Below, piece by piece: positions 1 to 64,000 of a stretch of 64,000 nucleotides of DNA. A program made the translations under genes and the position numbers. This stretch comes from Takakia lepidozioides (lineage: Eukaryota; Plantae; Bryophyta), in NCBI GenBank assembly GCA_030704615.1, contig CM060733.1:53506001-53570000 (forward strand). The letters are read 5' to 3'. A model generated the notes under the pieces. The model had not been told where the DNA came from and did no database searches. It worked only from the letters and a program-made list of their open reading frames with translations. Positions within the stretch are counted from its first letter, which is position 1; every line of letters starts with the position of its first letter.

Positions 1-44
1 TCCCCGCGCACATTTCTCCCGGGTTTTTTTTTTTCCCGTTATTT

Positions 45-164
45 TTGGGCAGTCCGGGTAGATAGACGACGTACGAAACGTGGCGACGACGATGACGTGG
101 CACTATGGCACCCTATTCCTACTCTACGCTAAACTAGCTCTCGACCTTCGGTCGTAGTTAGAAT
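45..164 (+). repeat. Dispersed repeat ending in a hairpin (Helitron/Helentron-like terminus), copy 1
   Basis: ACGTGGCACTATGGCACCCTAT...CTAAACTAGCT-CGACCTTCGGTCG-TAGTTAGAAT recurs as a reverse complement at about 28895-29075. The hairpin spans 134-161. Confidence 0.6.
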
Positions 165-607
165 TTCATTATATCTCACAAATGCACAATCAATATGGAT
201 TAGAATCCACCCATCTTTACATTGCCGATAAGCTCTTTTTTTTTTTTTTTTTTTTAAAAACCAGAACAGATAAGCTTTTGATAGAGATATTATAGAAAGA
301 TTACACATGTATGTCTTTATCTTATCTTCAAGTTACATTTGTACGACTGCAAAGTTTGTGTTGTATAATTTTGTTAAGTTCTACATGAATAAATGTTAAT
401 AGCCCCAGTAAACGCCATGTGGAAATAATCTATTTGACAGTTGGTGGTTAGTTTACATATTTGTCAATTTCAACTCCTTGTTTGTTGACTTTCAACTACC
501 TTCGTGTTTTTTTTCAAATCATGCACCGCCGTGTGTAGGAGACAATGATTCATTCGGTTGCAGTGTGAGAGTATGGACTCTAAAGAGTAGGGTCACAACT
601 TATAGCC

Positions 608-3600
608 ATGGAGCTACCAGCCTTCACCTTTTGTCATCCACCGGTACAATATCCCATTTTTTCTTATTGTGTTTCAACCTATATGTACCTCTACAAGTTG
701 TAATTAAGTAATGAAGTCAGATAACATCTGAACGAAGTGAGTACATATGTGACAACATCTAGTTTTAGATCTAGATTATAATGATACAAGAAGCGTTTGG
801 TACAAAACCTTATTACGTGCCAACAACACTATTTCTCATACAATATTATTTTGATTGATGGTTGTGTGTGGCAGGAGCAACCACGCCGCAAATCCCAATC
901 TTTAAATTTCTCAGAAGATGGGTATCCCCAGGTGCGAACCATGGGAAGGATGAAAGAGGTGCTAGTCAATGATACCCAAGAAAATTACGAGAATGCTGGC
1001 GCATGCTATGCATGTGTAAAACAATCTAGCGGACCCCAACCCACTTGGTTGAAATACGACCGTCAGGCAAACTCCGACTCCTGCATGCTTATATATAGAA
1101 AAGAGGCAGTGATACATCAATTGTGTTTTCAACTTTTGCAGATTGGGGGTCTTACAAATTCATTAAGAGAAAAATAAAAAATGTGATGGGTTCCTATCAG
1201 ATATGTGTGAGAGAGAAACATGTATGCATTGATGAGAAAAACTGGACATCCACACAAGTATGATGATATCACACTCATAAAAAGGATATGGATAGTATGC
1301 AACAAAATATATATATGCATATGAAATTAAAGATTCCAGCAGAAGTAATATTTTGAATACAACCTACCATTAGGTCTACATTTTCCATTCAAATTAAGTT
1401 CAATCAATGAAATTTTATGTCCATATAGTTTTGAAATTGGTTGAAATTTCACAATTGAAAACATTTGTGGGTATATAGGTCTTGCGATTCTTCGGCTATT
1501 TTAAAGAGCAAGTTGATGAACGGATGGAGGAGAACTATCGCATTCGGAAATGTACATTGTATTACTATCTTGCCGATGGCATGATTCACATTGGGGTACT
1601 AGACTACACTATCAATATTATGCAATGAGAGATCACCACCTCCAAAGTGTATTTGCCGAAGTATAAAAAATGGTTCAATATACTATGGCAATATAACCTC
1701 AAAATATTTTCTCAACGATGAAGTGTACATCATGGATCCCTACTTAGTGATGGTATTACACGTCTAAAACCACCGATAAGGATTATCATTATTATTACTT
1801 TTATTACTTTTGAAATAATTCTTGGGGTCTCACTACTTGAAGACAGAGTAATCTTTGGTGTGATGTTGAAATGAGGTTGTCATGAGATAAAAATCATTGG
1901 TCTTACGTGTAATTGGAACCCATGCCAACTTGAAAGTTGATAATGACTGGATATATAATATTGAGCATAAAAAGAAATTGGTCTAAAATTAAGCTACGTA
2001 CCTACAATATCCAAGAAATTTGTAGACATGTATGAGCAGGGTATGTGTCTAGCAATAGATACTTATACATTGTATGGAACTTGAATGGGGATAGCATGTT
2101 TAATTGATGTTTACTTTTTATCTGAGAATTTTTTTTCACTTCAAGCGAAACTCATTAAATTGTCATGAGGATGGGTGCCCTAGAAGCTTCACAATCCTCA
2201 CTCATATCGAGCCAAAAGCCATGCTTATAAATAATCTGTGGTGGGTGGATGACCACAGGAACCAAGAGAGAAAAATAGCGGCATGCTTCAGGTACTAAAG
2301 CAACCACTTAATATGAGAATAAGTATAAATATATATTATGCATTCGGCGGAGTGTTTTGGCACCTCACATACATGAGGCACATTGTCCCTCGACGTCATT
2401 TGGGTTTCTAATGCAAACTATTGAATTTATTTTGTATCCCCATTCAATATATCTTTGGGCCATCTTTTTGGATTATTCACCAATATGAATCAACTTTGAG
2501 GACACTTGTTGATGTCTTGTCATTGAATTTAAAATGTATATACATCTCGTCATGGGCACAACTAAAAGGGGAAAAATCCAACTCAAAACCGTGTTGTTCT
2601 CTTCAATGAACAAACTTCTATGGGATTTCTTTGAAGTTGTGATTTTGAACAACAATCACACCAAGATGTAGATAACGAAGTGAATGGTGCGATTTTTATT
2701 ATTACCTCATACGTTTAAACAATATAATTTAAGTTAAATTCAAATTAGGTTCTTTATAACAACTGATATCTCATTTTCTCAACTTTTAATCAGTGTGATG
2801 GTCAGTATGTTGTTGGTTAACACATTTCTGCAATGACATGGGTACAATATTGGTATGTTGAAACAGAATTGACCTATGAGTTTATATATCATACATTAAG
2901 TATCAACATCGAAATGTGAAGTCTTCATTTAACTTAAGTCTTTGAGCTTAACTACTTGGAGAGTTTTTGGACTATTTAAATATAATATAATTATATTTAG
3001 AACATGTATGTTGTTTGATTTTGAGAAGGCAATACATTGTGCAGGGAGTATTTTTGAAGAAGCAGAGAGTACCCAATGGAAAGGGTGGGTGGATACAAGT
3101 GACAGACTTTTGCTTAGGCAAAGAGATTACTCTCTGTGGTCACACTTTCCGTATCTGCAGTTGTGATGTCTTCACTAGGGTTCTTCCCCAACCCTTTAAT
3201 TTTCACTCAAAGTTATAGACATGTTGTCAAATTTACCTTAGGATAACTTGAGTTTGAATTTCCAATTATTTTGTATTCCCGATTTAGAGAGTTTGACAAT
3301 TAGATAAAATAATAGATATACGACCGTTTCGTTTGATGTTCAATGTATATTATATGGTGAATGCAAGACCGAGACAGTTGAAGCTACCCAAAGAAGGCGA
3401 CAAGATGATAGAGAGTATTATCAACCTTTAAAAATACAAAATTAATTAAATTTATCAATGATTTTGCAATATCCAACAAAACGATAAGAGAGGCTAATGA
3501 GAGCTTTGACTAAAGTCTGAAGCTTCATAGCCAATGATGTTTTTTCCCAACTAACACCTTCCAAAAATTGATAGTAATTTGAGAACGATATAGAAAATGA

Positions 3601-6600
3601 CATACCTAAACTTCAAGGAAAATTTTCTTGAGAAGTTATTTCTGCTATTACCGAACAATGTTTAGTTTGTTCCCATTAGAAAGACAGAATAAATGCTCCA
3701 AACCCTTATGCTCACCACTATCAGACAAGGTCATGAGAGGATGGTTTGTTAATTTACATCCAACTTGATAAATATTTTAATTAGTACTAACACCGGATAA
3801 CCATTAGCTCGATGTTTATGGATTTTCAGTCTCATAAGCCACTTTTATATTAATCATGTCAAACCAAAAGTCTTATAGATTTTATTTACTCGAGTCCTCA
3901 TTGCATAGCATTCACCCACGCTGATTTTCAACGTCCACTGGAATTGTGGTACAGAGGTATTTGATGAAACAAAGGTTGCCTGTTGGAGAGGATGAAGCCA
4001 TTCCAGGGGAACCTATAGAAGCCTACCGTGACCATTATAGACATGTCTTCACCAAGAAGATCAAGGAATATGCAACAAAGCAATTTTTAGAATTGGATGG
4101 CAAAGTGTTGCGATTTTTCGCCGTTTGGGATGATCGTGATGTACCATATGGCGAGCGTCGTCCCTATGTGAGTTCTGTTTTCTCCTGCACACCCCTCCTA
4201 AGTATTTCATACATGCTTCTAAATGTAGGCGTTGATTCCACTAGTAATATAATCATCACATTAATTATAATATTATATTTGAGATCAATAGCTTAGTTTT
4301 TTCAAGCAACTTATGTGCCCTTGGCTAATCTATGGGTCTACTTTAGCGGGGATGTGTTACTGAAGGGGGTTTGTGGTTATAATATATATAACATTCTAAT
4401 CAAGAGTTTATATTGGACACAATTGAGTTATATTTTATTCTATCTCGTTAATGTAATAAGATAAATAAATATTTATTTATGTACTCACCTAATAGTTGGT
4501 AGTGTAATAATTAACAGCCATATGTCTTTCCATTCCAAGTTTTTACCAGCTACAAAGATTGACATGGTGGTTTCAAGCTAAATTTAATTTATGATTGACT
4601 TGGTGTGATGAATTTTGGAAGGGTTGATCTATCATGTGTTTCTAAAATGTAATGGAAAATTTTGGTTGGTTCTTAATACAAGGTAAGTTGTCAATGCCCA
4701 TATAGGGCAAAACTAATAGAAAACCATGAATAAAGGTTTTGTGACAACCATTGAGATTTGAAAATTAGATTGACAAGTTGATCAACAACTATCATATCTA
4801 GTTGAGATAGAGAATATTTTATGCTCTTCAGATGATTATATAGAGACAATATGATGCATAATGATTCTAATAGGACTTCCTTCCATGCTATTCCGTTTAG
4901 TTTCTATATCTATCATAGATATTGAGCCCTCTGATTTTAGTATGGTGAATACAAAACCATCAATTTCTATGTAGAATGTATATGCAAAGAAGGGGGGAAT
5001 GATCCCAAAAAATCTTATTTATTTTGTGATTTTCACATTACATTGACGTGATTATTTCTTACTGTTCTACATGATCCTAGGATCCCATGACTATTATTAA
5101 TTTATTCGTTTTTTGTATATAAATATTTAAGTTCTATCGGTTTTTTTTTTTCCCCTTATCTTTCTCTTACACACATACTTAACACCATGATATATTAGGG
5201 CTAGCTGTTTTTTTCATATGTAATATTTCAAGATTCTGAATTTTCCTGTGATTTATTTGAGAGTTGACTAGGTACTGAACTATTTTTTGGGAGATGACAC
5301 GACTGAAATCTTAGAGATAACAGAGCGCAACAATGGTCGTATGGCTTTCCCCAAATTGCTACGACGTCAAAAATTACCCAAAGACACCCCACATGACCTT
5401 CTAGGTGGGTTGTGTTTTTCAATCTTAAATGTGTATCAAATATGGGAATGCATATGCAATTATTTGAGACAATACCATATGTTTTTGGTTTGGATTGAAC
5501 CGATGATTGAACCAAGTATTCATCCAATTATTACCCTAGACAACATCCTACAAATGGCTCCATGGTAAATTAGGGCACAAAGCCACCTCACAAGTGGTCA
5601 TGGTTTCAATGCTATGTAGGTGTGTGGGTATCTCGGGACTTTCAAGTTATTTGGGGAGGTTTGGGAAACCATGTTGCCCCACTTGCCGCTGCTAGGAGGT
5701 TCCTTCCAAACTGAAGGCGGATTTAGTCTTTTGGGGTGAAGTGACACCATAAGTTTACGCTTGTTTTGGTTAAACGAAAGGATATTGAAAAAAGGGAGAG
5801 AAATCAAAAAGACAAAAATCCAATGTCTCGGCCCGTAAACCACAAGAGATAAACATAGAATCTTTGAATTAGGCATTATACATTGTATTATTATATATGG
5901 GAGAAACACTTTTGTTGTACCTTTGGTTTGTCATCACCACTATGGTGTGTTTGCTTTATGGTCCCTTGGGGTTTATAGTTTTTCTCCATTTACAATAAAA
6001 TGTAAGGTCCTCCGTCTGAAAATAAAATAAAATAAACTCTAAATAGATAAAACTACGAAGAAACATGATATTTATGATATGGCCATACCACAATTAGAGA
6101 GAGAGAAAGAGAATAGTAGCCAATGGTATTAAGTGTCTTTCCTGTCTCATTTTGATAGGCCTTCTAACACCACAAATTACAGTAATTATATTATAATATC
6201 ATTATATTCATGTTGCAGGGTCAAAGAACATGGCAACAGCAAAGCCCAAAGATGCGTATTATCGTGACACTGACTTTCATGTTGGAAGCTACATAAGAGT
6301 GTTTGATCGGGATATGCTTATACATGATGTTGATGAATTTACTAGGAACTATTACCGTACCAAATATGGTATGTCAGATGACATGCTTGAGGCTATTAAT
6401 GTCCAGGTAATTTTTTGGTTGTAGCTTTCACCAAAAAAAAATGTCAAATAAAAATCTCAGACAAATCTGCGTAATAACAAGGAGTATATAATAGCTGAAA
6501 GAGTACATTGCATATGCATATAATGAAATATTGCTATTTTTTATCAACATAGTAAATCAGATATTTGTTCAGTTAAGGGTGGAGAAGTCCAATCATTAGA

Positions 6601-9600
6601 CTCCGAAAGTTAACATTTATCATATTAGTTTGAGGCCCTTCCTCCGTCCATGTGCATCGAAATTTTTTGTACGGTTGGATAGATGATAATCAACCACAAC
6701 TTACAAGCTCACCTAATAATCAATTGTTTTCAAAAATGGTTTTCTTATTTAATAGCTCTTAATATTTTTCTCTTCATGAAATGTGGACACGTTGCCGAAG
6801 CAAACGGAAATTATGGTGTCTCTTAATCCCAAAGAGCTACAAATTGCTTTCTGGTGGAGGGTGGACATCTCTATGACATCCAACATGTGATTTGAACCCA
6901 CAACCACTATTACTGAAGTTGTGTATGCCCTTACCGATGGGCTGATGTTGGTTGTCTTCTTTCCATGTAGGTATTAGCATCTCATGTTAAAAAATATAAC
7001 GACGATGTATCATACACATTGCATATCATAGAGTAATGCAAATCAAAAGTTTGACTTGGAAGATATTTTTGTTTTAGGTGCAATGTAGGAAGAGGGCCCT
7101 GTATTGGCAAGGATGGCCATTCCACCACACAATGGCTTTGGCTCTGAAGCAGACAGCTACATGAACTGCATTTCTCTTATTCCTAAAGCAGCCCAAAAAG
7201 ACTACTACAAGTTCATCTACAAGGATGGCAAGGTTCGAGCCCGTCCCTCAACCTACGTCTAAATTTCAACTCAATAGTCCGATCTATACAAGAAATAACT
7301 TGACCCAACTAAGAGTCATGACATTCATTGCTATGTTTTGATTTTTTGTGGTTTTCTGATTTCATCACCGTCTGATATGCAACCACTCCAAGTATTTGCA
7401 ACATGTTTAGGTAGATGTATGTATGACATAAGTTCATAGGGCCCTCATGAAAAAAGCCGACTAATTAGGCACGACAATTAATATCTCTATAAACAATTGA
7501 TATGATCTATTTTTAATTAAATTATGTACACTGAAGCCATTTGTTTCCATCCTACATTTTATTGAGTTTGATATTTTGTCCATTGCAGATTTTATGTTTC
7601 TCATGTAAGATTGCTGAAGATGCCACACATAAGGTCTCCATTGTTGACAAAACACGCCAGATGGTCTTCCAAGTATATTTTTCGAGAATTGTGCTTACAT
7701 TATATCTGCTTAGTCTAGGCATTGTCACAACATACATGAGATTTACAAAAATGTATAGCAATATTGGCAATTAGGTTTGTCTTTACTCATAAAAAACAAC
7801 ATTGAGTTTACCACATTATAATTTAACGCAATCATTTGGAGAATGATAGAATAATGAATTGAACTACAAGACATATTCTTAATGAAATGGCTTTACTAGT
7901 CTATGCAGTCTGAAACATTAGAATAACATCAGTAAAATACAAATACTTTGTATTTTTTAAACTTTTTTTTTTTTACGTCAACAAGAGGAAAGACCTTATG
8001 AACCCAAATAAAAATAAAAATAAAAACCAAATTAGCTGAGAGGACGGAAGAAGAAAGAGATAAAAAGTTATACCATGTCTCTAATATAAAAAGAGGAGAA
8101 AGAACTACTTTGTTTTCAAATTATGCTCGTTGTAAACAAATACCTTTTGATCTAGATTTGAATGGAGCCAAGAGTATCGGAGGGAGTAAGAGCAGGGAGT
8201 GAGGCTTTACTTGGTAGAGTGAAGATTTCTCTTTGTTGATGAGCAAGAAAGGTGCAGGAAAGATGAAAGAAAGAGGTATAATTAAGTTGTCTTACATTGT
8301 CCATATATTGGGTGCTTTTGAACAGTACTATTTGTCAGATGATACGGTCTCAGTGTTTGAACCTCCAGCTCGAAATTCTGGATGTACATCTGGGCGTTTC
8401 CTCCAAAGATTGGAAGCTCCCCGATTGCCTGGCACCAAGAGACCTTATTGTCCTAGTGATTGTTACATGGGTGCTCGCCTTGATCTACACGAGCGTCTCT
8501 TTGATTTGATTCAAGCCGATGAATGGACCCTTAAATACATGGAAGATGACCCCAAACAGTTTCCAATGGCCAACTATGACACAGTCTCAAAAAAGGTATT
8601 GGAACCACTTACCAAGTTCACATACATTGCAATATAATTCCTCATGACAAGTGTAGATCCTACAATTTTTTGCAGTGTAGGTCTTACATGTCATATATTA
8701 TTCCTAATAAAATATTGTCCAAGTACTCGATGGACTCACCTAATAAGCTGGGTTGAATGGATGAGCCTAGATGCGTTAATTTCCTTGTTCTGATAAATGC
8801 ATTCACAAATCACTATTACTGAGTTGTGAACCTGATAAGAGGGTACATTTTCATTTTGTTTTTGTGAGGAAGGTTAACAACAATAAGGTTTGGATGTATA
8901 TGATATTTAGCCAGTCTAAATATGCCAATCTTAAGATTATATGTACTTATATTCTTGAAAACCATCATCATGCTTGATGATGTCAATTTTAATGGGAAGG
9001 GGCAGTAGCTGAGAGGTGAAGTGGCTCTTAGTTCGCAAGCTTAGACCAAAGTCTCTTCTCTCTCTTTCCCGCTCTCTCTATGTGTTTTGGGTTGGTGGAG
9101 TCTAGTAGGTATCACTATCAGCACTGACATTGTTTTATCTTATCGCATGATCTATAAACCGTTTAAAATATGTTCTATCAATCATTCTCTTAAATGCACT
9201 TGAGTAAATAATTGCTAAAATATCGACAATGAATGTAGCAATGAGTTTATCACTGATTAAGTCATCCAAAGAACTTTGTGATTTTATTTTTATTTTTTTC
9301 GGTCATAAATATATTTCATTTCATAACTTTCTTGTATAATAGGGGATCCATGTGTTTGAAACACTTGTTGTATTAAGACACCAACTTAAGGTGGAGAATA
9401 TTTTGGTCTTGCCACAGTTGAAGGGAATGATTGCCAAGTTGTCTGCGGATAAAAAGGCTGACTTACAGAAGAAGCTTCCAGGGCCATCCCCAAAGCCCGT
9501 TAGTGCCCCCAAGTCACCATGCAGTAGCCCTCCCCCAGTGTCACCATGCGGCAGCCCATGTGAAGCTACCAACAGTCCTCCCAAGTCACCAGTCAAAACC

Positions 9601-10579
9601 TGCACCAAAGAACCGCCCTCTCCAAAGAGTCCACCAAGTTGGCCTAAATCGCCAACTGACATCTCACCGTAAGTGTCAAATTCTTCACCTTGTTAGCCCT
9701 CGAAGTTTTAGATCATTCTTTTGTGTAGATTAGCCTTGTAATGCAATTAGTTATGGTCTCTGCCCAATCTAACTTGCAAATCTCCCACCACAAGTCTGCA
9801 ACACGACAAAATCTTGAAACTTATCATCAATAATTCTAGTGCTGAGGCATATTGGCATATAATAGCTCGTAGTAATCATAGCAAATGAAGAGGCGGTATC
9901 TTGTATACCCATGGCCTCAATATGGTACAACGGACCTTTAAATTGTCCAGTTGCACTATCACCACTTGCTTGAAAATTATCCATTTGACTGCCATCCAAT
10001 CCCTAACGACCCTCGTTGCTAACAAACAAAAACTTGAAAACAACCAGCATATCTTATATATAGTACTCCACATCTTGTTCCCATAGGGGCCATCTCCTGA
10101 AATGGAGCAATAGTCATTAGGTGAAGTGGACCTTAGTTACGCCAGCTTTGGGCTAAGTCTTCTCTATCTCTCGCTCTCTTTTAGTATTGCAACTTTTTTA
10201 CCAAGAAAAATCAGAAAAGAAAAGAGGGAATGTGTCCTTCAAACCAACGACCAAAAAACATAGGGATGGAGAGTAATTAAGTAATGCATCCACTTTCAAT
10301 GGGCATGATTTGAAATTATATTCCTACCAAGAAAACTAAATATCTGACAATGTTTGCTACAATTTTTATAAACTATGATGACATCAGTGAGAGAATAATT
10401 ATGTTTGTCAATATGACAGACCAAAGTCACCGCCTCCCAAATCAGAGCCTCTCCAAACATTGTTGGATAAAGCAGGGATCAAGCTAGTAAGTCAAGAGAT
10501 ACACACTCTTGAGAGATTTGCAGCTAAGAACAAAGACAAATATCCCGACGTCTACAACCTAGTTAAGACATATTTTTGA
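608..10579 (+). CDS. EFHC1: EFHC1/RIB72-like axonemal microtubule inner protein with three DM10 domains; exons 608-643, 875-1066, 1479-1595, 2259-2291, 3045-3179, 3955-4167, 5272-5404, 6219-6406, 7089-7232, 7589-7672, 8326-8595, 9418-9668, 10420-10579
   Basis: The spliced ORF is phase-consistent. It carries DM10 signatures: YDRQ|VLRFFGYFKE...YYLADG..EPREKNSGMLQGVFLKKQR; DGKVLRFFAVWDD..NYFLGDDTTEILE..NNGR..FPKLLRR; PPHNGFGSEADS..CISLIPK; YYLSDDTVSVFEPPARNSG..GRFL..ADEWTLKYME. Introns are GT-AG except one GC donor at 1067. Confidence 0.9.
6878..6953 (-). other. Degenerate tRNA-like sequence (possible SINE head) in an EFHC1 intron
   Basis: The minus strand reads CCAACAT-CA-GCCC-ATCGGTAA-GGGC...GGTTCAAATC..ATGTTGG. 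This gives acceptor-like and D-like stems and a B-box, but no proper anticodon arm. Confidence 0.35.
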
Positions 10580-11289
10580 GGATAGAGAGATGAAAGACAT
10601 AGTGATGTAAGCTATTCCACACCATCCACTACCTTTGGCAATTTTCAATTGGAACTCCAAAAAACCATTGTTATAATAGAAAGAACCACAAAAACATAAC
10701 AAACATTAAACTCCATTCGTTTTTTGAGGTACGTATCTAATCTGTCAACCTATTAAACATTATCCAAAATTTCAAAAATAAAAAAGATCAATCTTACCCC
10801 TTTAGATGGATTTGATATGTTAATGATCAAACCAATTACTTAAATATATTGAAGAGACCGTACAAACCATTGGTGTGTGTGTGCGTGTATATATATGTAT
10901 ATAATAGGCTTATTTATCATTGAGTTCATTTATCAGTGGGTTTACAGTTTACTAGTAGGAGGTAAAGTCTTACAGGTGCGGTTCCCGGGGTGGCATGAGA
11001 CTTTGGTAGGCCTACTACCTAATCCCCACCCTTGTCTTATCCACCCTCCCTTCATGCTCTTTCCGCTCTCCTTTTTCAAGCTCCAGTCCTCCCACTCCCC
11101 TCTATCCATAACCCCTTTCAAGGTTATTGTTACGGGAGGGGGGCAATAGAAGGTGAGGAGCTTGGAAGTGGGGAACGGGAGGAAGGGAGCAGGATCTAAT
11201 TCTAGGACTAAGATTTTTGAGAAATGAAACAAATATGAAACCATCTTGTTTTCTTAATCAGAAACCAATGCACATCACCGCACGAACAG

Positions 11290-12116
11290 GTCTATGACAT
11301 CTGGTATGATTCCAGCCTTGACGATGTCACCATGGACCTCTTTGTCCTTTTCCAAGACTACTAGCCTCACACAAGCTTTGCAAATGAAATGAATGTCATG
11401 ACCTGGTTTGGCTTCACCCCATGCTCCATATTATTTGCTCATAGGTCTCCAAAGCCTCCATCCGGCACCGCTACTATGCATATCCTGACAAAGTCTTGGT
11501 CTCCCCCATCAGCCACTAAAGCAAATGGGGGGGTTTTGCAACGCCGCCCCGTGCGGCGCTGAGCGTGCGATGCCAACCCCGCGGCGCCTTTTTGCGACAC
11601 CCTTGCGACGTCCAACCATAGCAAGGTGGCATGAAGGGGAAAGGGGCCCCCGCTGCGACTGATTTTTTTTTTTCTTGCGACACCCCGACAGTACCAAAAC
11701 AAAACAAAACCCGAAAAAAAAAAAAAAAAACAAAAACAAACAAACAACGTTGCGACGCTCCGGCGTCATAGATGTGTCACTGAGGGCGCCCCAGCGACTC
11801 TGCGATGCCGGGGCATCGTGACAGCATCGCCACAATGGGGATTTGTTTGGTTTTTTTTGGGGGGGGCTTTGCGGCCCTCAATGTCACAAAAGCGTTGTTG
11901 TGGGCGCCCTGCGCTGGGATGCCCAACGTTGCGACGCCAAAGGGTCGCAACAGTGTTGTAGTCAGCTTAGGTCATCACAAGGACGTTGCTTGGGGCGCTT
12001 GGCGGTGGGGCTGCAACAACGGCGACGACGTTGGGGCTGGGCACTAAGGGTGTGGAGATTGCAACTCTCCGGCGTCACAAGAAGGACCCCTTAGAAGGAA
12101 CTTCAAAGAAATCTTG

Positions 12117-12153
<37 letters not shown>

Positions 12154-12830
12154 CTTTTGTGATACATAGATATATCGTTTGTGTATTGGTTAGTCTATAG
12201 TGTCTTAGAAATGTTATAACGTGGAGGTCCTAGGTTCAAGTATGCATTGCCTAATATATGTAAAACAATGAACATATTGTCATTGGACAGAACCGGAGTC
12301 AATGGTCAACAAGTTTTTAAAATTCAAATTTCAAATTTAAATTTTCTCACATAAATTCAGATGTACCCCCTTAAACTGCGACGTCCGGGCATCGCATTTT
12401 GCGACCCCGGACGTTGCTAATTCGGCATTGCAGAGTAGGTTTTTTTTTTTTAAGCCCGGACGTCACAAGTTGTACTGGCGCAAAATTGCGACCCCCATCG
12501 GTCACAAAATTGCGATGTTTTTGGCGACGCCCGGCGTTGCAAAATTGGCCCCTCCCCCCTGCCCGACAAGGGCTGTTTTGCGACGCCGCGACGTTGACCC
12601 CCCCCCCCCCCCCCCTTTTCCCTGTAGTGAGCCCCTTAAGCATAGGTCAGCCTCATCCCACGCCCTTGCTGTGCAAGTCCTACGATCATGGCTGTCATCG
12701 CGCTCTATAGCTCATTCAACCATAATGTGGAACACTCCATTTGCATCCTCGATGCACCTACATTTAGCAAACACGTCCACTAGGAGTTGTTCAGAATGAT
12801 ATTGACCTCTTTGCTCATGGATCATCACTC
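11290..12830 (-). pseudogene. Decayed PLS-class PPR fragment interrupted by a small CACTA element
   Basis: The minus strand gives LVDVFAKCRCIEDANGVFHIM (about 12720-12785) and MEALETYEQ..GVKPN..LEKDKEVHGDIVKAGIIPDVI (about 11295-11462). The nucleotide sequence resembles the PPR at 29380-31040 (ggaggctttggagacctat). Confidence 0.7.
11514..12629. mobile_element. Non-autonomous CACTA (En/Spm) element, 1116 bp
   Basis: Termini are CACTAAAGCAAATGGGGGGG and CCCCCCTTTTCCCTGTAGTG, with a 3-bp TSD AGC (11511-13 and 12630-32). GC-rich TTGCGAC/GCGACG subterminal repeats flank an AT-rich core with (TA)n. Confidence 0.9.
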
Positions 12831-12989
12831 ATTGATCATCGCTCTTATCGCACAGGTCTTATTTATAAAGAAATGTGACCCGGTTCGGTTTCACCCTTCC
12901 ACATGTGCATTTGGTAGATGACATGCGATTCAACTGAAGCCACCATCTAACTTTTGAATTCATCATGTTAAGAACTGGAACTGGGAGGT

Positions 12990-15900
12990 ATGCCAAACTT
13001 GCCCTGGGGTGCTTATGCATACAAAGTCATGTCTTTTGGACTTTGTAATGCACCAGCAACTTTCCAGATAGTGATAAGTGAATCTTTCCATGAGTATTTG
13101 GATGATTTCATGCAAGTGTTCTTAGATGACTTCAGTGTGTACAGCTCTAAGAATGAGCACTTGCAAAAGTTGGAATTATATTTGGTCAAATGCAAGATGA
13201 GAGGTCTTGGTCTGAATCCAGAAAAATGTACTTTCTGTGTGAACTTAGGGGTACTTCTGGCCCGACACATTGTGTGTAAGAAGGGACTGCTTGTGGATCC
13301 TAGAAAAATTGAGGCTATTAAAACATCCCCACCACCAGTAAATGTTAAGGCTCTAAGGAGATTCCTTGGACAAACCAGCTATTACAGAAGGTTTGTCAGA
13401 TGGTATGCACAGATGGCAGCACCATTGAGCAAGCTTTTGAAGAAGGATGCAGTGTTTGCATGGACAGCTAAATATAACAGGCATTTGAGACAATTACAAT
13501 GTCAATAACAACTACACCTGTGTTGATTAATCCTCATTGGCATATGGTATTTCATGTACACTGTGATGCCTCAGGAGAAGCATTGGGGGCTGTGTTAGCC
13601 CAAAATGTCACAGGAAACATAGATTCACTTATGTATTATGCTAACAGACTGTTGAACAGTACTGAAAGGAACTATAACACCACCGAAAGAGAAGCTTTGG
13701 CAATGATTTATTTATGAGTCAAGAAGTTCAGGCATTATTTGCTGGGAATGAAGTTTATGTTCTATGTGGATCATCAGGCTTTGATTTATCTGGTGAACAA
13801 GCTTTTGATAAGTGGCAGGATAACAAGATGGTTGATTATTTTGCATGAGTTTGAATTCGAAGTTGTTTACAAGCCTGTACGTTTGCATCTTGTGGCAGAT
13901 CACTTGTCACGCCTTTCAACAGGAGAACCCGCCACATGAGTAGACAATCAACTGCCTGATGCGAGTTTATTTGCAGTGGAAGTGCATGGAGCAGATGATT
14001 GGTTAGATTGGTAGTGGCCAATCAGATACTACCTTACTCATGGAGAGTGCCCATCAAGTTATGGGAAGGAGCAGAGGAAAAGAATAGCTATCAAGGCATT
14101 ACCATACACTATGATAGATGGAAGATTGTATAAGCTAAGACCTGATGGAGTTCTTAAACGATGCTTGTATCACCATGAGGTAAATAAAGTTTTGGAAGAA
14201 GTTCATAAAGGAGTGGCTGGAGGCCATTTTGGAGAAGAGACTACCAGTAAGAAAATATTACTTGCAGGTTACCAGTGGCCTACTTTGTTTAGAGATGACA
14301 CAAGTATTGCAAGAGTTGTGATGAGTGTCAGAGGCTAGGACCTTTGCAAAGATCTGGGAAGATGGCTTTGCATCCTACGATGCCTACTGAACCATTCTAG
14401 AAATGGGGATTAGACTTTGTTGGACCAATTAATCCACCAGCCAGGATTACACAGAACAAGTATATAATCACAGCCACTGATTATACCACAAAATGGGTGG
14501 AAGCTAAGGCTCTGAGGGACAACACAGCTAAGGTTCCTATATGAGAACATTCTCACAAGATTTGGCTGTCCTTTGGAATTTATCAGTGACCAGGGAAGTC
14601 ATTTCATTAATGAGACCATTGAACTATTGACTAAAGAATTCATGATTGTGCACAAGAACAGTACAACCTATTACCCACAGGGCAATGGGCAGGCAGAGGC
14701 CACCAACAAAATACTATTCACTATCATGGCTAAGATAGTCAATGCAAACATGACAGACTGGGATACAAAGCTGTTGACAGCTTTGTGGTCATACATGACT
14801 TCATATAAGGTCACCATCAAGTATACACCATTCCAATTAGTTTATTGCATGGAAGCTTTACTTCCAGTGGAGTTCTTATTACTTACTATAAGAACTGAAT
14901 AGGGAAGGAGAATGAAATTGGAGGATTCAATTAAAGTAAGGAAACATGAATTATATCATGTGTAAGAAGTACTGCTGATGCAGCAGATAACATGACCAGA
15001 ATTCAGATGAAGAGGAAGGATCAGTTTGATGAAGGTAAATTGAAGACTTTTAAGACAAGTGATTTGGTACTGTGGTTGTAGAAGAAGGGAAGGATTAAAG
15101 CTTCTAAGCTTAAATCACCATGGAAATGATCTTATGTAGAAGATGTATGATAACAACACAACTATGTTACAAACCATTAACAAAGAGATGTTTGGTAGAG
15201 TCAATGCCAATAAGTTGAAGGGATACAATGGTATCCATGATAGACCATTGCAGCATGATTTGCATCTTGAAACACAGATGCAGTCACAGACTACACCAGT
15301 AGCACCAGCGAAACATGAAGCACTTGTCATAATGCCGAATGTGTAGGGTCATAGCAGAGAACACAAGTGTTTACACAGCCATCACAGCCCACCACAGCCT
15401 ATTACAACATATCACAGCTTACTACAGCTTGTCACAGCTTGTCACAGCCCAACATAGGCAACACAGCCCACACAGGTCGCACAGTCCATAGGGGCAGTGA
15501 CAGATGGACACGAGTTAACGTCAATTAAGTGGCCGGTAAGTGTAAAGACAGTTTGGAAGTCAAACTCGGAGAATGTGCCACGCGGACAGAGGGAGACATG
15601 AGAGTGTTTGAATTCAAACATGTGGCCTAAGGGGCAAAACACTCCGCATTACATGTACTGCAATAACGGGCGCCATCACTTAAGAAGACAAATAAGGCCG
15701 TCAAAGTACCTACCCGGTACATCAACCAAAACTTATTATGAACCCATTAATGCATCAAGAGGACAGGTAACGGAACATATTACGCGTCCGGCAAAGGAGA
15801 ACCTTTGCCACATATGCAATCCTAGTGGTCATTCCAAGATGGAATGTGAACAGATTAAAGTAAAAATGAGAAGTTACCTAATGAAACAACGGCCAATCAC

Positions 15901-17160
15901 CAACGTGAATTTTGTGCAAGAGACTCCATTCAAAAAACAAGAACAAGAAACTAAGAAGATTATGAGCGGAAGAATAGGTGTTATTCCGGATAACCAGTGT
16001 CTCGACAGGAGGGGTAATCAAAGCTATAGCTTTGTAGTTGTGGCGGATATCACGGACTATATACTAGCTCTACTTCTTACGCAATGACGCAAGGAAGGAC
16101 AGGTCGAAAGTACTTTTTTTCTTACTCACTATTTGCAAGCCCCGCAGGCTTACACCCACTTGTCTGTTTCATTTTGTGCTAATCACACTTTCATGTAACA
16201 CGCATTACAAGCTTTCCTGCAGTTATTCCAAACAATGTCTTCTTATTTGTCCAGGATGAAGCGAATTAGAGAGATGGAGGATCTACGAGTGAAGAGCACG
16301 ACGATCTTATAGAGGCAGATAATCGCCACACCACAGACAGTGCAGCTGCTGAAGGAATTGCGGTTGGAGGGATTGTTGCGCAAAGAGTGGTCTTTGCATC
16401 ATTGGGAATTGATGATCCAGTTCATCAAGAACTTTGAGCCAAAGACGAGAGTTACCCAGGTAAAAGACGTAGATATACAAGTTACTCCGCAGTACTTGCA
16501 GCAGCTTTTTGAATTACCATCTGGTAATGTGAGCGTGGACGAGCACAGGGTAAGATTGCAAGTAGGGGATCTTTTCCAAGAAACGAGTTTCTTCAGGAAC
16601 CAATGATTCACTTGCACCAAAGCCGAGTATCCAGGGTTGAGAGAAATTGGCCAGATACTAAACATTCTGTTTGCCATGAAACAGAACCAACAATATCTTA
16701 GCAGATCTTTTACGGAGGAGGTTCTGAAAGCTTTGAAAGGAGAGGATGTAGCTTGGGCGGAGATGATGCACAGTGGTTTGGTGGAGGAGATGAAACGATT
16801 ATAAAATATTACTGCCAAGTCCCCAATTATTGTGTCTGGCCCAATTATTGCACATATTATCTTTGATTCTTGCTTGTTTGATGCGCAAGAACGCAAAGTA
16901 TTGGGGGTGTTTGAGGCAGCCACAACTGCAGTTGATGAGCAAGGCTCTTCACAAGGTGAAGGAGGCTTAGAGAGGCAGCACCAGTCCAAGAGACAGAAGA
17001 GGGACGCAACTGTAATGGCAGATCCACTGGCCGCAAGGAACCCTCACGATGATGTTTCTATAGCTCCTGCACAGGATGGGGTGCAGCAGCACAACGGGCT
17101 ATTACTACTGGAAGCACGGCCATTAGAGAGGGTAAAACTTTTTTCTGACACCCAAACCTG
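12990..17160 (+). mobile_element. Ty3/Gypsy remnant 1: partial RT, RNase H, integrase and extra 3' ORFs; no LTR recognised
   Basis: RT: VMSFGLCNAPATFQ, VFLDDF. RNase H: HCDASGEALGAVL, NYNTTEREALA. Integrase: GGHFG, ISDQGSHF, YPQGNGQAE. These are followed by CACAGC repeats (15370-15490), a CCHC ORF (15608-16087) and a further degenerate ORF (16235-17160). Many stops and frameshifts. Confidence 0.9.
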
Positions 17161-17688
17161 ACTTTGGGGTTTTGTGACAGCCATATGTGGATATGTACTC
17201 TCAACCAGTTCTTGATAAATTTCCATCTGCTATGTTTGGATTGCCCTTTCCAAGCATTTAACATTGGTCTTTGGTAGCAAACACCGATTCATGAAGTAAA
17301 TCTTTCAGCCACTTGTATGGGAAGTATTACCCATACAAGCGTGAATGCACCGGATCCAAATCTGCAAGTTAGGGTAAGTTCTATTGATTTGCCAAAAGTA
17401 CATGTAACACTGTGACAATGCGGGATTCCCATTCGGCAAGTGATCTCATTGCCGTGAAGGCCGAGAAGAGACTAGCAAGGCCGACAACTTGAGGTTATGC
17501 AACCCTTTGTGCATGCTTGCGAAGACACTAAATTAGAGGGGGGTGGGCTGAATTGGAGGGAGAACTGGAGCTTGGTTCTCAATCTTGCATGAACATTTGG
17601 ATTGCTAGGTTAAAGCTGTTGCTTTTCCTTTTGAAGCAGTGTACTCAGTGGTGTAACTTGCAGTGTTATTGCAGACGATTCGCCTAGG

Positions 17689-20600
17689 ATGGGGGCTAAA
17701 GGGGCACCATCTATACGTGAGGACCACTTAAACAACGACAGGATTGAACAGCCTTTACTGCACAAATCAGGAAGCTCAAATGGAAGAGATTCTCATACAC
17801 AGCATGGAGCAGTTGTCTCTGTCCCTTCTTCTCAAGATGGATCGGCAGTGTTTGGCTATAACATGGGATTGAGGCCTTATCAAGACATTACTTTTTCCAT
17901 AATCTTCCTGCTGCTTGTGCTAGTGACGTTTGGTTTTGGGATATATGGGACAACCAACTCCAATCCTGATTACCAATGGGTTGAATCAGCACACTATGAC
18001 CGTAGACATGGCTGTTCCATCCTGGATCATGTGGAAACTGAAAATCTGCCTTTGCATATGGGCAGGATACTGAATGGAAACGAGTCATCTTTCTCAGGGG
18101 GAGCACTTGGCAGTATTAAGTCCAACTCTGATAAACCAATACTGATTACAGCCCTGACTACACTAATCTTGAGTGCACCACTTGCCTTGGGGATGCTATG
18201 GGTTCTCCGGACTTATACAAAAGAGCTGGTGTATGCCAGCCTTCCTTTCTTTGTACTTCTTCCCATTGCCTTGAATATCACCTGGTTCGTCCTTTGCCAG
18301 AGAGACAGAGAGTGCCGGCAAAATTTTGATCCATCAGCACAAATATTTCTGTTTATATTTATTCTCCTAATGTGCGGGCTGATGATCTACGTCATCTATT
18401 CCAACTGGGAGCGTGTTGAACTGACTATTCGAGTTGTGAAGACTGCTTCCGAGGCACTCAACCAAAACTTGGCACTTGTGTTCATCTTACCCAGCCTGAC
18501 TTTAGTTCTCTTTCTTTTCTGCATCCCTGTGGTCACCTTTATGTTTTATGCGTATACTAATGGGACTGTTATTCCGAACCCAGATATCATTGACCCCCCA
18601 GAGTATCACTGTGGGAGGGGCACTGACCACCCATGTTGTGTCTGGAAGACAGCACCATGGGTTCCCACATATCTCACTCTTTCAGGATTTGCTGTCCTCT
18701 GGTCAGCCATGATCATGGCACAGGTCCAAGTGTTCACTATCAGTGGTACCATTGCTCAATGGTACTTTGCACAGGCAGAATCTTCCACTGTCGGGACCAC
18801 CAAACGATCCTTGCGGTATGATTCCATCTATCACCTTTTTTATCTGCTAAAATCACATGAACGTATTCTGGTCTGTGATATGGTTGAAATCTTTTTGTGA
18901 TGTCATACTGATAAAGGTGTAAGCTGTATCCCGATCTTCAACTGATTTGACTACATGGATGGTCTAGATGAACACCTGAAAATATGAGCATGTTGTCTGC
19001 TGTGCTATGACATCTGCTGGTGGATGAAAAGGTGGGATTATCTCTGTACATAGATCGTGTTGCTCAAGGTATCTTACCCATTTTAGCCAACAAGTCAGTA
19101 GTCCCTCCTTGGTTGATCTCTGGGTTGTGGGAAAAAGCCCTTGCTGGCAGCCAATGTGATGTTAAGGAGAGAATACAGTGAATGTAGATGATAACGTGAA
19201 GATTGCCTCATATTTAAAAGGGTGGGGTTCCCTTTGCTCCAATCAACTGTAGTGGCTCCAAAAGAGAACTGTACTCAGAAGATGTTGTTTACTGTTGCCT
19301 TGTGGCCATACCCTGTGCCCAGTTTGGGTGGACCAAGAGGAAACAGACGCTATCTTTGTGAGGGGCTCCAAGAGAGAGAAAGTGAGATGGAGAAACCTTA
19401 CAAGATCCCAAGCCCTCAGCAAATAGAATAACAAGAACGCATTCCAAATAACATCAATGAAGTGAGATATGTACTCATAAGACGTTGTTTGCCGTAGCCT
19501 TGTGGCCATTGACCCCATGCCCAGTTTGAGCGGAACACAAAGGGACAGAACCTGCCTTTGTCAGGGGCTGATGCCGGTAGTAAGACTTACGTTGGAATAA
19601 ACAATTGATCCGGGTTTTCCAGATATCCTCTAGAAATCCCTTTACACAAGCATCAATCTGCTGTGTGTGGTTTGCCCAATAACTAGACCCCAAAAGGGCC
19701 TGGGCTTTTGGCTCAGGCTCGAGACTTTCAAAGTTGGTAAACAGAGGTACAGGCACAATTCCCTTGATAGATTTGAAGAGAGCGTCTCTCTGGTGAGAGA
19801 ACCCCGGACAATGAATCAGATAATGAATATTGTCTTCAGGTTGCGCACACAACGGGCAATTGCACTCTCCCTTTCCTCTCTGCTTCTGTTTGCTGTTCAA
19901 AGTTAGGTTTCCCGCCCTAAGTTTAAATTTCAGTCTAGTGCCGAGAGTGGTAGACCCTTGAGGTCCTCCATGATGTCCTGCCCCACGTCACAGACTGGAA
20001 ACAAGTTCAGGGAAGTTTTCATCAGACAATTTCCTGGCAACAGACATGGCTTTGGACAGATTTATCCAGCGGGGTCAAGACTTGCGGGCTAAGATTCAGA
20101 TCCTTGCGAATCTCTTCTACTCTCTTCCGCCAGGACTTAAGCCTGTTTGACAGGGCGATCCTGCTTCCAAGATATAGAGTCGATTAACTTGGGGTATGAT
20201 GTTGGACATATGTTGCAGCTGACCCCACTGACCTTGAATTCATCGCTTAAGGAAGGGATACCAAACTCACCCCGAACAGCCACATTGGCTGTTTTGCAGC
20301 ACGCTGACATGCACTCCTTAAGCACCCCGACTTGAATGGATTCTAGAGACTTAGCCTGGTTGGAGTTATCAACCCATATTGCAGATGCGTACTCCAAGGC
20401 AGGTCTAATAACACGACAAAGCATGGTTTTTCTTACCTCAGAGTTGATCCCTCTGCAGTGGAAAAATTTAGTGAGACCCAGTGCTTTGCGCTTCCCAGTT
20501 TGAACAACTTTCTGAATATGTGCATCCCAATGACACTTGGAGGAAAACTCAACGCCGAGGTATGTGTAGGAAGGAAGGGAGGACCGGAATCTCTTGGCTT

Positions 20601-23600
20601 CCCCACTGCCACTTGAGATCACCTCCTCCTCGGTCGTTGAATGCCACCACTGCACATTTACTGACGTTAGCCTCTAGCCCCCAAAGGTCGAAGTATCTCT
20701 TCGCGCAATCAATCAACTCCTGGAGATTGGAAGGAGTATCCCCTATGCAAAGTCATCCGGAAACATAAGGGCTGGTATGGTGGCATCACCCACCCTTAAC
20801 CCAAATCCCTCACTTTCCGCATCCTCGAGGATTTGATTGATGAAACCATTGAAGAGCAGAGGGGAGAGGGTACATCCTTGAGCTACACCTTGGTCTATGT
20901 CAAAGAAGTTAGACTTCTGTCCCTTAACAGTGACACAACATTTGGTGTGAGCATACAAGTTATGGACAACTCTCCACATCTTTCCCTTGATCCCCCATGA
21001 CCAGAGTCGGAGCCATAGACCGTCTCTCCACAGTGTCATAGGCCTTTTTGACATCCAAGAAAAATACAAAAGTGGGTTTCCCTTCTTTTTTCCTTCCCTG
21101 GATAATTTGGCTTAGAGTGAAGATATGATCCACACATGTTTCGCCGAAAGCCAGCTTGGCCTTCGTGGAAACAATCTCTAGATTCCAGGTCAACCTCGAG
21201 ACGAGTACTTATAACTCTGCAAAATATTTTGCCAACTGCATTGAGGAGCGTGATGCCTCGGTAGTTCCCCGGTTCTTCTCTGTCACCCTTCTTGTATAGA
21301 TTGACAATGACCCCCTGTCGCCAGCGAAAGGGGATCATTTCAGTCCTCCAGATAAGGTTAAAGAGAAGGACAAGGGCCTCTATCATGGATTGCCGCCATG
21401 CTTGATAAGCTCGTTGACTATGCCATCAGGTCCACCGGCTTTATATCCGTTTAAATGCTCAATTGCTTCCACAATCTCAGAAGAACTAATGGGAGCGTTG
21501 TAAGCCTTTGAAATATACTTCAATTCACCAGGGCTGTCTTGAATCATAGGAACAGTTTGCCAACTGTGTCCTTCCATTCATCAGAGGACCCCTCACTGTT
21601 AGACCAATTCTGCCAAGGATACTGTAGTGGGTTTCAAAGGTATTGACAATGTCAACCGTTGAAGTCACCACTGCACCCTTAGTAGTCCTCGGCGCTTGTA
21701 CTTGCTGACAGTTTTTTGGCTACAAACGTTGAAGGGCCAACTAGAATCTCTTGTCATTACCCACATGGTGGTTTAAGTTTATTTCACTGTATAGCTTGTC
21801 CCAGTATAATTTCTTCTGAGACCTTACAAGCTGATTGATATCTTTGCGTATCTGGTAGTACTTAGCCCACAATGCTTTGTTGGTTTCAAATTGCAGCACT
21901 CTTTATAGCGGACTCGTCTCTCAGCTATCTTGAGTTTAATCTCATTGGTCCACCAATTAACAGCCCTACCGCAGACAATTTGTTTCCTCCCAATGATCTT
22001 GTCATCCTCTATATCTTGTTAGCCATAGAGGAGACGAAACTCTCCCAAGAATCCACTGCTCTTTCGACTTCATTTCTTGCAGTGCCAGAGCGAGACTGAA
22101 GGTCTTGGAGCCAGTGGACAAAATGAGGTAGAGCCTCTTGCAAGGCCTGGACATAGTCAGCCTTGACCTCTTCATTTTGGAATTTTTCTATGCGCCACTT
22201 CCAAATCAAACGTTTCACAGATCTCTTGTGTTGGGAAAACACCTTTTGATCTCAGTCCAAACCAGGAAGTGGTCAGAGGTACCAATATCAGTTCTGTCGA
22301 TCAACACACTGGCACTCTGGGGAAACAAATTTTTGTCCATTATGATATAATCCACAGTGGAATCCCCAGTTTGGGCTTTCTCACAAGTCCACTGCACTTG
22401 GTCTCCTTTTGACCTATTATTCAAGGTCAAAAGCTGAAGTTCTTCCAGACAGTGTATTAACCTTCTACCATGAGAATTCATCTCGTCCTCACCAAAAGGC
22501 CCAATGGTATCATCCTGTTGGAGACCTTTGCCCACCCGGGCATTGAAGTCACCCAATAAGATCACCTGACCTTTGGCGAGGAACTTAGCACAGTCCAGCT
22601 TTATGTCTTGGAAGGCTTTGTCTGCGTCAGCACTAAGGGTCCCCTCTGTGGGCATGCAACCCAGCATCAAGATTTTGAAAGTTGGTGAACAGAGGTGCAG
22701 GGACTATGTTCAGAATGTTCCTGAAGAGGGTCAATCTTTTATGAGAATATCCTGAACATTGTCTCACAAAATGGATATTGTCCCCAGGCTGCCTGGACAT
22801 TGAGCATTGACAGTCTCCGTTTCCTCTTTACAGCTGTTTATTGCTCAAAGGTGGACTCCCCTCCCCGAGGTTTAAGGATCAAAGACTCAAATGCAGCAGA
22901 ATGGTTCATTGACATGAGCAGTGTATGGTTATGTCTGGCAATAAAACATTGTTGAATGGTCTGGCTGCTCTTGAATTTGCACAGACTTCTAACTTGAGAT
23001 GTTTCTCAGTACAGGAATGCATTCGGACCTTCATTTGGAACAGTGTGCTTCTCTGGGCTGATTGTCGTGTTTGTGCGGCTGATCCGAAGTGCATTGAACA
23101 AGGCAGATGATGAGCGAGGCCAGCAAGGTGCTGTTGCGCTGCTTCTTCGAGCTTGCCTGGAATGGATACTTCAAGCAGTCGAGTTTCTGACAAAGTACAC
23201 TTCCAACTTTGCGGCAGTCACTGGAGAGAGCTTCTGCTCTTCAGCAGTCATGACATACAATCTACTAAAACGCAATTTTCTCTCAACAATGGTGGTAGAG
23301 GTTATCTCTGATCGACTGCTGGCGATGGTTGTCGTTGTCTGCTCGGTTCTATATGCTCTTTTGGTAAGTCTCCTTGAGATTATTATCCTCAGGTGACTTT
23401 TTCCATTTTCATGCTCAAGATGTGTATGTTTGAGGCCATCGTCAGCACCATTACAATGTTCCAAGACAATAATGAGTGGGAGAGGTCCATTGGGAGTGGA
23501 ATTCTTGTCATCGATGACATTAGCTTGTGATAACTCATAGCGGTGGTCGTTTGCAGGTGTACGGAATTTTGTCTTTGACCACTAGTTCTGAGAGGGATGT

Positions 23601-23817
23601 CAAATTGACTGCGACTTTGTCAAGTTGGTTACTCTTGTTCCTTGTGCTGGTTCTTTTCGTACGAGTTCTGAGCAATGTGGTGGATACCATGTATATATGT
23701 TTCGCCATGGACAAAGATTCAGGAATTGTCTCCAAAGCTGAAGTGCATGATGTCCTTGTTCTCCTTCCAGCTTCCCAGGATGAGCCAGCTACGCTTGCCG
23801 TGCCACGTGAGCCGTAA
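17689..23817 (+). CDS. Plasma-membrane choline transporter-like (CTL/SLC44 family) protein; exons 17689-18815, 23015-23363, 23557-23817
   Basis: Multi-TM ORF with RPYQD, SGTIAQWYF, SLR|NAFGPSFGTVCF, FAAVTGESFCSSA and VVDTMYICFAMD motifs. GT-AG junctions are phase-consistent and there are no stops. Confidence 0.92.
19270..19375 (-). mobile_element. Diverged second copy of the LINE 3' end
   Basis: tgtactcagaagatgttgtttactgttgccttgtggccat..cccagtttg aligns to 19470-19570. Confidence 0.7.
19470..22670 (-). mobile_element. Non-LTR retrotransposon (LINE; APE + RT + C-terminal CCHC), 5'-truncated and frameshifted, in CTL intron 1
   Basis: APE: LLGDFNARVG, VDYII, SDH. RT: KAGGPDGI, YKKGDREEPGNYRGITLL, FLDVKKAYDTV, QGCTLSPLLF, LMFPDD, YTYLGV. 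C-terminal finger: CPLCAQPEDNIHYLIHC. Confidence 0.92.
22665..22880 (-). mobile_element. Fragment of the CCHC region of the same LINE family
   Basis: aaagttggtgaacagaggtgcagg...ctgtttattgctcaaag aligns to 19730-19930 and to 31130-31360. Confidence 0.7.
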
Positions 23818-24739
23818 GCAGAGCTCAGATATAACTCCATTTAGGTGACCACCATGTGGTCCTGATTGAGGTTGTGTACAATCATAGGAATGAGAGGATC
23901 TGGGAAAGGAAATGTTGAGAGAAGCTAACCCTTGGTTGTGAAGTTGTGTACAACAATGGAAAATGTGACGCATGGAAAAACATATTACTACTTTTTGGAC
24001 TTGATAGTAAATTAAGGCTGCCAAGCCGGAGTGGTGATTGAAACTTGTTTACTGTATGAAGGATGCTGCAAGTATCGTTGCGGCTTGTCTACCCATCCAG
24101 TACTTACGGGGAATGTGTGATCTCCAAAGTATGCATTGAATCAGAACATTTGGATGCAGTTTAGGTTTTGAATTTTGTCTATTTCCACATATAGCGCTGT
24201 TCAAATTGCACCATATATTGGAATGATTAGGGATGTGGAGCATGGTGTTTTAAGCGTCTATGAGTCTTGAAGTTAGGTCTTGTTCTTGTACTCTGGCTGG
24301 CACTAATCTCACTGTTATATCATCCACTAGTATTGAAAGTGACTGGTGCATCATAAGACTCCAGCTGAAGTTGCTTGATATTGAAAGACACTTGCTATGA
24401 AGACCTATTGACTCTGCTAGCTCCAAGGCAAAGTTCGGTTTCTTCCATTTCTCTGAATTGTACATTTGATCACAACAACCTAGTAGTTGAAAGGTTGCAA
24501 CCGTGGTAACCGTGGTGAATCTGAGAAGAGCCACCATGTATGCCACACCTCTTCATTCTTGATGTTTGTGCATTCATGGACAGCTTGCCATTAGTGAAGA
24601 TCGTTCCTTACATGGATTGTGCTGCAATCAAAGTTGAGCATGGCTGCAGCATGGCTCTACGAAAGTACATGCATACACTTGTCTGCTTATCTCACGAGTC
24701 ACACTTCTAGTATGCACAGCTTTGGCATTGAGGATCAGA

Positions 24740-25920
24740 GTCTAGAAGAGTACAAGGGATATGCCGAATACCACCGGGGAGACTCATACTCTGCTAGGGC
24801 ATCAAATAGGGATTAACATCTCCGACGAGCAGTGCTTCCAAGGAGTGTTGACAAAGCTGAAGAGAAAGCTGACATTCTGGAGTTCGTCAATTTTGTCCAT
24901 TGCAGGAAGAGCCCTCGTGGTAATCAGGTATTATTGGCCTCAACATGTAACCCAGGCTCGCAGATTTCCGCCTTGCTCGCAAAATGGATCCCAAGAGCCC
25001 TCATTAACACAACTAGCCCCTGGAGCAGGCTAGTTCAACCTCACTTGGTTGGATCTATACCAAGTCTATCTTTCCATCTTTGGTCTAAATCTCTTAGATG
25101 AATCGTGTAAGGAAATGGCAAGGCACGGAAAGGGGATCGGGTCCTTGGAAATCAATTTGGAAAGCATGGAATTATGGGATTAGGGGCTCACTGACTCAAA
25201 GAATGCCCGTTAATTTCGTGGAGTGCACAAGCCTAGCCCATTTTCGTCAATTATAACATAGACTCCGAATCGTTGCTCCAGCTCAAAGCCAAATGGGCGA
25301 GCTGGGAGAATGCTGGATTCACTTGGAAGTGTGTGGGAACATGGTGAACTCCTACTACTCACCATGGTCACTGCATTGATGGGACCAAGGAAAGCTCGGG
25401 CTAGGCAAACGATTTGCTCTCAAATTCCTCCATATATGTTACCCTTGATGCAAAGCGGACCCAATCAATGGACTCCCCCAGTGTGGATGGCCTCTTCTTC
25501 ACAAACACCACCTTCGGTCATCTTCGTCCTGACCCTAAACGGAGACTCGGCTTCTGGAATGGGGTTCATTACGGACAGAAGGGGGAATTTGCAATACAGT
25601 GGGACATGCCTCTTCTCTTTTCCATATTAGAGTGATTGATGAAACATCCCCGCAAGGTCAAGAACTGCAATGGACCATGCACTCTCATTTTCAATGGCTC
25701 CTCCGTCACCCCTTGGCGTTTGATCCAGGAGAATGGTCATGGATGGATCGAGCACATTCCCCTTTCTTCGCCCACAAAGTCAAACTGGGATACTCCCTTC
25801 TGTTCCCCCCTCGACTGTTTGACAGGAAGTGGCAACAAAAATGGAATAGTGCCTTCCAAGATCGAGAGGCTTGGAGTTTTTTTTTTTTCCTTTGGATGAA
25901 CAGGGGACAGAGCCCTGGAT
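24740..25920 (+). mobile_element. L1-type LINE remnant (C-terminal RT and downstream region)
   Basis: LGHQIG..LKRKLTFWSSSILSIAGRALVV(NQ)VLLAS is followed by W-rich segments (WKSIWKAW; KWQQKW). Multiple frameshifts. Confidence 0.75.
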
Positions 25921-26099
25921 GAAAATTTATTGAATGATTATTGAAGGAAAAAAAATTAAAACCCTTGATTGCCCGTAGGCTGCCATAAGGCATAAACCAC
26001 GGTGGGCCGTGCTGGATAACTCTCGAACCGCAACTGAGAAATTCGGAGGCACTATGAAACATACATTTAGGATGCTAGCAACTTAGAGAATACGCAGCA

Positions 26100-27120
26100 A
26101 TATCCAAATGAAAGCTGCCAATCTGGAGCGACGGAAAATTTATGCGGTAACCATTGGTGGCGAAAGGAGGGCCCGCGAAACGTCCTGGCAGGAGCTGGGA
26201 ACAGAGGGCGGACTGAACGGAGTGATGGTGAACCCTGGAGAAGGAGGGTCGAGGGAACAGGAACAGGGAGGTAGGAACGAGAAGGGGATGGGCAGCGAAG
26301 CGGAGAAGAGAGGGAAGATTAAGCAAAGAGAGAATAAAACATAGAGATTAACGGTGAAAGTGAAGACATGCTGCTGAGGAAGACCGGATGTGCTTCCAAT
26401 TGACTTCGGAACACTCAAATTATGGGGAGGCCAAAGAGATGACCTCTGTGTCCTTCCCAACAGGGAGGGGATTTTGTCTGCCCAAATACAGGTGAGATCA
26501 TGAGCGCTACTACAAATGACCCCATGCTTGGCCCATGTTGCTCGGAAGGCATGGAGGAGGGCACACTGGCGCTCTGGTTTCCTAGTGACCGCTGCACACA
26601 ATAATGCCCATGTTTTCTTAGCCGCCATAGTGAGATCAAAGAACAGCATAGTCAGGATAGCTGTAACATTTGTATTCTCATTGTTGAGGACCCATGCACA
26701 ACGACCTTTCCACAAGTTCCAGAGCACATAACATCTAAGAGTTTCAAAAACAGGGCAAGCAGAGGCCTTGGATTTGTGCCTTTGGTTATAGTTAAGGAGG
26801 ATAGCCATGGATCCCAAAGGCATCCGCCCCCTAGCCTTGTAGAAACCTTGAACTAAGGGCCAGATGGTACGAGGTGCAAGACAGTGGAGAAGACAATGCT
26901 CAAGGGATTCTATGGTTTGGATAGAGCAGCATTGGCAAAGAAGGGATACTGGCCAACCTTAAAGAACCCTGTTGGCCACTTGCCAAAGAAAGGCACTAAT
27001 CTTAGCCGGTTTAGATTTCTCCCACACCAGAGCCCAAATCTCTTTCCAGTTTTCTTCCCTGAAGCCTTTATGACTCCATTTGTCATTCCATTTAGTGGAA
27101 AGGGGCCTGGCACCTATAAG
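26100..27120 (-). mobile_element. L1-type LINE 3' remnant (zf-RVT/CCHC region and 3' UTR)
   Basis: The minus strand gives KPAKISAFLWQV, CQCC..ESLEHCLLHC..IW and VLWNLWKGRC, followed by a pyrimidine-rich 3' UTR. Confidence 0.8.
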
Positions 27121-27749
27121 TGCCCTGTATCCTCCCTAGGGGGTGCACTCTTTTATAAAATGTCCGTATCACGTGTGTTCGCCGCCTAATAAAGAAAACC
27201 CATGTATACGGGTCCTTGGATCATTTATACCCCCTCTGTACATACATTTTGAAGATTATAAAACCCCCTCCTGTAAATATATAGAAATTTGTAATTTTAA
27301 AAAAGTACCCCCTGTTGTATGTATATTTCCCTTTTCAATCATTAAAAAATACCCTCAAATATGTATATGTATTTTTTTTATTATATCAAGTTTATTCATT
27401 TAAAAACAGACCTCGGCCTGTAGGTCCAAATTTTATGAAACCAAGTCGGTGCATCCTTACTCATTGAGGGCTTTCCAACGGTACCAAAATTGTGGCTAGA
27501 GGCCCCGCGGTTTGGGAGATCTCAAGGAGCACACACTGGTTCAATCTATTAACAACAGCATACACAGCTCAGTCGGCCCATATCTGAAGACATGCCAGCT
27601 GTTTGCTGAAAAGGATTATGGGAAAAATGCTTCCAGGCATAGCAGATGAAGCATCATTGCGCTGAAATCACACTAGAAAATGTTCCCTTATAAAACATAC
27701 AATGAATCCATGCAAGAAAAACAATCCCATACTTGTAGAAGGATCTGGA

Positions 27750-28070
27750 CCCAAACTCTACCATGCTTCTTCAGCTAAAATACTGGCCCTGATGGCGTAG
27801 TTCATGGATGACCTCAAGGGCTTACCCACTTTTGGCACTAGATGGAAATTCAAAGTTAGGGCGAGTAGCCTACCTTTGAATAGCAAATAGACGCAGAGAG
27901 GAAAGAGGGATTGTAAGCGCCCGTTGTGTGGGCAACCTGAATTCCAGCCTTTTGAATGTCCGCATGGACCTCCTTGCCCATCTCCTAGGCTGCAAGGCTG
28001 GCTAGACGTTGGCAACACAGACAAATGTGACCTTGTCAGGGGTCACCCCTTATGCCAGACAGCCCTTTGC
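27750..28070 (+). mobile_element. Fragment of the CTL-intron LINE family, CCHC region
   Basis: FGTRWKFKVRASSLPLNSK*TQRGKRDCKRPLCGQPE is homologous to GTRLKFKLR..LNSKQKQRGKGECNCPLCAQPE at 19830-19940. Confidence 0.7.
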
Positions 28071-28894
28071 TGCCCATTCCTCACAACCTAAATGTGGTGG
28101 GTGTCGCTGAGTCAAAGCGTGCAGCAAACGGACACCTGGAAGCTCTGGCTCCGTCCAATAATATTGCAAAAAGTATTCTGAAAAGCCTAGGAACTTGGCT
28201 CGTCCAACTCGTAAGTTTGCCAACTGAAAGAGGCCAGAGGGGGTATGATATGTCTTATGTCTTATCCCCCGGGACTTCAAAATTGCAACAGACATCCGCC
28301 TTGACCAACATACACTAGGCCCTTATGGATCTTGTCTCGCAATCCTTTGATGATGTGGTGTGGATCAAGAATCCGGGGAAAGGATTACATTTGCTGTTTC
28401 CAGCAAGACACATGGCAGCAGACTTCCCACCTCCTCGCAAGCAACCGGACATCAAAGAAAATTACCTTTAGGTATCTTTATCAAATAGTTATTTTCTCCT
28501 CACTATACTGAAGGGGCCTGATTTGTGAGAAGTAGCTTCCTGTTTTCTTTTTCTTTTTCTTTTTGAAAGTCTTAGGTGTGTACCTATCGTAATGCAGCTT
28601 AGTCTTAATGGCAACCTTTATGTGCTTCCAATTGATATCAGACTTGTCAAACTTTGGGGAAGCCTAAGAGGAGGGACCAACAAGATTTCGGCCCTCTTTC
28701 CTTTCAAAAATAAAAATAATATGATAGCTTCGGCAACACTCCGCCGTTCTTCTTCCGGAAAACAATGAAATATGGGATGTATGTATGTAACACCATGGGG
28801 ATGACCAGCCCTTTTTGTGAAAATTGAACATAGTTCTCAGAATTCGTTGCTAGTAGTGCGGAGCAACGCGAAGCCCTAGTTGTCTTTCTTGTAT

Positions 28895-29075
28895 ATTCTA
28901 GCGATGACCGAAGGTCGGAAGCTAGTTTAGTGTAGAACATAAATAGGGTGCCATAGTGCCACGTTTTTGTCGCCACATCATCATCGCCATATCATCGTCG
29001 CCAGGTTTCGTTGCCACATTTCGTAGCCACGTTTCGTCGCCACGTTTCGTCGTCATTTTGTTTGGACCATGCCCG
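28895..29075 (-). repeat. Hairpin-ended dispersed repeat, copy 2, with degenerate 12-bp GCCACGTTTCGT tandem units
   Basis: Reverse complement of 45-164. It contains the CTAG-GACCGAAGGTC-CTAG hairpin and about six 12-bp units. Confidence 0.65.
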
Positions 29076-29193
29076 AAGTGCCCGAACTTGCACTCACGCG
29101 CGCTGCTGTTTCTTTCTCGCTCGTTGTCTTCGTTTGTGTTTGCGTGTCTCTGTGCGCGTCTGCCTTTGTGCGCTAGGTGTGGTTGCTGGAATC

Positions 29194-29303
29194 ATGGCTG
29201 GTGTGGAGGGATAGCACCAACAATGCAGGAGAAATTCACGACGAGGAGGAGAAGAAGCCTTTGGAGGGGGGAAAGTCACATTAATCTGAAAGTTAAGGGT
29301 CAG
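29194..29303 (+). pseudogene. SUMO: SUMO exon 1 remnant with two +1 frameshifts
   Basis: It reconstructs to MAGVE-DSTNNAGEIHDEEEKKPLEGG-SHINLKVKGQ, followed by GT at 29304, the usual plant SUMO intron-1 position. A pyrimidine-rich 5' UTR-like tract lies upstream. No downstream SUMO exons were seen. Confidence 0.8.
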
Positions 29304-29379
29304 GTTTGGAAGCCCGTGGCATTTTTGTGTATGGGTTGTTTCCCTGTTGGGCTTGAAGTCGTTAGGATCGTAGAGAATG

Positions 29380-31040
29380 GCACTTTTGGGCATGTGAAGA
29401 TGCTTTGTGCGGCAGGCAGTCTGACAAAGCCTCTACAGACTTTAAACCAAGGAGGCATTTCGGCAAATTCAGATACATATGTCTGTTAGCTTTTGCTTAA
29501 GTGCATCAAGATGGAAGGTCTGGAAGCTGGAAAGCAGATGCACACTCACATTATCCAAAGTGGATTCGCGCCAAAAGTTTTTCTACTCGACACCCTTGTC
29601 AACATGTATCTTAAGTGCGGGAGCATCATGGATGCTCACCAAGTGTTCAACAAAATGCTTCAACGATCTTTGATCACATGGAATATAATGTTGGCAGGAT
29701 TCACCAAGCATGGGTGTGGTAGGAATGCTTTGGAGACCTATGAGCAGATGTTGCGCGAGGGGTGGGTTGGACGAAATGTGGTTTCATGGAACGCCATGAT
29801 TGCAGAATATGCTCAGCATGGGTGTGTTATGGAGGCTTTCGAGATCTATGACCTAATGCATCGGTAGGGGGTGATGCCTAACAGGGTCACTTTCACCTCT
29901 GTGCTCAATGCATATGCCAGTCTAGGAGACCTAGAGAAGGGCAAAGAGATCATGCTGATATCATAAGAGATGAAATTGCAGCAGATTTTTGTTTTTACCT
30001 TTTTTATTTCTACAAAATGGCGGAACGAGATGTTGTATTATGGAACTCCGTGATTATAGGCTACATTGGAGGTGGGTTCTCAAGGCCCATGCCAGTGTGG
30101 CAGCCCTTGAGAAGGGAAAAGAGATCCATGCTGACATTATCAAGCCAGAATTGTGTCAGATAACATTCTAGGTACTGCCTTGGTAAGCATGTATGCCAAA
30201 TGCGGGAGCATAAATAATGTATGGCAAGTGTTTGACAATATGGCTGAACGGGATGTAGTCTCATGGAGTGCGATGATCGCAGGATATGCCCAGCATGGGT
30301 GTGGTACGGAGGCTTTGGAGACCTATAAGCAAATGGTATGAGAAGGGGTGGCACCTGACTAGTCTACGTTTGTTTGCGTTGTCAATGCCTGTGCAAGCCT
30401 GGTAGCCCTGGAGAAGGCGAACAAGTCCATGCTGACATAATTAAAGCTGGAATTGTTCCAAATATCATTCTGGAGAATACCCTGGTCGATGGTATGCCAA
30501 ATGTGGCAGCCTTGAAGATGCAAGTCAGGTGTTTGGCAATATGGCTAGACAAATTGTGGTCTCATGGAGTGCAATGATCGCAGGATATGCCCAGAATGGG
30601 TGTGGTAGGGAGGTAATGCCCAACCATGTCACTTTCGTTGGTGTTCTCAATGCTTGCGCCAGCCTGGCAGCTCTGGAGAAGGGCAAAGAGGTCCATACTT
30701 GATATCAGGAAAGCTGGAATTGTGCCAGATGTCATTCTCAGCACTACCCTGGTGGACACGTATGCCAAATGCGGTAGCATAAAAGATGCAAATCAAGTGT
30801 TCGACAATATGGCTCAACGAGATGTGGTTTCATGGAAAGCAATGATCACAGGATATGCTCAGCTTGGTTATGGTAGGGAGGCTTCATAAACCTACAAGGG
30901 AATGATAGGAGAAGACGTGAATCCCAATCACCTCACATTTGCTGGGGTTCTCGATGCTTGTGCCTGCCTGGCAGCCTTGGAAAAAGATATAGAATTTTAT
31001 GCTGACATCATGAAGGCCAGAAGTGTGCCAATTGTGCCAG
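29380..31040 (+). pseudogene. PLS-class pentatricopeptide repeat (organellar RNA editing factor type) pseudogene
   Basis: Repeated P-L-S motifs: LVNMYLKCGSIMDAHQVFNKM, RDVVSWSAMIAGYAQHGCGTEALETYKQM, LEKGKEIHADIIK. There are many stops and frameshifts, and it ends at a LINE fragment with no E or DYW domain seen. Confidence 0.9.
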
Positions 31041-31380
31041 ATTTCCTCTAGAAAGTCCTTCCCATAAGGATCAATCTCCTGTATATGAGCTGCCCAACCA
31101 TTAGACCCCAGCAGGGTCACTGCTCATCCTCAAGATTTAGAAGTTGGTGAATAGAGGTGCAGGGACTCAGGTCTTAATGGTCCTCAAGAGGGTCACTCTC
31201 TGATGAAAATACCCAGGACTGTGTATCAGAAAGGGAAAACTGTCTTCAGGCCTCTTGCATGTCGGGCATTGACAATGTCCCTTTCCTCTCTACATCTGTT
31301 TATTGTTCAAAGCTAGATTCCACGCCCTGAGTTTAAATTTCAGTCTGGTGCCAAAGGTAGGTAGGCCCTTCAGATCTGGG
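31040..31380 (-). mobile_element. Fragment of the CTL-intron LINE family, CCHC region
   Basis: Aligns to 19620-19960 (ctctagaaa..; agtttaaatttcagtct.gtgcc). Confidence 0.7.
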
Positions 31381-31484
31381 ATGGAGAGGACATACTCACA
31401 AGATTTTTGTTGTGGCGTTGTGGCCATTGACAGTCAGGGATGGAGAGAGAGAGAGAGAGAACGAAAGAAAATGGGTGATATATT

Positions 31485-32504
31485 TGTTGAAGTTAGGATG
31501 AAGCAGAAAAGGTAGGCTGGAGAGGGTTAGATAGTTATGTGCCTTCAACGATGAAGCTAATATTGTACTTGCAGATATCCAAGAATTTCTATACGAGAGG
31601 ATGGGCTTTCTGATAACAACTAAGTATGACACAACTACGAGGGCCAGACAGCGAGAGTCACGATGGGGCATACCGGGTAGTGATTGGTTTACACTACCCG
31701 GTCACGGGCAGAAAAGGCTATGTGCGCGACACTTAGCAAACGACGGAACAAGGGTACACTACCACGGGAGCAGTAGTGGGGAGTGTAGCAGCAGTGGGCC
31801 GTGAACCACGACATCCCACGGCCACGGTAGCATAGGCTTTACTAATAGAGGAATAGTGAAGGGTTGTGGACCATGTACCACTATGGCACACGACCAAAAG
31901 TCACGACCACTACCACGAGCCACTTTTTGGCAAACCCTTTAGGTTGCGTAGGCAGTTAGGCAACGGTCATTAACAACTGCAGGCTGTAACGGCTCTTTCG
32001 AGCATAATATAAAAGGGTTGCACGCAACGAAGGTATCAGTGATCAGTGTGTATCCAGTGGACTCAGAGTGATTTGATGTGTACTTATGCTATGATGTGAT
32101 GAACTCTAAAGTAAAGCCATGCTATTCCAAGTATCTCTGTGTAGAGTGAACGTGAGATGGAGAGAATGTGCATTATGAGAGAACGTGAGATGGTGAGAAT
32201 GTGTAGCATCTCAGAATAGATCTTGTTGTCTTGAATACTGTATGATTGTATGAACAAAGAGGCTCCAGCCTTTCTGACTAAGACCTTTTTAGCTGATGAG
32301 ACTGCGGGTTGGACCTAATTAATAGGATTAAGCAACTTGCCGAGATATTGATTCATACGACTACCGGGGGTTAGCTATCTTTCAAACGATTACTCTGTAA
32401 TCATTTTAGAGGCATACCGTCGGACAACCTCTGTTGCATGGCTTGGGAAATGGGCTGTAGAGTTGAGAGCCTATTTTGTCTAAGTCATAAACCAGCGGTT
32501 AACA
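31485..32504 (+). repeat. 5' LTR of Gypsy element 2
   Basis: TGTT...AACA termini, followed after 2 nt by a PBS and then gag-pol. Confidence 0.75.
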
Positions 32505-32506
32505 TT

Positions 32507-32523
32507 TGGCGACCATACTGGGG
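32507..32523 (+). promoter_or_regulatory. Primer-binding site TGGCGACCATACTGGGG (tRNA-Arg-like)
   Basis: It starts with TGG 2 nt after the LTR end. From memory it resembles the complement of the plant tRNA-Arg(UCG) 3' end (TGGCGACCACAGTGGG). Confidence 0.7.
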
Positions 32524-35500
32524 ACTAACGGTATGTTGAGTTCAAGTGAACTCAAGGAAGGCTGGCTACTCAGTGATTTCTTGAAATCACAAAAGAACGA
32601 GTCAACGGAAGCAGAGGAATGAAAAGCATTCCTGGAAAAATTTCATGGCTTACCAGTAGCAATACAACAGAAGATCTTTATTTCAATTGCGAAAGAAGAT
32701 GACAAATGGGGATTAAAGGGAGGAGTGATAGTATTACACGAGCACCTTGGGAATGTAGAATCAGAAGTGAAGAATGGTTGTCTCGTCTAGCTTTATTGAT
32801 TACTCTAATCCGAATCAGAAAAGTTTGCTACACTAGTTATATTTTCAGGGAAGAATGTTCAAATTATGAATATTGTCATATGATCATAGAAGCAGTAGAG
32901 TACTGGATACCCAAAGACTTGTTACAAATCAAATACACTGAGAAAGACAAATGGTATTATTGTGCCCATTAAAAGATTGGTGATCAATCAGTAAAGGAAA
33001 ATTAAGTCGTGATACGGATTCTGGAAAGATGGTGTAAATCTTAGAGAAAGGGTAGAGACCACTATAATTCTCTTTACTGACATATCAAGGCTTATTAAAG
33101 GGTGTTGAAAAAGAATTCTGTATGTGATGTGGGAATGAATGAGGAAAATAAGGAAAAAGCTAAGCAAGACACAGCTGAAAGAATAGAGAAATATGCTGCA
33201 AAAAGAGGAGCTCGGTTGAGAAAATATTTTCCCGGAATTACAAAATTTGAATATTATTCAAGGTGAGGCATCGAGACAAATTGACAGTGATAAACCAGAA
33301 GATCAGGAAATCGGATCTCTGGAAAGTGAGAACACTACACCAAAAGGAGTTGCAAGTAATGCACTTGGCGAATGATTATCACAAGAAAGATCTGAAGGAC
33401 CTTCTACAGTAACAAGTCCAAATCGAGGTTTTGCTGAACTATTGGAAGAAAAATTTGAGAATATTCTGAGTGAAGAAGGTGAGAGAAGTGAAACTACTTC
33501 TCCAGAAAGAATAACCAGAACTGCACTCAAAGCTTTTAAAGATTCATTAAGCTTAGTAGGGACAACAGCTGGAAGACGGCTATCTTTGGGACAAGGACCT
33601 CCTAGTTTTGAATCATTGTTTGGAAGACAAATACCAACAACACCACTAGCCTTGACAATCCCAACACCAGCAGCGGGACCATTTCAGTTTGGACAGCCGG
33701 TTGCACCAACAGCACCAGTTGTACCAGCAGCACCAATGGCTTTAGCAGCAAGCAAAACTAGACCGCCGTTTCCTTTATATGATGGGAAATCTGACCCGGA
33801 TATCCATCTCAATCAATTTGAGAACATGTGCACCATTTACAATGAAGCAACAGACCAGGAATTCTGATTATTTCCTTGTTCAATGGCCAGAAAAGGCATT
33901 GAATGGTTGGCAACTTTTCCAGCCAATCACTTTGCAAATTGGGCGGATATGAGAGCCGCATTCCAAGAACGATATAGATCCAACAAATCCACGTCTGAAA
34001 TCTTCACATGATTACAGAACCTGAGACAGAAAAAGGTTCATCAGCGGACTTCGTCCTGAATATATAACCATAGTTACAGTCATGCCTAACAACACTTTGG
34101 CTGAAGCAGTAGGAACTGCAAAGAAATTGGAATTGGGATTTCATCAAAGCAGAAGTAAAGATTCCAAAGATCCCTTGGAAGAAGAAGACTCTAATGATGA
34201 AGAAAAACCCAAGCAAAAGAAGAAAGAAGTGATTGACAAAACCACTTTGGATCAGAAGATAGCATAGGCTTTCAAGAATTTTAAAGATGAAGGGCCACGA
34301 AAGGCAACATGTGTCACAAATGCGGGACTGCAGGACACTTGGCAACAGAATGCCACATGAAAGACAAATACTGTGATATTTGTCAAATGAACAATCATAA
34401 TATCAGCCATTGTATTACAATCAACGGGCTAAGAAGAGTGGGTACACACGAGAGGTGGGGGTACACCAAGTCCAAGTCCGACGGGGAGGATCGGATGGAC
34501 CAAGATGATACAATATGGGTAATCGTTATCAGATGCCACGAGATGACTATCCACCACGGGATAGAGAACATCAACCCAGAAACAACGAAATCACGAGATG
34601 TCACTATTGCAAGAAAGAGGGACACTGGAAACATGAATGCCAGTTGTGAATCAAGCATGAGGCAGAATTGGGAAATATGGAAGCCAGACCAAGTGTAGCC
34701 GTGAGTGTGGTAACTCCTGTAGTGGATACCCTTGCGGTAACCCGAACTCGGGCCAAGAAACAGAAACCTCCAGATAAGGAGATTGAAGAAGAACGAAAAC
34801 AATATCCAGAAAGTGCAGCATGGCAGGAAGAAAAGAGCTTACACCAGGAGGTAAGCAAAGCCATAGCTCAAATGCAAGAAGGAACCCATATACCTTCTGG
34901 AGAGCCAATTCCAGATAATCAAATCAGACCAACGACGAAGACCACGAACGCAACCACGGAAACAAAATTGGCTGAAGTAATCTGCCAGACCAAGACCCAA
35001 ATTACCATTGGACAATTATTAAAAATTGCTCCACACTGCAAGAAAATTTTTTTCGGGCAATTGAGGCATTGACCCCCACACCAAAACAAAAACCAACACC
35101 AGAAGTTTACACGATTAAACCCACAACTATACAACTCCAGACTACGACGAAGCAATACCAGTAATACAAGTACGTATTGGACGGAAGCCGGTAACGGATA
35201 TACTCATCGATGGAGGATCCGGAGTGAACATTATGACAGAAAGGATGAAGAAGTCACTAGGATTGGGGCACATGGAACCTGCTCCATTCACGGTACGAAT
35301 GGCCGATCAACAAAAAGTACAGCCGTTGGGTATCATCAGACGACTTGCAATAGAAGTAGCAGGACTGGTATACGAAGTATTAGTAATCATTCTCAGAATG
35401 GAGGATGTGGCAGAAGGATATTCGCTACTACTTGGCTGACCATGGTTAACACAAGCCCAATCACACCATGATTGGGGAAGTCAGACTCTCACGATAAAAA

Positions 35501-37280
35501 ATGGATTGGAACAAGTCACTATCACTACGAAGCAACGAGGTACCATTCCACGAGAGAAACGACCTTGCATAGTGGAAGAGTATGACTGGTCCAGTAGACT
35601 GTCGGATGAAAAAGAAGCCACGGTATATGTAGCACATCCACAGTTGGAACCGATTGGTCAATTAGTGGTCAAACATACCACAACAATAGGATGTCACATG
35701 GTGAACACCCGAGGAGAACCGAATACTCCGAGAACGGAAGATCCTGAGGAAGAAGCTATGTGCACACCTCAACACCCTGCCCGTTTTTATCAAGAAAGAG
35801 AAGAGGACATTAAAATTAGTGAAGTACCTGCCACGATTGCAACCATCGGACAGGAGATTGCAGGATGGACAGTAACGGAAGAAATTCAATTGATTCAAGT
35901 GAATTTGGGAACAGTGGAAGAACCACAGATAATACGAGTAAGTGCAGGTCTCGAAGAATCATTTCTACAAGAAGCCACTGCATTATTCACTGAACACAAG
36001 GATGTATTTGCCTGGAACAACAAAGATTTGAAGGGTATATCTTCCAACATCTGTCAGCACCGAATTGAATTGGAAGTTGACACGAAACCAATTCGTCATA
36101 ACCGTTACAGAATGAACCCCAACTATGCAGCTAAAGTTTGGGAAGAAATCAAGAAATTACTGGATGCAGGATTCGTATACCCAGTAGAGACACCACAATG
36201 GTTAGCACCCATTGTGATAGTACCCAAGAAGAATGGAAAATTACGAGTATGTGTGGACTACCGCAAATTAAATGCAGGAACCAAGAGAGACCCCTTTCCA
36301 CTATCTTTCACAGAGATAGTGTTGGACACAGTGGCAGGACATGAGATGTACTCATTCATGGATGGGTTCAGTGGGTACAACCAGGTGCAGATGGCAGAAG
36401 AAGACTGAGAAAAGACCGCATTCATCACTGAATGAGGAGCCTATGCTTACAAAGTCATGCCATTTGGACTTTGCAACGCACCAACCACGTTTCAGCGAGC
36501 AGTATCTGAGATATTCAAGAATTATCTCAACGATTTTATGCAGGTATTTTTGGATGATTTCAATGTCTTCGGACATAAATCCAAACACTCGGCACAGTTA
36601 AAACTTTGCCTACAAGCCTGCAGAAACAATGGAGTAAGTCTCAATCCGGAAAAATGTACATTTTGTGTAAATTCAGGATTACTGTTGGGATACATTGTGT
36701 GCCAACAGGGAATTCTGGTGGATCCAAAGAAGGTGGATGTTATCCAAAAAATACCACCACCAGAAAATCCCATGAAACTCAAGAGATTTCTGGGACAGAC
36801 AAGCAATTATAGAAGGTTCATGTACACAGTGATGCATCAGGCATTGCTTTGGGGGTAGTTCTGGCCCAAAATGTGACAGGCACAATAGATTCACCAATCT
36901 ATTATGCAAGCAAATTGCTGACAGCAACTGAGAAGAACTATAGCACCACGGAAAGGGAAGCATTGGCAATGATTTATGATGTTCAAAAGTTTCGGCATTA
37001 TTTACTTGGCAATCGCTTTAAGTTTATTGTTGATCATCAGGCTCTAGTTCATTTAGCAAATCGACCACTAGCTAGTGGCAGGGTTGCTCGATGGTTATTA
37101 CTTCTTCATGAGTATGATTTTGAAGTTGTTCATAAACCAGGAAGATTACATGTTACAGCAGATCATCTGTCAAGAATTACTACAGGAGAACCAGTCACAG
37201 GAGTAGAGGATCAACTTCCCAACGCATTTCTGTTTGCTATTCAACCAGAAGCACAAGATGAAGAGACAGATCCTCTAGAA
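32524..37280 (+). mobile_element. Ty3/Gypsy element 2 internal region: gag, protease, RT, RNase H; truncated before integrase
   Basis: gag: YDGKSDPDIHL and CCHC knuckles (CHKCGTAGHLATEC). Protease: LIDGGSGVNIM..YSLLLG. RT: KLRVCVDYRKLN, DGFSGYNQ, VFLDDF. RNase H: NYSTTEREALA. An internal deletion joins RT directly to RNase H at about 36818. Confidence 0.92.
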
Positions 37281-39140
37281 ACATCATTTTAAAGTAAATA
37301 TGGACAAAAGGATGAAATCTGGACATCTGTTAAATAATTGTAAATAATTAATAAATGGAAAAAAAATACTATATTCAGTATTAACAATGCATTGAAGCTT
37401 AAAATTTTGGATTTTTCCGGATTGGTCCGAAAAGTAGCATCGTCCTTTGCAAAATAAATGACAAGCAAGACACCTATGTTGAATTTGAGGAGAATCTGAT
37501 CGCTCATGAGTATATTCACGGAGGGGAGATCTCCCGTGCACTCGATAGGTAGTTTCTCGCATCTTACGTGAAACGAATCATTCGATTACTACATGTCAAC
37601 GGTGAGAAAAGATGAGAGGAGCTTTCCCGTGAAAACGTAACAAATGCATGTCAATATCATATAGAAAACAAAGTAAGAGCTTTCAAACCACAATGGGTCG
37701 TGACTCAAAATTATTGGTAGAAACACTGGAATAATGTTTTTGAATTATTGAAACTTAAGGGATAGAAAAATCTTTGTCACATTGAGGACAAGAATTAACA
37801 AACGAAATGCATTGAACCAACAAATACAAGGTCAGATACCATGTCAAATACAATTTCAAATACAATGTCAGCTTGCTGCAGGTGCTTTGAGACTCCCCCC
37901 ACCAGGGGAGATCTCACGTGCTCAATACGAGAAGCGTCGAGCAGTCAAATCAAAAGAACATAAGATCTAGAAACATTCACATGAACTGATCATCCAGAAA
38001 TTAAAACTGTAAGGTAAGACAACAGTTATTTGTCACCCTCCGAACACCAAATAAGAATCCAGGAAATGCCGAACAGACGTCGAGACATAGAAGGGGAGAC
38101 CTCCCGTGCTACAACTGAAATCAATAGCACAATCACGAAAATACAATTTAGAACGTCGGCGTCATAAGGCGCCACCGTTAAAATCGGAGTAGTGAACGAC
38201 ATTCCGCAAGGGAAGATATGAAGGTTTTGGACCAGACAAAATCCTCATCATCTTCACAAAATGAAAATATTTACGAATCCTTACTATATTTGACAATGAG
38301 CTCTAAGAAAAATATAATAATCATGATCGGAAATAGTCAAGTCACTGTAGCATGGGACATCTCCCGAGCACTATGTGTAAGGGAGAAAACCATCAACCAC
38401 CATGGGAAATTGGCAGTTCGACATACGAAATGCGTGGAACTGTTAGACGGAAACAAATGGATTGCGATGCTAACAGAGGCCTCCTACCAACACATATTAG
38501 TTTTCCATTGTGTGAGGAATAGGACCCATCAATGATTGTGCACATTATAGCGAGTCAGGTGAAATTTGCTCTCCAGGATTGTGAGATCCCTGGTATTCAT
38601 TGAATCTCTTGTGTTTCCAATTAGGCTGTCTTCTTTGAACCTAAATCAATATGCAGAAAGAGTGCAGTTGCATCTCCAGAGTGAGAGAGCCGCAATGTTT
38701 GTATGAACTGAATATCATCGTATGGCTAAGAACCTGTTGTGATTTCAGGTGCGTTACACACAGGGAAAAATGTACAACCATTCACATCCACTGGCCATTC
38801 AAACATTCAAAAATTTGGAGATCAGAACAAAAGCTATTTGTCCGCAGATAAAAAACAAATCCAGTAAATAATATTAAAAAAACAACGTGACATACCACGG
38901 GAGACCGCCCGTGTTACACCTGAAAATCAGTAACAACATCGCGAGGATATAGTTTACAAAGTCAGATTAAGAAGGGGCCACCGTTGAAATAGACACATAA
39001 AAGTACATTCCACTAGGGAAGAAAATACGATATTCGGACCACGACATATCCTTATCAGATAACGAACCAAATTGGGACTCAACGAGCGCTATGGTGAATG
39101 AGAATATTAATCATGTCAGTCTGCAATAGTCAAGAATCTG

Positions 39141-39164
39141 TAGCACGGGAGATCTCCCGTGCTA
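39141..39164. repeat. Perfect 24-bp palindrome TAGCACGGGAGATCTCCCGTGCTA (best of about 10 copies)
   Basis: It is its own reverse complement. Degenerate copies lie at about 37523, 37617, 37905, 38093, 38348, 38896, 52534, 55244 and 55459. Confidence 0.9.
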
Positions 39165-41873
39165 TGTGCGTAAAATACAATCAACCAGAACTAAACTTTC
39201 ACTAAGATGCAAGCAGTCAGGGTTCACTACAAGAGATGAGCGTTTTTAGGACTACGGGTTTGGCGGAGTCATAAAAACTGCACTAGGTACATGACTACAG
39301 AGCGCTGAAATGCATTACAGTTTTAGTTTTATGACTTTGTAGTAATGGATATCACTACATGACTCCGGAAAGTTAGGGAGCATTGGTCAAACATTGTTGA
39401 CCATGATGACAGGGATGGTTTATATGACTAGTGTGATATGTTTGACTACACGTGGACGACGTTTCATGGAATCTTATGACTCCATGACTGAAGATGGTTT
39501 CAGAGCTCTATTTATACGACTACATCATTACACGTGTCATTTTGAAGGCACATATAATGCAAATAAGGTTGCCCATTAGGTTTAAAAAAATTAAATTTTT
39601 TGCTAATAAGGTTGCCCATTAGTGTAATCGTGAACAGAAAGGAGGGCTGGGACTTGGCGTCTTTTTGTCTCCTGTGCCACACCACATAGCTAAGGGATGG
39701 AACGCGATGATAGCAGGATATTGCAGGGGCGTGGGATGGAGGCGTTGAGCAAATGATGCACGAAGGAGAAGAGGAGGAGGAGACGAGACGAGGACAAGCG
39801 AGCTCGCCGTTCTTGGGAGAGTCAGCTTGGTCTTAGCAAGCGTGTTTCAATCTCTGACTACTCATCTACGCCGTAGTGGTTCGATCTGACAGATCAATCC
39901 AACATTACCTGACTACAGACACAAGCAGCACACACAAGAGGTCATCGGTCAAATCCTCCATGGGTCAGGACAGGTCAAGGACAATGTGGTAGGGCACCTT
40001 CTTCTTCAACCTATTTTCAGCCTGTGTTGCCCTCTCATCAGACTCGGCCGCAAGATGCATATTGAATTCTGTAAGTTAGGTCGTTGGGTACATCTGTGGT
40101 GGTTTGGAGTGACTTTGGCAAGTTACTGCCAGTGTGGCAGCAGGGAAGTATCCAAAAACATATAATAGAGGTGAGGAGAAGCTTTGGGGTGAACACTTTC
40201 CGACCCCAATGGTGGGACAATGGAGACAAAAAGGCGAATGCCTGTTGGACTACAGAGAGAAGCAGATGCATTTCAGATTGTGATAAGTAGGGTTGGGGTG
40301 TTTTGGGGAAGAACTCCACACCAGTATGGTTGGGGTGTTTGCTGGTAGAATTGTAGGCTGTCAGAGGCATGGATAGCTGAAGGAGCAGGGATAGAGTGTG
40401 GGTCCACATTCATCCAAGAGGGCTGGATTTCAAGCTCCACATTACCTATGATTCCCTGTGGAAGGATAGGTACAAGAAACCTACATGGGTAGATGGTCAA
40501 CTGGAAGCGACATGCTGTACTATATGTCATTACTGTACTATATGTCATTCCAGAGACTGTCATTGTTGGTCCATGTGTTTTACAACAATTCTATCAATAT
40601 AAGACTCCTGGTTCGCATTGGAAGCTCAATCCCTGCAAGTTCATTGTGTGTGAAGTTCAAACTTGCGATTTGAAGGATCTTGTAGCCAAGTTCATTCAAC
40701 CGGAAAGAAGAAATTCTGAAAGCTCCCAAATTTGATGTGGGCAAGTTTATGGAGGTATGACTTAGCTTCCCTCCTCTAATGTAAGTGTTGGATAAGTTTC
40801 ATTTAGTGTCGACCTTCACTGCATATATTGGCTCTTTTCTTGGCTGGTTTCATATTTTCTTGGCTGGTATGTTGTTGGTTGGCTTCTTTCATTTCACGTG
40901 TGTAGTGGAAGGGGAGAAGTACTTTCCTAAGTTCTGCTGCAACAATGCCTAGATGTTTTCGATGGATACAAATTGAAGTGCTTTGAATGTTGCTGCAATA
41001 CTATAATAAAGTGGAGGGTGCTGAATGCAGTTGGCCTTGCTTCGTGCAGGCATAATCCAGGGAAATGTGGACATAGCTGAAACCCCATGATAGCATTTCC
41101 AGAGGACGGTGTGGATGGCCTCACAATCCAACATGCAAAATCCATGACAATGTGGAGCTGGCTGAATGGGCAAACAGGTTAAGTGGCGAACAAGCCACGT
41201 CACTGGTACATAGTTGCATGCTTACATAGTACATGAAAGCGTACTATATGTCATTCCCGAAATTGACCATGTTGGTCCATGTATTTTACAACAATGCTAT
41301 CAATAAAAGACCAATGGTTCGCATTGGAAACTCTATCCCCGTAAGTGGCTTGTGCGTGATGCTCAAACTTGTGATTTGAAGGATCTTATACCCCAGTTCA
41401 TTGCAGAGGTCATTGGAAAAGACATTGAGAAGGCAACAGCCGTTATCTATAATCTACAGATCCCCTTCAATTTGATGTGGGAAAGCCGGCTGGCTGGAGG
41501 TCTAGTCTCACTTTCACTCATCTAATGTCAGTGTTGTATCCATTGCAATGTGGAGATGTTTGAAACAACATTGGAGCATTTCCAGAGGATGGTCTGGATG
41601 GCCTTTCGTGGCGTGTGCCGAATCCATGGCAAGAAAACATTGCAGGCAAAACCCATGGCAATGGTACCAGCACGGGTTGGTCCAAAGCCAATTGCAACAA
41701 CAAATGAATAAAGGGTGCTGAAAGGAAAGCACTCCATAATTGATCATAAAATCCAGTGTCCAAGCATGATATCTTAATGGGAATGCGAAGGGAGTGTTAC
41801 CACCTTAAACTATCATGCATGGTCTATAACTGGAGTGCACAAATCGCGCATATCTAATCTTCATCATCCTCAT

Positions 41874-44800
41874 CTATGTCTGGGTCACTACATGTATCAC
41901 TGTCTTCATCACAACTTCATCTTCGCCAAGGGTTGGCTGAACATCATCACCACGTATACGGGGTGCTCGGAGGTACAAGGAGGCCACCTGCTCTGGAGTA
42001 ACCGGTACCGCTCGGCTGCATGTTGGGCCATCAGTAACCACAGTCTCCTCTAGTCTTTGTGGGGCTAACAATCCTTCCACTTCCGCCACATCATCATTAT
42101 CAATTGATATGTCGCAGACCACTCTACGTGCTCGGGGGCTCTTCTCCAGGACGACTTTCCACCCTGGCTCCTTCACACAATCAGAAAAAAAACACTTGAT
42201 CAACCTGGCCAGGAAACACAAAAGGTTGCTCAGAAGGTGGAAGCATACGGTTAAAATTGACAAGTGTGAAGCCAGCATCATCCTGCTTCATTGACATAGG
42301 TTGACGACCCACGCGACTCGCCCGTACCCACGAACACAAAAACACTATAGGCTGTGTTTGGCCATAGTCAATTTGCAAAATCTCCCTTATAAGACCCACA
42401 TATCTTGTAGGTTCCTCCATGTCATTGCCTGAATTGTTGGTAATGGGCTGGTGCTGGAAAACAGATGAGACTCCACAATCAAAAGACACCATACTTGTTG
42501 TGTTCATGCCGGGGGATGTAACCCTGTAATGGTTACCATACGCTGTCATACTCTTGAATGACAGGGCAGTAAATGATGGAGGCCTTGAAAGATCCAGTAA
42601 TTCCTCACGTGTTGTAGGATCAAGCCCATCTGATTGAATTGAGAGATGATCCCGTACACCTTGAGGGAGCCAAACAGCAAATGGAGGACAAGGATGCAAA
42701 TCAGGAGGGTACTGAATTGCCGTGGGATTGCTCATGCCTTCCAGCCCTTGCTCCTCACGAAACAAGCGTCGTCTGGCTTCTATCCGTGTGGACTCTGCTT
42801 CATATATCCTGTCACAATCCGAGGGTCAGCCAGGAGATTGACAGAGGTGGCGTGGGAGATTTGAAAAGACGCCATATGCCAACTAATGATAAATGACTAA
42901 AACTTGGAAATCTGAATGTCAATGAAGTAGATTTCTTACCCCAACATGACTGATAGACGAGGATGGTTCTGAATGATGTACTCATGTACAATATCACACA
43001 GGTCATTCAATTTTCGGGCTTTAGAACTTCCTTCCACAACTTCACGTTCCACAGATTCTGCCTCATCTGCATCCCACACCCTTCGTACACTTCCATCAAA
43101 TCCTGCCATATACTCTGTGCAAAAACCCAATGCTTCTTCAAATTGGTATCCTTCTGCCATGCTCCCCTCGGGCCTTGCCATGTTTCTTACGTAGCCCTTC
43201 ATATCTTTCATTGCCCGCTCCATGGGGTACATCCAACGAGATGCTACGGGCCCGCATAAGTACAACTCATCCACTAGGTGAACAACCAGATGTGTCATCA
43301 CATCAAAAAATGATGGTGGGAACTCCTTCTCTATAAGACACAGAGTGAGAACTGCTTCAGTTCTCAATTCCTCATACTCTACAGGATTCACCACTTTTGC
43401 ACACAACTTCTTAAATACACGACATACTCGCAAAATGGCCCTTCGAGGACCACTTGGCATGAGCCCACGGATAGCAAGCGGTATAATTTGCTGCATGAGC
43501 ACATGATAGTCATGTGATTTCATGCCTGACAACTTCTTCTTCACCACATGCTTTTTGAAAGCTGATGCGTAGCCTGTTGGCACTTTCAAGTTCTGCACAA
43601 TCTCCAGAAAGACTTGTAACTCAGCCTCAGTGAGGACATAAGGGGCAGGAGGCATAATTAACGTATCTGCTCTGTCAGGATCACGTTGTAGCCACAATTC
43701 CGGGCGCATCCCAAGTAGCTCCAAATCACGGCGAACTTTCAATGTGTCTTTCTCACCAAAGATAGTTTTAATAATATTTTCAGCCAAGTTCTTCTCGCAA
43801 TGCATTGCGTCAAACGTGTGGCGGATGAGGAGACCCTACAAAATGAACACATAAGCAATTGAGCATTTACTCATCACAATTTAAACAGAAAACGCAAAAA
43901 TGTACACAGCCAATTTAAAGGCCATGAAGGAATTACCTCCCAATAAGGTAAGACATATAAAATTGACAATCGCTTAACTCCATGAGTTTTTGCTGGGTCT
44001 GTCCTGCTATCTGGCGTCCCTCCGTTTTCCACCCATGCAGTGCGAGCTGTTGCAAGGTCCTTGATTTGTGTTCCAGTCTGCGTTTTTGGAGGAGTTCCAT
44101 GCTCAGTAGCGCCATTGAACATTCTTGACCTTCTATATGGATGATTGCGGGCCAAAAATCTTCGGTGGCCTAGGAAAACAATTTTTCCACATGTGTGTAA
44201 CTGCTGTGAAGTCACCCCGGGTCCACAAGCTGGACAACCAGCATAACCTTTCGTCACTTGACCTGAGAGCAAGCCATATGCAGGGTAGTCATGGATTGAC
44301 CACATCAACACTGCCCTCAGTGTGAATTCGCGTTGACCACGAGGACGGGAAACATCATGAGCTGCAATCCCTCTCCATAGTTCCAATAGCTCTTCCACTA
44401 GGGGCATCAGGTAAACATCTACGTTGTCCGAGGTAACAGACTCCTTACCAGGAATCAGTAGCGCTAACATGACAAAGAACTTTTGGTCATTAACCACGGA
44501 GGCAGATTGTAATTGACCAAGAGAACGGGCCATGTGCTCCAACTTGTGGATTGAGCTCGTAGGGATTTACACCGTCTAAGGCCAATCCAAATCGCAGAGA
44601 TCGTGGCTCTGCAGCAAAATCCGCAAATGTGGTGTCAATGTGTCTCCATGCTTTGCTATCAGCTGGATGTCGAACCAACCCATCCTGGCTCTTATGTCTG
44701 TCGTGCCATGTCATGAGGTTAGCGATCGATTTACATCGGTACATACGTTTCAACCTTGGAATGACAGGGAATTGTCGCAATACTTTCTTGGGCACACTTC

Positions 44801-46004
44801 CACGACCTGGAATGTAACGGGAACTGCGGCACACTGGGCAAATGTCTACATTCTCATACTCCCCACGGAAGAGTACACAACCACGCTCACAGGCATGAAT
44901 CATCGTGTACTGCAATCCCATCTTGGCAATCATGGTTTTTGCTTCATAGTGAGTTTTCGGCAATGAATTCTCTTTAGGCAAAAAACTCTTACGCAACAAT
45001 CCCAGAAGCTCATCCACAAATGCATTGGTGCACTTGTGGGTATGCATGCGTTCAGCAACGTCAAAGTTGCTTGCAGCCGGCTGATGGAGCACCCTTCAAA
45101 AAGTGGACATTGCGACGCTCGGAAGAGTTTATCATACTCGGGATCAACGTGCAGGTGAGCATTCTCATCAAATTCATTGTCTCCCGAATCGTCGAGATCA
45201 TCGTCATGATCGGCAAATGTGTGATCGGTTCCACCATGAATGGGGTCCTCTCTGTTTGCATCTGCAAAGATAAACGCTTCCTGCAATGCACGCTGCATTT
45301 CTACCTCCAATCCACCACTCTCATCTGCGTTCTCTGTGACATTGGGCTCCCGCTGTGCCGCAGGGCCTTCGTCTTCATCATCTGAATATTCACATCCCTG
45401 CATCCCAATAGTCATCTTGTGAGTGGACCAACAACGATGTGACACTTGTTCATATTATGACATAGGAGGCACGGCGACGTTGCAGTGATGCAGTCATATT
45501 TACGTATGTATCTTATGAATATACACCCAATCAAAACACGACATTTGTAACCATTGAAGTCATAGTTGCAGTCACTTACTTAGTCATATATGACTACATG
45601 ACTACACATGACCAATGAAAACACGACATGTGCATTAATTAAAGTGATAACGGAAGTGGCGTAGTCATACTCACGTCTGTATCTTATGACTTCTTGACTA
45701 CAATCACCCAACGAAATGTCGACATGTGGAGAAGAGGATCGTTGCATTCAAAATTCAAACTAAAGTGCTGAAGGGAAAGTGACGATCTTACCGGAAGAGA
45801 ACAGCGTTGGAGAAGAGGATCCCTCCCGTGTATCATGTAATGATTCCTCACTGTTTCCAACAAGAGTACTTTTCCTCCATGACACTCATCGCAGTTGCAT
45901 AACATTTTTGTATGCCCATTCCTTGTGGCATAAGCTTCTTCCATTCGCCATAGACGGTCATCTATTCTACGCCTACGCATCCGTTCGCCACCTGCACTGT
46001 ACAT
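41874..46004 (-). pseudogene. CACTA transposase (TnpD/TNP2-like; Transposase_21 and DUF4218-type regions), spliced and frameshifted
   Basis: Motifs: LCNCDEC, IHACERGCVLF..CPVC, RHPADSKAW, LALDGVNP, WSIHDYPAYG, GCPAC, FDAMHCEKN, GMKSHDYHV, FFDVMTHLVVHL, RWMYPMER, EGSMAEGY, EQPFVFPGQVDQVFF. Intron at about 43838-43935; frameshifts near 45050, 44540 and 42940. Confidence 0.92.
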
Positions 46005-46574
46005 GCTTTGAACGTCACCCCTTCCCTCTTTGCATGCTACGCACAGTGCATTGTCTCTAGTTTTGCACCAGCTGCCAATGTGCTATTTCTATATCTATAG
46101 TATACTATAAGTATCGTTTCTGAGTGTCCATGGTGAAGCGGAAGGTCTTCGAAGTGACAGTCCCTCTCACTGAGTACGAGAAGTTCCGAGAGCGCCGGAT
46201 TGCTGCCATAAAGGAGGTGGAAGCAACGTTCAAGCAGTCGATAGATGGGTGAGTTTAGTTCCTGACTTTGGATACCCACCCACTAAACTTGCGATTTGCC
46301 TTATCCTCTAACCTTCCTACAGCGATCATAAGCTTCATAGCACAAATGGGGGCGAGTAGCTGCGACTTGTACAAACAGAGAGGCAAACAACATGCAGTGA
46401 GTGACGATTAGGTTTGAGGACGGTGTGTCATTAGGCGGGAGATGTCCGCCGTCATTCGTGGGCATGCATTACGTCCTGGTAGGGTGCGGCTGTGGTTCAG
46501 CGTAGGCTTAAGAGTATTAGGGTATGTATGCTTACATTTGTTTGTGATTGTTTGAGAGGGAGGTCATGGAGGTG

Positions 46575-49076
46575 TTTGTGCAGGCTTGCGGGAGCGAATC
46601 GCCCTCGCAAGCCACGCGCTCCAAAGGAAAAAGGTAGGGATCAAGGTCCTGCAAGGCAAAGTGCCAGACTGAAGACGATGAAGACTACGATTCTGCATGA
46701 GGGCTCTTCTGAGGACGATGAGGACGATCCACTCCTCCCACGCCAGTGCGAGGCGAGTGCGTCGTCGGCGGATGCCACGGCAAGCCGAGGAGAACATGCC
46801 CATGCTCATGTCGCAGGACAAAAACGCCCATCATCTACACTACGAACACCTTCTCCGTCTGTGAGTTATAGTTCTTCACAATGACCATGATTCTAATTAT
46901 GTATGTTTTTGGTAAAATCACGAAGAGATAGGGTATGTCTGTCAAGACAGGGAAGTTGGACAATGCAGGGGTCAGCCAAGGCACAATCACAAATGATTTC
47001 CACTAGACAAGTTGAAGTGCCAAAGGCATGATGTCAGGCCAATGTAGACTTCAGGTGTGTTCAAATTCTTTGCCCCATGAAACCAACGTCCTGGTACTAA
47101 GCTACAATGGCTACTTATAGAGATACTTGGGTTACTTATGCACCCAGAATATCAGTAAAACTTGGAGGATACTTCTCATGGACCCATCAGGTTTGTCCAT
47201 TTGAATTCTTGCTATGGATTTCAGGAACACCCCATACCTAAGAGGGCTAAAAAATGTACTGGGAGGACATCATTGGGGCCAATCAAATTTGGGAGATTTA
47301 CTGCCCAAGATCATACTGAGTTTTGGGTAATTTTGTCCTTACAAATGATATGTGCTTCCAGTTTGTTTTGCCTAAATTCAAGGATTTGCTGCTTGCTGCC
47401 TATATGTATGTGTAATCACCCACATTGTACTGGGGGAATTTCTTTTCAGGGCAAGCACAAGCGCACTGGATCCACGATCCCTGCTGCTAGCAATGGAGAT
47501 GGCACCCACAAGAACGCAGGAGGTGGCCCTAACTCTCCCAACGTTGTGGGTTTGGTGCCACCAATACCCCCACCTTATTATGGTATGCCTCAGTACCCAC
47601 AGTCTGGCACTCAGTATGGTCAGGGTCAATATGGTGCTCCTCCATATGGGCAGTATGGCCAGTATCCTCCTCCACCATATTTGCCACCCCCTAATAGCTA
47701 TGGGGGTGGTAGGCCACCGGAATATCCTCCTGCTTATGGACAGTATGGCCAGTATGGTCCTCGGCCTTCTGGCCAACAACCATGGCCACCAGTCCCTACT
47801 TGGCAGGATCCTGCTTTGAATTCTCCTGAGCGCACGGAGGTCTCTGAAGGAGGGGAGGGTGTCGTTTCAATGAATGATAGAACCAATATTTTAAGGAGGG
47901 CTAATAGCTCAGCCAAAATTGAAGCTGCCAAGGTGAAGGAAGAGAGAATAGCTGCAAGTCTTCCTCCCACGGTGATTTTGACGAACCTCAAAGGAGCCCT
48001 GTATGGTCAGACCCGGAATGTATGGCACGCTGCCCTTAAAGGACAGGCTTATCGCAAGCTAGATTGTTCCCTTGCCATCAACAACCAACCTGATGAAGTT
48101 GTATACGAAATCAGAGATCACCTGGCTAAGCTATTTTCATATACGCCGCACGAGTTAAAAGACTTCCACCTAAAACAAACAATTGGCAGAATAATGAAGA
48201 GCCAGCGTTATGAAGCACACACTGTGTGGTTGGGTGGTAAGGGGAAACCCATTACTGTATCTGACGAGGTTTGGAACAAGCTTGTAAGTTACTGGCAGAC
48301 AGAGGTGTTCCACAAAGTGTCGGGCAACATGAAGAAGGCAAATGGTGCAATTCTGAATCCTACCAAGACTGGCCGTGGTGGGAAGGCAATGGTGGAAGCA
48401 CACTTGGTAAGTGGCATCATCACGACTCTGTATTTTGTTCCTCATTGAATTGCTATGTGTATATAGTCAGCCCTCACATTGCTTACTGACTTGTGGCATG
48501 GGTTTGTTTGTGGCATGGATTAATTTGTAGGAAACACTATCAGGGTGCCCTCCTACATTATATGAAATTCAAGAGGGTTCAGTGTCACGGTTGTCAGCTG
48601 GGAGTGACAGGCGGGTAAGTGTGTTTTCCACGTTTGCTAGAGTGGTTGCTGCATCATAGGTTGCTAGGGTTTTTTTCACGGCTTTTGGCCTGGGTTTTCT
48701 CTCCAATGGTTGTTCATGCTAGGTTTTTTTGGTTTGATTCATACTTGGGCAAGTTTTCATGGATTGGCAGGAGGGAAGTCTCGCATATTCTACAGTAGTT
48801 GGCAAGATGGATGGCTTGGACAAACTGGTGGAATCACAAGGACGTGACATGGCAGAATTAAAATTACAGATGCAGAGTATGATTGAGTACCAGAAAGCCA
48901 TTGTGACCAGATTGGGGATTAATCTACCAGGCGCAGGACCAGTGACATCTACGATGGATACGTCTGCTGTGACAGTATCAAAATGTTTGGAATCCCAATT
49001 TCAGACGGTAACTGGTGCTCACTCTAAGCCCTTATGTCTTCCTGTCACTGATGATCTTTTGAATTTGACCGAGTAG
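46575..49076 (+). CDS. CACTA second gene, TnpA/Ptta-like region (multi-exon; G/Y/P/Q-rich low-complexity segment)
   Basis: KPITVSDEVWNKLVSYWQTEVFHKVSGNMKKAN..TGRGG matches the plant Ptta/En-Spm (Transposase_24) pattern. It is followed by a coiled-coil exon (48759-49076) ending at a stop. Exon boundaries are approximate. Confidence 0.65.
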
Positions 49077-49112
49077 CAGCAGGATACAGGGAAGGCCAGC
49101 TGTGAGGTACAC

Positions 49113-49937
49113 GTGGAAATTCAGCCCTTGCCACGTACAAAGGCAGTAGCAGTCCAGGGGGCAATGGTGACAGAGCCGCCGGGCACACCGGATTCTGGTA
49201 TGCAGGTATGTGGGAATTTAGATGGGGAGGAAGATGCAGACGGGGACAAAACAAACAAGCAGGTTGCTTTAATTTCTCCTGCTCACATGTTGAAGCCAAA
49301 TGTCAGTTTACTTCCTGGACCAACGAGGAAGCATTTACTAATTCTGGACTTAAATGGTCTGTTATGTGAATCTTTTCATTCTGCTAATGGGCCTGCATCC
49401 CTTCCCAAAGGTTTTGTGGGGAAGATGGTAGTTTTGAGACCACGCTGTTATGACTTTTTGCAAAAGTGTTTTGATCACTTTGAGGTGGCGGTGTGGTCTT
49501 GTTGCCAAGCTCGCAACTTCTTCCCAATGGTGGACTATATTTTTGCAGCCCACACTAACCTGGTTTTCCAGTGGGATGCCCTTCACTGTGACGAGGATCC
49601 AGTCCTCCCATGCCGTAAGGGGTCTGATTCAAAGCCATTATATTTCAAGAACTTGTCTACAGTGTGGGCAGACTGGCCAGAATGGACTTATGAGGACACT
49701 GTTCTTGTTGACGACACACCAAGAAAGGTGGCAAACAATCCTCCCTTCAGTGGGATTTTTCCAGAGCTATGGAAGGTGCAACCAGATTCACCAACTGATG
49801 AGTATCTAACAGAGGTGTTGTGGCCTTTCTTGTGGAAGGCATCGAAAGCTGCCAGTATTCCCAAGTTTTTGGAGTCTCAACCTGTTTTCGGACAACAACC
49901 ATACAACACTGCTACTGTGAAGGTACAAACATTCTGA
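49113..49937 (+). CDS. FCP1-homology / NIF-type HAD phosphatase domain inside the CACTA
   Basis: RKHLLILDLNGLL, LRPRCYDFLQKCFDHFEVAVWS, FQWDALHC, KPLYFKNLSTVW, TVLVDDTPRKVANNPPFSGIFP. The ORF is uninterrupted. Confidence 0.88.
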   Translation: MEIQPLPRTKAVAVQGAMVTEPPGTPDSGMQVCGNLDGEEDADGDKTNKQVALISPAHMLKPNVSLLPGPTRKHLLILDLNGLLCESFHSANGPASLPKGFVGKMVVLRPRCYDFLQKCFDHFEVAVWSCCQARNFFPMVDYIFAAHTNLVFQWDALHCDEDPVLPCRKGSDSKPLYFKNLSTVWADWPEWTYEDTVLVDDTPRKVANNPPFSGIFPELWKVQPDSPTDEYLTEVLWPFLWKASKAASIPKFLESQPVFGQQPYNTATVKVQTF

Positions 49938-50404
49938 CAGTGCTCCAGAGGCTACATTTTTGTGGGTTCATTCATTGCATTGCTTTCCTGGATGCTTCTC
50001 CTCGGTTGCTTGATTAATGCTAGGTTTTCTTTGCAGCTTTTCATGTTGGCTTTTTTTGTTTGATTCATACTTGGATTTTGTTTCTATTCACTATTCCTGT
50101 TTGCTCATTGCTTTCCTGGTTGATCTCTGGTTTGTGACACAGGAACTTGTGACAAACAAAGGCGATATTGTCGACAAGCCGGTACAGACGAGGGGCAAGA
50201 GTGTCAACCCGGCGAGTAGCCCCCCAAAAGAGGTCTCACCACCACTGGAGACTGCAAATGGAGTAAGTCCAGGCCGTTGTCTTGTCTGTTATATTTTTTC
50301 CAACCTTGGGGCTCTCTTTAACTCGCAAATGTTGAGTGTCCTAGTCGTGTGTATGTCATGGGTTTTCACATCGTGTTCTTTTTTGTGTGGAGTTGGGATC
50401 ACAG

Positions 50405-50686
50405 TTCAGGGTGGGTGACGAGGTTCGGCTGTTGGATGTGAACTCCAAACGCAAGAAATGTGGAGTAGGGCTGATTGTTGTTCTTCAAGGTGCTGTGGTG
50501 GATTACGGGTACCCTGCTGTGCCCCTTGATTATGCCTGTGTGTACATCAAAGAGGCATGTGTCAGTAACACCCCTTTACCATATGTGAATGGTGTTAGGA
50601 AACAGACTGAGTTGGGGCAGGTGGTTGGCCAGACAACACTTTGGAGTCTAAAGTTACTGAAACTTATGGAGCTGCGGAAGGGATAG
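50405..50686 (+). CDS. Tnp1/En-Spm-type C-terminal domain exon
   Basis: VRLLD..GVGLI...DYACVYIKEACVSNTPLPY...LGQVVGQTTLW resembles the C-terminal beta domain of CACTA TnpA/Tnp1-like proteins. Confidence 0.6.
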   Translation, partial: FRVGDEVRLLDVNSKRKKCGVGLIVVLQGAVVDYGYPAVPLDYACVYIKEACVSNTPLPYVNGVRKQTELGQVVGQTTLWSLKLLKLMELRKG

Positions 50687-51289
50687 TCAGTATTGCACTG
50701 TTTAACAGACTTCTTGATTCTAATAGCACTAGAACATACTAGCTACAACAATTCAGCCCATGTGTGGGCTTGCTTGTTTTTGGCTGGGCCTTTTGAGGCA
50801 TGGATTTTTTTACCTTGTGGCTTTTGAGGTGTCCATTGGGATAATGGTCTCATTTGGATTTTTGTAATGTGATTTATAGGGCTTGTATTGCCCTGTAGTT
50901 GACTATTTTCATTCTCCTTGTGGTTGATAGTATGCAGGAGGGATCCATTCTATTTTCATGTTGGAATTTCACCATGTAATGAAGATTTTAAATCATTTAA
51001 TTCACTTCATTTTAAATAATAATATTAAAAATAATACCATTAAAAAAAATCCAAGGCTGCAATCTCCCTGTTCTTTTAAATATTAAATGAAAACTAAAAA
51101 TTAAAATATGAACATTAAAATATAAACTATTTCGGAAAACAATCTTGATGACACGTGGCATCACTCTTGCTCAAACCAGAACACGTGGCAGTATATGACA
51201 CGACATTCTTTATCCATATTTTCACCACGTGTAAAGATCCGTAGTCATATATGCTAGTCATATATTTTGTCTGTGTGCCACATGTCACA

Positions 51290-51612
51290 TCTCAAGTGCA
51301 ACAGGTGTCCCGCTAATCTCTCTCCATGTAGACATCCCTGTAGTCATATGAGCGAGTCATGTAGTCACCACGTGTGAAATCTGCCATAGCACACGTGTCT
51401 CGCTAGTGCCTCTCCATGTAGGCATCACTGTGCAGACATGTAGTCATATGATCATGGCAAGAAGTCGTGACATGTCAAATTCACAGTGACGCACGTGTCC
51501 ATCCGTCGCCTCTCCATGTAGGCATCACTTTGCAGACATATAGTCATATGATCCCTTGACGAATGCATGACGTGTCGCTTGCGCAGTGGCGCACGTGTCC
51601 CGCTGAAGCCTC
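51290..51612. repeat. Tandem subterminal repeats of about 90-105 bp in the CACTA right arm
   Basis: Three units of CACGTGTC...CTCTCCATGTAGGCATCACT...TAGTCATATGA. A fourth unit is split and resumes at about 52120-52170. Confidence 0.8.
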
Positions 51613-51684
51613 GCTCAACATCCGACTCGTGGGGGTGGGACCACGCATGCACAAACCCAAGGTGGATTCCCACCTGCAAGTCTG

Positions 51685-52130
51685 TTGGATGGCAAGATTG
51701 TCGGAACAGAAATCAGGGAAGAGGAAGCAGAATATCTGGACAGAATGGAACTCGCTTTGGGAACACCAGAGGGGCAGGTGGAAGGAGATGAATTATCGTG
51801 TGACGGAGTAGATAGTGTCACGGAAAGAGTGCAGGAAGATATGTGGTCGAATTACACCTTGAGCACGTTTGAGACCTGTGATGTGACTATTGGAGCATGG
51901 GTGGAGAATGCAGAAAAGCCATTGTACACAGGTCTTTCCTGTCCGTTAATTTCCCCTACGCGCAGATGTGATCACAGGGGCTTGGATACTAAGTATCTGC
52001 AGCGGCAATGGGTGCCATTAGATTGCCCGCTGTCATGCCCACTGGACGGCAAGAAGCTCTTGCAGCAGCTGCAGAATCAGACAGTGTTAATTGTTGGTGA
52101 CTCTGTCAGCTCCACCTTTGCTGAAGCTCT
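51685..52130 (+). pseudogene. Captured TBL/PC-esterase (polysaccharide O-acetyltransferase) gene fragment
   Basis: CDVTIGAWV..PLYTGLSCPLI....C..RGLDTKYL..QWVPLDC (PMR5N-like) and LLQQLQNQTVLIVGDS (GDS motif). It is truncated before the DxxH motif. Confidence 0.85.
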
Positions 52131-52569
52131 CCTACATGTAGGCAGCGCTCAACAGACAATGTAGTCATATATTAGTCATATAGTTGTGACTGCAACCCTC
52201 TCTGCAGGAGGACTCCAGGTGCCACGCAAGCAGTCATGGATATGACTTGCAAAACGTAGTCCTAAAGACTAGTCGCTATGACAGGGTTTTTTTCACTACA
52301 GAGTGATGTAGTCATGAACGCATATAAGACTGAAAAAATAGTCATATGTGAAGTCATAAAAACGCTCATCTGTTGTAGTGGTTCAAATCGCTAGAGATAT
52401 AGATGTTCAGAAATTGAAAGTTTCAAATGGTCGACACAGAAAATTCAAGGTCAACTTCTGATTGTGAAAGGAGCTCCCACAAAATCCTGGCAATCACCAA
52501 TAAGATCAACATTAACACATATTGTTGTCAAATTAGCATGGGAGATCTCTCGTGCACCTCTGTACACTG

Positions 52570-55500
52570 TGCTCAAACAGACTCACTTTGATCGTTCGCA
52601 GCATATAGAGTTGCTTTCGCTTTAACTGCTTCGGCCTTTCCAATACGTCTAGAGCTCCACTTGGAGGTGTTCTTCCGAGGTCGCATTGTCTACACCACAC
52701 TGTTCGTATGTATCCACTTTGGTGGATCAGATTCATTGAACTCCCAAGCTTTGTCCCAACAGTTTCTATACCTATCCACGTCCTCCGCTGCAACACCTTT
52801 AGGTCTCCACCACTCCAGAAGGATTGGGTGATTGCAATCTAGAGTGTCCATAATGTGACATGATCACGAGTACATGAGATGTCTTTAAGCTGGCGCGAGT
52901 TTTGAAAAATATATTTTTTGACCGTCGGACGAAGTCGATCCAGACCGTCGGCCAAAAGTACCGTGTCAAAACAATATGGGCGGGCTTTTCAAAAAATAAA
53001 AATAAAAATAAATAAACGCAAATAAAAAATAACGAAATTCTCAAATTTAATTCATCTATGCCCTCAACCTATGGGAAATGCGTGTTTTTTGTGAAGGAAG
53101 TTCTTGTAAATCTATGTTTTTCACTTAATATAAAAATAACTAATTTCTATGCTCTTCAAAAGTCCCTAACATTTTATGGACTACATATTTTAGTGTAAGA
53201 TAAGGCATTCTAGATTCCTCAAAATGGGGGTGATGTGTGAGTCATTTTTTATAGTGGCATTGAAAATTGACCAAGAACAAAGTACATAATCATCAGATTA
53301 TGGACTATGACATTTTACTAGGGACTTTTAAAAAGTCCTTAACTTTCAATATACTTAGTATTTTGAAATGAAACTTGAAAGAGTGAGTAAAGCCTCTAGT
53401 GCATATTATCCTTTAGAGTCCTTTATTCAAATATTCTATTCGATTGAAGAGAGTGAAAATTTATACCATCAATCTATGTGCAGGAAAAACTGTGTTGTGA
53501 CAGCAAAAAATGGACATGGTAGGTTGCAACGACCCGACTTGCCGATATCTCTTATCTAAACGGTCACGAACAACATCAGAGATTGCCACACCCATCCAAA
53601 CTGGATATGTCTCTGTGTCTGGTGGTCGAACAAGTACGAAATTTCCAATTTCAATATCTTTGAATGGGTTCATCGGCTCTTTAGGTCTCTGACTCTTTGG
53701 CCCACAATAGGGATCCAGCTGGTTGCGATCTTCCTCCTCTGACTCCTCCTGACTCTCACATTCAACCCTAATTCCATCTCTGTCATGGTTATCTTTCCAC
53801 AGAGTCGAAGGCCAAAACCCCTCTTCCAGCTTGTCCTTTGGCTCAGGCAATGGCTTACCAAGTTCAAGAAGAACATCCTTCCAATACTCATCGTAGTTAT
53901 TCATGATATTTTCATAGTTCTTGTCGAGATCCATCCCAAGTCTCCAGAATTCGCGGTACTTCGAAAGGCCATTTACAATACTGGCATTTTTTTCCCTGGC
54001 GTCTGGCTTTATTTCCCAAATAGGCTGCAGTGGAACAGGTTCCGGGACCCCCTGGGGTAGCAGGAGAGACCTCTTGTCCTCAGCAATCTTCCACATTTTG
54101 ACTGCACCCTGCTTCGGAAGCCAATTAACGTTGGTTGCTGATTTATTATACTTCATTACAGGCCAACCGTCACAATCCACATAGAACTTGAAGACGTGCA
54201 TTTCAGATGTGCCAATTAGCGCATTGCTCCCATCAATAATGTATCCTTCCACAAACTTCTTGAAGTCTGCGACCTCTTGAATCAGTTGAGGAATAAATGA
54301 CAGGTTTTGAGACTCCATAAAGAGGCGCATGAGATCCGGAAGGATATATGTGCTCTTCTGTTTCAACTTCTTCGACAGATAACTAAAGTATGCATCAATA
54401 TCCTCGTGGGTGTGACCAACCATCAGGATTCCAAGATGGATATCTTCAAAAACACCTCTCGGGCCGTCAAGAGTGATAAAAAAGCAAGCATCCAACGATT
54501 TTTGTTCTCTCTTGAAGAATTGTCCATTTGCAGGTATAGTCGACGGGGTAATGGCTTGGCTCGAACAGGGCCTTGGGATACCCTAGGCTTCAGTGCTTTC
54601 TCACATTGAGACTTTTCCTTCATTAGAGTTTCGAAAAAGGAGTTCTGCATTGGATGATCAAAAATTTCTTTTGAGTCTCGACACGTGGGCTTCTCAAGAG
54701 CGCGAAGACAACGAGCCAAAGAGCTGATAGTCAAGTTAGGATCATTTGGCCAGAACTCGTTCATGAACTGAGCATAAGCACCATCACCATGACCATGAGT
54801 CACCATACATGTTAGAGATATAGGTAGTTGACCGAGAGACTAGATGTCATCTTGTTTGTTACGAGGAGCCGAGGCAACGCAGTCTTCGAGTGATCCATCT
54901 TATCGTGTATAATATACAGAAACGCCTCACCCATCATCGTTGATTCATTTCGCCAACTATGATAAAGCCTGCGACATGACTCATGATGCTTCAAATGTCT
55001 CTCAAATTTCCTTTTGTGCTTTCTCTGCTCCTCAGTTCCACTGACTGACTTCTGGATAAGATCTTTGAACATCTCACAATCTGTGCATTTCGCGAATTTT
55101 CCACCAGGTTTCCGAACCTCAACATTCTCAAAAAGTTTCAACCGAATTCGGCTAATTCCAGACTTCGACAATTCCTTCAAGCCCATTCGTTTGTTCGCCT
55201 GATCCAATTGTCAACAATATATAGAGTTGGTATACAATTAGGTACAGGAGACCTCCCGTGGAGATTGAAATTGAGATTAAATATTCCAACATCTACATCC
55301 AAGAGATATGAAAATTTGATAGATGCAGAAAGAACGACAGACACAAAATTTCGTTCTTAAATAGATGGACAAAATCGCTCCGAACGATCCATCAATGGAC
55401 TATCGGTTATTATGCTAACGATTTGATATCGACTATTGGCACACTTAGCAGAATGATTACGGGAGGTCTCCCGTGACATACGCTCCTTGAAAGTAGAAAA

Positions 55501-56402
55501 ATGTTTATAGAGTTAGAATCAGATTGGGTTGGAAAGCAGTATCCAACCTCATTGGACAGTCTGTTAAGCTCCTTCCAATGCATCTCCACCGGCAACAACT
55601 TCAGAACATCTTGCCTTCCTTCTCCGATACCTCTCATTTTATGAGGCATGAGGTCACTGTTTCTGGAAATCAGCGATAACAAATTTGCCTCGGCCTGCAG
55701 GGTTTTTGCTCGGGGTTTCTTCATTCCTTTGTTTTCATGCATTGACGAGATGTATCCATCATTACTCTTCCTCTTGTATCCATGGTACGTTGACCTACCG
55801 ATCCTATGGATTGTCCACCGCGCCTTCTCACAGACCTCAACTCCTCCCATTGTAAGGTAGGCATGATGACCATAACCTGGTAGTCGGTGTAGTCATCGTG
55901 GGACGTCAAACCCTAACTCTCTCTTTGCATCAAAAGAAGATGCCAAGAACTTACTCTGGATAGCCTTAGTTTTTTCCCAGCTGAAGTGTTGACGACAGTT
56001 TCGAGCACAACAGCTCACAGAGCTTAATGCTTGAATTGACTCTGAATTTAAGAGTCGGACGGAGTTCTTATCTCCCTTTCGAACTCGTTTCAAACATTTA
56101 TACTGCGATTTCTTGACTCCTTCGAGGTGGTCATCCTCCGTGTCTGACTCATAAAACTTTGTGAGCAACTCTGATAGTTTTTGGCCATCTTGAAGTTTTG
56201 TATGTGTAAGCCGTAATTTCGTCATGGTCATTAGCAAATCCTGAGCTAACCCAGAGATAGCTGTAACAATTACACCGACATGCTCCTCCCCAAGATTTTC
56301 ACCGAGAATAACTTCGTCAAGTAGACACGCCACAACCCGTCCCTCAGCGATGACGTCCATCTCATCATTGAGAAGATTGCACATCTGATTACGATCATAC
56401 AT
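52570..56402 (-). pseudogene. Sola1-like DDD transposase pseudogene
   Basis: CCARNCRQHF, VCEKA, FAKCTDC..H. Putative catalytic triad: IIHDKMD / LYLQMDNSSRENKN / MVGHTHEDIDAYFS. Intron at about 55210-55547; C-terminal piece (WWRP..YRNCWDKAW) at about 52570-52815. Frameshifted. Confidence 0.7.
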
Positions 56403-56462
56403 TGTGCCACACTAACGACTAATCTGGAGATAGAAGTCAAGAACCAAGCTGAGAGATGTATA

Positions 56463-58278
56463 ATGGCGGAGACAGAGTCAATGGAGCAGGGGAAACTCAT
56501 TGCTGACATGAAGGCTACTATCTGTCGCAATGAGGATACCATTCAGCAGTTCCACCAGGTTGATGTCCAGAAGGACAGGTGCATCTTTGAGTTGCAGCAA
56601 ACCATCACAGTACGGGACAATGAACTATCTGTGAGTGAAAAAGCTTGGAAAGAAGCTGCCTATGCAGCTCTGGTTGAGCCTCATGCAAAGCGCATGGAGA
56701 GTTTACAACAGCAGTTGGAAGCATACCGGCTCAAGGAGGAGCAGGATCTCTGTGGTGTTACACAAGATTGGTGGATAATTATCTTTTGCAAAAGTGGTTA
56801 ACACAAGGGCCAGTGGAAGGGAAAGCACCAAGAAAGCTCACCCAAGACGAGATGAATTATCTCAGGCTACTGGGTGCAGAACATTGCCACAACCACTATA
56901 GACAATGTCTATAGTCGGATAGCTGAGTTACAGGAGGATATAGAAGGGCTGCAGACTCAAGTGGATGACTTGAGCTCCAACATTGACAAAAGGGCCTTTG
57001 TTCCTGAGGAACAGCTCATGGCTACTTATTTGCACGCAAAGACTTTGATTTTCCAATCTTCAGCACAGGAAATGCAGGATTTGCCAACATCAAGAAGGAC
57101 TGTGGCAACAACATCACAACAACCACACCAGGTCGACAGTGTTGATACCATGGCACTCCAGCAATCACTGTCTGAGGTTTGGGGTGATGTTTCTTTTAAT
57201 CCACCTACTACGCTTGCTGCACTTGAATACAATCGGGCTATGATTCAACCCTTCAACCAAATTCCCATTGTTATGGATTTGGCTTGGAAAGAATTCAGTC
57301 CTCTAGAGTCTTTGGCACACTATTACCAGATTATGCGCATTTGGTTGCCAGTGGCAACTCGGACTAAAGTTCTTCCAACTGACAGACCCATTGAAGATCA
57401 CCATTTTGCGCGGTATTGGTCTGAGGCAGAAACCATGCTGAAGGAATTAATTGCCTTCCAGATTGTTCATGGATTCATTTACACCAAGACCAAAGAGGTA
57501 CCTAGTTTGGTCATGGGTTGTGGACTGTATTATGTTGCTTGTTTTATTTCACGCTATCACATTGAGCAGCAGATCAGTTTCAGACTTATTCTAGTGGGGA
57601 GCATTGGACGTTACCTTCAGTTCCACCACAAACATATCTGTATGATGTAAGGATCATGCTTCAGAAGGATCCCCAACTCCATTCTTGGTTTACTTTTGCT
57701 CTGGAGAACTTAGCCAAGGAGAACTTGGGTCTTGACCACATTTCTTCCAAGGGGCATGAAGCCAGGAAGTGGCTACACTTTTCCAAAGTCATTGACACAC
57801 CACTCAGCTATACAGATGATGAGCTGCGGGCATACACCAATCTTGCCCGGAAAAAGTTGACACAAGTCTTATAGTATAAGCTTCTAGACATGGTAGGCAT
57901 ACATTGTATGCCAGTCAGGATTCCTATAAAGCCACCGAAGGACAGGAAACAGTACGGCCAACGGGGGGAAGATGATTTGGATACTACTGGTTCTGTGGAT
58001 GGGAATTTTGACATGGCTGAGGATTATGCGATATAAATGGCGGAGAAGAAATGACAGGGATCTCCTATCCCTGAAAAATTACCTCCATATTAGCCTAAGG
58101 CAGGACAGTCAGATCCATCTAGTCGACAGTCATTCCCACCAGCCAGCGACATGGCTCGGGCTCACACACAGAGCCCTCCGAGGGACTCTCACCGGCAGAA
58201 GGGTGCTCGTTCACAAAGGTTTGCTGATCCTAAGCAGTAAACCGTGAGGACACGGTTTTTTGAGAGGGGGAGGGATAA
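56463..58278 (+). mobile_element. 3' part of LTR retrotransposon 3: degenerate coiled-coil extra ORF and polypurine tract
   Basis: Broken coiled-coil ORFs (56463-58040) are followed by the PPT GAGAGGGGGAGGGATAA (58262-58278), which abuts TGTT. Confidence 0.7.
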
Positions 58279-59250
58279 TGTTAGAGGGCTGTCTGGGACT
58301 TAGACAGTTTTATGGGTTCTGTGGGGTACCCTTAATTTTTGAGCAGACCTACTGTGGTAGACTCAGACCAATATAAACCTTAGGGGTAACAGACACAGAC
58401 CTTAGGGGTGGTAGACAGGCTTACACAGCCAGTCACAGCCTATCACAGTCTATCAAAGCCCGACATAGCCCGACACAGCCCGACACGGCCAGTCATAGCT
58501 CGGCACAGTCACAGCCCGACACAGCTTGGCACAACCCGTCACAATGTTCACAGGGAACGGTTATCATTGGCAGGGAACAACTGTGTAGGAACGATATCTG
58601 CAGAGGGAACGTGCATTCTGTCTTGGATGACAGTTAGTTAGTTAGGCGGTTAGAACAGCTTGCGGGTAGAATAGGCAGAGTAGCGACATGGAGGGGGTCA
58701 CTTCTTATAGCACTTGCTTGGACGTCACTTCGGAGATCACGTCTTGGACATCACTTGAGGAGATCAGGCGGAGAGCACGATCTTGGAGCACAAGGATGGA
58801 GATTACACAAAGGAGGAGATACGACGAGATGATGCTTGATTCATGCAAGCTGTAAAGATGCACTGTAGAGCAGATTAGAGACACCATGGCCTTCACTCAT
58901 ATCTCTTTACACGGTGTAAATATGAAATAGGAATCATATTAATATCTATCATGTATCAGGTTGTGGAATGAATGCTTGAGTAGTTGGAACATGATAGATT
59001 GCAAAAGCAATCTGATGCTTAAACCTAGATTGTTGGGTAACTTACTGAACATGAATGCAGGAAAGAATAGATATATGAAAGCACCCCATGATACACTAGA
59101 TGTAGGTCATGAGTGATTGTTTTGAGCGGGCTGAGTGCTTAGAGATTTCGAACTCTTTTATCTTGGAGTTTCCACCTCAGATAGCTAAGGGATGGGTGAG
59201 GAAAAGCCGCTCAACACAACTAAAGAACATGCATTTGCATTTGGTCAACA
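58279..59250 (+). repeat. 3' LTR of element 3
   Basis: It begins with TGTT directly after the PPT and has CACAGCC micro-repeats at 58420-58540. The candidate end is GTCAACA at 59250 (right end uncertain). Confidence 0.6.
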
Positions 59251-62200
59251 TTTACTTACAGATCTCAGTGGGTATCACTGCAGACAGATACGGACTATTG
59301 GTTGTTGTCCGATGCAGGCATTGCCATCACCAATCTGTGGAGAAGTGATCGTATTCAAAGATTTTTAGCCCAGTAGGTTTCATTAACGTTAGTTTCAGGA
59401 AAACAATTTCTGAAGTACATACATGTAGGGTTCAAAGGGTGTATACTTGGTCTTCATGGCCGATAAATGTTGTATTGCAAGTTTTCAATTGAGTAAAATT
59501 GTGACTATTTCAAGCATATTACCACCATGTTGAATGTTTGTTGCAGGACTTTTTGCAGAAATTGTTTTAATACTAAATGAACATTAGGGTGAAAAAAGTC
59601 TTAACATGACCAAAGCATTATTAATGTCATACAAGGGATGACACACATTTCATTCATCTTCAATTGGAGCGATTATGTGATGTGAGGAGTGTCAAAATGA
59701 TGTCCAAGTGATTTGCACTAATATGACATGTAATTTGTCATTTATTCGTGTAGATTTAGTTATAAATTCCACACGACAATTGCATTCAACCTTTGTCCAA
59801 GTATCGTACGAGGCCAACGTACACGGATTTCGCACGTTACCGATGTTGAAATCGGACGCATCACATTCGTGCATTAAGCACACGGAATTAGGGTTTGTTA
59901 ATAAGTTGGATTTGAGGAGTTTCTTAAGGGCTGTTTGGAGGATTATTGGAGGTCATTGGAAGCCATATTGGGTAGGCAGGTGGAGCCATTGTGAGGGCTG
60001 GTTGGAGACCTTGGAGGCCACTAATTGGCGGGCGCCTAGGGCCTTTTCATGGACTGTTTGGAGTCCAAGTTTGCAAACTTCTTGAGCCTCGATGGGTCTA
60101 TATGAGGGGCTGATTGAGGGCAGATTTCAGAAGTTCATGACAATAATTTGAGGGAACTTGAGAGTTATTTGAGAGGTTCTTTAAGGTTAGTCTTATCTAT
60201 TGCTCGAGCAAGAGTGAGTGTGAAGATAGGAGGAGTAATGGGATGAGAGCATTCTGGGCTTAGAGATTGCTTTAGCTTCCCTTCTCTATAGTCTTCCATC
60301 ATTCTTGTAGGCCAAAGCTTTTCCGTAAGCGGAGGCAGAGCTAGTTTGGATAGAGACTTGGTCATCTTGTAGGTTTATTGCAGCTGCAAGGAGGTCGATT
60401 GATTTAAGGTGTGGGAGGTGTTGTTGTTTGAGTTTCCTGTGTTTGGATCCTCTTCCCACACATGCATGCTTGACTGTGCGCCATGCTAGTTTGGTTTGGG
60501 CGCTTGCTTTTATAGGTGGTTGTGCCGGAAATATTGTGGCCGGCCAACCCTAGAGCGTGCTGTCGGTAGTGAGGCTGGGGTGATGACCAGCAGACCATCA
60601 TTGTTTCTCTTATGGTGAGGCTGGGTTGAAGACCAGGAGACCATAGGAGTGCCTGCGGTGGATACAGGTGGTTCAGGTTAGGAACCTAATATTCCAAACC
60701 ATAAGCCGCAACAAGTTCTCCGGTTACCTTGTGGAAAGGGGGATTAGAGACAAGTTGATAGCCGGTTTGAGTGTGAGTTTTCATCACGGAGGCGCCACCA
60801 GTTGCTGAGGAGAGTGCCGGTACGAGCACCAGCGATACTAGTGGGTATACAAGATGAGGTGTGCGGTTTAGACCACCATCACCTTCAGTGTCTTCTGAGG
60901 AAGGTTCAAACTCAGAGTTAGGAGGATTCTCGCCGAGGGTGCAAACCATTTCCATGCCATTGTTGTGGGATACGATGGAGAAAATGTATGGAGCTACCAA
61001 GGGGCCACGTCGGTACTCTGGAGCTGTGGGCACCATGGAGCTTGATGATTTCATACAGGAGTTTGATAGTTGATGTGATTTGCAGCAGATGCGCAATCCA
61101 CAACTATTTACGCCTTTTATGGCGTGGAAGGGGCTGTTTCAACTCCTTGAGGGGCCGCCTATGGATGACTACCATGAGTTTAGGCGGGGCAATGAGGTGG
61201 AGATTGAGGAGTGACGACAATATTGGTCACCTGACTATGTTTCCATCACTAGAGGCACAAGGGCAGCGGCGACACCAGCAGCTACACCAACATCCCCAAC
61301 TGCAAGCACTAGTAGTGGGACAAGTAAAGATGGAGCTGGGAAATCCACTCAAGCTCCTGCTGTAGCACCAACACCCGTGCCTACCTTTATCCAAGTTGTG
61401 GAGTTCTTCGAGGAGTTAAAAAGAAACTACCAAGGAATAAGGACGGAAAAGTTGCAAATCTTGCAAGAGTTCCAGCAGAGGCCTACTGAGAGTTTGAGGG
61501 AGGCTTATACGCGCATGAGGCGATTGATAAATGAAAACCCAAGGGGTTATGGAAGCTCAAGCTGTCCAATTCTGGTATGGGATATTGGACAAGAAGCTGA
61601 GGAGAAGGGTGCGGGATGCAACTCTCCTACAAGTGGCCCAACCCACCTTAGCAAACGTGTTTTTGCTGGCAGAGCGGATAGAGCTCAATATGGTGGAGGA
61701 GCAAGTGGTCATGGTGGGGTTTGGTAAAGAGACATAACAAAGTGGGGCTCCTAGCTAATAACAACCACTACTACAACGTGCTCAAGGCAACAAGGGGGCT
61801 CAGGCGAAGAGCAGGGAAGGACAGAGAGGATCTCAATTGCAGAGGTCACTTCTTTCATTTTCAGGCCAACAACAGTCGAGTGTGATATGTTGGGATTGTG
61901 GAGGACCCCGTGTTAAGAGAAATTGCCCAGAGAGAGGCAAATGGCCGGCACAGGCACAACCTACGCAACTACAGTGTGGGCATTGTGGCAAGTATGGGCA
62001 TGAGGAGGCCCATTTGTTATGAGTTGCATCCTGAGCTATAGCTAGGCCAGTTCCAAGGGAACAATGGTGGCCGAGGACGAGACAATGTAGTCCAGAGAGG
62101 TAAATGAGGCAGAGGTCGTGGTGGAGGTCGTGGTGGAGGTCGTAACCAAAACCAAGGAGCACAGGGTTGAGGTCAAGGTCATAACCAAGGCATGGTGGAT

Positions 62201-62910
62201 AGGCTTGCCCAGCTAGAACAACGTCTTGCTACCATGGCCACTACTCATGTTGCACCAGCTTCAAGGCCTGAAGTTCAAGCCCCACCTGCACAACCTCTTA
62301 TGCCTAGGGAAGACCAAATTGGTATGGCCTTCATGTGTGGAGCCGCACTTGCATGACCATTGCATGTGGACTCTGCAGCTGCTGTCACTCGAGCAGCAAC
62401 GCGTGCTCTTGAGCCAAGAGGAGCGGATGTGGATTTTGATCCTCAAAGGGGGGAAGCAAGTCGACAAACAAGGCTTCCATAATCTTTCACATTGGCTGAG
62501 ATAGTGCCAACTACGCCATCGATGACACCCGCTCGCCCAAGCGTGTCAGAGGTAGAGCCACGAGTGCCATTGGGGAGAGTTGGTGTGGCTTAGGAAACGC
62601 CAGTGGGTGGTGCTGCAAAGCAAAGTGCAGCTAGTACATTCTGGGGGCGGCTACGACAATTTGCCAAGCTCCATTATTTTCTGCAATGACAATTGCAATT
62701 CCGGGGATTCGGCCAGCTGCTGTGTTCAGACTAGCAGCTAGACTCTGTGAGAGTGCTGATGCATTGGCACTATCTGCGGGGATAGCGGATAAGGTGCAGT
62801 GCATTGATACCTTGGATTTAAGGGGGATACAGCCACAGCTGCGCCATGACAAGCGACAGCTACAATGTGCCATGCTTGTTGCACACACTCGTCTGTTATT
62901 CGATGCAAAT

Positions 62911-63458
62911 TTCTAACCGTACCCCACAGTGGAATATGCACAGGCACATAAAGAAACAAATCAGCTTTGTATGCCAATTACTTGTCATCATCAGGTGATG
63001 GCCTATCATCCGCATGGCTATTGCCCTCCAAGAGCTCACCACTCCAAGCCACCACCCCTGAAAATGCGGCCAATGTGGACATTGATCATGTTCCTATGAT
63101 CCACCGCTACATTCCCAATAAACCGCATTGGGAGCAGTGCACGTCGACCATCTCTTGACTGCCATTCCGGCCTATAGGATGTCGTTTCCTCCCAAAAGTC
63201 CAGAGTAAATCCCATGGGGTATAACACAGCCCCACCAACAAGCACATCATAGGACATCGCGTCCCAAACCTGCAATTGCTGCTCTCCCCAATATCAATGG
63301 CTGTGTTCCCGAGTCCAACAAGACCCGCAGTGGCCTATACCTCTTCCCGGCTAGGCCACCCAACTGAAATACACCATCCTGATTGTCCACCAGAATTACC
63401 CCATGAGTCACCATACTACGCTCAATGGCTGGTCTAGCTGGCAACCCCTGACTCAGGG
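62911..63458 (-). pseudogene. Retroviral-type aspartic protease segment, inverted relative to its element
   Basis: LRVLLDSGTQPLILG and YDVLVGGAVLYPMGFTLDFW read on the minus strand. The segment is flanked by CAAAT (62906-10) and ATTTG (63459-63). Confidence 0.85.
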
Positions 63459-64000
63459 ATTTGTTTGCTAGACCTGTTTGGAGGCATGAACACTGGGCTT
63501 GCAGGAGTGTTGCAAGCAGGGATTAAAGTACGCAAGTACTTGTATGTAGAGAAGGATGAAATAGCTCGACGTATTTCTATGCGCCACATCGCCTTGCTCA
63601 CACACCGGTATCCTGGGTTGTTGTCTCTCTCAACAATTCAAGGGTATCAAAAGACTTTGCCAGTAGACATTACCCTACTAGGGGCGGATGATTTGGACCA
63701 GCATGGTTCCATTGACTTGGTGATAGCCGGATGGCCTTGCCAATGACACTCTCCTGTAGGTCATGGGAATGGCTTGCATGATGCACGATCGCATTTGTTT
63801 CGAGAGATGTTGTGAGTGTTGCGGGACTTGCAGACGAGACAAGTGCAACCTCTAGGCTATATGTTGGAGAATGTTCCACTCACGGGGGATTCTCGGGCCA
63901 AGTTTATGGCCAATGTATGTCAGGTGCGGTCTTAGATTAGATCGACAGTGCTATTAGATGCAGCAGCGGTGGGATCACGCGCGCATCGACCTCGATTGTG
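63459..64000 (+). pseudogene. C5 DNA cytosine methyltransferase domain (DNMT3-like), three in-frame stops, truncated by the window edge
   Basis: All motifs are in one frame: motif I ICLLDLFGG, II YVEKD, III DIT, IV DLVIAGWPCQ, VI YMLENV (63858-75), VIII DAAAVGSRAHRPRL. Stops lie at 63744, 63813 and 63933. Confidence 0.9.

Follow-up and report, generated by a model that had tools for sequence, protein, structure and literature searches.

Retrotransposons with a predicted DNMT3-like cytosine methyltransferase in mosses and liverworts, traced from a decayed element of Takakia lepidozioides

Described retroelements with cytosine methyltransferases

DNA methylation is the main defence of plants against transposons. 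The reason for which a retrotransposon would keep a methylase of its own was left unsettled for the green-lineage enzyme in the covered text of de Mendoza et al. 2018 (PMC5890265), where KnitGypsy-Dnmt3 of Klebsormidium nitens is described, i.e. an element with Gypsy domains and a DNMT3-like domain that is intronless and unpermuted and evolves under purifying selection. According to the same parts of that paper, the element is known from one alga in few copies, its repeats in the order A-coding-B-A-B were called DIRS-like, and no methylation was seen in yeast with its enzyme, a result regarded by the authors as inconclusive. KnitGypsy-Dnmt3 is the closest published element to the family treated here, as compared by description only. 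Some relatives of our locus resemble it in their A-coding-B-A-B repeats and Gypsy domains (loci L035, L064, L068 and L071). The KnitGypsy-Dnmt3 methyltransferase (MTase) is said to share one ORF with reverse transcriptase (RT) and RNase H, whereas in the bryophyte relatives the two are in the same phase with a conserved stop codon between them; a single MTase-RT ORF is also found in proteins P0108, P0116 and P0138 and in a chlorophyte type. Neither the short A-ORF-B form described below nor the target duplications, the palindrome or the self-priming match appear in the covered text on KnitGypsy-Dnmt3, which likewise holds no mention of Marchantia, liverworts or the PHD finger.

C5-MTases are also carried by SymbioDIRS-Dnmt3, the enzymes of which are described as performing de novo CG methylation in yeast (PMC5890265), and by EpiLTRs (bioRxiv 10.64898/2026.05.21.726589), as far as these sources were covered. 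DIRS elements have a tyrosine recombinase and make no target duplication, whereas the relatives here have an rve integrase and 4-bp duplications, and EpiLTR enzymes, reported in the covered part as sister to DNMT4 and accompanied by DAM and chromodomains, differ from this family. Chlamyvir/Tcn1 chromoviruses are also Ty3/Gypsy elements of algae and non-seed plants, and self-priming has been predicted for Tcn1 (Neumann et al. 2019, PMC6317226, in part); however, chromoviruses carry a chromodomain after the integrase, where the relatives here carry a PHD finger, and the covered part of that survey mentions neither a methyltransferase nor PHD. PHD fingers are described as common accessories of Chlamydomonas transposable elements (PMC8557442, in part). 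No bryophyte report of a DNMT-bearing retrotransposon was found in the literature searched; Repbase or the supplement of a genome paper may mention such an element.

The decayed copy in Takakia lepidozioides

The window, i.e. the whole 64,000-nt stretch of contig CM060733.1 that was analysed, almost certainly holds the decayed 5′ half of an element from a high-copy family of moss Ty3/Gypsy-type retrotransposons with a DNMT3-like MTase. This copy is dead and nothing functional is made from it. The features identified in the window were as follows.

17689..18819, plus strand: choline-transporter-like exon of a host gene (PF04515), grouping with Sphagnum and Ceratodon at 100/100
59896..60780, plus strand: 5′ non-coding part (terminal repeat and leader), start plausible, inner boundary putative
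60975..61532, plus strand: N-terminal part of Gag, 60% identity to Marchantia P0004 residues 1-183, 2 stops
61537..62001, plus strand: C-terminal part of Gag with CCHC-like zinc knuckles, frameshifted, 49% identity to P0004 185-342, 3 stops
61997..62869, plus strand: Gag-protease linker with several frameshifts, 42-43% identity to P0004 341-494 and 521-569, 6 stops
62870..63448, minus strand: inverted block with aspartic protease (LLDSGT and DVLVGG motifs) and part of the protease-MTase linker, from tblastn with P0004
63456..63998, plus strand: DNMT3-like C5 cytosine MTase, motifs I-VIII, PF00145, 3 stops, cut by the window end

Identity to Marchantia P0004 is 42-60% over Gag and the two CCHC-like knuckles, when Pfam returned only a below-threshold Retrotrans_gag match for Gag (PF03732, weak, in the N-terminal part, the frame of which likely starts further upstream) and none for the knuckles and protease pieces of this copy. 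The minus-strand matches in the inverted block correspond to P0004 584-655, 708-758 and 771-840, and the protease runs from 63447 down to about 63105. About 50 codons are deleted inside it at 63263/63264, and roughly 35-40 codons are missing at the right junction of the block. The initial annotation had placed gag, protease and MTase in one frame; all these parts, including the knuckles, are present, but the stretch from Gag to MTase uses all three plus-strand frames, with 15 stops over the homologous segments, frameshifts and the protease on the minus strand, so a single frame is wrong for the polyprotein. A dead copy with three stops had also been described, and although the three stops are indeed in the MTase, the damage to the element as a whole is far greater.

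Contigs of other copies connect position 62868 with 63447 on opposite strands (runs X1 and X2). Since none of the contigs listed bridges either inversion junction in the window orientation by at least 31 letters, a biological inversion at 62870-63448 and an assembly error are left as alternatives, and the inversion may be either. Across 59788-60155, the summed depth of contigs climbs from about 700 to more than 13,000, which marks a repeat and gives no copy number. This rise fits the start of the long terminal repeat (LTR) that had been proposed at 59896-60752, which begins with TG and has a TATA-like box at 60099, whereas its end at 60752 found no support. No second copy of 59896-60752 is present within the 64 kb, and the best self-priming complement in the 5′ region matched 8-9 of 11 positions, the same as in shuffled sequences. 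The junction palindrome of the relatives was searched in the window and not found, as expected for a left end.

The MTase is encoded in a single intronless frame at 63456-63998 with unpermuted C5-MTase motifs in canonical order, as had been noted at first sight: F of motif I at 63477, the Cys of motif IV (GWPCQ) at 63738, ENV at 63867 and RAHRPRL at 63978-63998, with stops at 63744, 63813 and 63933. The profile search that had been proposed returned PF00145 with E 1.4e-9 and 38.3 bits (cut-off 22), and a profile built from the relatives gave 263 bits and E 1e-81, with no match at E<1 in the shuffled window. Identity to residues 880-1060 of Marchantia P0004 was 66%. In a tree of element-borne and viral enzymes only, the window MTase fell into a clade of 13 rows that includes Marchantia, Calypogeia and Sphagnum sequences, at a support of 100/99. 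The tree hints at horizontal transfer between Sphagnum and liverworts, which is not claimed because a moss-only clade was not rejected (p-AU 0.17). The window stops after motif VIII, and motifs IX-X, RT and integrase of this copy lie beyond it; RT, stop codon and 3′ end are consequently taken from relatives.

Relatives and the stop codon between methyltransferase and reverse transcriptase

Altogether 31 homologues were retrieved, and the 19 named ones were from Marchantia polymorpha (15), Calypogeia fissa (3) and Sphagnum troendelagicum (1); no named Klebsormidium sequence was among those matched. From 123 confirmed related loci, 80 were kept. A retrotransposon family with a predicted DNA cytosine MTase of its own occurs in mosses and liverworts, and the MTases of the relatives from which RT, stop codon and ends are taken were 47-69% identical to that of the window copy. 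Among the matches listed from viral and prokaryote collections, only distant MTases were seen (E 2e-18 or weaker), except for L084, which is likely a eukaryotic contig within a cyanobacterial bin.

The relatives have the domain order Gag-knuckle-protease-MTase-[TAG CAA]-RT-RNase H-integrase-PHD in one phase, with an integrase of the rve/DDE type. As first proposed, the MTase lies between protease and RT: RT follows in 54 of the 60 related loci with room for it, and a same-strand protease precedes in 65/71, with an inverted protease in none. One locus (L036) extends from Gag to integrase in a single frame of 2163 codons with 2 stops, and L084 consists of two open frames divided by one TAG. Scans of the relatives' frames matched neither a Chromo domain nor a tyrosine recombinase. 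In the chlorophyte relatives, the MTase is placed between RNase H and integrase. The RT tree was made without reference elements and with long, partial outgroup rows, and is therefore read as unrooted.

The rearrangement at the very boundary of the MTase, where the inversion ends at 63448, and the finding that no listed contig covers the whole stretch of the window element could suggest that a piece of a host DNMT3 or DRM was captured once, by this copy, or that the assembly is chimeric. This is refuted by the same arrangement in dozens of related loci and in three named genera, which supports the land-plant element of the initial annotation, and the window MTase is covered at repeat-level depth by contigs from the runs that contain this stretch. 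A DRM origin is further opposed by the unpermuted motif order and by the lower scores of DRM structures, and the explanation as a whole is hardly credible.

The MTase is very probably of DNMT3 type, in agreement with the initial assignment. The predicted model of relative P0003 (pLDDT 91.9) folds like DNMT3A/B; all Foldseek matches listed were DNMT3A/B/C, with target-normalised TM scores of 0.82-0.85 in the top ten. In sequence comparison with solved MTases, P0003 matched DNMT3A at E 6e-12, DRM at 1e-8 to 2e-4 and M.HaeIII at 4e-4, and the closest ESM Atlas cluster was one of streptophyte C5-MTases. The element enzyme and animal DNMT3A/B (PDB 6brr, 6w89, 6u91) have in common the fold, motif order, PCQ/ENV/AHRxR and, in P0003, similarity over motifs IX-X; however, identity is about 22%, and the element enzyme is without PWWP and ADD and is embedded in a retroelement polyprotein. 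Motifs IX-X are present in the relatives, which have unpermuted motifs I-X including the catalytic Cys (IV), Glu (VI) and Arg (VIII).

Catalysis appears to be under selection in the relatives, when the activity itself is predicted. The catalytic Cys is kept in 64/65 non-redundant copies, and Cys, Glu and Asn are invariant in 169/169 algal-type proteins. Between lineages, dN/dS of the MTase was 0.09-0.17 with dS near saturation, and within the Sphagnum-type family it was 0.58 against 0.38 for RT, i.e. the MTase is there under weaker constraint.

An in-frame stop followed by CAA occupies the same site between MTase and RT in 45 of the 47 non-redundant loci, which represent three divergent lineages (TAG in 27 and TAA in 17 metagenome loci, with L084 as the remaining case), when other codons are stops in at most 26-29% of loci. 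This conserved stop with CAA is a new observation. Exceptions are P0108, P0116 and P0138, which read from MTase into RT without a stop, and L075, which is without CAA. Several Marchantia and Calypogeia proteins terminate near this position. The contexts TAG CAA CCA in L036 and TAG CAA TCA in L084 fit exactly the tobamovirus type I readthrough signal UAG CAR YYA, as given in the covered part of Firth and Brierley 2012 (PMC3542737), whereas Sphagnum-type copies have mostly CAA CCC and fall short of the full CAR YYA; the stop here, furthermore, follows protease and MTase and not Gag directly.

Given the conserved stop ahead of RT, the MTase is part of the Gag frame, and readthrough is likely required for Pol. 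The placement of the MTase in Pol, as first suggested, is thus upheld in its position between protease and RT but not across the stop. Production of RT-integrase by readthrough of a leaky stop is probable on the basis of these codons. Spliced or separate RNA, or reinitiation after the stop, is an unlikely source: Marchantia gene models P0019 and P0026 link the MTase frame to RT, presumably via predicted introns, but are automatic predictions on decayed copies, and the Met three codons behind the stop in the Sphagnum-type family has no close counterpart in L036 and L084, when the phase between MTase and RT is kept in all three lineages and CAA is conserved.

Element ends and the substrate of the enzyme

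A second LTR matching that at the 5′ end had been expected downstream. The relatives do not bear this out: two identical LTRs, one per end, are not their layout, and their ends are permuted, i.e. A-ORF-B (five loci with both ends) or A-ORF-B-A-B (four loci), with TG..CA termini. A 4-bp target duplication with 0-1 mismatch was found in 9/9 related loci holding both ends, when L004 was left out of the count because its contig ends inside the repeat. The B-A junction bears a palindrome, the same in the divergent L084. An 11-nt match connects the sequence after repeat A with a site some 31 nt beyond its TATA box.

Integration through this palindrome is favoured, if with reserve. Alternatively, only A-ORF-B-A-B would be replicated, by a DIRS-like templated route and not by LTR circles, and A-ORF-B would arise by recombination between B repeats after insertion. 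The identical A-B junction in the three loci displayed and the absence of A-B-A-ORF-B, the mirror form that two-LTR circles should yield if cut at random, from 22 left ends (0/22) agree with such a route, and B-B recombination would preserve the target duplication. However, A-ORF-B is no rarer than the long form despite a B of only 115 bp, the relatives have a DDE integrase and 4-bp duplications with no tyrosine recombinase detected, and the palindrome would still be needed as the source of both ends; this alternative is considered possible but doubtful.

The position of the MTase just before the conserved stop in relatives indicates that it is likely produced in large amounts alongside the particle protein. 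In our main reading (probability roughly 0.6), the MTase at the end of the Gag-protease frame is likely packaged many times over in each particle and would methylate the cDNA of the element itself. Most ribosomes would stop after the MTase, and readthrough would yield RT-integrase. Reverse transcription would be self-primed, the true LTR would be B+A, and the internal palindrome would be the place at which integrase opens circles with one or two LTRs. The MTase would mark the cDNA no later than at integration, and chromatin may be chosen with the help of the PHD finger. That cDNA is the main substrate is put at even odds.

Gag-level expression would give far more enzyme than needed for one cDNA, and an MTase freed from Gag might instead act mainly in trans on chromosomal DNA, either silencing integrated copies in a self-limiting family or remodelling the insertion site together with PHD. 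Slower transposition and insertion-site chromatin effects were raised by de Mendoza et al. in the covered text (PMC5890265), and changes in the window copy relative to the family are mostly of deamination type, with A>G 126 and T>C 84 against G>A 59 and C>T 55 (run X1). However, such decay is explained equally well by the host MET1/CMT/DNMT3 pathways, and the chlorophyte MTase, sitting between RNase H and integrase, is tied to the replication machinery. Action mainly in trans is accordingly judged improbable.

The data allow a tentative wider picture, which we regard as less likely than not: an ancient Gypsy clade of the green lineage, from chlorophytes to mosses and liverworts, would have retained an active DNMT3, in bryophytes within the Gag frame before a leaky stop, with particles loaded with MTase pre-methylating the cDNA and integration from circles opened at the internal palindrome. 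If this is true, bryophyte genomes would have acquired a de novo methylase from bursts of the family, independent of the DNMT3 and DRM of the host. The conserved stop predicts a stoichiometry with the enzyme at Gag level, and with copies in Marchantia polymorpha the question can be addressed in a plant that is amenable to genetics and for which methylation mutants exist. No fewer than 15 annotated Marchantia proteins that contain the MTase domain are products of elements, a point that matters when host DNA methyltransferases are counted. The copy in the window is itself a ruin, and its value is as evidence of an abundant family in a further moss lineage.

CpG depletion does not tell self-methylation from host methylation. 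At the junction, CpG relative to expectation was 0.61-0.76 in L084, 0.05-0.14 in L036 and 0.18 in an MTase-less Gypsy element.

The methyltransferase element at the right edge of the window

The window copy genuinely belongs to a bryophyte family of Gypsy elements of the KnitGypsy-Dnmt3 kind, but it is dead. The C5 cytosine methyltransferase (MTase) with ordered motifs proposed in the initial annotation was confirmed by motifs I, IV, VI and VIII, a Pfam match to PF00145 (E 1.4e-9), and a score of 263 bits against a profile of nine relatives, to which the shuffled window gave no match with E<1; the right edge of the window falls just past motif VIII. In the MTase trees (selected rows, LG+G4, no cellular DNMTs), the window enzyme was placed in a 13-row clade with bryophyte sequences.

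Features of the window copy
62870-63448, minus strand: inverted block with the protease, from the P0004 alignment
63456-63998, plus strand: C5 cytosine methyltransferase with canonically ordered motifs I, IV, VI and VIII

A single frame for gag, protease and MTase, as first described, was not recovered. In alignment to the Marchantia protein P0004, Gag and its knuckles were spread over three successive plus frames (60975-62542); beyond a short linker lie the minus-strand protease and then the plus-strand MTase. The protease lacks about 50 internal codons, and another 35-40 or so are gone where the inverted block ends on the right. The three stops counted earlier are those of the MTase frame (63744, 63813, 63933), and the homologous segments of the whole copy hold 15. 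For the LTR placed at 59896-60752, the start agrees with a rise in repeat depth, and the end was unsupported. Contigs of X1 and X2, read sets covering other copies in the species, connect 62868 with 63447 on opposite strands, and thus these other copies are not inverted; the inversion is either biological or an assembly error.

Family organisation and the conserved stop codon

A search among longer proteins identified 31 homologues with 45-68% identity (Marchantia polymorpha 15, Calypogeia fissa 3, Sphagnum troendelagicum 1, others 12), and RT and RNase H were also present in two Marchantia models. From the metagenomes, 353 candidate stretches were reduced to 123 confirmed and 80 retained loci, and L004 and L068, representatives of the main, Sphagnum-type family, joined the Sphagnum protein at 100/100 in the MTase tree. 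The earlier placement of the MTase between protease and RT was borne out by these relatives, with RT downstream in 54 of the 60 loci with room (the other 20 contigs stop short of it) and a protease on the same strand upstream in 65 of 71 (nine were too short); an inverted upstream protease was found in none of the 71. In the divergent locus L036, a single 2163-codon frame, interrupted by two stops, runs from Gag through integrase. A PHD finger was located at the integrase end in L035 and L068, and by tblastn in 23 distinct loci.

An in-frame stop followed by CAA was present in 45 of the 47 non-redundant loci having the WEP anchor, about 100 codons past the MTase and 17 codons ahead of the WEP motif preceding RT, and stops at any other codon occurred in at most 26-29% of loci. 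The stop was TAG in 27 and TAA in 17 metagenome loci, and TAG in the divergent L084; the exceptions were L048, disrupted at the site, and L075, having stops without CAA. The contexts TAG CAA CCA in L036 (MTase 64% identical in nucleotides to the main family) and TAG CAA TCA in L084 (50% protein identity) fit the tobamovirus readthrough signal UAG CAR YYA, as given in the accessible text of PMC3542737, whereas the main family has CAA CCC after the stop. In L084 this site is the only stop separating a 1355-codon from a 1047-codon open frame, and the ends of several Marchantia and Calypogeia proteins fall at about the stop position. The MTase would in this way be made as abundantly as Gag, and RT-integrase would arise by readthrough. 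Against readthrough count three proteins without a stop at the site (P0108, P0116, P0138) and the Met following the stop in the main family. No published account of the conserved MTase-RT stop was found in the literature searched.

L084 itself is a circularly assembled, apparently intact MTase-PHD Gypsy element of 9285 bp in a bin titled cyanobacterium, and likely represents eukaryotic contamination; the protein P0297, named from a bacterial bin, appears to be a similar instance.

According to the available text of De Mendoza et al. 2018 (PMC5890265), the Klebsormidium KnitGypsy-Dnmt3 combines Gypsy domains with DIRS-like repeats, and neither Marchantia nor liverworts are mentioned in that text or the supplement text. 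In the accessible parts of a 2025 paper and a 2026 preprint such elements are cited only as 'streptophyte', and in those of a Marchantia met preprint they are unmentioned. No bryophyte report was found in the literature covered, which lay outside most subscription journals and bioRxiv supplements. The bryophyte family has a different host range from KnitGypsy-Dnmt3 and, judging by the published text, is also set apart by the PHD finger and by the stop that places the enzyme in the Gag frame.

Enzyme type, element ends and the second MTase position

The full-length relative P0003 had DNMT3A as its best solved-structure match (E 6e-12, DRM 1e-8 to 2e-4), and all Foldseek matches listed for its predicted model (pLDDT 91.9) were DNMT3. 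Among the 65 non-redundant copies, which comprise 64 loci plus the window copy, the catalytic Cys was present in 64, and Cys, Glu and Asn were invariant in 169/169 algal-type proteins, 93 of which carry Glu for Pro in motif IV (ECQ for PCQ). MTase dN/dS was 0.09-0.17 between lineages, with dS near saturation, and inside the decayed Sphagnum-type family 0.58, next to 0.38 for RT and 0.64 for protease. At the sequence level, the kept residues and low between-lineage dN/dS argue for selection on catalysis. The Klebsormidium enzyme showed no activity in yeast, a result called inconclusive by its authors in the text available (PMC5890265). The most likely task of the MTase would be methylation of the element's own cDNA, with a probability of about one half, and its main rival is action on host chromatin.

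Sphagnum-type loci open with repeat A (about 339 bp), and 3' of the ORF follow a polypurine tract, repeat B (115 bp), and either flank (short form) or a second A and B (long form). All nine related loci with both ends, i.e. five short and four long forms, one long form being rearranged, had a 4-bp target duplication with 0-1 mismatch; L004, cut by the contig end, was excluded. The B-A junction is a palindrome with the core GACA-GC-TGTC, and the same palindrome follows the polypurine tract in L084. By eye, no tRNA-type primer site was apparent in the relatives. The 11 nt following A have a counterpart some 31 nt beyond the TATA box, at A+167 to 169 (10-11 of 11 nt matching in 11 of 23 scored loci, three pairs being the same insertion), resembling the Tf1/Tcn1 self-priming described in PMC6317226. 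These relatives suggest that the real LTR may be B+A, and that the short and long forms would be a one-LTR or two-LTR circle opened at the palindrome, a model that leaves unexplained the absence of the mirror form (A-B-A-ORF-B) from all 22 left ends. In L001 (1678-2014), unrelated sequence follows repeat A where the leader is usual, its left end being rearranged or truncated.

A library-wide profile search gave 352 clusters at E<1e-30. In the best 150 of these, RT or RNase H preceded the MTase in 64, RT followed it in 3, Gag or protease preceded it in a protein without RT in 13, integrase alone followed it in 18, and 52 were MTase only. The named RNase H-MTase-integrase-PHD members were the chlorophytes Haematococcus, Monoraphidium and Scenedesmus. 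Since both this RNase H-MTase-integrase order and the bryophyte order occur, the MTase domain has two positions within one broad clade. Proteins P0085-P0337 (e.g. P0095, P0251, P0304, P0171) include a large chlorophyte-type RT-RNase H-MTase-integrase-PHD group, some with an added Tudor-like or G-patch domain; no paper on this group was found in the literature searched.

Other features of the window

Features outside the element
12972-14113 and 33376-37292, plus: two more decayed Gypsy elements
19475-22703, minus: LINE remnant with endonuclease domain
17635-18900, plus: host choline-transporter-like exon (PF04515), among transposons
42181-45454, minus, and 47159-48448, plus: CACTA-type transposase pieces (Transposase_21, DUF4218, DUF4216) and weak opposite-strand Transposase_24
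49077-49937, plus: NIF-like (FCP1/SCP) phosphatase domain, 286-codon open frame, E 6e-15
51607-52164, plus: PMR5N / PC-esterase (trichome-birefringence-like) fragment, tandem repeats upstream (51230-51600)
53461-57650: DUF7869 frame (373 codons, E 8e-21), neighbouring frames on both strands without clear family
58413-58542 and 59052-59235: 10-bp tandem array (10 copies) and stretch where summed contig depth is very high, a little upstream of the element

No MTase was detected in the two other decayed Gypsy elements. The last two stretches are high-copy repeats separate from the element, 53461-57650 is probably another DNA transposon, and the phosphatase frame, which adjoins the CACTA pieces, may be transposon cargo. 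For the choline-transporter-like exon (17689-18819), identity was 60% with a Ceratodon protein, 53% with Sphagnum, 46% with Marchantia paleacea and 37% with a fern. In a tree of 24 rows (this exon plus 23 out of 45 matches) it fell within mosses at 100/100, branching deep and belonging to neither the Sphagnum nor the Ceratodon group. The host is thus a moss and, going by this one gene, likely one of an early-diverging lineage.
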